The translations under genes and the position numbers were made by a program. Positions 1 through 33,515 of a stretch of 33,515 nt of DNA are shown piece after piece. Source of the DNA: Promethearchaeota archaeon (GTDB lineage Archaea > Asgardarchaeota > Lokiarchaeia > Sigyniarchaeales > SOKP01). The stretch is from assembly GCA_048938445.1 (NCBI GenBank), contig JBHLME010000044.1, positions 1 to 33,515 on the forward strand. The letters run 5' to 3'. The notes beneath the pieces are model-generated. The model saw only the letters and a list, made by a program, of their open reading frames with translations. It did no database searches and had not been told where the DNA came from. The first letter of the stretch is position 1; every line of letters starts with the position of its first letter.

Positions 1-956
1 TTAGTATTATCTATTATTAATTTCGATTTAGATTCTTTAATCAAGGTTTCAGTCATTTTAACATTAGGATCTTTTTCTACTCCAACAGTCATAGAAAAAC
101 CTTGAATAATATCTATAAGATTCCCTTCATATTTACGAGAAGAAAATGCTTTGACAGCTCGAAGAATCCATTCACTACTCATGCGGCGTCCAGCAATTTT
201 AAAATTATTAATTCCGATATCTTCATAATGGGATAAATCCTCTGGACGTACCCAACGTGCCTTGATTACTTCAGTTGGATTTGAAAATTTGATAGCACTG
301 CAATTTAGTATGCAAGAATCTAAATAATAGCCACCTAGTTGGTGAGAATATTGAGTGGAATGTCCGACAATATTATAATGATAATATCTAAAGGGACATT
401 GATATAAGCAACCGTCAGTTAAAAGTAGAACAATATTACATTTTACTGCTTTTTTAATTTTCTTCAAGGTCTTGAAATCGCGATTAATCATCACATCCGG
501 AGTAATCTCATCTGCACCCAGCGCTTCATAAAATTTAGCTCGATTTACACTATTGACATGAGCAATAGTAGAAACACGAATTTTCAATTTAGGAAACTGT
601 TCCTTAATGAGCTGAATTAAAAAGGGAATAGTCACGATTACATTATCTGTACCAATATCACTAATCCATTGAATATAGTTTAACAATTTTTTATGATACT
701 CCGCATCATATTCCATATTACCCATACAGGGGGCATTGAGTAAATAAGAGAATTTCATATTTTTCTCGTGAACCCTTTTTATATATTCCTCAATTTGTTC
801 TTCTGTAACTTCATTTAGCAAAAATGAAGGGCGTCCATGACCAACGAACGAGAATTTTCCTACCCCATATATATCTTTGACAGGGTACTTAGCTAATTTA
901 TCTATGAGTTCAAAGTCCCAATTTGTTGCAACACATAACTGGATTTTTATCACCAT
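1..956 (-). CDS. Peptidase U32 family protein (UbiU/UbiV/TrhP/RlhA superfamily Fe-S hydroxylase-like), 3' end truncated by window edge
   Basis: Absent from the ORF track (no stop in window). Manual translation from ATG at 956: MVIKIQLCVATNWDFELIDKL...GHGRP...FSYLLNAPCMGN...VTIPFLIQLIKEQFPKLKIRVSTIAHVNS...GADEITPDVMINRDF...GCLYQCPFRYYH...SCILNC...WVRPEDLSHYEDIGINNFKIAGR; open for 318 codons. The STxAxV, IxRD, WxRPED and FKIxGR motifs plus the Cys cluster fit U32. Confidence 0.88.
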   Translation of the reverse strand, partial: MVIKIQLCVATNWDFELIDKLAKYPVKDIYGVGKFSFVGHGRPSFLLNEVTEEQIEEYIKRVHEKNMKFSYLLNAPCMGNMEYDAEYHKKLLNYIQWISDIGTDNVIVTIPFLIQLIKEQFPKLKIRVSTIAHVNSVNRAKFYEALGADEITPDVMINRDFKTLKKIKKAVKCNIVLLLTDGCLYQCPFRYYHYNIVGHSTQYSHQLGGYYLDSCILNCSAIKFSNPTEVIKARWVRPEDLSHYEDIGINNFKIAGRRMSSEWILRAVKAFSSRKYEGNLIDIIQGFSMTVGVEKDPNVKMTETLIKESKSKLIIDNT

Positions 957-986
957 TATCTATTTTTAAGAATCTTCTATATTTAC

Positions 987-1376
987 TCATTTTTGAATTG
1001 TTTTAGTATGGGCTTTTGCATTAAGCGGCAATAATGGAGCACAAGCCATTAATTTACTCATATCGCCTTCAACTACATAAGTTCCCGCCATTGTTGCTTG
1101 GATGGGATCAGATTCACCAGAATTAACTTTTTTAATAGTGTCAAAATCTGTTTTATGGATGATTTTTGGGGTATCATCTCCTGAATATTCACCCATTCCC
1201 CATCTCATCTTGTCTTTTTCAACAAATTGCCAGTAATTCATCTCAGGTCTATCAGTTATTTCATATTGAAAAACTAGTGGCGCGATGGGTTCTAATAATG
1301 GAGCTAAATCTGGTAGCTCATTATAGGCTTTCATGAAACGTGTAAGATATGCTTCCCATTCTGCTTTTGTATCCAT
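987..1376 (-). CDS. SCP2 sterol/lipid-binding domain protein (UbiT/UbiJ-like fold)
   Basis: C-terminal SGESDPIQATMAGTYVVEGD matches the SCP2 signature (G.xDP..A.M.G...vEGD). Start placed at ATG 1376 because GGAGGT lies just upstream; the track starts at 1394. Confidence 0.8.
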   Translation of the reverse strand: MDTKAEWEAYLTRFMKAYNELPDLAPLLEPIAPLVFQYEITDRPEMNYWQFVEKDKMRWGMGEYSGDDTPKIIHKTDFDTIKKVNSGESDPIQATMAGTYVVEGDMSKLMACAPLLPLNAKAHTKTIQK

Positions 1377-1626
1377 TTTATTTTTTACCTCCATTCCTTT
1401 TTGGAATTGTGAATAATTTTCAATAATTATTGGATCTTTAATATCTAATCATTTATCTTTTACTTTCTTAGCTATTAATTCTATACCATAAAATAATGAT
1501 ATAATATAACTAATATCTTCATTATTTATGAAGCGTAATAGTTCAATATTATCTTCAATCAAGAAGTTCATACTTTACGTTTACCCTATTTCAATTTTTT
1601 AGTAAAATATCATAAAAAAATATTTT

Positions 1627-2799
1627 TTAAACATAATAATCAATTCCAGCTTTACAGCCCATTAATAGAAAGTCTGCCATAGTTCCATTATAATCATTTT
1701 CAATCTTGTAATAAAGACCATTTTGCGTGAAAGTAACTCCCCAGATAAACTTTTTTTTTTCACTTTGAAGTGGAGTTTTATCAACAAACTTTTTTATGAT
1801 TGGATGCAAATGTACTGGAACCTCACTATAATGGTCGCATGTTATGCCAAAACATAGACGTTCGATTCTCTCTGAATCCCAACTAAAAGTATAATTAAGA
1901 TGCGCAGCATCAATACATCCTTCCATAACCTCTTTAGAAGCTATTTCAAATCCTAAATCTTCCACAAGTGCTACACAATTCTCGTAAGCGGCTTTTGAGG
2001 GTCTCTGAAGCATGAAATAGATATTAGTCGTATAATTAGAGAAATCAAAAGCAAAAAGACTGAATATATTCAATCCATGTTTATCGAAGTAATCCTTGTA
2101 TTTTCTCATGCTATTTGGGATATATTTCATTGAGAAGATTGGGTCAATCGTTCCTGGAACGACAAAGGGCCAGATTTTTGATAATCCAATCCTAGCGTCT
2201 ATATCAACTCCATAACCCATTATATGAAAAGTTTCTTGTACTTCTCTCATCATTTTATGAATGGGGTGTCCATTTTTTTCAATTAAACCTTCATTAATAG
2301 CAGTTGTATAAGGATCTGGATCATGAATATGCATCAATTCCACATATCTTACTGAAACATCTCTTTTTTCGACTGGCTTGGTCGTTGTTCTGATTGATAC
2401 AGGGGATCCTATATAGAATTGACTATAAAGTTTTAATGCTCTCCATATAGCCTCATCATTGCATTTTATTCCTGTAATTTCACAAAGCTTCTCTATGTCT
2501 TTAACCAGCTGATCAAGATTTGTATTGCATTTGAAATTGGAGTCTACTTTAGGTAAGTATCTATCGTAAGGAATCCCAAAAGATTCAAGATCCTCAATCA
2601 TCGTTGGTTGAAAGGCTGGGGGTGTTACTTCAAACAATGCAACAACGAGATCTACCTCTGCTACCATTTTTCCCTTTCGTTCTGCGCATTTTTTTTCGGC
2701 TGCTTCAAGAAGTGCTGGTTTTACTACGGGTCTTACCATTTCTGGAATTTTTGAAACCATTCCTTCAAATAAATCTTTAATTTCTCGTTGCCATTCCAT
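1627..2799 (-). CDS. ABBA-type aromatic prenyltransferase (PTase_Orf2; CloQ/NphB/AmbP-like) fused to an N-terminal DUF2621/PCP_red-like helical domain
   Basis: PT-barrel motifs in the expected order: IRTTTK, VRY, DPY, GHP, YGVDIDARIGLSKIW, HGL, D-x5-NIYF, TFSWDSERIERLCF, VPVHLHPIIKKF, YYKIENDYNGTM. The first 82 aa are shared with three neighbouring proteins. Confidence 0.88.
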   Translation of the reverse strand: MEWQREIKDLFEGMVSKIPEMVRPVVKPALLEAAEKKCAERKGKMVAEVDLVVALFEVTPPAFQPTMIEDLESFGIPYDRYLPKVDSNFKCNTNLDQLVKDIEKLCEITGIKCNDEAIWRALKLYSQFYIGSPVSIRTTTKPVEKRDVSVRYVELMHIHDPDPYTTAINEGLIEKNGHPIHKMMREVQETFHIMGYGVDIDARIGLSKIWPFVVPGTIDPIFSMKYIPNSMRKYKDYFDKHGLNIFSLFAFDFSNYTTNIYFMLQRPSKAAYENCVALVEDLGFEIASKEVMEGCIDAAHLNYTFSWDSERIERLCFGITCDHYSEVPVHLHPIIKKFVDKTPLQSEKKKFIWGVTFTQNGLYYKIENDYNGTMADFLLMGCKAGIDYYV

Positions 2800-2915
2800 T
2801 TTATATTAAACCTGCTAATAATCTTCATTTATTTTATTTTTTAAAATCGTTTTATTTGACATTTACTCTTTTTAATTTTTCTGTAACATTGATTAATTTA
2901 TTTATATTAAACCAT

Positions 2916-4085
2916 TTATTTTACTTCCAATCCTGCTTGTGCTCCCATCGATAATAGTTCTATCATACTCTCTGTATAATCATTTTCAACCTTGAAGAAA
3001 AGACCTTCACGAGTGAAAGTTATGCTATAGATAAATTTTTGTATTCCAGTAATGGTTGGTATATTTTCAACAAATTTCTTTATTAATGGATGAAAATTTA
3101 CTGGAACCTGCCTCTTTTCATGGCATCCAATTCCAAAGCAAATACGCTCAACTCTATCTGTATCCCAGCTGAAAGTATAGTAGATCGTCAGGGCATTGCA
3201 GCATTTATTCATAACTTCGGGCGAAGATAATTCAAAACCTAGTTCCTTGAGCAAATTTCCATATTTTTCAGGGGTAGCCTTAGATGGATCCTTAATCATG
3301 AAGTAGACATTGATGGTATTATTCAAAAAATCAAGACCAAATACACTAAAAACGTTAAGTCCATGTCTTGTGAAATAATCTTTGTGTTTCTTGATACTGC
3401 TTGGGATTGTTGACATTGAATAAACAGGTTCAAATGGACCTGGGACAATGAATGGCCAGATTTTTGATAATCCCTTCCTTACGTCTAAATCTACGCCCCA
3501 GCCTAATATTTCGAAAGTGGATATGATCTCATTGAACATCATGTGGATTGGCTCCCCATTCTTTTCGATCAAATCCTCATTAATCGCTGTCGTGTAAGGA
3601 TCTGGATTATGGGGAATCATATGCTCTAAATAACGCACCGAAATGTCTCTTTTTTCTTTTGGTTTTGTTGTTGTTCGAATAGTGACTGTCGAACCAGTAT
3701 AAAAATCCTTGTAGGCATTTAATACCTTCCAAATCGCTTTTTCATCGCAATTTACTTCGATAAGTTCCCCGATTTTTAAGATTTGTTCAACCAATTGTTT
3801 TAAATCTGTATTAAATTTATATGTACATTTTATTTTTGCGAGATATTTATCGAGATCAACACCTAAACGGATTAAATCTCCTTTCATCATATCTTGAAAA
3901 GCTGGTGGTGTTACTTCAAACATTGCAATAACGAGATCCACCTCAGCTACAGCGTTTCCATTTCGCTCCATACATTTTTTTTCAGCGGCTTCACGAACAA
4001 CAGGACCAACTATTGGTCTAACTGTTTCTGGAGTTCCAGCCACAATTTCTTCATAAAGTGTTTTCACTTTTGGTTGCCATTCCAT
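2916..4085 (-). CDS. ABBA-type aromatic prenyltransferase paralog 2 with the same N-terminal module
   Basis: Collinear paralog of 1627..2799 (IRTTTKP, DPDPYTTAINE vs NPDPYTTAINE, GLSKIWPF, YTFSWD, ERICF, KVENDY). Start reassigned to ATG 4085 (MEWQPK, GAGGT upstream); the track start at 4229 overlaps the upstream gene. Confidence 0.88.
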   Translation of the reverse strand: MEWQPKVKTLYEEIVAGTPETVRPIVGPVVREAAEKKCMERNGNAVAEVDLVIAMFEVTPPAFQDMMKGDLIRLGVDLDKYLAKIKCTYKFNTDLKQLVEQILKIGELIEVNCDEKAIWKVLNAYKDFYTGSTVTIRTTTKPKEKRDISVRYLEHMIPHNPDPYTTAINEDLIEKNGEPIHMMFNEIISTFEILGWGVDLDVRKGLSKIWPFIVPGPFEPVYSMSTIPSSIKKHKDYFTRHGLNVFSVFGLDFLNNTINVYFMIKDPSKATPEKYGNLLKELGFELSSPEVMNKCCNALTIYYTFSWDTDRVERICFGIGCHEKRQVPVNFHPLIKKFVENIPTITGIQKFIYSITFTREGLFFKVENDYTESMIELLSMGAQAGLEVK

Positions 4086-4128
4086 TTTCCTTTTTACCTC
4101 CTTTATCAATTTTCTTTTAATTTTTATT

Positions 4129-5541
4129 TCAGTTTTGATATTTAGCAAATTGAATTTGGCCCATTTCGTTAAATCCTTCTGGATTATTAAGGCCAATTCC
4201 CGGTGCGAACCATCTAGGATTGCTTTCACAATATTCTCTTACTATTTTAAATAGGTCCATTTCTTTGATCTTAGGAGAGATATAAAATTTAGGTTTGAGC
4301 AATTTTTCTTCATTCGAAATTATACCATCTCTTTCAGCAATTAATTGGAGAGGTGTATTAGGGTAGATCCTCATTCCAATAAAAATAACTACATCATTAT
4401 CTCCTTCCCACACCTCTCCCCTATAATTCTCTACAGCTTCTAAACGATTAAATGAAGCTCGTACGGTTTCAAGAGTTTCGCCCGGCCCTCCTATAATAAC
4501 ATGAATTAATTGCTCAATTTCTAACTCAATACATTTCATTGATGTAAGGATAGCATCATCTGGAGTTCTATTTTCCTTAATATTTTTCAACATTTCTTCC
4601 GATAAGGATTCAAAACCCGTATCCAGATGAGTAGCACCGCTTTCTTTCATGAGAGGCAATAAATCAACGAATTGCTTATTTGGATCGTAATTTGCCCCCC
4701 ATTTTAATTCGAATTTACGTTTTATAATTTCTTGGCATATCTCTTTTAGATATTTGTAATTTAAATTGAGAACACCATCAACAAAAAAAATATTTTTAAT
4801 TCCTAAATTATTTACAATGAAATCAAGTTCATCAGCTATTTTTTCGGGAGATCGATATCGAACGGTTGAACCTTCTATATATCTATAACTACAGTAGATG
4901 CATTTATGAGGACAACCTCGTTTTGTTTGAATATTTCCCCATATGGCACCTGTTTTATTCATACAATAGATATATTCATCATTATCCATCAACTGCCTGG
5001 CGGGGATTGGCAAATCATCTAAATTTTCCACGCGCCATGGTGTTCTTTGATGATAATTTCCCTTTCCATCTATAAAACAAATACCTTTTTCTATTTTTCT
5101 CGGATCATTATCATTCTTAAGATATTTCAAAATTTCAGCAAAAACGTATTCGCCATCACCAATAACACCAATATCGTGGTTTAAATCATATAGAATTTCT
5201 TCTGAAAAAATTGAGAAGCCAGCACCACCTAAAACTATTGGAATTTCAGGTTCTGCAATCTCTTTAATATATTGAATGATACGTTTTGTGGGTAAGTAAA
5301 AAAATAAATTTGCAGGATAAGTTGTTGAATCAATATTACGAATAGAAATACCAATTAAATGAGGATTAAAATCATCTATTGCTTTTGAAATATCTTTTTT
5401 GGAATCATTACTTAGAGTTAAATCCCTTAACATTACTTCATGTCCCTGAGAAAGAAGATAGGAAGCTAAATATGCTTCTCCTATAGGCGGGACCATGACA
5501 TGAACTAATTCTCGACTTCCAGAAAATATTAACACTCGCAT
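4129..5541 (-). CDS. B12-binding domain radical SAM enzyme (class B methyltransferase-like; resembles the lipid-biosynthesis B12/rSAM subgroup)
   Basis: PPIG, GISIRNID, LGGAGFS and GDGE in the B12 domain; TKRGCPHKCIYC; MRIYPNTPL; C-terminal LLKPKFYISP. ATG 5541 preferred over GTG 5550. Confidence 0.88.
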   Translation of the reverse strand: MRVLIFSGSRELVHVMVPPIGEAYLASYLLSQGHEVMLRDLTLSNDSKKDISKAIDDFNPHLIGISIRNIDSTTYPANLFFYLPTKRIIQYIKEIAEPEIPIVLGGAGFSIFSEEILYDLNHDIGVIGDGEYVFAEILKYLKNDNDPRKIEKGICFIDGKGNYHQRTPWRVENLDDLPIPARQLMDNDEYIYCMNKTGAIWGNIQTKRGCPHKCIYCSYRYIEGSTVRYRSPEKIADELDFIVNNLGIKNIFFVDGVLNLNYKYLKEICQEIIKRKFELKWGANYDPNKQFVDLLPLMKESGATHLDTGFESLSEEMLKNIKENRTPDDAILTSMKCIELEIEQLIHVIIGGPGETLETVRASFNRLEAVENYRGEVWEGDNDVVIFIGMRIYPNTPLQLIAERDGIISNEEKLLKPKFYISPKIKEMDLFKIVREYCESNPRWFAPGIGLNNPEGFNEMGQIQFAKYQN

Positions 5542-5586
5542 TATATTCACATCTTGATTGTTTGGAATTTAATACCCTTTTATTAT

Positions 5587-6981
5587 TCATTCAATTATTA
5601 ATTCTTCTCGAGAAGATTCTACCTCATGTTCATGATCATTTTCATGCCAGCAATACGAAAATGAACCAAAAATATCACCAGTTTCACATTCAGCATGTAC
5701 ACGGCAACCACCACCACAATAATTAAGATGATGACAAGATGCACATTTTCCAGTACGCTTCTTCCTATCACGGATATCTTTAAAAAGCTGGGAGTTTAAT
5801 ACATCTTCAAATTTATCTACTAAAGCATTACCAAGTGTTGTTTTCGTTGGATAACCACATGGATAAATCGTACCATCCACGCCGACACCCATCATTGTCC
5901 TGCAAGCCAAACATCCTACTCCCCATTCAATTGAGGCTAATTCTTTATCATCTTTTGGCCATTCCATGAAAGGCGTCATTTCATAAATTTCATAAATAGG
6001 TAAAATACCTGCTTCACCCTGCCTGATTGTTTCAATAGCATGCCTATATTTAAAATCATAAAGTTTTTTGTATTCTTCTTGACTTAAACCAATTTCATCC
6101 CAATATTCAGCTGCTCGATTTTGTTTAACCACTGCCCTAAAAAATGTTTCTGCGCCCCATTTTTCTGATAAAGCTCTAAGTTTATCTAACTCATTAATGT
6201 TTTGCTTCATTATGGTTATTGATGTACATACAAATAAACCAAATTTCAAACAATTTTTTATTGCCTTCTCAGCATATTCTAATGAATTAGAGAATCCACG
6301 AATTTCATCATTTTTCTTTGGATCAGCACTTTCAAAACTGACAAATACATGACTCAATCCATTTTCTTTGGACATTTTAGCGAAATTCTCATCAAATCTT
6401 ACTCCATTAGTGATTATAGAATGGATATACCCCCTTTCTTTACAAAATTTCATAATGTCGCTAATATCTTCACGTAAAGTAGGTTCACCTCCGAACCATA
6501 TGTAGCATCCGTGTTTTCCCTGTTTTTGCAATCCTGTTTCCAAATTTTCTATAATTTGACACCATTCTTCCGTAGAAAGCTCGGGTCGAGGAACTTGGTC
6601 ATCTGCGGCACAATGTAGGCATTTCATATTGCATCTATCAGTAAGATACATCGCAAAATGTACATTACCTGGATGGAAGGCTTTAATTATACTCTCCCAA
6701 GTAACCTTGATTCGATCCAATATCTCTTTGAGTTCAATATATCTCTCAACATCTACTCCTAATGATGTTAAATCTTCAACCATCGTTGGTTTAAATGCTT
6801 CAGGGGTTACATCAAATATCCCTGTTATTAAATCGGCTTCATTAATATAGGAACCATTACGTTCATTGCATTTTTTTTCTGCTGCCTTAATTAACATCGG
6901 TTTTACAGAAGTACGTATTGCTTCTGGAATTTTTTCTACAATATTTCCAAATAATTCTTCAGTTTCTTTTTCCCAATCCAT
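5587..6981 (-). CDS. Radical SAM/SPASM-domain enzyme with the shared N-terminal module
   Basis: CNMKCLHC, GGEP and ITNG; SPASM motif GCLAC...DGTIYPC...KCASCHHLNYCGGGCR...YCW. Confidence 0.9.
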   Translation of the reverse strand: MDWEKETEELFGNIVEKIPEAIRTSVKPMLIKAAEKKCNERNGSYINEADLITGIFDVTPEAFKPTMVEDLTSLGVDVERYIELKEILDRIKVTWESIIKAFHPGNVHFAMYLTDRCNMKCLHCAADDQVPRPELSTEEWCQIIENLETGLQKQGKHGCYIWFGGEPTLREDISDIMKFCKERGYIHSIITNGVRFDENFAKMSKENGLSHVFVSFESADPKKNDEIRGFSNSLEYAEKAIKNCLKFGLFVCTSITIMKQNINELDKLRALSEKWGAETFFRAVVKQNRAAEYWDEIGLSQEEYKKLYDFKYRHAIETIRQGEAGILPIYEIYEMTPFMEWPKDDKELASIEWGVGCLACRTMMGVGVDGTIYPCGYPTKTTLGNALVDKFEDVLNSQLFKDIRDRKKRTGKCASCHHLNYCGGGCRVHAECETGDIFGSFSYCWHENDHEHEVESSREELIIE

Positions 6982-6993
6982 AAATTCTCACTT

Positions 6994-8361
6994 TTATTTA
7001 CAATTTTCATGTATATGGTCATCTTCATGCCAACAGAAAGGAAGAGATGCTAGAAAATCTCCTGTTTCGTTTTCTGCATGACATCTACAACCACCACCAC
7101 ATAATTCAAGGTGATGACAAGACGCGCAGCGCCCCTTTATTTTTCTATCCCTAATAGCTTTGAACATTTCAGATTCCATTATTTCATTGAAATCTTGCTT
7201 CAGAACATTACCTAAGGTTATCTGGGATGGATAATCACAAGGAAAGAAATCTCCATTGACATCAATGCCAGAGACTGAACGACATGCTTGGCATCCTACA
7301 CCCCATTCTAATGCAGTTCGTTCCTCATCATTGAGAGGGCATTCCATGAAAGGTACCATATCATAAATAAGGAATTTATGAATGCCGCTAACTTTCCCTT
7401 TTCTTATTGCATCAATAATTCGACCATATTTGAAATTATAAAATTGTCGATATTGATCAAGATCTAATCCAATTTCATCCCAATTTATATCAGCAGATCG
7501 TTGCTTAATGATAGCTCTGAAATAAGGTATCACACCCATAGATTCTAATCTATCTTTTATTTCATTTAACTCATCAAAATTATCTTTCTGAACTGTTGCT
7601 GTACAAACGGTAAGATGGCCATATTTCAATGATAATTCAATAGCTTTCTCAGCTGCTTCATAAGCTTTCGGAACGCCTCTAATCTTCGCAGCTCTTTCAG
7701 GATAAATACTATCATAGCTAATAAAGACATGACTCATCTTAACATCTGCACATAATTTCGCTAGATCCTCATCAAAAAGCATACCATTTGTAGAAACAGC
7801 TTGATAATATCCTTTTTCACCACAATATCTTATTAAATCTCTAAGCTCTTTGCGAAGTGTAGGTTCCCCCCCAAACCATATATAACAACCTCTCCTACCA
7901 CGTTTTCGTAATGTCTGTTCAACATTTTCGATGATCTGAATCCATTGTTCTTTTGATAATTCTGGACGGGGTTTCAACACTGAAGCTCCACAATGTTGGC
8001 ATTTCTGGTTGCATCGATCAGTTAGATACATTGTGAAATGATACACTCCGGGGAGAAAGGCTGCACCAACATCATCCCATGAACGAGCATGAGCTTTCAT
8101 AATTTCTGATAACTTTATATATCGGTCAGTATCTATTCCTAGGTTTTTCAAATCATTGACTACGGTTGGTTTAAATGCCTCAGGTGTTATCTCAAATAAT
8201 GCGGACATCAAATCGTCTTTACTTACAAATCGAGAATTCCTAAGCCTTGCGGTTTTTTCCGCAGTTTCACGCAACATCTGTTTAACCGCATTACGAAACG
8301 TTTCAGGTACCTGATCCGTGATGTTCCCATACATTTGTTCAATTTCATTATTCCATTCCAT
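6994..8361 (-). CDS. Radical SAM/SPASM-domain enzyme paralog with the shared N-terminal module
   Basis: CNQKCQHC, GGEP and STNG; SPASM motif GCQAC...NGDFFPC...RCASCHHLELCGGGCR...FCW; collinear with 5587..6981. Confidence 0.9.
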   Translation of the reverse strand: MEWNNEIEQMYGNITDQVPETFRNAVKQMLRETAEKTARLRNSRFVSKDDLMSALFEITPEAFKPTVVNDLKNLGIDTDRYIKLSEIMKAHARSWDDVGAAFLPGVYHFTMYLTDRCNQKCQHCGASVLKPRPELSKEQWIQIIENVEQTLRKRGRRGCYIWFGGEPTLRKELRDLIRYCGEKGYYQAVSTNGMLFDEDLAKLCADVKMSHVFISYDSIYPERAAKIRGVPKAYEAAEKAIELSLKYGHLTVCTATVQKDNFDELNEIKDRLESMGVIPYFRAIIKQRSADINWDEIGLDLDQYRQFYNFKYGRIIDAIRKGKVSGIHKFLIYDMVPFMECPLNDEERTALEWGVGCQACRSVSGIDVNGDFFPCDYPSQITLGNVLKQDFNEIMESEMFKAIRDRKIKGRCASCHHLELCGGGCRCHAENETGDFLASLPFCWHEDDHIHENCK

Positions 8362-8465
8362 TTTTTACATCTTATATTGATTTTTTAAATATATATTAAG
8401 AGATAAGTTATTTTTAAGTATAAATAACAAAATTAATCTAATATCGTAATTCATACAAAATTTTA

Positions 8466-9203
8466 TCAATTAATTCCCTCCCATTGGTAATAATCGTAAA
8501 AATCAGTAAAAATATTAATTTCGGGATGGGGATAAGGATTTTTTGAACGAAAAATCCAAAATTTTTCAAAAAGAGCATAATAACGGGAAAATACAAGATT
8601 TTTATAGCAATAACTTAAGGTGAGCTTAGATTCTCTGTGAAAAATTCTATTTATAATGCTGATACTTCTATATCTTCTTCTTTCCAGAGTAATATAAAAA
8701 CCATCAATTCTTTCATTTTTTCTACTATTTCTTTTAATAACATCTAAACGTTTATCATCGAGATAATATCTTAATTCATCCTTTACTCCAAATATTAAAT
8801 CTAGATCTTGATACTGTGCATCGAATTTTCCTTTAGTTCCAAGAAAATATGTTCCCATATAAATAAGTAATCGATCTTCTTCATTTAAGAATGCACTTTT
8901 AACATAATGATAAAAAAGGGTATCAAGATAACAGAAGAAATTAAAAATTATGACGATATCAATCAATTGACCCATGCTAAATTGGATTATTTGATATTCT
9001 TTCGGTATAAACTCTAAGATATTAATATATGGTAAAGAAGGAAAGAAAATTGATTTGCCAGAAGTAAAATATTCCTTTAATAAAGAAGAAAAAAACGGAA
9101 TATCTCCTAAAAACATGTTAATAAATGTAATTGGGAAACAAGAGGAAATAAAAACCAATATCAGAATACATATTAAATTTTTGAGTTTTTTATCATTTTG
9201 CAC
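8466..9203 (-). CDS. Hypothetical membrane protein
   Basis: 245-aa ORF with two hydrophobic N-terminal segments and no recognised motif; GTG start. Confidence 0.55.
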   Translation of the reverse strand: MQNDKKLKNLICILILVFISSCFPITFINMFLGDIPFFSSLLKEYFTSGKSIFFPSLPYINILEFIPKEYQIIQFSMGQLIDIVIIFNFFCYLDTLFYHYVKSAFLNEEDRLLIYMGTYFLGTKGKFDAQYQDLDLIFGVKDELRYYLDDKRLDVIKRNSRKNERIDGFYITLERRRYRSISIINRIFHRESKLTLSYCYKNLVFSRYYALFEKFWIFRSKNPYPHPEINIFTDFYDYYQWEGIN

Positions 9204-9471
9204 GTCTAAAAAGCTCCTTTCTCTGAATTGGTAAAAAGTTCTCTCCTTTTGAATGATAAAATTACTTTTGCATTAGTTATAAATATTATGATCATATAAC
9301 TACTTAGTTTTAAAAATAAAGAGAATTTTATGTTCTTTTGCTTGATATTTACTAATAATTATTCGATAGAAGTTTTAAAACGATTATTTCTCCGATCCTC
9401 ATATATTTTTTTTTTAGAAGGTTCTTAAATGAGTGTTTTATATTTTTAAAAATAAGACTTTAATTAGACCT

Positions 9472-10974
9472 TTAATTATCTTTCATTTTAGGTTTTTTCG
9501 AATCTGTGGTTAGAAGCATTGGTATTGTGCTTAAAAATAAAAGTTTATTCGCATTTTGAATAGAAGTTCCAGAAAAATGTTCCTTATCATAATTTATTAA
9601 ACTATAAAAATAAGATATTTTACTTCGTTTAAATGCTTCAGCAACTTCCAAAAATGAATTATATTTTAATTTTATCCCAAAACTCTCAGGAGATTCATGG
9701 GCAGGAGAACCAGGGAAAATATAATACGGCTCACTCATTATAGAAATTGGCTTAGAATTAGATTTTCCATATTTTAAAATACATTTAATTATAAAATTCC
9801 AATCTTTTACAATATCAATAAATTTTTGGAAAGGAAAGCCAATTGTTAACCAAATTCTTAATTTCATTCGTAATAAATTGGCATTTTTTATTAAGTCATT
9901 AATTTGACATTGAGGAAATTTAAATGTCGGATCACAAATTTTAGCTATTTTTTGATGAACTTTGGATGATAAAGTTCGAGGAGAAATACTAACTGATGAA
10001 TCTTTGTGATTGAAAGTTTCATGATAGATTTTCCACATTTCTTTAGGAAATGGTAAACGCCATATCTCTAAATCTCCTCCAATATCAAATTTTTCTTTTT
10101 GAATCAACCCAAATAATCTTTTCCAATATTTTAAATTAGCAGGATAGGTACCATGTCCGAAAAATATACTTGGAACCTTATAATTCTCGAGAATATTTCT
10201 GATATCTTCTAGTACTCTTTCTGGACTTCTGAGAATAACTTTATTGCGTCCTAATATATTTTGCTGAGCTCTCTGCCCTCCTCCACAGAACGGACAATTA
10301 AAAGGACAACCTCTTCCAACGGGTATAATACCAGAGATTCCCATAATCTTTCTACTCTGCTCAAAATAATATTTAGCATTTTTTAGTAATGATATATTTG
10401 TAAAGCTAAAATCATCTAATGTTTTTGCTGTATAGGAAATAGAATTAACTTTTATGTGTTTAGAGGAATCTCGATAAGATAAATTGGGAACCGAATCTAA
10501 AGGTTGATTTTTATTAATCTTTTGTATGTATTTTAAAAATGGAATTTCGCCCTCTCCCCTAATGACACCATCAATTGCTTTATAGTTTTTTAAAATTTCA
10601 TTATGATAATATGAAGCACTGTACCCCCCAAGAATCACTTTAGCACTGGGATTTAATTTTTTTACTAATCGAGCAACTTCAATTGCTCCATATGCATTAT
10701 GTATCCAATGTAAGTCTATTCCGCATATATTAAAATTAATATTTTTAAGATAGTCTGATATTGCCCAATTATGATTTAAATTCTGCTCTAAAGGATAATT
10801 AATAATTCTAACTCCAAAACCTTCTTTCTCAAGGACATCGCCAATAGCAAATAAACCCATTGGAATGAACATATACGAGCCCCGGGCAAATTTAGCGATT
10901 TTGCTATTAAAAGATTTTACAGTTCTAGGTGGATGAATTAAAATTACATCGTAGTTTTTCAAGATTACTGCCAA
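9472..10974 (-). CDS. B12-binding domain radical SAM protein (DLHW-motif subgroup)
   Basis: IPMG, GIDLHW, LGGYSAS, RGEGE and GRGCPFNCPFC motifs. Confidence 0.88.
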   Translation of the reverse strand: MAVILKNYDVILIHPPRTVKSFNSKIAKFARGSYMFIPMGLFAIGDVLEKEGFGVRIINYPLEQNLNHNWAISDYLKNINFNICGIDLHWIHNAYGAIEVARLVKKLNPSAKVILGGYSASYYHNEILKNYKAIDGVIRGEGEIPFLKYIQKINKNQPLDSVPNLSYRDSSKHIKVNSISYTAKTLDDFSFTNISLLKNAKYYFEQSRKIMGISGIIPVGRGCPFNCPFCGGGQRAQQNILGRNKVILRSPERVLEDIRNILENYKVPSIFFGHGTYPANLKYWKRLFGLIQKEKFDIGGDLEIWRLPFPKEMWKIYHETFNHKDSSVSISPRTLSSKVHQKIAKICDPTFKFPQCQINDLIKNANLLRMKLRIWLTIGFPFQKFIDIVKDWNFIIKCILKYGKSNSKPISIMSEPYYIFPGSPAHESPESFGIKLKYNSFLEVAEAFKRSKISYFYSLINYDKEHFSGTSIQNANKLLFLSTIPMLLTTDSKKPKMKDN

Positions 10975-11173
10975 AAATTTTGATTAGAAATGAATGGTAA
11001 TTAAATTATAGTGTAAGATATATATTTTATCATTAAATTTGTGATATGCAAAGATGAGTTATTAAAGATATATACTTTTTATTTTAATAAATAAATTAAG
11101 CAATCTAACTTACGTAAAATTTAAATATATTTTAAACGAAGGTTAAATTACAAATTTAAAATCAATTATAAAA

Positions 11174-12142
11174 ATGAATAATATGATAATTTTAGACGGA
11201 AATTTTTTCGATTTTTTGTTCATGATAGTTTTCCCTTTAGTACTACTCGGGTTACTTCTAATTATTTTTATAAGTGGACTATTTAAAAAAAAACCAAAAC
11301 AAGAACTTATGACTTTAGATGAATTTATAATGGATTGGCTTAAGGATCACGGACAAGCTCATAAATTGGAGGAACAGTTTGCTAAAATGAAAAAAGATCC
11401 TGCTGGAAAAATTTACATGCCGTTAACATATCATGGCGCAAAATTTGCCATAAGATGCGGTTTAACTCCAAATAAAGTATCTTATATTAATTTAATATTA
11501 TCATTTTTCATATTTTGGGCAGTAATAATGATAAGTAAAGGTCATACTTGTAATTTATTTTCTCAACAACCTTATTTTGGAGCTTGGTTTATTCCTCTTG
11601 CATTTTTAGCTTTATTTACAGGAATTATTGATGGAATCGATGGATCGATAGCTAGGTTATTGGATATAAAATCTAAAAGTGGTGCGTGGTTAGATAATGT
11701 GATTGACAGAATATGTGATATATTATTATTAGTTTGTTTAGTTCCCACTAGTTTTATGGTTGTTTCGATTTTAGGGTATAGGTTAGATTTTACATGGATC
11801 GTTTGGACAAATATTTTTTTAGTTTTTCTCTATGAATACATGAGAGCAAGACATGAAGGTTTAGGTCTGCATGAAGCAAAACCGTTTATTGGTGAAAGAA
11901 TAACGCGTTTTTTTCTAATATTTACATTTTTCTTGATTTACGGTATTTCGAGTTTTTTTGTATTGTTGACAAATTGGATTTATCCCTCTGCTACAAAAAT
12001 TTGGACGAATTCTCACATTGGAACAATAACATGGAATATGTTAATTTATCAAATAATCTTATTATTGATTATGGTTTTTTCATCAATTAAATTAGCCAGC
12101 TATAGTTTGAAAAATTTAAAAAGATTAGATCGTGGAGAATGA
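11174..12142 (+). CDS. CDP-alcohol phosphatidyltransferase family protein
   Basis: TPN motif plus DGIDGSIAR-x7-GAWLDNVIDRICD (canonical DxxDGxxAR...GxxLDxxxD); YMRAR and GERITR; multiple TM helices. Confidence 0.9.
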   Translation: MNNMIILDGNFFDFLFMIVFPLVLLGLLLIIFISGLFKKKPKQELMTLDEFIMDWLKDHGQAHKLEEQFAKMKKDPAGKIYMPLTYHGAKFAIRCGLTPNKVSYINLILSFFIFWAVIMISKGHTCNLFSQQPYFGAWFIPLAFLALFTGIIDGIDGSIARLLDIKSKSGAWLDNVIDRICDILLLVCLVPTSFMVVSILGYRLDFTWIVWTNIFLVFLYEYMRARHEGLGLHEAKPFIGERITRFFLIFTFFLIYGISSFFVLLTNWIYPSATKIWTNSHIGTITWNMLIYQIILLLIMVFSSIKLASYSLKNLKRLDRGE

Positions 12143-12311
12143 ATGAGGATTAAAAAATAATTAATGTAAAAAGGGGTATAACAAAATTAATTTTAAAGGA
12201 TTTTTATATTTAGTTTTACTGGTAATCTTTTTTGTTCTATTACACTTATATTTTCCACCTTATTTATCATCAGGAACAAAGACCGCAATAGATACATTTA
12301 TTGCTGACCCT

Positions 12312-13535
12312 TTGACTTATTGGTGGTTTATATTTCCCTTAATTGGTTTAATTGTATGGTTGATATTGATTATATATTATGGAAAATACTTTTTAGCTTC
12401 ATTTGGTCGTGGTTATAGAACTAAAAAGCCCTATTATCCAAAAATAAGTATAATGATTGCCTCTAAAAATGAAAGAATATTATTAGAAAGAACCTTAAAT
12501 TCGATTGTTGAATCTGATTTTCCTAAAGAAAATATCCAATTAATTATAATAACCAGTGGATCGACAGACGATACTACAGAATTTTGTTATAATTTTGCTA
12601 AGAAACATAACACAATAGATATAGAAGTTTTATCTGATGATCTTCCCAAAAAGGGAAAACCTCCTGCAATGAATTATGGTCTAAAATTCGTAAAAAATGA
12701 AATTATTGTTCTTTATGATTCTGGTTGTATTTTACAAAAAGATACATTAAAGAATTTAATATCCCGATTTCAAAAGAAAAAAATTAATGCGGTTATTGGA
12801 CCTGTTTTAGTTACAAATTGGAAGACTAATATATTGACTAGAGCGATATTTCTTGATTATTCATTTTTATCGGGAGGAGGATTATTATTTGAAACAAAAA
12901 ATAGATTAGGTAAATCAGCTTTTTCATTTGGACGAAACTTTGCAGTAAGAACGGAATATCTAAAGAAATATGGTGGATTTAACGAAGATTCAACCACAGA
13001 AGACCTTTATCTTTCTGTGCTTTTAAATATGGATGGAATAAAAATTTACTTTTCTCCTAAAGCAAAAGTTTATGAACACGTACCTAGTACATGGAAGATT
13101 TTAGCAAAACAACGTGAACGATGGCTTGCAGGATATATTTTTGATATGCCACAATTAATGGCAATGGAAGGTGAAAAAAAGAACGGAAAATCAGTAATTA
13201 TTGATAGGAATATGACAATGACATTTTTAGGAAATATTGATTCTTGGATGCCTATATTTATTGGATTAGCAATTTTATTTTTCATTATTGGAGAATTCTA
13301 CCTTCTTAGCTGGACCCTCGCCTGTTTATTCTTTCAATTTGGATTTTTGTTCAATGCTGTGCGAAAATATGGAGATAAACATTTCAGTATTTTGTTTTTG
13401 TGGCCATTATCCGGTTATATTCATCTTTATATGTTTTTACATCAGTTTAAACTTCCAAAAGAAATAAGTTGGGATAAAACTCCGATGCTTCTCGAGAAGC
13501 AAGAAGAAGAAATAATTGCTTTATCTTCTAAATAA
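12312..13535 (+). CDS. GT2 glycosyltransferase, cellulose-synthase-like membrane type
   Basis: STDDT, GKP, TED and QRERW (QxxRW) motifs, with TM helices at both ends. The true start may be upstream (see findings). Confidence 0.88.
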   Translation: MTYWWFIFPLIGLIVWLILIIYYGKYFLASFGRGYRTKKPYYPKISIMIASKNERILLERTLNSIVESDFPKENIQLIIITSGSTDDTTEFCYNFAKKHNTIDIEVLSDDLPKKGKPPAMNYGLKFVKNEIIVLYDSGCILQKDTLKNLISRFQKKKINAVIGPVLVTNWKTNILTRAIFLDYSFLSGGGLLFETKNRLGKSAFSFGRNFAVRTEYLKKYGGFNEDSTTEDLYLSVLLNMDGIKIYFSPKAKVYEHVPSTWKILAKQRERWLAGYIFDMPQLMAMEGEKKNGKSVIIDRNMTMTFLGNIDSWMPIFIGLAILFFIIGEFYLLSWTLACLFFQFGFLFNAVRKYGDKHFSILFLWPLSGYIHLYMFLHQFKLPKEISWDKTPMLLEKQEEEIIALSSK

Positions 13536-13631
13536 CTTTAAAATAAAAATTGATGAATTTTTTATTCTCAAAATTTATTAATATTTAGTATTTAAAATTA
13601 ATCAATACAGTTTTTTGTCGACGTAATTATT

Positions 13632-14936
13632 ATGGTGTTTTTAAAATTTCACGATCTTTTACCCGAAGAATTAAAAACAAAATATTTTGATTTTAAACCA
13701 TGTAATTATCCAAATGAAAAATTTTGTAAAGATTTATTAGAGCAAATAAAATTATCCTACAATAATTGTAAATATTATCAAGAAAATCTCTGTAAAAAAT
13801 TCAATTTTACGATTCCAGACTATTTAAATATCGATGATCTAGAAGCAATTCCATATATTCCGACAGAAACTTACAAAAAATCAGGAAATCGGACATTGCA
13901 ACTTTTAAAAACCACTCTTGATAATATTGCACTCTTTTCATGTTCCTCATCTACAACCGGCGATCCTTCAATAGTTCCTCGAACTTTGGAAGATTTTGAT
14001 CAATTACAGTATAATTCGATTAAAGCTTTTACTGATTTTTTTGGATGGAAAGATTTAATAGTAGGACCAAAAAAATGCGTAGTTTTTAATTTTTCACCTG
14101 ATCGATTACTAATGTCATTGATGGCAAAAAAAAATATTAAAGAATTTGAATATATAGATAAAACTCGCTATTTTACAGCATGCATGAATAAACCTTGGGA
14201 ATATTATGGGCATGAGGAATATATGGTAAAATTTAAGCATTTAAAATCAATTTGGAACGTTATTAAATCCTTTTCAATAAAAGCAGCGTTTATTTTAGAT
14301 GTAAGTAAAATGTTGAAAATGATCGAAAAAATTTTAAAGACTGGATCTTGGAAAAAAATGGAAGTAAATAAAATTTTACTTGGTGGAAGCCCACTTTTAA
14401 TGAATAATATGTTTAAAAAAAGATTATTAGAAGAAAATATATTTTATGACCTTGATGGTTTTGCTACTGTTGGATGCGGTGGTGGTGGATGGGAAGGAGT
14501 AAAAGGTGAAGCAAAATTGGATGCCGTTAATAAAGTTAAATTTATTGAATATTATGAACAAGTCTTTAATATCAAATCAAAAGATATAGCAGATATTTAT
14601 GCATTTACCGAAGGACCAACTCTTTTTGGGGGACATTGGTCTGAGAAGTACCAAGATTTTTTATTGCATTGTCCTGATACTTCCCGAATTATTGTGAGAG
14701 ATCTAAATAAATTAAAACCTATAGATAATGGTGAAGAAGGCTTATTAGAAGTAATTACACCTTATGGCGTCAACGGTACAATAAATCAAGCAGTCCTAGT
14801 TGATGATATTGTCGAGCTAATTTCAAAAAATAAGTGTTCAGAATGTGGCTATCAAGGAGCTACCTTTCGAATTCTAGGACGATTAAAAAATGCTCAAGGT
14901 AAAAGCTGTTCTTCTTTAATTAATTGGATCTACTAA
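13632..14936 (+). CDS. LuxE-like acyl-protein synthetase (ANL adenylate-forming superfamily)
   Basis: IPYIP, SSSTTGDPS P-loop, GGGGW, YAFTE, LVDD, CSECG, LGR and terminal GKSCS. Confidence 0.8.
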   Translation: MVFLKFHDLLPEELKTKYFDFKPCNYPNEKFCKDLLEQIKLSYNNCKYYQENLCKKFNFTIPDYLNIDDLEAIPYIPTETYKKSGNRTLQLLKTTLDNIALFSCSSSTTGDPSIVPRTLEDFDQLQYNSIKAFTDFFGWKDLIVGPKKCVVFNFSPDRLLMSLMAKKNIKEFEYIDKTRYFTACMNKPWEYYGHEEYMVKFKHLKSIWNVIKSFSIKAAFILDVSKMLKMIEKILKTGSWKKMEVNKILLGGSPLLMNNMFKKRLLEENIFYDLDGFATVGCGGGGWEGVKGEAKLDAVNKVKFIEYYEQVFNIKSKDIADIYAFTEGPTLFGGHWSEKYQDFLLHCPDTSRIIVRDLNKLKPIDNGEEGLLEVITPYGVNGTINQAVLVDDIVELISKNKCSECGYQGATFRILGRLKNAQGKSCSSLINWIY

Positions 14937-15006
14937 TGATTTTTTATTTTAATAAGATTAAAAATATAAAAATAACTACTAAGGTTAATTAAGGAGTATT
15001 CTTTTA

Positions 15007-16452
15007 ATGAAAATCAATCTTATTAATCCCGCACCTTCAAAAATTAAAGATGGACAGAATGAAACATTATTTTATGCTTCTTCTCCTCCGTTAGGATTAA
15101 TGTATCTTGCTACATATTTAAAAAATTCGGGTCATAAAATTTCTATTTTAGATCAAGCGGCTGTTAATTATGAGAATAGTGATGTTATTAACTGGGTTAA
15201 AAAAGGAGACCCAGATGTAGTAGGTTTTTCAATTTTATGTGCTTCTATAGAAAATGCGAAAATAATATCTAAAGCAATAAAAACCTGGAATCCTAATCTG
15301 AACACCATTTTTGGGAATTATCTTGCAACATTTTACGCAAGAAAAATCTTAGAAAATTATGATTGGGTAGATATTTGCGTGCGAGGGGATGGTGAAACAA
15401 CTTTCTCAGAGCTTACGGAAAAGATAGAATTAAACAAAAATCTTAATGAAGTTGCTGGAATAACATATAAAAGTAACGGGAAAATTATAGAGAATAAGAA
15501 TCGACAGTTAATTAAAAATCTTGATATTTTACCATTCCCCGACCGAAAATTAGTTCCAAATAACTATAAAAATCGTATTGGGGGAATTGATGTATCACCA
15601 CGAAAATTTACAACAATGGTTACTTCAAGAGGATGCCCTTTTGGATGCGATTTCTGCGCGTGCACAGCATTCTCTCAAGGGCTTTGGAGGACTCGATCAG
15701 TAAATAATATATTTGAAGAGATATGCGAATTAGCGAATCTAGGTTTTAAAGAAATCCTTTTCGTTGATGATAATTTTACATTTAATAGAAAAAGAATAGT
15801 CGAATTATGCAACAAAATAATGAAGGAAAAAATGGATATGGTATTTGTATGTGATGGAAGAGTAAATAATAGCTCCATTAATTTCCTGAGAACTATGAAA
15901 AAAGCAAATTTTGAAATCCTCATGTATGGAATAGAAAGTAGTTCTCAAAGAATATTAAATTATTACAATAAAAAAATAACACCTCAAATGAGTGAAACTG
16001 CTGTAAAAAATGCACGTAAGGCGGGTTTTAAGATGATTGTTGGGTCATTTATGATAGGTGGGCTTGATGAAACATATGCTGAGGCAATTAATACTCTTAA
16101 ATTTATTTCAAAACTCGATATTGATTTTCCTCATATAATTTTTACGCGAGCATTACCAGGAACTCAGCTTTTCAATAATTTAATCAAAAGAAAAATAATT
16201 GATGAAAATAAATATTGGGAAAGAGGAGTAGATCTTATAGATTTACCTGAAGCAAAAATGGATCGACAAGTAATTTATAAAATAATAAAAGAACAGTTTC
16301 ATTTAAATTTCTTCAGACCTAAATATTTGATTAAATCTCTTTTACGAACATTAATGAGTAGATACAGGCAAGAAATGTATTTAAATCATCTAAATTTTCA
16401 TGATTTAGATAAATTTATTAAGTTGATAAATAATCCTCCTGATTTATTTTAA
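15007..16452 (+). CDS. B12-binding radical SAM enzyme (class B; BchE/HpnP/GrsA-like superfamily)
   Basis: PPLGL, RGDGE, LPFPDR, SRGCPFGCDFC, VDDNF, GIES and PGT motifs. Confidence 0.92.
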   Translation: MKINLINPAPSKIKDGQNETLFYASSPPLGLMYLATYLKNSGHKISILDQAAVNYENSDVINWVKKGDPDVVGFSILCASIENAKIISKAIKTWNPNLNTIFGNYLATFYARKILENYDWVDICVRGDGETTFSELTEKIELNKNLNEVAGITYKSNGKIIENKNRQLIKNLDILPFPDRKLVPNNYKNRIGGIDVSPRKFTTMVTSRGCPFGCDFCACTAFSQGLWRTRSVNNIFEEICELANLGFKEILFVDDNFTFNRKRIVELCNKIMKEKMDMVFVCDGRVNNSSINFLRTMKKANFEILMYGIESSSQRILNYYNKKITPQMSETAVKNARKAGFKMIVGSFMIGGLDETYAEAINTLKFISKLDIDFPHIIFTRALPGTQLFNNLIKRKIIDENKYWERGVDLIDLPEAKMDRQVIYKIIKEQFHLNFFRPKYLIKSLLRTLMSRYRQEMYLNHLNFHDLDKFIKLINNPPDLF

Positions 16453-16474
16453 TCTAAAATTTATGGAGTGATAT

Positions 16475-17986
16475 ATGAATATGAAAATAGCGTTAATAAA
16501 TCCAAGTTTAGAAACAAAGATCTATTCTCCGTGGCCTCCTCTAGGTATTCTATATTTAGGAACTATATTGAAAGAAAATGGGTTTACAGTTAAATTATTA
16601 GATGCAGCAGCTAAATTTTATGGAAAAAAAAAAGTTATAAATTGGTTAAAATATGAAAAACCTGATATAATTGGAATTTCAGTCTTTACAGTAGCATTTC
16701 TTCCAGCAATAAATCTCATTAAAGAAATCAAAAATTGGAATCCATCTATAAAAATCATAATAGGGCATTATCATCCTAGCATGGAGGCTGAAAACATACT
16801 TCGAAAGTATGGGGATTACGTTGACTATTGTGTGAGAGGGGAAGGAGAATATTCATTCTTAGAACTATGTGAATTTTTAGATAAAAATAAAGATGGTTCA
16901 CCAAATAATATTAAGGGAATTGCTTTTCAAGATTCTAAAAAGAAAATTATCTTAACTCCAGAAACTCCCTTAATTATGGATTTAAATGATCTTCCTTTTC
17001 CTGACAGAAAACTGCTTGATTTTGATTATAAATGGAATTTTTCTGGATTTGAATTCTCAAAATCGAAACTTACTTCAATAGTCTCTTCACGTGGGTGTCC
17101 ATTTAATTGTTCATATTGTGCATGTACAAAATTTGCGAAACGCAGATTTCGACCAAGAAGTCCTGAAAATATAATCAACGAAATGCTTTTATTAGAAGGG
17201 CAAGGGTATACCCAATTAAATTTTGTCGATGATAATTTTACTTTACAACCCAAGAGAACCATAAAAATCTGTCAATTAATCAAAAAAGAAAAAATTGATA
17301 TTAATTGGCATACAGATGGACGAGTTGACCAAACTTCTCAAGAGATGTTAAATTGGATGAGAAAAGCAGGTTGCAAATCTATATGGTATGGATTTGAAAG
17401 TGCAAATCAGCGTATTCTTGATATTTATAATAAAAGAACTAAGGTATCTCAATTTTATGAGGCAATCCATAAAGCTCGTAAAGCAAAAATAGATCTTATA
17501 GTCGGTTTATTTATGCTTGGAGCACCAACAGAAACGTTAGATGAAGTAAAAAAGACTATTAAGTTTGCTGTTAATTCTGACATCGATGTGCCGTTTTTTA
17601 ATGTTGTTGAGATTTTTTCAGGAACAAAATTTTGGGATGATTATTGTTCCAAGGGATTAATTAATTCACATGATAGAGTAAAAACTTCTGTGGGTGGGCA
17701 GATCTATGAAGTTGAGCGATGGGAAACTACAACCAGAGTAATAGACTTTTTATTATCCCCTGAAGAACGAGAACAAATGTTAATTGAAATCCAAAATGCG
17801 TACGAAAAATTTTTCTCTTTTGAAAGAAAGATGATATTTATGTGGAAGATGCTCTATCGTACAATAAGAAGTAAATTCATGCTAAATATGGCATACAATA
17901 TTATGAGAAATTTTAAAGAAGCTTTAGGAGCTATATCAGCATTCAGGAGTAGTAAACCTAGAGGTTTTGGAACATACGATGAGTGA
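16475..17986 (+). CDS. B12-binding radical SAM enzyme (class B)
   Basis: WPPLG, GHYHP, RGEGE, SRGCPFNCSYC, VDDNF, GFES and GAPTE motifs. Confidence 0.92.
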   Translation: MNMKIALINPSLETKIYSPWPPLGILYLGTILKENGFTVKLLDAAAKFYGKKKVINWLKYEKPDIIGISVFTVAFLPAINLIKEIKNWNPSIKIIIGHYHPSMEAENILRKYGDYVDYCVRGEGEYSFLELCEFLDKNKDGSPNNIKGIAFQDSKKKIILTPETPLIMDLNDLPFPDRKLLDFDYKWNFSGFEFSKSKLTSIVSSRGCPFNCSYCACTKFAKRRFRPRSPENIINEMLLLEGQGYTQLNFVDDNFTLQPKRTIKICQLIKKEKIDINWHTDGRVDQTSQEMLNWMRKAGCKSIWYGFESANQRILDIYNKRTKVSQFYEAIHKARKAKIDLIVGLFMLGAPTETLDEVKKTIKFAVNSDIDVPFFNVVEIFSGTKFWDDYCSKGLINSHDRVKTSVGGQIYEVERWETTTRVIDFLLSPEEREQMLIEIQNAYEKFFSFERKMIFMWKMLYRTIRSKFMLNMAYNIMRNFKEALGAISAFRSSKPRGFGTYDE

Positions 17987-18015
17987 TTAAAAATACAATA
18001 GGATATATCAAAAAA

Positions 18016-19455
18016 ATGAAAATTGTTTTAATTTTTCCAGTTCCAATGGATTTAAATCGAAAAGACCCCAAACCTATGTTTGCTAGCTTCGCAGAGCCAC
18101 TGGGATTATTATATATTGCGGGGGTTTTAATGGAAGAGGGATATGATGTATCGATATTAGATCATGGTGCTACAGATTATACATTTTCTCAAGTATTAAA
18201 TTGGATAAAAAAGGAGGATCCAGATGTTTTAGGTATTTCGGTTCTAACTCGTTCCTTCCTCTCTGGAATCAAAATAGCGAAGTTAGCAAAGGAATGGAAT
18301 CCAAATATAACGATTATTTTAGGTAATTATCAAACTGTCTGTGCTGAAAGGATATTAAAGAAATATAATTTCATAGATTTTTGTATCAGAGGTGAAGGTG
18401 AATATACAATGCTTGAATTATTACCAGTAATTCAAAAAAAACAAACAAATTACGAAGATATTAAGGGAATTTATTATAGAAAAAATGGAATTGTTAAATC
18501 AACTGCACCTCGTGAATTAGAAAAAGATATAGATAAATTTCCAATTCCTGATCGTAAAATATGTCAAGGATTTAAATATAAGATGTCTATGGGGAGCCTG
18601 GATATTTCTACTGAAAAATCTGGAACGATAATAATGAGCCGTGGATGTCCTTATCAATGCCGGTTCTGTTCAGTTAATCATGAAAATTGGCGACATAGGT
18701 CAGTGAGGAATATAATTCAAGAATTACACCTTTTAGAGTCTGAAGGATATCGAGAAATTATGATTATGGATGACAATTTTACAATAAATCCTAAATGGGT
18801 AAAACAAATCTGTAAGAGCATTATTAAAGAAAAAATTGATTTGATTTTTCATTGTGAAGCTAGAATCGAAGGAACCAAAGAAATGTATGAATACATGAAT
18901 AAGGCTAATGTCAAAACTATTTTTTATGGTATGGAATCCGGTAGCCAACGAGTATTAGATTATTATCAAAAAAATATAACTCCCTCTCAGTGTAAATTGG
19001 CATTAAAAAAAGCTCGGAATGCTGGAATTGATATGCTATTCGCATCCTTTATTCTTGGGGCACCTATTGAAAATCTTAATGATATCCAAAAAACCATAAA
19101 TTTTGCTTTAAGTTCTGACATTGATTATGCCATGTTTCACGTATTTGAAGTATTTCCTGGTATTAAAATCTGGGATGAATTAGTTGAACAAAACAAGATA
19201 GATGAAAATAAATACTGGGAAACAGGAGTTCGAGTAGCTGAACTTCCATTTTATAATATTGATTTAGAATTATTAATCGATATAATAAGAAAAACTTATA
19301 AGAAATTTTATTCATTAGCAAGACCAAAATTCATTTTTAAACAATTTGCAAGGTCATTAAGAAGTCCGTATCGCCGTGATAAATTAAAAAATCTAGGCAA
19401 AGATTTTCGTTCTTCATTAAGGATGTTGGATTCGTTAAGTGAAAAAAGATTCTGA
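18016..19455 (+). CDS. B12-binding radical SAM enzyme (class B)
   Basis: EPLGL, RGEGE, SRGCPYQCRFC, MDDNF and GMESG. ATG 18016 (MKIVLIFP) aligns with the paralog starts; the alternative GTG at 17983 overlaps the upstream stop. Confidence 0.9.
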   Translation: MKIVLIFPVPMDLNRKDPKPMFASFAEPLGLLYIAGVLMEEGYDVSILDHGATDYTFSQVLNWIKKEDPDVLGISVLTRSFLSGIKIAKLAKEWNPNITIILGNYQTVCAERILKKYNFIDFCIRGEGEYTMLELLPVIQKKQTNYEDIKGIYYRKNGIVKSTAPRELEKDIDKFPIPDRKICQGFKYKMSMGSLDISTEKSGTIIMSRGCPYQCRFCSVNHENWRHRSVRNIIQELHLLESEGYREIMIMDDNFTINPKWVKQICKSIIKEKIDLIFHCEARIEGTKEMYEYMNKANVKTIFYGMESGSQRVLDYYQKNITPSQCKLALKKARNAGIDMLFASFILGAPIENLNDIQKTINFALSSDIDYAMFHVFEVFPGIKIWDELVEQNKIDENKYWETGVRVAELPFYNIDLELLIDIIRKTYKKFYSLARPKFIFKQFARSLRSPYRRDKLKNLGKDFRSSLRMLDSLSEKRF

Positions 19456-19478
19456 ATAAAGTTCAACTAATAATTATA

Positions 19479-20042
19479 TTAGAAAATAATAACGGCCATA
19501 ATAATGCTCACTATTAGTGCTATTGAATTTGTGATAATCCCAAAAATCCCAAATATACTTCCAGCTTTTTCGATGCTATTTATTTGTTCCAAATTTTCTG
19601 CCTTCCTACTCTCTACTCTAGATAAAATTCCTAATGTTAATCCAAATATATGAAGGCATATGACTAGTATTAGTAATATGAATAATATTCTTTTAATCTC
19701 GCTTTCACTATAATTAAAGTAAGAAAATTGGAACATTGATCGTAAAAATATATATCTCATAGCATAAGAACCAAAATAATAAGCGAATATTCCTATCCCA
19801 ATAGAAATTAATGCAAATCCTAAACACTTTTTTGAATGTGGCCCCGGCACTCCTTTTTCTTGCTTGTAACCTGGAAAATAATCAGGCGCGGGAAGTGGTT
19901 TAGTTCTAGGTATTGCTAAGTATTGAGTACTATCAGTTCTTGATTGAGATGTTTTAGATATAATTGTGAGATCATTTCCACAGTGAACACAAAACCTCTG
20001 ATTTGGCACTTTCAATTCTTTTCCACAATTAGGACAATACAT
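19479..20042 (-). CDS. Zinc-ribbon-domain membrane protein
   Basis: MYCPNCG...RFCVHCG, a Pro-rich linker and three TM helices. Confidence 0.8.
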   Translation of the reverse strand: MYCPNCGKELKVPNQRFCVHCGNDLTIISKTSQSRTDSTQYLAIPRTKPLPAPDYFPGYKQEKGVPGPHSKKCLGFALISIGIGIFAYYFGSYAMRYIFLRSMFQFSYFNYSESEIKRILFILLILVICLHIFGLTLGILSRVESRKAENLEQINSIEKAGSIFGIFGIITNSIALIVSIIMAVIIF

Positions 20043-20127
20043 GACTTATCATCTAAATATGTTTTAAATAATATAATATGGATTATTAAAAGTCATAAAA
20101 ATATTAATATTAATTTTTTTTCATTCT

Positions 20128-20640
20128 TTAAGTTCGTAAAAGTAGAAATGGAAATACAAGTAATATTACTACTATTACTATTACATTAATGATAATCCCT
20201 ATTATCCCGAACACGTTTCCAACTTGCTGAACAGCATTATCTGGTTCCATTTTATCCGCTTTTATACTTTTTAGTTTAGACAAAATACCAAATATCAATC
20301 CCACTACATTGATTGCTAGGCATATTATGAATCCTACAATATACAATCTAAATATTATTATCGGACCTGATATTATAATTCCAAGAATTACCAATGCAAT
20401 AGATACTAATGCAAAACCTAAACAATATCTTGAATTTCGGTACGGATCATCTGGCAATGGCTTACTAACAGGAATATAAGTATATCCTGGGATTTTTTGT
20501 GATATCGTATGTGATCTATACTGAGTTCTTTCAGTTCTTAATTGGGGCGTTTCAGAAATGATTGTAAGAGCAGTTCCACAGTTATAGCAATACCTTTGAT
20601 TTGGTATTTTTATTTCTACACCACAGTTAGAGCAAAACAT
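20128..20640 (-). CDS. Zinc-ribbon-domain membrane protein, tandem paralog
   Basis: MFCSNCG...RYCYNCG; shares LTIIS, TQY, CLGFALxSI, GILS and FGIxGII with 19479..20042. Confidence 0.8.
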   Translation of the reverse strand: MFCSNCGVEIKIPNQRYCYNCGTALTIISETPQLRTERTQYRSHTISQKIPGYTYIPVSKPLPDDPYRNSRYCLGFALVSIALVILGIIISGPIIIFRLYIVGFIICLAINVVGLIFGILSKLKSIKADKMEPDNAVQQVGNVFGIIGIIINVIVIVVILLVFPFLLLRT

Positions 20641-20732
20641 ATTTTATCATCCAATTAGATTTTTATCAATGGTTCTAATTTTATGTTATTTATCAATACA
20701 TTTAATTATTAAAGAATTAGCCTCTTGAATAT

Positions 20733-21686
20733 TTATTTTACTTTTAATATATAAGTTACGTAATAAACTAATATGCTTGTAATTAAAGTAAATTTAAATA
20801 ACTTGTAAATAATATCGAATTTTTTCATGAGTTTGATGATTAAATATATGATAAGAAAAGAAAGAGCGATACATGAAGCTAATAGTATCATATTAAAAAT
20901 CACAAAACTGCATACAAATAGAGCTATTAAAACCAAAAAAAGAGTATTTAGCTGAACAAATTCCCAAACGGAATTTTTGCTAAATATTGGTTCTGTTTTA
21001 AAAGAAAGCTCCATATTATGAAGAATTGATAACATTGAATAATATTTCCCATATTGTACATATTTTTTAATATTATGAAGAGGAGGTCTAATACCAATAT
21101 GAACAACCAATCCTTTAGGAGCATAAATTAATTTAAATCCCTTTTTTAATGCCCTCCATGAAAATTCTAAATCTTCAACTCTATAATTTAAAAAACCTCC
21201 AATTGAAATCCATAAGTTTTTTTTAAAAACCATGTTACTCGTATCAAGAAAATTCATCGGGGAATCTTTTTTTATAATTATATCGTTTTTCATATTGAAT
21301 GGGATTAATTTTGTTTCTGATCTGTCGCAAGATACAATCCTTCCTCCAACCATATCATAATTATTCAAATAAGGTATTAAATTTTTTAACCAATTCCTTG
21401 ACACAAAGCAATCAGAATCAGTTAGGGCAATAATATCATATTTCGCTTTTTTAATACCAATATTTCTTGCTTCCGCTGATCCAACAGGTTTATTTAAAAG
21501 TATTGATTTTATTGGATATTTCTTTAATAAGTCTTTTGTGTTATCTTTTGAACAATCATCAACAATTATTATTTCATATTGCGAATAATTCAAATTTAAT
21601 AAATTTTTAATAAGATTATCAATAAGATAGCCTCTGTTCTTTATAGGAATAACTATTGATACAGGTTTTAGAATAGAACTCAACAC
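20733..21686 (-). CDS. GT2 glycosyltransferase with C-terminal TM helices
   Basis: VSIVIP, VDDCSKD, ARNIG, TDSDC (DxD) and VEDLEF motifs. Confidence 0.9.
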   Translation of the reverse strand: MLSSILKPVSIVIPIKNRGYLIDNLIKNLLNLNYSQYEIIIVDDCSKDNTKDLLKKYPIKSILLNKPVGSAEARNIGIKKAKYDIIALTDSDCFVSRNWLKNLIPYLNNYDMVGGRIVSCDRSETKLIPFNMKNDIIIKKDSPMNFLDTSNMVFKKNLWISIGGFLNYRVEDLEFSWRALKKGFKLIYAPKGLVVHIGIRPPLHNIKKYVQYGKYYSMLSILHNMELSFKTEPIFSKNSVWEFVQLNTLFLVLIALFVCSFVIFNMILLASCIALSFLIIYLIIKLMKKFDIIYKLFKFTLITSILVYYVTYILKVK

Positions 21687-21762
21687 TATATTTTAATTTA
21701 AAAAATTACATAGTTTAAATATATTGAAATTTTTTAATCTGATTAAACGAACTTAAAATAAA

Positions 21763-22794
21763 ATGGGTAATAAAAAATATAAGATCTTAAAAAAATTGGG
21801 CCTTAGCTACTTAAAAAGAATTCTAAAACTAACAAAAGGTCCTGTATTTGTTAGTATATTTTTTACCCGAGATTGTAATTATAATTGTTCTTACTGTGGC
21901 ACTTCAAAAAGACAGAAAAAACCAGATATTTCCTTAAGACAATGGAAAAATATAATTAATCAATTATATAATCAGGGTTGTTGTTTTATAACTATCTATG
22001 GTGGTGAACCAACACTTCGGTCAGATTTAGGAGAATTATTAAAGCATTGCATAGATTTAAATATATTTACACTTGTAGTAACAAACGGATCTCTATTAAA
22101 TGAAGATTTACTTGAAGAATTTGCTTCATATGGATATTTTCTTCTAGGTATAGGTCTTGATAGTCTTTCAGAAACTAGTTTTAGTTCTAAAAAATATCGT
22201 CCGGAATTAATTGAATTGCTTCATAAAATAAAAGAAAAATATCCTGACAACATAGATTATAATTTTCATATTATCATCACTAAAGAAAGTGTAAAAGAAA
22301 TAATACCATTAATAAAAACTATTAATAATAAATTAGATTGTCGATATTCGATAGATCCCGTCCACTCATCATTGAGTTCGGATGAAAAATATCAATTCAG
22401 AGGTTTTTGTCCAAATTTATTAGTAAAAAAAGAAGTTATGAATCGATTGAGAAACGTTATTCGAAATTTAAAAAAACATGGTATCTATATCTGGGGCCCT
22501 AATGTCTATTATTATTATATGGTAAAATGGTATCAAAGAAAATATTTTTGGGATTGTGATGCTGGTGATTTATATTATGCGATTGATAATGATGGAACTG
22601 TAATGCTCTGTGAAGATGTAAATACTGATATTCAATTTAATGATTTCATCAAATTACCCAGGAAAAAAAGAATTAAGATTATTAAAAAATTTAAATTTAA
22701 ATATTGTACTTGTTTTAAACCATGTTATTGGAATCCTACTAATTTAGTTAAGCATCCTATTAGAAATCTTATATATAAATTTAGATTTAAATAA
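21763..22794 (+). CDS. Radical SAM enzyme with twitch/SPASM-like auxiliary Cys
   Basis: CNYNCSYC, YGGEP and VTNG; C-terminal CDAG...DGTVMLC...CTCFKPC. Confidence 0.88.
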   Translation: MGNKKYKILKKLGLSYLKRILKLTKGPVFVSIFFTRDCNYNCSYCGTSKRQKKPDISLRQWKNIINQLYNQGCCFITIYGGEPTLRSDLGELLKHCIDLNIFTLVVTNGSLLNEDLLEEFASYGYFLLGIGLDSLSETSFSSKKYRPELIELLHKIKEKYPDNIDYNFHIIITKESVKEIIPLIKTINNKLDCRYSIDPVHSSLSSDEKYQFRGFCPNLLVKKEVMNRLRNVIRNLKKHGIYIWGPNVYYYYMVKWYQRKYFWDCDAGDLYYAIDNDGTVMLCEDVNTDIQFNDFIKLPRKKRIKIIKKFKFKYCTCFKPCYWNPTNLVKHPIRNLIYKFRFK

Positions 22795-22811
22795 AAATTA
22801 TTAATTAAAAA

Positions 22812-23594
22812 TTGCCCTTTATTACCATAAATCAACTGGAAATTTTCTACATTGAAAACAATATCTCAGGTACTCCTTTATTATTTATTCATGGATGGTT
22901 GGGAAGTTCGCCTGAATGGATTCATCAATTTAATTATTTTAAATCAAAAGCGCATATTATAATATTAGATTTACCTGGTTTTGGAAAATCAAATAAACCA
23001 AAAACAAGATATTCTATTGAATTTTTTACCAAACATATATTAGATTTTATTAAATTACGCGGATATCAGGAAGTTATTCTTATTGGTCATTCTTTAGGAG
23101 GAATGATCGCACAAAATATCACTATTCAAAAACCAACATTAGTAAAAAAACTCATCTTAATTAGTACTGCTGCAACATTTTCTCAATCAATCAAAAAAAA
23201 AATTACGTTATTTTGGGTAAATATAATCTTTAAATTAACTTATAAGAGTTTTTTAAAAAATAGTATAAAACAAATTTTATCAATAAAAAGTGAAAATAGG
23301 GAATTTAAAAAACTTTATAATAATACTTTGAAAATTCCGAAGTCTGTAGTGTTGAGTACTTTTAAAAATATGACCTCTAAATTTAATTTGAATAAAAAAT
23401 TATCCAGAATTTTTCACCCAACTTTGCTAATATATGGTAAAGAAGATCGAATAATTTCTAGATCATCAATAAAAAATTTGGGTAATTTAATTCCTAATTC
23501 GGAGGTATATATTATTGAAAATAGCCCACATAGGGTAATGGTTGAAAATTATATAGAAGTAAATAAAATTATTGATGATTTTATTAATAAGTAA
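22812..23594 (+). CDS. Alpha/beta hydrolase
   Basis: HG oxyanion motif, DLPGFGKS, GHSLGG nucleophile elbow, GKED acid and a C-terminal His (SPH). Confidence 0.92.
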   Translation: MPFITINQLEIFYIENNISGTPLLFIHGWLGSSPEWIHQFNYFKSKAHIIILDLPGFGKSNKPKTRYSIEFFTKHILDFIKLRGYQEVILIGHSLGGMIAQNITIQKPTLVKKLILISTAATFSQSIKKKITLFWVNIIFKLTYKSFLKNSIKQILSIKSENREFKKLYNNTLKIPKSVVLSTFKNMTSKFNLNKKLSRIFHPTLLIYGKEDRIISRSSIKNLGNLIPNSEVYIIENSPHRVMVENYIEVNKIIDDFINK

Positions 23595-24681
23595 TTTCAA
23601 ACTTTTTATTTGTCTCTTCTTTTTCAGATTCGGTTAATTCTCTCACAACTTTAGCAGGAGAACCAATTGCAATAGAATATGGTGGAATATCATCTGCCAC
23701 TACTGAACTTGCTCCAATAATCGAACCTCGTCCAATTGTAACTCCTGGTAAAATAAGAGAGTAAGCACCGATTCTCGCATTTTCACAGATTTTAATAGGT
23801 CCAAAACTAAAGCTTCCATGTTTTATATGCATTGCGTTATGAGTTAATAATTTTACACCTATTCCACAGCCACTACCATCCTCAAATTCAATTAATTCTG
23901 GTAAGAGGGGGTCAGGTATTGCCTTTTCAGAAATATGGCAATTTTTTCCTATTTTCATTCCTATAAATCGAAATAATTTATTTCTCGCTCGTGGCCAACC
24001 AGCTAAATATGTAACTATTAAGGAGAATAAATGATTAAAAGCTCCTTTAATAAACCATGAAATTGAAAATCCCTGGCTCTGAAGATATTTTGCAATAATT
24101 AACATTGGTACAGGTGTGAAAAGATATTCATCAGTTTCTATATTAATATATGTTATTTTCCCCTTAACTTCAATTTTAAAATCCGGTCTTTTATGTTTCC
24201 AAATTTTTTTAGCTTTTCTCAAATCTTTAAAAAAAACCAACAGGTCCGTAATTACTACCACTAAGATTAGACTTAGAGCAAAATTAATAGGCAAAAAAAG
24301 CAAACATAACATTAACCTTGTATTTAGAGTTAAATCTCTATTAAATAATATACCAAAATAAGTATAATAAACTACAATAAAGGTAATCATTACAAAGCCT
24401 AGTAAACTAAAAATATATATTTTTGAACCAGTTAATTGCCTAGTTTTTGCTAAGTTATATCCTAAGACATATAATGGAAGCAAAACCGCATATGCAATTA
24501 TAACTCCACCATAGACAAAAATACTATATTTGTAAAAAATTAATGATAACCAAAATACTATATAATTATATATTAGATCTATCCATGGAATTGAAAAAAA
24601 AATTCGATGTATCACCAATAAAATGACAAATGTTACATTTAAGAGTAAAAAACTAAATGAAATTATAAATCCTTTTTTCAT
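23584..24681 (-). CDS. Hexapeptide-repeat (left-handed beta-helix) O-acyltransferase with an N-terminal four-TM anchor
   Basis: GMKIGKNCHI, LLTHN and IGAYSLILPGVTIGRGSIIGASSVVADDIPPYSIAIGSPAKVVR; the first ~150 aa are hydrophobic. Confidence 0.85.
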   Translation of the reverse strand: MKKGFIISFSFLLLNVTFVILLVIHRIFFSIPWIDLIYNYIVFWLSLIFYKYSIFVYGGVIIAYAVLLPLYVLGYNLAKTRQLTGSKIYIFSLLGFVMITFIVVYYTYFGILFNRDLTLNTRLMLCLLFLPINFALSLILVVVITDLLVFFKDLRKAKKIWKHKRPDFKIEVKGKITYINIETDEYLFTPVPMLIIAKYLQSQGFSISWFIKGAFNHLFSLIVTYLAGWPRARNKLFRFIGMKIGKNCHISEKAIPDPLLPELIEFEDGSGCGIGVKLLTHNAMHIKHGSFSFGPIKICENARIGAYSLILPGVTIGRGSIIGASSVVADDIPPYSIAIGSPAKVVRELTESEKEETNKKFEITY

Positions 24682-24768
24682 TTTAACAATTATTCTCTAA
24701 TTGAATTTAAAATATTATAGAATAATAAAAAATCATCTTTTAATAATAAATGGATTTTCGATTCTGAA

Positions 24769-25518
24769 ATGCATGCTCCTAAAATATCTGTCATTATCCC
24801 AACATATAATGAGGAAACTAACATAAAAGAAACTTTGATAGCTATTAAAAAGCAACAATGCGATTTTCCATATGAAATTATAGTAGCTGATGGACAAAGC
24901 TCCGATAAAACTGTCTCTATTGCTAAAAAATTTGCGAAAGTATATATATCACCTCAAAAGGGTAAGGCATTTCAATTAAATCATGTTGTCCCAAAATCAT
25001 CTGGAGATCTTCTTCTATTTTTGGACGCTGATACATTGATAGATCCATTATTTTTACAAAAGATCTACAAAATTTTTAAAAAAGATAAAAATCTATTTGC
25101 CTGTAGCGCTAGATTTAAATATTATAATGGAAAATGCCTTTCTTTAAAATTAGGTTCATTAAAATTTATTATAACATCATATTTTTTTCAAAATATTAAT
25201 ATGCATTTATATTATTTTTTTAAAACCTTATTTGGCTATCCTGAACTCTCTGGGTGTAATATAATCGTTAGAAAAGATATATTCTTAAAAGCAGGTGGAT
25301 TTAAGCAACCGCCTAATTCATTAGGAATCGATAAGGTTTTCTCAGATTCTTTAATATATCTAATAAGAAAGATGAAAAAGGGTAAAATTAAAACCTTAAA
25401 TTTTATTTCAGTTTTAACAAGTGGAAGACATTTAAACATGCGTCGTAGTTTAAAACGCATTAGCCAATATCATTCAGAAAAGGATTTGTATAATCAATTA
25501 GCAAAAAAAGTCGAATAA
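24769..25518 (+). CDS. GT2 glycosyltransferase (small, soluble type)
   Basis: ISVIIPTYNEE, VADGQSSD, FLDAD (DxD), GGF and TSGR motifs. Confidence 0.9.
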   Translation: MHAPKISVIIPTYNEETNIKETLIAIKKQQCDFPYEIIVADGQSSDKTVSIAKKFAKVYISPQKGKAFQLNHVVPKSSGDLLLFLDADTLIDPLFLQKIYKIFKKDKNLFACSARFKYYNGKCLSLKLGSLKFIITSYFFQNINMHLYYFFKTLFGYPELSGCNIIVRKDIFLKAGGFKQPPNSLGIDKVFSDSLIYLIRKMKKGKIKTLNFISVLTSGRHLNMRRSLKRISQYHSEKDLYNQLAKKVE

Positions 25519-25563
25519 AGGAATTAACTGTGTTAAAAGTTAATTAGATTGTTCTTGTCATTT

Positions 25564-26754
25564 TTACAATTTAAAAGCACTTGAATCAAATAAAGAACTA
25601 CACCCTTTCCCTATCGAAGGAGTTAAGCGTCCTACTATTCGAAAAATAGCGTCATCTCTCCCGCATTCGGGACATTTATTCCAGTTCTCTACTTGAGCAA
25701 TATCGTCCAATAATACTGCCACACCTGCGTAGCTATCTACGCCATAAGGGGTTATTAATTCTAGAATTCCAGACTCTCCTGTCTTTTTTATTGATTCTAA
25801 TGTATTAATATCACGGATTACAACTCTACCTTTGTTCTTATTAACATGGAGTAGGAAATCGTTATAATTTTTTGACCAATGACCCCCACATGCTAATGGA
25901 CTTTCAGTTGCAGCAAAATTATCACAGAATTTATCTGGAGTAATGTTGAACATATCACATATTTGTTCAATAAATTCTGGCTTTTTAACTTTATATCCAA
26001 TTTTAACTCGACCCTTAATTCCGTCCCATCCACCACCACCAGTAATAATATTAAAATGATCACTCATGTCGAAAGTTCTTTTCTCTTTTTGATAATAATC
26101 TTTTAAAACTCTGTGCATCCAAAGTGGAGAGTTGGCCATAATTGTTGGAATTTTATTTTTCTCTACTCGATTAAGTTCAGATTTTAAGTCTTTTCCACTA
26201 ATCCCTATAGCTGCTCGAAGTTTACCCGTTTTAAAAAAATTCTTAAGAGTATGTCCCAAAAAGAATTGTAATAAAAAGTTAATGTGTTTCCCTTCCCAAA
26301 TATCAACAATACTCTTGTATAAAAGATAGGCGTTCTTATTATAAAATTTATGTCTTATTTTGTTAATAATATACATTCTTGGCGCAAATAGAATCAGATT
26401 GTTGACTTTGTCTTTCACTGAAAAAGAATTAAAAATTTCGTTATAATTAGCATTTAAAACTTCAAGATCGCTTTCAAGCCTTCCAACAATACTAGGATCT
26501 CCCGTGGTTGAGGAAGATTCCAACCAATACTCTAATTTTTCAAATGCATTCCCACGTAATAATTCCTTGAATTTGTCATTAGATAATTTGAAAAAACCCC
26601 ATGGGATATATGGTATTTCACCAAGATTAGATTCATTTAAAGTTGTATCAAAATTATATTCAGTTTCATCACAGCGTTTCTTATATATCTTACAATCATC
26701 TGCAGTTTCCTTTATAATTCCTGATAAATCCTTATAAAAATCATTAGAACTCAT
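25564..26754 (-). CDS. LuxE-like acyl-protein synthetase, paralog 2
   Basis: IPYIP, SSSTTGDPSIV, GGGGWDGIKG, GGHWS, ITPYGV, LLDD, CPECG and terminal GKGCSS; collinear with 13632..14936. Confidence 0.8.
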   Translation of the reverse strand: MSSNDFYKDLSGIIKETADDCKIYKKRCDETEYNFDTTLNESNLGEIPYIPWGFFKLSNDKFKELLRGNAFEKLEYWLESSSTTGDPSIVGRLESDLEVLNANYNEIFNSFSVKDKVNNLILFAPRMYIINKIRHKFYNKNAYLLYKSIVDIWEGKHINFLLQFFLGHTLKNFFKTGKLRAAIGISGKDLKSELNRVEKNKIPTIMANSPLWMHRVLKDYYQKEKRTFDMSDHFNIITGGGGWDGIKGRVKIGYKVKKPEFIEQICDMFNITPDKFCDNFAATESPLACGGHWSKNYNDFLLHVNKNKGRVVIRDINTLESIKKTGESGILELITPYGVDSYAGVAVLLDDIAQVENWNKCPECGRDDAIFRIVGRLTPSIGKGCSSLFDSSAFKL

Positions 26755-27065
26755 TGAAAATCCATTTATAATACAATTCTATTCTTTAATAAGTATTTCT
26801 CGTATTTAATTTTTTGTTTAATTATGAATAATGTTGATTTTCAATAATCATTTATTAAAAGTTTGCTATGAATCTACTCTAAAATTAATTCAACTTGATC
26901 TCCCTTAAAATTATATACTCCACCATTAATCAGTAAGTACCTATCTTTTCTTAAGTTATAATGTTTTAATAAATAATTAAAAGTGAGTATTAAGTTATTC
27001 TTTTAATAAAATTTAATTGAAATGAAATTAGTTTATTTCTTATCTTAAAGAATACTGCGTTCATA

Positions 27066-27821
27066 ATGAAAATTGCTCTGACGTTTGATATTGAAAGAGA
27101 TATTCCTAATGTTTTAGATACTTATTTTGGAGTAAAAGTTGGATTATTGAAGATATTAAAGATATTAGATGACTTTAATATTAAAGCAACTTTTTTTTGT
27201 ACTGGAAATGTCGTTGAGCACCATCCAGAATCTATAAAATTAATTGAGAGTAAAGATCATGAAATCGCTTGTCATAGTTTAAATCACGAACGATTAATGC
27301 AACTAGACTTTAAAAAATGTCAAGAAATAATTTATCAGAATAAAAAGATAATAGAAAATACATGTAAAAATTCGGAAATTATTGGTTTTCGAGCCCCTCA
27401 TTTAAGACCTCCAAAATTCTTATTCAAAATCTTACATGATTTAGGATTTAAATATGATTCTTCAATTAGTTCTCCTAAAAAATTGAAAAGTTACCAAATA
27501 AATGATTATCTAATTCAAGAATTTCATCCTTCATATTTTAATATATTATTTAGATTACCAATGGGTTATTCTTTTTTGAGAAGATGGATATATAAAAAGA
27601 ATTTCGTTGTATTATGTTTTCATCCATGGGAAGCGGTAGATATAAAAAAATTGATGTTCACTCAACTAAGCAAGTTCGAAGCAATTAAAAATATTTTACT
27701 TAGACCAGATCGCGTAGGTAATACAGGGAATTCATTTATCACAAAATTTAGAAAATTTATCAAGGAATCCTTATTTAAGAATGCCGAATTTATTAGTTTA
27801 GATCAATTAATTACTGAATGA
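27066..27821 (+). CDS. Polysaccharide deacetylase (CE4/NodB family)
   Basis: LTFD, ATFF, HEIACHSLNH, GFRAP, YDSS and FHPWE motifs. Confidence 0.92.
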   Translation: MKIALTFDIERDIPNVLDTYFGVKVGLLKILKILDDFNIKATFFCTGNVVEHHPESIKLIESKDHEIACHSLNHERLMQLDFKKCQEIIYQNKKIIENTCKNSEIIGFRAPHLRPPKFLFKILHDLGFKYDSSISSPKKLKSYQINDYLIQEFHPSYFNILFRLPMGYSFLRRWIYKKNFVVLCFHPWEAVDIKKLMFTQLSKFEAIKNILLRPDRVGNTGNSFITKFRKFIKESLFKNAEFISLDQLITE

Positions 27822-27932
27822 GATTAGTAAATTAGTATTTCTTTAAAATGATGAGTTTAGAAATTCATTCATAGGTATTATATCAAAAAAATTCTGAGTT
27901 AATAATGGAAGATTTGTTAAAGTATTTGCTGC

Positions 27933-29507
27933 TTAATCAATTTTGCTACGCTTTTTGGCTTTTTTTCGCATTTTTTTTAAGATAACATACCCAATTCCTA
28001 TGATTGCTATTGATGCAATCACAATAATAGTTATAAGGATGACTGTATAGATTTGAGCTGTAGGATTAAGAATCTCAATTCTATAAAAAACTTCTGAGCC
28101 TTTGAATTCAATTAAATTTTGACTTCCAGAACTTGCATAAGTAAACTCGATTTTAAAATTTTCTCGTTGGGATACGCCGTCTACACCAAGAACTCCTTGA
28201 GCCCATTCGTATTCAATGGTCACCACCCGTTCATTTACGGTTATCCCGCCTTTATGTTTTTTGGTCCCACCCCAGTAGACATCTTCGTCAATATCAAAAT
28301 CATTAATTACTTTCTCAAGATATTTTTCAATAGGTTTCATTCCAGGAATTCCCTGTAAGAAGAGTTCTGCTAAGTATTCTTTTTTATCGGGAACTAACGA
28401 CCGAAAATAGGGTTCAATGTACCCAATTCCAGGACCAGATGCAAAAAGCTCTTGAATGGGATTCTCGCCTGTCTCATTAATAAGCGCATCAATAAACAAT
28501 GCTGGTAGATCCACGGTCGGATCTCCAATTAATGCTAAGTAGTTCAGAAGTTTGGTATCATCGATTAATACATACAATCCTTTTGCAATTGTGCTATTTA
28601 AATATTCCCAGAATTCTAGTTGTGCTTCACCATCAAGACCTCCTAACGATTCCGTCTTGCATAAATAGAGCGTGGTTTTAATAGCAAGAAGACTCTCAAT
28701 AATCGTATCGATTAAAGAAAACTCGTGATCTAAAAATCCATTAAAATAATACCAAGAATCATGTAGATCATGGGGATCTTCGATAAACGGCACGCGGTCA
28801 TTTGCGATATCGGGCTTCGAATCAAATGGGTCAATGGTAAAGTCCCATTTATCTCTTTCAAGGATATAGCCTTTATAGGTCTTTCTATATGATGCAGTCA
28901 CCTTCTCTTTTGTTAGTGTACTCTCTTGTATTAAATCATATGAATTGTTGACTTGAGTAGAACAATAAAGTGGTGTGCCAACTTCATATCCAAGATCAAT
29001 GTAATTGCTTGCAAAAAATGCCACGACGTATCTAATGATCCACATGTAGCCGCAAGTTGCGCCTGCTCCAAAATCGTTCCTCGTTAAATTGACAGGATCA
29101 ATTACTAATCCTGTCGTGTTTTCATAGGCTAAGCTCGCAACCGTATCGTGTACAAACGGAACTGCCGACCAATAGTCAGTAAATCCTAACGTATTGGTAG
29201 GAACGGTGCTGTTCATTAAATAATCACCAAAAAACCAAATATCGTCTCTCTCGAAGTCATTGATTGTTGATTTACTCTTGGATCCAACGTCGTTTGCATA
29301 GGTTCGGCTTCCTCCAAACAAAGTATTTGCTTTATAATCGAAACTTCCTCCAAGATGATCGCCCCATGCGTCTTTATCGTATATTTGTACTTCGCTTTCA
29401 ACTGATACTCCTCTGGCCTCCTCAGACACTCCGAATGTCCACGCTGCTGCTGTAACTGGTTGGGCGATGATTGGAATTGAATATGCTACTAGTATAGTCG
29501 CAAACAC
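27933..29507 (-). CDS. Secreted/surface protein with a C-terminal TM anchor and basic cytoplasmic tail
   Basis: N-terminal hydrophobic signal ending PVTAA; acidic ectodomain with six N-x-S/T sequons; TM segment IYTVILITIIVIASIAIIGIGYVIL followed by KKMRKKAKKR. The start may be at 29534. Confidence 0.75.
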   Translation of the reverse strand: MFATILVAYSIPIIAQPVTAAAWTFGVSEEARGVSVESEVQIYDKDAWGDHLGGSFDYKANTLFGGSRTYANDVGSKSKSTINDFERDDIWFFGDYLMNSTVPTNTLGFTDYWSAVPFVHDTVASLAYENTTGLVIDPVNLTRNDFGAGATCGYMWIIRYVVAFFASNYIDLGYEVGTPLYCSTQVNNSYDLIQESTLTKEKVTASYRKTYKGYILERDKWDFTIDPFDSKPDIANDRVPFIEDPHDLHDSWYYFNGFLDHEFSLIDTIIESLLAIKTTLYLCKTESLGGLDGEAQLEFWEYLNSTIAKGLYVLIDDTKLLNYLALIGDPTVDLPALFIDALINETGENPIQELFASGPGIGYIEPYFRSLVPDKKEYLAELFLQGIPGMKPIEKYLEKVINDFDIDEDVYWGGTKKHKGGITVNERVVTIEYEWAQGVLGVDGVSQRENFKIEFTYASSGSQNLIEFKGSEVFYRIEILNPTAQIYTVILITIIVIASIAIIGIGYVILKKMRKKAKKRSKID

Positions 29508-29664
29508 AATTATATATGAAATATGTTTATTTATCTATTTTCACCTTGATCTCTTTTTTATATAATTTTATACCTCACTCACCCTTTTGTTATCATCCCT
29601 TTTAATTAAAAAATTTTCTTTAAATTAGTTATTTGAATCCTTACTCTTTAATTTTTTTTTATTA

Positions 29665-31125
29665 CTACTCTGAAAATCTCCCAAAACCTGACATTTTTAG
29701 ATGCCTAAACTGCATAATTGCTCTCATTCCAGTACTAAAATGTTTTAGAAAATTTAAACCAAGTTTTCGCTTATATGAACTTAATAACATATTTGGAAGA
29801 AATTTTATATTTCTAAATGATATATGTTTCCTATATGCTTGTCTAATTAAGCCTAAGATAATCCTTCTCTGTCTTTCCGTGTGAGTAAAGTCCATTACTC
29901 TGATTGAAGCCTCCCACATTTTTTCTTCATTAATAATTCCCTTTGATACTAGATCATCCCACATTGGGATTCCTGGCCAGGCTTCTACTACATTCAGAAA
30001 GAAAAAATCCAAATCTGATTTCATTGCGAATTGTATTGTGTTTTGGCACTCAGATATAGACTCTGTGGGTGCACCAACCATAAATAATCCAAGAACAAAA
30101 TCTATTTTAGCTTCTTTTGCAATTTTAATAGCTCTAAGAGATTGGTCAGGTGTTATATTTTTATTATAATAATTTAAAATTCTTTGATTTGCGCTCTCAA
30201 TTCCAAAGCTAATCGATTTACACCCAGCTGATGCTATTTGTTCAAAAAATTTCTTAGTAACTTTATCGACACGCATTTCAGCGTGCCAATTAATATCAAG
30301 CTCTTCTTTTTTCAGTAATTTACAAAATTCTAACACATTCTTAAGATTAAGTGAAAAATTATCATCTACAAATGCAACCTCTGAATATCCTTGTGAAGTT
30401 AAATATGAAAACTCTTCAACCAAACGTTCAGGTGATTTGGATCTATATCGTCTATTTGAAAATCTAGCCACTGCACAATAAGCACATCCATAAGGACAGC
30501 CACGAGTAAAAAAAGTTGATGCTAATTTTGAATCCATCAATTCTATTCCTGCTAAATTCTGGCGATATTGAATTTTAAGAAGTGAACGATCAGGAAAAGG
30601 TAGATCGTCCAAATTTTTCGTTACTTGACAATCAGGATTACTCTTAATTTTCCCGTTAAACCGATAACTTATCCCTAATATATCAGTAGGTTCTCGATTG
30701 GGATTTTTTTCAAGATACTCAATTAAATTAGAAAGAATATATTCATTTTCTCCACGCACACAATAATCCACGACATGATTATACTTTTCTAATATTTTAT
30801 CAGCACAAATTGTTGGATGATAATGTCCTAACACTATTTTTACATTTGGATTCCATTTTTTGACCATTTCTGATATTCTAATGGAAGATAAAAATCCAAC
30901 AGTAAATGTAGTGATTCCAAGAACCTCTGGATCTACTCTTTTTATCCAATTTAGTACTTCTTCAAAACTAAATCCATTTGATGCTTGATCTAATAATCTA
31001 ACCTGATGACCTTGTTGTTTTAAAATTGTTCCTAATAAAATAATTCCTAATGGAGGCCATTTTTGTCCATAAAATTGTTCTTTTTCTCCTAATACTGGCT
31101 TAGGATTGATTAGAGCAATTCTCAA
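29665..31125 (-). CDS. B12-binding radical SAM enzyme (class B), close paralog of 16475..17986
   Basis: WPPLG, GHYHP, TRGCPYGCAYC, VDDNF, GIESANQRIL, GAPTE and a C-terminal GFG tail. Confidence 0.92.
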   Translation of the reverse strand: MRIALINPKPVLGEKEQFYGQKWPPLGIILLGTILKQQGHQVRLLDQASNGFSFEEVLNWIKRVDPEVLGITTFTVGFLSSIRISEMVKKWNPNVKIVLGHYHPTICADKILEKYNHVVDYCVRGENEYILSNLIEYLEKNPNREPTDILGISYRFNGKIKSNPDCQVTKNLDDLPFPDRSLLKIQYRQNLAGIELMDSKLASTFFTRGCPYGCAYCAVARFSNRRYRSKSPERLVEEFSYLTSQGYSEVAFVDDNFSLNLKNVLEFCKLLKKEELDINWHAEMRVDKVTKKFFEQIASAGCKSISFGIESANQRILNYYNKNITPDQSLRAIKIAKEAKIDFVLGLFMVGAPTESISECQNTIQFAMKSDLDFFFLNVVEAWPGIPMWDDLVSKGIINEEKMWEASIRVMDFTHTERQRRIILGLIRQAYRKHISFRNIKFLPNMLLSSYKRKLGLNFLKHFSTGMRAIMQFRHLKMSGFGRFSE

Positions 31126-31320
31126 ATTATCTGACCTGCAATTTTATTTTTTTTCCTTTCCAATTTAAATTTTAAGTTCTTTTTACTAATATGTTGTATT
31201 TTAATATGATGAGAAGATATTAATAACTTTTTTTAAGTTAATACATATTTCATTTTTTTTCTGAGTCTTTTTAAAATCATATTTAAATGAAATTGGAACT
31301 ATCCTAGAATGAACTATAAA

Positions 31321-31335
31321 TATTATTAAATCCAA
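31321..31335 (+). promoter_or_regulatory. Putative TATA-containing promoter element TATTATTAAATCCAA, copy 1
   Basis: An identical 15-mer lies upstream of both tandem paralogs (also 32096..32110); flanking AAATGAAAT/AATGAA words are also shared. Confidence 0.55.
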
Positions 31336-31360
31336 TTATTATATTAATCACAAATTTTAT

Positions 31361-31454
31361 TTGACAATAATGGAAGGTTGTTTAAGGAAGTTTGTGATAA
31401 TATTTGATAATAATGGAAGGTTGGTAAAAGAAAATGACAATAATAGAAGGTTGG
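31361..31454 (+). repeat. Three imperfect direct repeats of TGAYAATAATRGAAGGTTG
   Basis: Copies start at 31361, 31404 and 31434; the third is the first seven codons of the downstream CDS. Confidence 0.85.
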
Positions 31455-31928
31455 GAAGTTTCTCCTGACAGAATTAAAATGTTTGAAAAAATGATGTCTA
31501 CGGACGCTGTCGGCGATCCGATCATTACCTCAAAATGTGTACTCGATAATGAAAATGGCTTTTTAATAGTCAGTGATGACGGTTTTGCCTGGAGAATTAA
31601 ATTGGGGATGAGACAGGCAGGTGCAATCCGGGCAGCGATGGCAAGTGGAAAAAGTAAATGGGTAAGATGGTATGATGTAGCTAATATTACACCGAAAAAA
31701 AATGGTCAAATTCTAGTGCATTTAAAAATACGAAAAAAGGGATCCATAATAAAAGATAAAAAAGGCAATTACAAAGTAAAGAAGTGGAAACTCACAATAA
31801 GAAAAAACAAGGGTGAACAAAAAGATCAATGGAAACAAAGATTAGAAGCTTTCAATAATATTATTTTAGAAATATTTAGCCGGAATGCCGTAGAAGAAGA
31901 TCCTCCTACAAGCGATTCTAGAATGTAA
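31434..31928 (+). CDS. Hypothetical protein, possible PH-like fold
   Basis: 164 aa and highly similar to the downstream paralog; beta-strand pattern GFLIVSDDGFAWR...VRWYDVANI followed by a C-terminal amphipathic helix. Confidence 0.8.
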   Translation: MTIIEGWEVSPDRIKMFEKMMSTDAVGDPIITSKCVLDNENGFLIVSDDGFAWRIKLGMRQAGAIRAAMASGKSKWVRWYDVANITPKKNGQILVHLKIRKKGSIIKDKKGNYKVKKWKLTIRKNKGEQKDQWKQRLEAFNNIILEIFSRNAVEEDPPTSDSRM

Positions 31929-31960
31929 AATGTCATCATTTCAACATTGAAGATTCAAAC

Positions 31961-31974
31961 CTTTATTTTTTTTT
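31961..31974 (+). terminator. Putative archaeal oligo-T terminator
   Basis: T9 tract ~40 nt after the stop; an equivalent T7 tract (32851..32857) follows the paralog at a similar distance. Confidence 0.4.
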
Positions 31975-32095
31975 AATCTATAATTTTTTTAGTTTTTCTA
32001 TCTTAGGACAAAATCTTTTAATAAGTTTTATTATAGACTCCTATCCTTCTTTAATATTAAAATGAAATAAAAATTATATTATAATGAAATAATAT

Positions 32096-32110
32096 TATTA
32101 TTAAATCCAA
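32096..32110 (+). promoter_or_regulatory. Putative TATA-containing promoter element, copy 2
   Basis: Identical to 31321..31335; about 60 nt upstream of ATG 32170. Confidence 0.55.
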
Positions 32111-32169
32111 AGAATATATTTAATAAAAAAATTATTAGAATAGAATTTCATCAGATTGGAGCGAAAGAA

Positions 32170-32811
32170 ATGGATCAACAAGAAAAATTCTATTGTCCTA
32201 CATGTGGTAAAGCCATAAAAGTTGGCCTTAATTTTTGTACTAATTGTGGAGTTAAGTTAAGTGAATTAGATGTGAATGTAACTATATCTGAAGCTCCACC
32301 ACAATCTCAAACTACTAATGTTTTGGAAGGAAATTTGCTAATGAAAGGTTGGGAAGTTTCCCCTGATAGAATTGATAAATTTAATTTAATTATTGCCGAG
32401 AATCCTTTAGGTTCCCCAATTATTACTTCTAAATGTAAGTTAGATAATCAAAATGGTTTATTAGTAGTTAGCGACAGCGGTTTTGCCTGGAGAATTCAAG
32501 TTGGGTTTAAAACTTCAGCATGGAATACCGGAAAAGATAAATGGATAAGATGGTACGACATAGCTAATATTATCCCTAAGAAACATGGTCAAGTATTAGT
32601 AGAGTTAAAAATACGAAAATATGGATCTTTACTATTAGATGCAAGTGGTAATCCGAAAATAAAAAAGTGGAAACTGACAATAAAACCAAATAAGGGAGAG
32701 CCAAAAGATCAATGGATGCAAAGATTAGAGACTTTTAATGATATTATGTTAGAAATATATAACCGGAATAAAGTAGATACAGACCCTACTATGAGTGATT
32801 CTAGAATGTAG
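32170..32811 (+). CDS. Zinc-ribbon plus PH-like domain protein, tandem paralog
   Basis: YCPTCG...NFCTNCG, then GWEVSPDRI...PIITSKC...GFAWRI...RWYDIANI...KKWKLTI...SDSRM shared with 31434..31928. Confidence 0.82.
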   Translation: MDQQEKFYCPTCGKAIKVGLNFCTNCGVKLSELDVNVTISEAPPQSQTTNVLEGNLLMKGWEVSPDRIDKFNLIIAENPLGSPIITSKCKLDNQNGLLVVSDSGFAWRIQVGFKTSAWNTGKDKWIRWYDIANIIPKKHGQVLVELKIRKYGSLLLDASGNPKIKKWKLTIKPNKGEPKDQWMQRLETFNDIMLEIYNRNKVDTDPTMSDSRM

Positions 32812-32930
32812 CATCTAATTATCTAAAAGCTAACAATTCAAAAAGTATTATTTTTTTATCTTTCTGTAGTTTTTATTAATATTACAGTCTTAGAATAAAA
32901 TTTTTTGATAAAGTTTGCATTTTGTTTTTC

Positions 32931-33515
32931 TCAAGCATTAATCCTATCTTCTTTTATTGATATAAGCTCACGTGAAAACGGATCGTATCCTATAGAATCT
33001 CTTTTACTAATTACTTTTTCAATTATATTTCTAAAAATTTTAAAGATGATATTTTCAAATCCAGCACTAAAAACTTCATTTTTCCATCTAAAATTTGCAG
33101 GAGATCTTATCAATTTAAATATAGGTACGTTATTTTGTTCAAAAACTTTCTTACCAATGATCGCGCTTGTAATTGAAATCATTTCTAGTAGATTTTTATT
33201 CTTTAAATAGCTTGGTGCGCGTTCTCTCCGAATTTTCGCCCAGCTAAGGAGATTAGAGGGAGGTTCAAATCCCATTTTTATAGCATGATCATAAATAATG
33301 GTTTTAGGATAAGGAAAGAGTATTTTTATTGAAAATTCACAATCAGGGTTGATCTCTTTAACTTTTTTTATTAAGGTTATGGTTTTTTTAATATCCCTTT
33401 TAGTTTCACCCGGGATGCCAATCATCCAACTATAATCGGCAATAATACCTATATCTTTTGTAATTTGAGCACTTCTAATTGTATCTTTTATTGAAATTTT
33501 TTTATTCAATATATT
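32931..33515 (-). CDS. B12-binding radical SAM-like enzyme, C-terminal part (5' truncated by window edge)
   Basis: WMIGIPGET and FPYPKT are class B rSAM C-terminal motifs; the frame is open to the window end. The CxxxCxxC motif is not visible. Confidence 0.72.
   Translation of the reverse strand, partial: NILNKKISIKDTIRSAQITKDIGIIADYSWMIGIPGETKRDIKKTITLIKKVKEINPDCEFSIKILFPYPKTIIYDHAIKMGFEPPSNLLSWAKIRRERAPSYLKNKNLLEMISITSAIIGKKVFEQNNVPIFKLIRSPANFRWKNEVFSAGFENIIFKIFRNIIEKVISKRDSIGYDPFSRELISIKEDRINA

Follow-up and report, generated by a model that had tools for sequence, protein, structure and literature searches.

What does the cluster of radical enzymes, prenyltransferases (PTs) and an SCP2 carrier at the left end of this Promethearchaeota contig make? 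The window, that is, the whole stretch of 33,515 nucleotides that was analysed, corresponds to G000:C144:1-33515, and its left edge is therefore the end of the contig. The sequence-only reading described seven co-oriented genes here and proposed an O2-independent route to a prenylated aromatic compound, organised along the lines of prenylquinone synthesis. The seven ORFs, all on the minus strand, are real: each matches a named Pfam domain above the curated cut-offs, every domain assignment made by that reading was correct, and a search with PT2 finds 132 relatives at E<=0.001, so that these are not chance ORFs. The unit is larger than seven genes, however, and extends upstream through a small ORF and an orphan gene. 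The features are:

3-956, minus strand: U32-family Fe-S protein, candidate O2-independent hydroxylase (Peptidase_U32, 52.9 bits)
987-1394, minus strand: SCP2-fold lipid-binding carrier (SCP2, 31.3 bits, cut-off 21.3)
1627-2799, minus strand: ABBA aromatic prenyltransferase PT2 (PTase_Orf2, 164.3 bits)
2916-4085 (ORF 2916-4229), minus strand: ABBA aromatic prenyltransferase PT1 (PTase_Orf2, 169.7 bits)
4129-5550, minus strand: class B (B12-binding) radical SAM protein, candidate C-methylase (B12-binding 59.8 bits, Radical_SAM 78.1 bits)
5587-6981, minus strand: radical SAM/SPASM enzyme B (Radical_SAM 82.1 bits, SPASM 39.9 bits)
6994-8361, minus strand: radical SAM/SPASM enzyme A (Radical_SAM 71.1 bits, SPASM 39.1 bits)
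8365-8469, minus strand: small ORF of 34 codons (GGGAGGG motif and TTG start)
8466-9203, minus strand: orphan membrane protein of 245 aa (conserved position; no Pfam or NCBIfam match)
9472-10974, minus strand: B12-binding radical SAM protein, TIGR04190-like (Ta0216 family; TIGR04190 265 bits, cut-off 500)

The order runs orphan, small ORF, SPASM-A, SPASM-B, B12-rSAM, PT (duplicated here), SCP2 and U32. The spacing is as first described: the SPASM genes lie 12 nt apart, the B12-rSAM gene has 36-45 and 43 nt on its two sides, and SCP2 and U32 are separated by 30 nt. Wider gaps lie between PT1 and PT2 (116 nt) and between PT2 and SCP2 (232-250 nt). The start of PT1 was corrected from a GTG at 4229 to 4085 (MEWQ..., preceded by AAGGAGGT), and SCP2 probably starts at 1376, behind a GGAGGT, giving a protein of 129 aa. 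Positions 1-9203 represent one of two copies of the operon in this genome, the paralogous copy lying on contig C17. This second cluster, like the upstream genes and the adaptor domain described below, had been overlooked.

Is such an arrangement found elsewhere? Co-localisation in other genomes, on which the sequence-only reading had staked its proposal, is strongly conserved across archaeal loci. Among the 21 with enough flanking sequence, SPASM genes and the orphan are present in all 21, U32 in 20 and the B12-rSAM in 17. The host had been taken to be Asgard-like, and the relatives of PT2 agree with this: in the 120 listed of the 132, identities range from 40 to 94%, most proteins are 390 aa long and the named ones are nearly all from Asgard metagenome-assembled genomes. 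The system is nonetheless an accessory one with a patchy distribution, PT occurring in 32 of 379 genomes of the phylum. Relatives are also found in anaerobic bacteria. A literature search turned up no description of a cluster of this composition, as had been suspected, and we therefore regard it as a conserved Asgard operon for which no published description was found.

The enzymes of the operon are linked by more than gene order. A domain of about 85-90 aa, resembling DUF2621/PCP_red, is common to both SPASM enzymes (6706-6981 in SPASM-B, 8086-8361 in SPASM-A), to both PTs (2524-2799 in PT2, 3810-4085 in PT1) and to the full-length relatives of the U32 protein (residues 396-455 of orthologue L025:11931-13349); the four copies in the SPASM enzymes and PTs are 36-45% identical. 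When the whole genome was searched with a profile of this domain, nine ORFs matched, all within this cluster or the one on C17. The domain is rare, with 257 matches at E<=0.001 among 1.84 billion representative proteins, and its partners among 55 longer representatives are mostly those seen here: PTase_Orf2 in 14, U32 in 13, radical SAM in 8 and SCP2 in 3, with one each of an HpaB phenol hydroxylase-like protein, a SAM methyltransferase, a PNPOx-like protein and LuxC. In PT relatives it is N-terminal or, in some, C-terminal. Within the sample of 379 phylum genomes, all 32 PT-positive genomes have the domain, and none of the 334 genomes that lack it has a PT. We infer that it is a small docking domain (adaptor) connecting the enzymes of the cluster.

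The reading that we tentatively favour is that the enzymes of the operon tailor a hydrophobic, prenylated aromatic small molecule without O2, with SCP2 as chaperone. An aromatic acceptor of probable shikimate-pathway origin would receive one or two short prenyl groups from the ABBA PTs, with DMAPP as the probable donor. The greasy intermediate would then be held by SCP2, free or fused, and the shared helical adaptor of about 85 aa would bring the enzymes to it, in a soluble metabolon like the Ubi complex based on UbiJ/UbiT. The B12-rSAM protein may methylate a carbon, the two SPASM enzymes may carry out radical steps of unspecified type, and the U32 Fe-S protein may hydroxylate without O2, probably with prephenate.

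The argument for an aromatic acceptor comes chiefly from the PTs. The closest solved structures to PT2 are 5ynt, AmbP3 and AmbP1 (indole), 4ee6 (phenazine) and NphB (E 1e-36 to 1e-21, residues ~96-375), all of which act on aromatic small molecules. With CloQ, EpzP (4ee6) and NphB (1zb6) included, PTase_Orf2 similarity spans the whole barrel (1627-2520 in PT2) at E 1e-36 to 1e-6. Unlike these enzymes, the PTs here carry the adaptor, some relatives are fused to SCP2 (up to 536 aa), and the genomic setting is an operon of radical enzymes in an anaerobe, not a natural-product cluster of an actinomycete or cyanobacterium. PT1 is 56% identical to PT2 and belongs to a second clade, falling with L025 and L004 in the tree; the tandem PT1-PT2 recurs in L004. 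Three Bacillota loci (L037, L041, L043) have an IPP isomerase, scoring above its cut-off, next to the PT or cluster, and L037 also has a bifunctional DAHP synthase/chorismate mutase and three U32 genes. These bacterial neighbours fit both aromatic prenylation and prephenate-dependent hydroxylation, although they are confined to those three loci and neither IPP isomerase nor chorismate mutase recurs beside the Asgard loci. Chorismate synthase is present in the host genome.

Precedent for SCP2 acting with U32 hydroxylases is provided by UbiT-UbiU-UbiV, which hydroxylates without O2 in ubiquinone synthesis, and a ubiT-ubiU fusion is reported in Zymomonas (Pelosi et al. 2019, PMC6747719). Like that module, the operon has an SCP2 gene beside U32 Fe-S genes, four conserved cysteines per U32 protein, groups of U32 paralogues (three each in the C17 cluster and in L037) and fusions of SCP2 to U32. 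The C17 cluster and other loci also contain fusions of SCP2 to a PT and to a SPASM enzyme. In 14 sequences, C183, C187 and C219 of the U32 protein are invariant and C77 nearly so, but the spacing, C77...C183-x3-C187-x31-C219, differs from CX6CX15CX3/4C, and the U32 protein here has an extra cysteine cluster in addition to its adaptor. The hosts differ too, being Asgard archaea and anaerobic non-proteobacterial bacteria, groups in which Pelosi et al. did not find ubiT, ubiU and ubiV together. The same paper describes a Ubi metabolon built on UbiJ (SCP2) and UbiK (PMC6747719), which the operon would resemble in having soluble enzymes act on a lipid intermediate inside an SCP2 cavity. The putative link here is instead an adaptor on each enzyme or a direct SCP2 fusion, with no UbiK-like partner known.

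Orthology of the SCP2 and U32 proteins to UbiT, UbiU and UbiV was considered and rejected: the UbiU model reaches 18.7 bits where its cut-off demands 440, the best NCBIfam match of the U32 protein is TrhP (34.8 bits, cut-off 534), and SCP2 has no NCBIfam match. The U32 gene runs off the contig, which leaves the first 318 aa of its protein. The Peptidase_U32 match spans profile positions 2-65 of 233, and full-length orthologues have about 470 aa, with the adaptor at the end. The SCP2 orthologues (n=14) have a mean column identity of 78% and 38 invariant columns. The prenylquinone-like logic first proposed thus survives as an analogy, strengthened by the fusions of SCP2 to U32, SPASM and PT, but not as orthology. 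A quinone or electron carrier, which had been suggested as a product, is a different matter, as nothing in the analysis points there; no ubiquinone pathway is evident in the genome, and NuoH was not found in it at 96.5% completeness.

Could the substrate instead be an isoprenoid lipid already present in the membrane, for instance archaeol, GDGT or some other polyprenyl lipid? The orphan and SCP2 would then extract the lipid, U32 would hydroxylate it, the B12-rSAM would methylate it, the SPASM enzymes would cross-link or cyclise it, and the PTs would provide an optional extra alkylation. Thirteen genomes have the adaptor and no PT, and in the three that were inspected (G196, G164, G248) the orphan, SCP2 and U32 are kept without a PT or the full enzyme set, so that PT is not essential to the core and the substrate may predate prenylation. 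This minimal Asgard core suits lipid tailoring. So does the best NCBIfam match of the B12-rSAM at 4129-5550, TIGR04072 ('lipid biosynthesis B12-binding/radical SAM protein'), which has the same domain order and scores 280 bits (180 bits in the bacterial locus L037). That score is under the cut-off of 360, however, as is the second match to BzaD (193 bits, cut-off 450, also with the same domain order), and both families occur in other gene contexts; the protein has a CxxxCxxC motif. The best PDB match of SPASM-B is likewise a tetraether synthase, GDGT-MAS, but it covers the radical SAM core and leaves the SPASM part uncovered. CDP-alcohol phosphatidyltransferase, GT2, LuxE and further B12-rSAM genes lie near 10 of the 21 well-flanked loci and in this window, and one relative is a fusion of LuxC, adaptor and SPASM enzyme, yet these lipid genes are on the opposite strand and are missing from the other 11 loci and from those bacterial loci that were inspected. 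Moreover, the PT+SPASM(+U32) module persists in bacterial hosts, whose lipids are ester lipids, and known ABBA PTs have aromatic acceptors. On balance we consider lipid tailoring rather unlikely.

The SPASM enzymes raise two further alternatives. Their best-scoring curated families are AhbC/AhbD/NirJ, MftC and PqqE, with which they share a radical SAM core with CxxxCxxC and a Cys-rich SPASM domain, at 85-137 bits against cut-offs of 265-650. For SPASM-A the matches are NirJ1 (130.5 bits) and AhbD (126.8 bits), below cut-offs; for SPASM-B they are AhbD (137 bits), NirJ2 (127 bits) and MftC (115 bits), none of them anywhere near its cut-off, and PqqE was matched in the PDB. The top NCBIfam matches of both are thus tetrapyrrole enzymes (120-137 bits), PCP_red (protochlorophyllide reductase) is matched by 2 of the 55 adaptor-bearing proteins, and neighbouring B12-rSAM proteins resemble BchE. 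Even so, modification of a tetrapyrrole seems highly improbable: the scores are far under cut-offs of 500-650, and ALAD and porphobilinogen deaminase were not found in the 96.5% complete genome. We know of no tetrapyrrole role for ABBA prenyltransferases or SCP2.

The other alternative is a ribosomal, RiPP-like peptide or a peptide-derived cofactor, with the small ORF as precursor, the adaptor recognising its leader in the manner of PqqD/RRE, the SPASM enzymes cross-linking it, the PTs prenylating Tyr or Trp, and U32 and the B12-rSAM decorating it. RiPP maturases are usually radical SAM/SPASM enzymes with an extra N-terminal domain of about 100 aa, and PqqD likewise occurs free-standing or fused. 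The adaptor too exists as free-standing proteins of 80-100 aa and, in L043, as a separate ORF immediately ahead of the PT; MftC and PqqE, as noted, are among the SPASM matches. Pfam gave no PqqD/RRE match at E<=0.01, however, and the N-terminal domain of the SPASM enzymes is the adaptor, whose likeness is to DUF2621/PCP_red. The small ORF itself cuts both ways. Preceded by a strong GGAGG motif, it begins with a TTG that overlaps the stop codon of the orphan gene and ends 3 nt ahead of the SPASM-A ATG; it is translationally coupled to SPASM-A. Motif, start and ORF occur in 18 of the 28 archaeal loci examined, and in 16 of these 18 the frame is open beyond 90% of shuffles. In 5 of the 18, on the other hand, it continues in frame into SPASM-A, a pattern compatible with a precursor but equally with an upstream ORF that serves coupling, and the peptide is short, Lys/Asn-rich and weakly conserved past its first residues. 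No small ORF was found at the four readable bacterial or non-canonical junctions (L034, L037, L038, L044; L032 is masked with N). A cluster variant without any SPASM enzyme (G164), the lack of a conserved protease or exporter near the cluster, and the SCP2 fusions, which suggest a lipid-like ligand, also speak against a peptide, and we judge such a product to be quite unlikely.

The orphan, the first gene of the unit in every case, has no relative in the Atlas. Alignment and hydropathy reveal two hydrophobic segments in its conserved N-terminal ~110 aa, followed by a fast-evolving C-terminal half. Beyond it, across an AT-rich gap of 268 nt, the B12-rSAM gene at 9472-10974 is kept as a neighbour in 15 of the 21 well-flanked archaeal loci.

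The sequence-only reading had proposed an undescribed O2-independent pathway for a prenylated aromatic compound, encoded by seven co-oriented genes at the left end of the window. The seven ORFs are indeed found on the minus strand of positions 1-8361, each with a Pfam match above the curated cut-off, and the intergenic gaps quoted for them are right. As also claimed, the cluster runs off the left edge: the window is G000:C144:1-33515, and the 3' end of the U32 gene is lost at the contig end. The genes are, from the upstream end:

6994-8361, minus strand: radical SAM/SPASM enzyme A (SPASM-A; Pfam Radical_SAM 71.1 bits, SPASM 39.1 bits)
5587-6981, minus strand: radical SAM/SPASM enzyme B (SPASM-B; Pfam Radical_SAM 82.1 bits, SPASM 39.9 bits)
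4129-5550, minus strand: B12-binding radical SAM enzyme (B12-rSAM; N-terminal PF02310 59.8 bits, PF04055 78.1 bits), whose start may instead lie at 5541
2916-4085, minus strand: PTase_Orf2 (ABBA) prenyltransferase PT1 (Pfam PF11468 169.7 bits), its start corrected from 4229 to 4085
1627-2799, minus strand: PTase_Orf2 (ABBA) prenyltransferase PT2 (Pfam PF11468 164.3 bits)
start probably at 1376, minus strand: SCP2 protein (Pfam SCP2 31.3 bits, cut-off 21.3)
3-956, minus strand: U32 protein, cut by the contig end

Both prenyltransferases (PTs) cover profile positions 2-283 of the 287 in PF11468 (cut-off 22), and 13 PDB sequences match PT at E values of 1.4e-36 to 2.6e-06, which relates it by sequence to solved ABBA prenyltransferases. 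We assign both to the ABBA class, with a predicted barrel fold and a predicted aromatic acceptor. For PT2, 132 relatives were found at E<=0.001; among the 120 matches listed, a length of exactly 390 aa prevails, and the named ones come nearly all from MAGs of Promethearchaeota and Hod-, Hermod-, Thor- and Odinarchaeota. The CxxxCxxC motif is present in the translations of both SPASM enzymes, and the B12-rSAM has the N-terminal B12-binding domain and radical SAM core of the class B enzymes. Judged by sequence, the cluster genes are real. In NCBIfam the SPASM enzymes fall below the cut-offs of their best-scoring equivalogs (AhbD 137.1 bits vs 500, NirJ1 130.5 vs 650, MftC 114.7 vs 265, PqqE 91.5 vs 381), as does the B12-rSAM for the lipid-biosynthesis B12/rSAM family TIGR04072 (280 bits vs 360).

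What joins these disparate enzymes? Comparison of the translations uncovered a domain of about 85 aa with which both SPASM enzymes and both PTs start, 36-45% identical among the four and with 21 invariant columns. The same domain, here called the adaptor, forms the C-terminus of full-length U32 orthologues; the window's U32 copy ends before that point. Pfam gives only a weak DUF2621 match to its C-terminal half (best E 2e-5, under the cut-off), and a profile search of PDB sequences found no related solved structure (best E 0.027); Atlas scores of at most 0.80 serve as leads only. Across the whole 4.6-Mb assembly the adaptor profile matches nine six-frame ORFs, of which four belong to the window and the other five to a second cluster, on contig C17; among 1.84 billion representative proteins it matches just 257 (E<=0.001). 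The matches include many stand-alone proteins, 80-100 aa in length, and in a Bacillota locus (L043) the adaptor is its own 90-aa ORF immediately before the PT gene. A domain scan of 55 of the longer adaptor-bearing proteins included 14 PTase_Orf2, 13 U32, 8 radical SAM and 3 SCP2 proteins and 2 with a match to PCP_red, with single cases of an HpaB-type hydroxylase, a SAM methyltransferase, a PNPOx-like protein, a 2Fe-2S thioredoxin-like ferredoxin and LuxC. The layouts vary: one relative joins LuxC, adaptor and SPASM in a single chain, one PT relative bears the adaptor C-terminally, and one protein of 1104 aa strings together PCP_red, SCP2-like, SCP2 and adaptor units. This occurrence, both free-standing and in varied arrangements of the same enzyme set, argues that the adaptor is an independent module dedicated to that set. 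At the Thermoplasmata locus, a run of N (L032:8880-8975) lies exactly over the expected N-terminal part of the first SPASM gene and masks the stretch in which an adaptor might be encoded.

One scan of a one-genome-per-species collection yielded 45 loci, all of them from MAGs, of which 32 are archaeal (Asgard, or archaeal with no closer label), 1 is from Thermoplasmata and 12 are bacterial, the last including Deferrimicrobium, Pseudobacteroides, Omnitrophota, Bacillota, Aminicenantes, Thermoanaerobaculia, Clostridia, Anaerolineae and Polyangiaceae. From BLAST-labelled ORFs, the canonical Asgard order is a Ta0216-like B12-rSAM, an orphan membrane protein, SPASM-A, SPASM-B, B12-rSAM and PT, after which come SCP2 and U32 in some loci and three paralogues of U32 in others. 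Thus the co-localization predicted for these families in other genomes is borne out, with order kept across archaeal loci. Flanks of 5 kb or more upstream and 3 kb or more downstream are available for 21 archaeal loci; in these, counting genes on one strand, SPASM and the orphan protein are present in all 21, U32 in 20, the B12-rSAM in 17, the Ta0216-like B12-rSAM in 15 and a separate SCP2 ORF in 14, the rest having SCP2 fused within a long U32. The tandem PT1-PT2 pair occurs only in the window and one other surveyed locus (L004). Locus L025 keeps the gene order of the window, with proteins 80-87% identical to it. When the 548 unlabelled ORFs of the 45 loci were clustered, no further family was found in more than 8 loci. 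A quick FastTree of the PTs, midpoint-rooted, with support values left aside and serving only to name clades, places the Asgard sequences in one clade with three subclades and the bacterial, Thermoplasmata and L034 sequences in the other.

The system is accessory. PT is present in 32 of the 379 phylum genomes that are at least 70% complete, in 13 of the 90 high-quality genomes, and in one of the four other genomes of the window's genus. The adaptor is present in 45 of the 379, including all 32 with PT. Three of the 13 genomes with adaptor and no PT were inspected: one (G196) encodes Ta0216, orphan, SPASM-A, SCP2 and U32, the second (G164) orphan, SCP2, U32 and B12-rSAM, and the third (G248) Ta0216, orphan, a distant SPASM, SCP2, two unknown genes and U32. 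The smallest set common to Asgard clusters is therefore orphan, SCP2 and U32, to which PT, SPASM and B12-rSAM are variable additions.

The second cluster of the window's genome, on contig C17 (L049), is paralogous and longer. It encodes, in order, the orphan protein, two SPASM enzymes, a B12-rSAM, a SPASM enzyme with C-terminal SCP2, an SCP2-adaptor-PT fusion (536 aa), a short U32-like protein, a U32-adaptor-SCP2 fusion (684 aa) and a U32-adaptor protein (471 aa), and orthologous pairs between it and the window are 68-75% identical. Enzymes of three classes, SPASM, PT and U32, thus occur fused to SCP2, classical fusion evidence that all of them would act on one SCP2-bound ligand. The C17 cluster is adjoined by a gene for a 214-aa BAR-domain protein (L049:4645-5289, plus strand, equal to G000:C17:24644-25288; Pfam BAR E 5e-11, also FAM92 and BAR_3). 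The BAR domain is a eukaryote-type membrane-curvature domain.

The arrangement resembles UbiT/UbiU/UbiV, the O2-independent hydroxylation module of ubiquinone synthesis, in that an SCP2 protein is encoded with one or more U32 proteins, and in that the U32 has four conserved cysteines able to hold a predicted 4Fe-4S cluster (C183, C187 and C219 invariant and C77 at least 90% conserved in 14 sequences). The cysteine spacing departs from the motifs given for UbiU/UbiV by Pelosi et al. (PMC6747719). NCBIfam does not make the U32 an orthologue of UbiU (18.7 bits vs a cut-off of 440; TrhP 34.8 vs 534), and it gives no match by which the SCP2 protein would be one of UbiT. In the text of their paper, Pelosi et al. 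confine genomes with more than one of ubiT, ubiU and ubiV to three proteobacterial classes and Acidithiobacillia. By these comparisons, the SCP2-U32 pairs of the present loci belong to a different, non-orthologous lineage.

A canonical quinone pathway or complex I was considered and set aside as less likely: the genome holds three UbiA-family genes, a single UbiD gene and three flavoprotein genes, no two of them neighbours, and NuoH was not found. The gene content does not indicate a respiratory role. Modification of a tetrapyrrole seems extremely improbable, since neither ALAD nor PBG deaminase was found in this 96.5% complete genome.

The best-supported reading is that the cluster encodes an O2-independent tailoring line organised around SCP2, its product being a hydrophobic prenylated aromatic compound. 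It would work like UbiT/U/V and like the UbiJ metabolon as described in PMC6747719, without orthology to UbiT/U/V. The analysis establishes which genes are present, which domains they share or fuse, their conserved order and their co-occurrence; the whole of the chemistry we infer. The bacterial relatives suggest how precursors might be supplied. The Pseudobacteroides locus (L037) encodes three U32 proteins, a HEAT-repeat protein, a TIGR04072-like B12-rSAM, SPASM, a PT lacking the adaptor and two more SPASM enzymes, then an IPP isomerase (168.8 bits, cut-off 127) and a bifunctional DAHP synthase/chorismate mutase (429.5 bits, cut-off 279); IPP isomerase also immediately follows PT in L041 (138.6 bits) and L043 (165.2 bits). 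These neighbours would provide DMAPP on the one hand and chorismate and prephenate, the source of aromatic rings, on the other. Chorismate synthase is present in the window's genome, and NCBIfam names prephenate as co-substrate of the U32 hydroxylase TrhP.

Perhaps the substrate is instead a lipid. The core variants that lack PT, the closeness of the B12-rSAM to a lipid-biosynthesis family and the lipid head-group genes nearby all count against the aromatic model, and for this reason we leave lipid tailoring some weight, while considering it unlikely. A CDP-alcohol phosphatidyltransferase, GT2 or LuxE gene is found in 10 of the 21 well-flanked archaeal loci. In the window, a divergent block on the plus strand (11174-19455), parts of which recur by the cluster in those 10 of 21 loci, encodes a CDP-alcohol phosphatidyltransferase, a GT2 glycosyltransferase, a LuxE-like adenylating enzyme and three tandem BchE/HpnJ-like B12-radical SAM enzymes; it may be a lipid-modification island.

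A third kind of product, a modified peptide (RiPP), is raised by the upstream end of the unit. The orphan protein (8466-9203, minus strand), which has no relative in Pfam, NCBIfam or Atlas, has a conserved N-terminal region of ~110 aa, which includes two hydrophobic segments, and a tail that evolves fast. Between it and SPASM-A lies one further feature:

8365-8469, minus strand: small ORF of 34 codons behind a GGGAGGG motif

The orphan's stop overlaps the TTG of this ORF, whose own stop is 3 nt ahead of the SPASM-A ATG. In 18 of 28 archaeal loci examined (window and C17 counted), a conserved GGAGG-type motif within the orphan's last codons is followed by a start and a small ORF of 14-37 codons filling the gap to SPASM-A. 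In 16 of these 18 the frame is open further than in 90% of mononucleotide shuffles (median 0.03), with a slight bias from preselection for ORFs of at least 12 codons. The ORF itself is poorly conserved; ATGA overlaps occur in four loci (L006, L008, L020 and L025), and in five it is in frame into SPASM-A. None was seen at the bacterial or other non-canonical junctions L034, L037, L038 and L044, and the L032 junction is masked with N. The small ORF could be a coupling upstream ORF, a micro-protein or a precursor peptide. It is the reason for keeping a peptide product under consideration at all; against it, Pfam finds no PqqD-like RRE match at E<=0.01 in the window's proteins, the extra domain weakly matching DUF2621 instead, and we judge it quite unlikely. 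In L037, a 66-aa ORF with two hydrophobic segments (13895-14095, plus strand) lies between the last SPASM gene and the IPP isomerase gene, and may be a counterpart of the Asgard orphan protein.

That the cluster is undescribed agrees with the literature: searches of full text, supplements aside, found no description of the cluster, the adaptor or the function of DUF2621/PCP_red, and one candidate, PMC13635244, is unrelated by a search of its passages. The enzyme families are known; their conserved combination is new, as is the adaptor domain. If the tailoring-line reading is true, SCP2 and U32 were recruited a second, independent time for O2-free hydroxylation of greasy aromatics, outside Proteobacteria and in conjunction with three radical SAM enzymes and ABBA prenyltransferases of the soluble type. 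The rare adaptor marks enzymes of one pathway, and so offers a ready handle for further members.

A bolder version, which we regard as a long shot, is that the product represents a new family of aromatic redox lipids, made without O2 and bearing prenyl, hydroxyl and methyl groups. It would serve Asgard archaea and sediment anaerobes as a quinone- or phenazine-like electron carrier in the membrane, assembled on SCP2 by enzymes docking via the adaptor as a small-molecule counterpart of the RiPP recognition element. For Asgard archaea, we know of no pathway established for making a membrane electron carrier, and a new lipid-soluble cofactor in these closest archaeal relatives of eukaryotes would alter the models of their metabolism. 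Should the product be no more than a specialised metabolite or a modified lipid, the enzymes would still be candidates for new radical chemistry.

Elsewhere in the window, whose annotation covers positions up to 23.6 kb, adjacent proteins of 187 and 170 aa (19479-20640, minus strand) each have an N-terminal zinc ribbon, the remainder being without family match. A radical SAM protein (21763-22794, plus strand) has prokaryotic viperin as its best NCBIfam match (66.5 bits, under the cut-off of 180), and its gene is followed by one for an alpha/beta hydrolase.

What the first reader, a model, noticed from the sequence alone, without database searches (positions are those of the whole stretch)
2554..8361. 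One ~82-aa helical module heads four enzymes from two unrelated families (possible docking or substrate-recognition domain)
Seen: the N-termini of both PTases (2554-2799, 3840-4085) and both SPASM enzymes (6736-6981, 8116-8361) align without gaps. Consensus: M[ED]W...PExxRxxV...AEK....R...DL....F[ED][VI]TPxAF......DLxxxG[IV]xxx[RK]Y. The B12-rSAM, SCP2 and U32 proteins lack it. Known: it resembles the DUF2621/PCP_red small helical domains, and characterised ABBA PTases are normally stand-alone barrels. Inference: reuse of one module on different catalytic folds in one operon suggests a shared partner, such as a scaffold, carrier protein or leader peptide (an RRE analogue), or self-assembly of the four enzymes into a metabolon. 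The invariant TPxAF and PExxR patches are candidate interfaces.
Basis: partly seen in the sequence, partly recalled or inferred. Interest (0 to 1): 0.9.

Follow-up and report, generated by a model that had tools for sequence, protein, structure and literature searches.

The report
Shared helical tag on pathway enzymes
Several unrelated enzymes in one Asgard-archaeal gene cluster all carry the same small non-catalytic four-helix domain, which probably helps them work together on a greasy intermediate, but what the domain binds has not been shown.

Summary
Four genes, on the minus strand, begin with the same 82-residue segment. The copies are 44-60% identical with no gaps, and the weakest pair gives BLASTP E=5e-28.

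AlphaFold2 models the segment as a compact four-helix domain (pLDDT 89.7). It is a divergent relative of DUF2621 and, more loosely, of PCP_red.

The genome is a Loki-type Asgard archaeon. It holds nine copies: four here and five in a second copy of the cluster on another contig. There the domain sits at the C-terminus of U32 enzymes and next to SCP2 lipid-carrier domains. The window's own U32 gene is cut by the contig end, and its orthologues carry the domain.

Close orthologues keep the domain: 24 of 24 prenyltransferases and 41 of 42 SPASM enzymes in 301 sampled Asgard genomes. It is about as conserved as the catalytic domains, and copies group by host enzyme, so the fusions are old. More distant clusters have prenyltransferases without it.

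My best reading, at 0.4, is a protein-protein adaptor for an oxygen-independent pathway to a prenylated aromatic lipid. The binding partner is not shown.

I found no paper describing it. The scan had already noted the same module in windows of five other genomes.

The parts
2554..2799 (-). Module copy 1 (residues 1-82 of prenyltransferase PT1)
   Evidence: Gapless alignment. HMM match E 1.4e-44. Modelled as four helices, H5-16, H23-40, H48-58 and H61-73, pLDDT 89.7.
1627..2553 (-). Linker and ABBA barrel of PT1 (whole gene 1627-2799, 390 aa)
   Evidence: PTase_Orf2 E 5.5e-48, residues 94-378. AF2 full length: pLDDT 91.5, pTM 0.84. Foldseek match to AmbP3 5y7c: TM by target 0.91, rmsd 2.3 A.
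3840..4085 (-). Module copy 2 (residues 1-82 of prenyltransferase PT2; gene 2916-4085, 389 aa)
   Evidence: HMM E 8.4e-43. PTase_Orf2 E 9.5e-50. The start at ATG 4085 is supported by orthologue L022 6945-8114.
4129..5550 (-). B12-binding radical SAM enzyme, without the module
   Evidence: B12-binding plus Radical_SAM. No module match. Best NCBIfam hit is TIGR04072 'lipid biosynthesis B12-binding/radical SAM protein', 280 bits, below its cut-off of 360.
6736..6981 (-). Module copy 3 (residues 1-82 of radical SAM/SPASM enzyme SP1; gene 5587-6981, 464 aa)
   Evidence: HMM E 2.9e-44. Radical_SAM plus SPASM. DUF2621 20.7 bits, below the cut-off of 27.7.
8116..8361 (-). Module copy 4 (residues 1-82 of radical SAM/SPASM enzyme SP2; gene 6994-8361, 455 aa)
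   Evidence: HMM E 2.6e-43. DUF2621 24.1 bits, below the cut-off of 27.7.
987..1394 (-). Stand-alone SCP2 lipid-carrier protein (probably 129 aa)
   Evidence: SCP2 E 2.8e-07. 107 homologues, 63-87% identical among those of comparable length. The same domain is fused next to the module in the second cluster.
3..956 (-). U32-family Fe-S enzyme, cut at residue 318 by the contig end; its module is expected beyond the window
   Evidence: Peptidase_U32 E 4e-14. The window is C144:1-33515. Orthologues carry a C-terminal module. Four cysteines are invariant in 27 of 27 cluster U32 proteins.
8466..9203 (-). Conserved orphan protein orf245, always just upstream of the two module-SPASM genes
   Evidence: Present in 12 of 14 sources annotated (13 copies). 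The hydrophobic N-terminal ~105 aa is conserved and the C-terminal half is variable. The two membrane helices are my reading of the sequence, not a prediction tool. No Pfam, NCBIfam or Atlas family.
9472..10974 (-). Second B12-binding radical SAM enzyme of the conserved cluster, without the module
   Evidence: B12-binding plus Radical_SAM. Found beside the cluster in L012, L013, L014 (cut at the locus edge), L016, L017, L019, L022 and L023.

Best explanation
The 82-residue segment is an independently folding, non-catalytic four-helix domain. It is a divergent relative of the DUF2621 and PCP_red small helical domains.

In Loki-type Asgard archaea it was fused long ago, and separately, to several soluble enzyme classes of one conserved gene cluster:
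- the N-terminus of an ABBA aromatic prenyltransferase;
- the N-terminus of two radical SAM/SPASM enzymes;
- the C-terminus of U32 Fe-S enzymes.
In this genome's second cluster it also sits directly beside SCP2 lipid-carrier domains.

The cluster most likely makes a prenylated aromatic lipid without oxygen.

I think the domain is a pathway tag, that is, a protein-protein adaptor. It would hold these unrelated soluble enzymes together, either on each other or on a shared hub. A water-insoluble intermediate, carried by SCP2 where SCP2 is present, could then pass from one active site to the next.

Shown here: the domain, its fold model, its homology, its distribution, its retention and its age. 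Inferred: the pathway product, that the domain binds protein at all, and which partner it binds.
For: - One domain sits on four unrelated catalytic folds in one genome, plus SCP2.
- It sits at either end of its host. It is N-terminal on prenyltransferases and SPASM enzymes, and C-terminal on U32 enzymes and on one rSAM (P0265). It is C-terminal on the prenyltransferase of L021 and on 5 of the 120 best prenyltransferase homologues. A lid fitted to one active site would not be expected to move like this.
- Tandem copies exist (P0227, P0185), and a 75-aa stand-alone copy lies inside an Asgard cluster at L013 16605-16832.
- Natural fusions place it next to SCP2: U32-module-SCP2, SCP2-module-PTase, SCP2-module and module-SCP2.
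- Close orthologues keep it. All 24 prenyltransferase-domain matches in 301 sampled Asgard genomes have it: 22 complete at the N-terminus, 1 partial, 1 at the C-terminus. Of 42 SPASM catalytic-domain matches, 41 have it, and the last is cut by a contig end.
- It is about as conserved as the catalytic domains. Mean pairwise identity is 0.60 against 0.57 in 65 prenyltransferases, and 0.55 against 0.61 in 51 SPASM enzymes.
- Copies group by host enzyme class with the minimum possible 6 label changes, against 31.5 for shuffled labels. The fusions are therefore old and maintained.
- No conserved Cys or His pattern or other catalytic signature is present.
- Precedent: SCP2 proteins UbiJ and UbiT are proposed to bind hydrophobic ubiquinone intermediates and to structure a multi-enzyme Ubi complex. 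UbiT works with the U32 pair UbiU-UbiV (PMC6747719; I read sections 15 and 20).
Against: - No interface has been measured or predicted.
- Linkers to the catalytic domains are short, about 10-15 residues. The module is therefore held close to its own enzyme rather than on a long tether.
- Conservation is mostly class-specific. Only 6 of 82 positions are 90% or more conserved across 61 Asgard copies, and these are mostly prolines and hydrophobic residues. That leaves little of a universal polar surface for one common partner.
- More distant clusters have a prenyltransferase without the module next to module-SPASM genes, and in L111 and L129 also next to U32-module genes (L104, L107, L111, L129). 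Six full-length homologues of the 120 lack it.
- Those four loci show no SCP2 in the stretch held, so SCP2 cannot be the universal partner.
- Relatives are fused to many other enzymes: LuxC, a 2Fe-2S ferredoxin, HpaB, a PNPOx-like domain and a class I methyltransferase. Stand-alone Omnitrophota copies have no conserved neighbour; the best neighbour family occurs in 10 of 42 loci. The superfamily's role is therefore not tied to this pathway.
Confidence: 0.4

Rival explanations
1. Substrate-handling domain acting on its own enzyme. The module packs against its own catalytic domain and helps bind the feature common to all pathway intermediates, such as the prenyl tail or a flat aromatic ring. This would resemble the role I recall (not checked here) for the PCP_red region of BchB in covering the protochlorophyllide pocket.
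For: - Linkers are short, about 10-15 residues.
- Class-specific conserved positions are strong, which suggests each copy co-adapted with its host enzyme.
- The module is distantly related to PCP_red. Foldseek matches 2kru and 2l09 at rmsd 3.1-3.3 A over 58-61 columns, and 15 of 73 stand-alone relatives hit PF08369 at E<=1e-3.
- Relatives are fused to enzymes that act on aromatic or hydrophobic small molecules: HpaB, a methyltransferase, a PNPOx-like domain and LuxC-rSAM.
- In the variant clusters the prenyltransferase, which would install the prenyl group, is the one cluster enzyme seen without the module there, while the SPASM and U32 enzymes keep it.
- Full-length PT1 is modelled with pTM 0.84 and module pLDDT 80-92.
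Against: - One 80-residue domain would have to fit four unrelated folds, and from either terminus.
- Stand-alone and tandem copies exist.
- The lid role of the BchB C-terminus is recalled. Two papers I searched gave no statement on it.
Confidence: 0.25
2. Docking site for a shared redox partner. The module recruits a ferredoxin-type electron carrier to the Fe-S enzymes (radical SAM/SPASM and U32). Its presence on other proteins is secondary.
For: - The most constant carriers are Fe-S enzymes. In L111 and L129 all three U32 and all three SPASM enzymes have the module while the prenyltransferase does not.
- One relative is a module-module-[2Fe-2S] thioredoxin-like ferredoxin fusion (P0185).
- The PCP_red namesake belongs to an Fe-S enzyme, DPOR subunit B (2kru).
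Against: - The module is equally well kept on non-redox proteins. 111 of 120 prenyltransferase homologues carry it. It is also found with SCP2 and on a class I methyltransferase.
- The B12-radical SAM enzymes of the cluster also need electrons, yet they lack the module.
- No ferredoxin or flavodoxin gene lies inside the compact Asgard clusters, whose genes I all assigned to the nine query types.
Confidence: 0.12
3. RiPP-type recognition element. The cluster modifies a peptide or protein, and the module binds its leader, as RRE domains do.
For: - The module sits at the N-terminus of radical SAM/SPASM enzymes, where RRE domains sit (recalled).
- SPASM enzymes, B12-rSAM methyltransferases and ABBA-fold prenyltransferases all occur in RiPP pathways (recalled). 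NCBIfam lists peptide maturases among the weaker hits to the SPASM enzymes.
- orf245 has a conserved N-terminal part and a variable, aromatic-rich C-terminal part.
Against: - The fold is four helices, not a winged helix with a three-stranded sheet. No RRE or PqqD structure appears among the rows listed, ranks 1-50.
- No small ORF is conserved in more than 2 of 13 loci within 1.5 kb of the cluster.
- SCP2 lipid-carrier domains are fused to the enzymes.
- The prenyltransferase belongs to the small-molecule Orf2 family, and its closest structures are indole, phenazine and naphthalene prenyltransferases.
- The neighbouring genes are lipid genes, and a variant cluster holds a DAHP synthase.
Confidence: 0.06
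4. No specific partner. The module is a generic folding, solubility or stability appendage inherited with the genes.
For: No partner has been found. The superfamily is attached to many unrelated enzymes. Characterised ABBA prenyltransferases work without it, and six full-length homologues lack it.
Against: - It is as conserved as the catalytic domains.
- It has been kept in five separate enzyme lineages.
- It was acquired at least twice by prenyltransferases, once at each terminus.
- Nine copies in this genome are concentrated in two clusters.
Confidence: 0.05

Closest known systems
DUF2621 (Pfam PF11084), small proteins of unknown function
   Same: - The module matches positions 52-138 of the 139-position model.
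- The module HMM finds stand-alone 90-115 aa proteins at E 1e-10 to 1e-14. These pass the PF11084 cut-off themselves: P0164 34.3, P0196 34.7, P0212 32.3 and P0155 29.1 bits against 27.7.
- The nearest ESM-Atlas clusters are DUF2621 proteins (score 0.95, 224 of 256 features shared).
   Different: - The window's copies score below the family cut-off (24.1, 20.7 and 15.6 bits, and no hit for PT2).
- They lack the first ~50 model positions.
- They are fused to enzymes rather than standing alone.
- No function is known for DUF2621: 0 papers hold the term in the library searched.
PCP_red (Pfam PF08369): C-terminal helical domain of DPOR subunit ChlB/BchB (PDB 2kru) and Nostoc asr4154 (PDB 2l09)
   Same: - It is a small helical domain attached to an Fe-S enzyme.
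- These are the most compact structural matches to the module model: rmsd 3.1-3.3 A over 58-61 columns, TM by target 0.52-0.53, probability 0.80-0.82.
- 15 of 73 stand-alone relatives, plus P0132, P0265 and P0229, hit PF08369 at E<=1e-3.
   Different: - None of the four window modules gives a PF08369 hit, even at E<=10.
- The Foldseek E-value is 0.3, which is not significant.
- Profile searches of PDB sequences found neither structure.
- The host enzymes are different and no tetrapyrrole context is seen.
RiPP recognition elements (RRE, PqqD-like domains)
   Same: The logic is the same: one small non-catalytic domain recurs on unrelated enzymes of a pathway, fused or free, often at the N-terminus of radical SAM/SPASM enzymes (recalled).
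   Different: The fold differs: four helices here, against the winged helix I recall for RRE domains. No conserved precursor ORF was found. The context is lipid and small-molecule metabolism.
SCP2-centred ubiquinone machinery: UbiJ/UbiK Ubi complex, and UbiT with the U32 pair UbiU-UbiV (PMC6747719)
   Same: - An SCP2 protein is encoded with U32 Fe-S enzymes, for oxygen-independent chemistry on a prenylated aromatic lipid.
- SCP2 is proposed to hold hydrophobic intermediates and to organise the enzymes (sections 15 and 20 read).
- Four cysteines are conserved in the U32 proteins here (27 of 27).
   Different: - No NCBIfam model matches the Asgard U32 or SCP2 proteins at E<=1e-5.
- The prenyltransferase here is a soluble ABBA barrel, whereas ubiquinone synthesis uses a membrane UbiA-type enzyme (recalled).
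- Radical SAM enzymes are added.
- The Ubi papers I read do not mention a shared helical module.
Characterised ABBA prenyltransferases (AmbP3/FamD1, AmbP1, EpzP, NphB/Orf2, CloQ)
   Same: The barrel is the same. Foldseek E is 6e-28 to 5e-17, TM by target 0.78-0.91, and identity 18-28%. PTase_Orf2 scores 164-177 bits.
   Different: All of these solved chains are 280-316 residues, and the alignments cover about 290 columns. None has the 82-residue N-terminal module.

Membership tests
DUF2621 (PF11084) | Scores at or above the Pfam gathering cut-off (27.7 bits) | tested here: not met
   The four window modules score 15.6 bits, no hit, 20.7 and 24.1 bits. The second-cluster copies on U32 proteins score 22.4 and 18.9 bits.
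DUF2621 (PF11084) | Homology to accepted members, shown through intermediate sequences | tested here: met
   The module HMM finds P0164, P0155, P0196 and P0212 at E 1.6e-13, 1.1e-14, 5.9e-11 and 4.7e-10. These score 34.3, 29.1, 34.7 and 32.3 bits on PF11084. Of 73 stand-alone hits, 46 match PF11084 at E<=1e-3.
DUF2621 (PF11084) | Covers the whole 139-position model | tested here: not met
   Matches cover only model positions 52-138.
PCP_red (PF08369) | Pfam match at or above the 32.5-bit cut-off | tested here: not met
   No hit for the four modules at E<=10. The eight PF08369 hits on relatives whose scores I saw are below the cut-off, best 28.0 bits. One search reports a best E of 1.1e-08 among the 73 but gives no score.
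PCP_red (PF08369) | Same fold as the solved PCP_red domains | tested here: inconclusive
   2kru: rmsd 3.1 A over 61 columns, TM 0.44/0.53, E 0.3. 2l09: rmsd 3.3 A over 58 columns, E 0.3.
RRE / PqqD-like recognition element | Winged-helix fold with a three-stranded sheet | tested here: not met
   The model has four helices and only a two-residue bridge. No RRE-bearing structure appears among the Foldseek rows listed, ranks 1-50.
RRE / PqqD-like recognition element | A precursor peptide gene is encoded with the enzymes | tested here: not met
   No ORF of 18-110 aa is conserved in more than 2 of 13 loci. A precursor encoded elsewhere is not excluded.
UbiT/UbiU/UbiV-type oxygen-independent hydroxylation module (context of the cluster) | An SCP2 protein is encoded together with U32 proteins | tested here: met
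   Window 987-1394 with 3-956. U32-module-SCP2 fusions occur in L010 and in seven further loci.
UbiT/UbiU/UbiV-type oxygen-independent hydroxylation module (context of the cluster) | A conserved four-cysteine motif in the U32 domain | tested here: met
   C77, C183, C187 and C219 (window numbering) are present in 27 of 27 cluster U32 proteins. The spacing differs from the commonest CX6CX15CX3/4C pattern quoted in PMC6747719 section 15.
UbiT/UbiU/UbiV-type oxygen-independent hydroxylation module (context of the cluster) | Matches the curated models for these proteins | tested here: not met
   No NCBIfam family at E<=1e-5 for the SCP2 protein or for three U32 proteins.
ABBA aromatic prenyltransferase, Orf2 family (PF11468) | Pfam match above the cut-off, and the ABBA barrel fold | tested here: met
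   164.3 and 170.1 bits against a cut-off of 22. Foldseek match to 5y7c: TM by target 0.91, rmsd 2.3 A.
ABBA aromatic prenyltransferase, Orf2 family (PF11468) | Prenyl transfer to an aromatic acceptor | not testable with these tools
   This needs an enzyme assay. The acceptor is unknown.

The most novel reading that the evidence does not exclude
The module is a dedicated assembly or hand-over element for a lipid pathway. It would be the small-molecule counterpart of the RiPP recognition element. It would mark and gather the soluble enzymes that build a so far unknown, oxygen-independent, quinone-like prenylated electron carrier in Asgard archaea. It would also give DUF2621 its first function.
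Probability: 0.3. Interest if true: 0.8.

Novelty: new variant of a known kind. Interest (0 to 1): 0.62.

Why it matters
- Asgard archaea are the closest known prokaryotic relatives of eukaryotes, and their membrane-associated electron carriers and specialised lipids are poorly known.
- The module marks a conserved but patchily distributed set of oxygen-independent enzymes: a soluble aromatic prenyltransferase, radical SAM/SPASM, B12-radical SAM and U32 enzymes, and SCP2. No paper in the searched library describes this set.
- If the module gathers these enzymes, or hands a greasy intermediate between them, it would be a new way of organising a small-molecule pathway. It would also give a first function to a domain of unknown function.
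- In practice the module HMM is a good search handle. It finds 262 clusters among 1.84 billion representatives and picks out the whole pathway in a genome.
- The module-bearing and module-free prenyltransferases give a natural comparison for experiments.

Tried and rejected
- **Complex prediction**: SCP2 plus the PT1 module plus the SP1 module as partner, each with an alignment. The score was 0.00 in both runs, and the verdict was 'no answer'. It counts neither for nor against binding.
- **Full-length PT1 model**: pTM 0.84. The tool gives neither coordinates nor PAE, so I could not tell whether the module is docked on the barrel.
- **Giant multi-module scaffold proteins**: nine hits of 851-1602 aa had 5-12 weak repeated matches. 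Six of the seven I scanned are TPR_10/TPR_12 proteins, and the seventh is a repetitive protein with scattered weak hits. I treat them as false positives. P0235 and P0259 were not scanned.
- **Histone-fold relationship**: PDB sequence hits have E 0.15-1.3. Foldseek hits have E 0.13 or worse with rmsd mostly 5.6-9 A. Rejected.
- **PDB sequence search** with the 9-copy and the 73-protein profiles found nothing below E 0.06.
- **Gene neighbourhood of stand-alone relatives**: 79 Omnitrophota or Planctomycetales-labelled loci. I analysed 42 of the 79, those of 12.2 kb or more. Setting aside ORFs that overlap the matched gene itself, the commonest neighbour family is in 10 of 42, so this gave no functional hint.
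- **Precursor peptide search**: nothing conserved.
- **orf245**: no family in Pfam, NCBIfam or the Atlas.
A three-sequence alignment worked.
- **Role of the BchB/ChlB C-terminal domain**: passages of two papers said nothing on it, so that role is only recalled.
- **Literature**: 0 papers for 'DUF2621'. 0 for Asgard + aromatic prenyltransferase + radical SAM. The 'PCP_red' hits were irrelevant. Asgard/U32/SCP2, ABBA prenyltransferase + archaea and Asgard + quinone + prenyltransferase + radical SAM gave no description of this cluster, judged from the listings. Of these I opened only PMC12139934 and searched it for terms.
The U32 family lists behind PMC6747719 might show where the Asgard U32 proteins fall.

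Full report
**1. Observation**

Read on the plus strand, the first interval (2554-2799) has 3 stops. The ORFs are 1627-2799 (390 aa), 2916-4085 (389 aa from the ATG), 5587-6981 (464 aa) and 6994-8361 (455 aa). For the second gene the longest ORF starts at GTG 4229 and overlaps the next gene.

Their first 82 residues align in 82 columns without a gap. They are 60, 52 and 44% identical to the first copy, and 21 columns are invariant. The weakest pair gives BLASTP E=5e-28.

The rest of each protein belongs to two unrelated families. Two are PTase_Orf2 (E 5.5e-48 and 9.5e-50). Two are Radical_SAM plus SPASM.

**2. What the module is**

AlphaFold2, given the nine copies of this genome, models a compact domain. 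Its helices are 5-16, 23-40, 48-58 and 61-73. Mean pLDDT is 89.7 and pTM 0.77.

Pfam gives only sub-threshold DUF2621 hits: 24.1, 20.7 and 15.6 bits against a cut-off of 27.7, and no hit for PT2. It gives no PCP_red hit even at E<=10.

I searched 1.84 billion representative proteins with the nine-copy profile. It found 262 clusters at E<=1e-3. Among these are stand-alone proteins of 90-115 aa that themselves pass the DUF2621 cut-off (P0164, P0196, P0212, P0155). Of 73 hits of 130 aa or less, 46 match DUF2621 and 15 match PCP_red at E<=1e-3. Some of these short hits are gene fragments.

The nearest ESM-Atlas clusters are also DUF2621 proteins.

Foldseek against the PDB finds nothing significant. 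The most compact matches are the two solved PCP_red-type domains, 2kru and 2l09, at rmsd 3.1-3.3 A and E 0.3. The histone-fold rows fit poorly.

I conclude that the module is a divergent member of the DUF2621-like group. Its link to PCP_red is looser and unproven.

**3. Distribution and history**

Names attached to homologues place the genome among Loki-type Asgard archaea (Promethearchaeota).

The genome holds nine copies: four here and five on contig C17. The C17 locus is a second copy of the cluster with different joins:
- U32-module (471 aa);
- U32-module-SCP2 (684 aa);
- a U32-like protein without the module (383 aa);
- SCP2-module-PTase (536 aa);
- SPASM-SCP2 without the module (503 aa);
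- a B12-rSAM;
- two module-SPASM enzymes.

In 301 sampled Asgard genomes the module occurs in 27. In the window's own family it occurs in 22 of 68. Genomes hold 1-10 matches, mostly lying together.

I annotated twelve related loci, plus the window and the C17 locus. They show one conserved gene order: B12-rSAM, orf245, two module-SPASM genes, B12-rSAM, module-PTase. This is followed either by SCP2 plus U32-module, or by U32-like, U32-module-SCP2 and U32-module. Two loci, L015 and L020, carry the same module-bearing enzymes in a different order and have no B12-rSAM.

The window's U32 gene is cut by the contig end. Its four closest orthologues carry the module.

Retention was tested with catalytic domains as queries:
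- All 24 prenyltransferase-domain matches carry the module. It is complete and N-terminal in 22, partial in 1 and C-terminal in 1.
- Of 42 SPASM matches at E<=1e-50, 41 have a module match directly upstream. I compared the coordinates by eye. The last match is cut by a contig end.

The module is about as conserved as the catalytic parts (0.60 against 0.57, and 0.55 against 0.61).

A tree of 62 modules groups them by host enzyme. The prenyltransferase group has support 95/97, one SPASM type 98/97, U32 94/88 and U32-SCP2 99/97. Only the minimum 6 label changes are needed, against 31.5 after shuffling. The fusions are therefore old and have been kept separately in each enzyme lineage. The tree rests on 82 columns, and many forks are unresolved.

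**4. Limits of retention**

I searched all public proteins with the barrel alone and examined the 120 best of 125 homologues:
- 106 have the module at the N-terminus.
- 5 have it at the C-terminus (40-46% identity to PT1).
- 9 have none. Three of these are probably fragments. Six are full-length proteins of 296-316 aa, 39-47% identical to PT1.

I annotated 7 of the 28 metagenome loci found with those module-free proteins:
- Four (L104, L107, L111, L129) have a module-free prenyltransferase beside module-SPASM genes.
- L111 and L129 also hold three U32-module genes, a HEAT-repeat protein and a NUDIX protein. L129 holds a DAHP synthase and L111 a P450.
- None of the four shows an SCP2 in the stretch held.

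So the prenyltransferase does not always need the module, and SCP2 is not always nearby.

**5. Wider family**

I classed the 150 best representative hits:

| Architecture | Count |
|---|---|
| 130 aa or less | 73 |
| U32-module | 24 |
| module-PTase | 15 |
| module-rSAM/SPASM | 9 |
| U32-module-SCP2 | 3 |
| PTase-module | 2 |
| SCP2 with module only | 2 |
| rSAM-module | 1 |
| Other partners, 131-320 aa | 12 |
| Long proteins (over 800 aa) | 9 |

I rejected the nine long proteins; six of the seven scanned are TPR proteins.

Other partners include LuxC-module-rSAM/SPASM, module-module-[2Fe-2S] ferredoxin, HpaB-module, module-PNPOx-like and module-methyltransferase. Stand-alone copies in Omnitrophota-labelled genomes have no conserved neighbour.

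**6. Pathway context (inferred)**

- The barrel is closest to indole, phenazine and naphthalene prenyltransferases.
- SCP2 encoded with U32 Fe-S enzymes recalls UbiT with UbiU-UbiV, the oxygen-independent hydroxylation system of ubiquinone synthesis (PMC6747719; I read the abstract and sections 15 and 20).
- The U32 proteins here keep four cysteines in 27 of 27.
- The B12-rSAM is nearest to a 'lipid biosynthesis' NCBIfam model, but below its cut-off.
- Neighbouring genes encode a CDP-alcohol phosphatidyltransferase, glycosyltransferases, LuxE and three more B12-rSAM enzymes.

A prenylated aromatic lipid made without oxygen is the most economical reading. No product is known.

**7. Mechanism**

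I favour a protein-protein adaptor that keeps the soluble enzymes together around a greasy intermediate (0.4).

Points for it:
- one domain sits on four catalytic folds;
- it sits at either terminus;
- tandem and free copies exist;
- it is fused beside SCP2;
- it is strongly retained.

Points against it:
- linkers are short;
- conservation is mostly class-specific, with only six universal positions;
- module-free prenyltransferases exist;
- some clusters lack SCP2.

Rival readings:
- a substrate-handling domain acting on its own enzyme (0.25);
- a docking site for a redox partner (0.12);
- an RRE-like leader binder (0.06), disfavoured by the fold and by the lack of a conserved small ORF;
- no specific role (0.05).

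The single complex prediction gave no answer.

**8. Novelty**

I found no description of the module or the cluster in the library. I judged this from the listings, apart from one paper that I opened and searched for terms.

The scan itself had already noted the same module in windows of five other genomes. Its follow-up agents reached similar, equally open conclusions.

- the second cluster with SCP2 and U32 fusions;
- retention counts made with catalytic domains as queries;
- the module tree;
- the module-free variant clusters;
- the correction that the window's U32 gene is merely truncated.

Noticed in passing
G000 contig C17, locus L010:7378-19598 (minus strand): A second, paralogous copy of the whole cluster in the same genome. 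It joins the domains differently: U32-module, U32-module-SCP2, SCP2-module-PTase and SPASM-SCP2.
   Followed up: yes
window 8466-9203 (-): orf245 is an orphan protein with a hydrophobic, probably two-helix membrane N-terminus. It lies immediately upstream of the module-SPASM genes in 12 of 14 sources annotated. The N-terminal ~105 aa is conserved, and the C-terminal half is variable, basic and aromatic-rich. It matches no family in Pfam, NCBIfam or the Atlas. It could be a membrane anchor or hub for the enzymes.
   Followed up: partly
window 11174-19455 (+): A divergently transcribed block encodes a CDP-alcohol phosphatidyltransferase, a family-2 glycosyltransferase, a LuxE-type acyl-protein synthetase and three tandem B12-binding radical SAM enzymes. 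It looks like a lipid-modification island next to the cluster. A distant relative (P0200) fuses LuxC to module-SPASM.
   Followed up: partly
L111:84-15746 and L129:178-16738 (metagenome loci): A variant cluster holds three U32-module genes, a ~290-aa HEAT-repeat protein, three module-SPASM genes, a module-free prenyltransferase and a NUDIX protein. L129 also has a B12-rSAM, a HemN-like rSAM and a DAHP synthase; L111 has a P450. No SCP2 is seen in the stretch held. The HEAT protein is a candidate hub.
   Followed up: partly
L107:9956-13802 (GC 0.70) and L104:3-2310 (GC 0.64): High-GC contigs carry a module-free prenyltransferase directly followed by a module-SPASM gene (and a P450 in L107). The module-SPASM pairing therefore reaches well beyond low-GC Asgard genomes.
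   Followed up: no
window 2916-4229 (-): The longest ORF of the second prenyltransferase starts at GTG 4229, inside the end of the B12-rSAM gene. The orthologue and the module alignment point to ATG 4085 as the real start.
   Followed up: yes
window 987-1394 (-); protein P0364: The SCP2 protein is unusually conserved, 63-87% identical among homologues of comparable length. One 64%-identical homologue is labelled as coming from a bacterial MAG (Candidatus Deferrimicrobium). This could be gene transfer or a binning error.
   Followed up: no
cluster U32 proteins, e.g. L010:7378-8793 (-): Besides four invariant cysteines in the U32 domain, a second cysteine group is present in 18-26 of 27 cluster U32 proteins. 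It lies beyond the point where the window's truncated U32 ends and may be a second metal site.
   Followed up: partly
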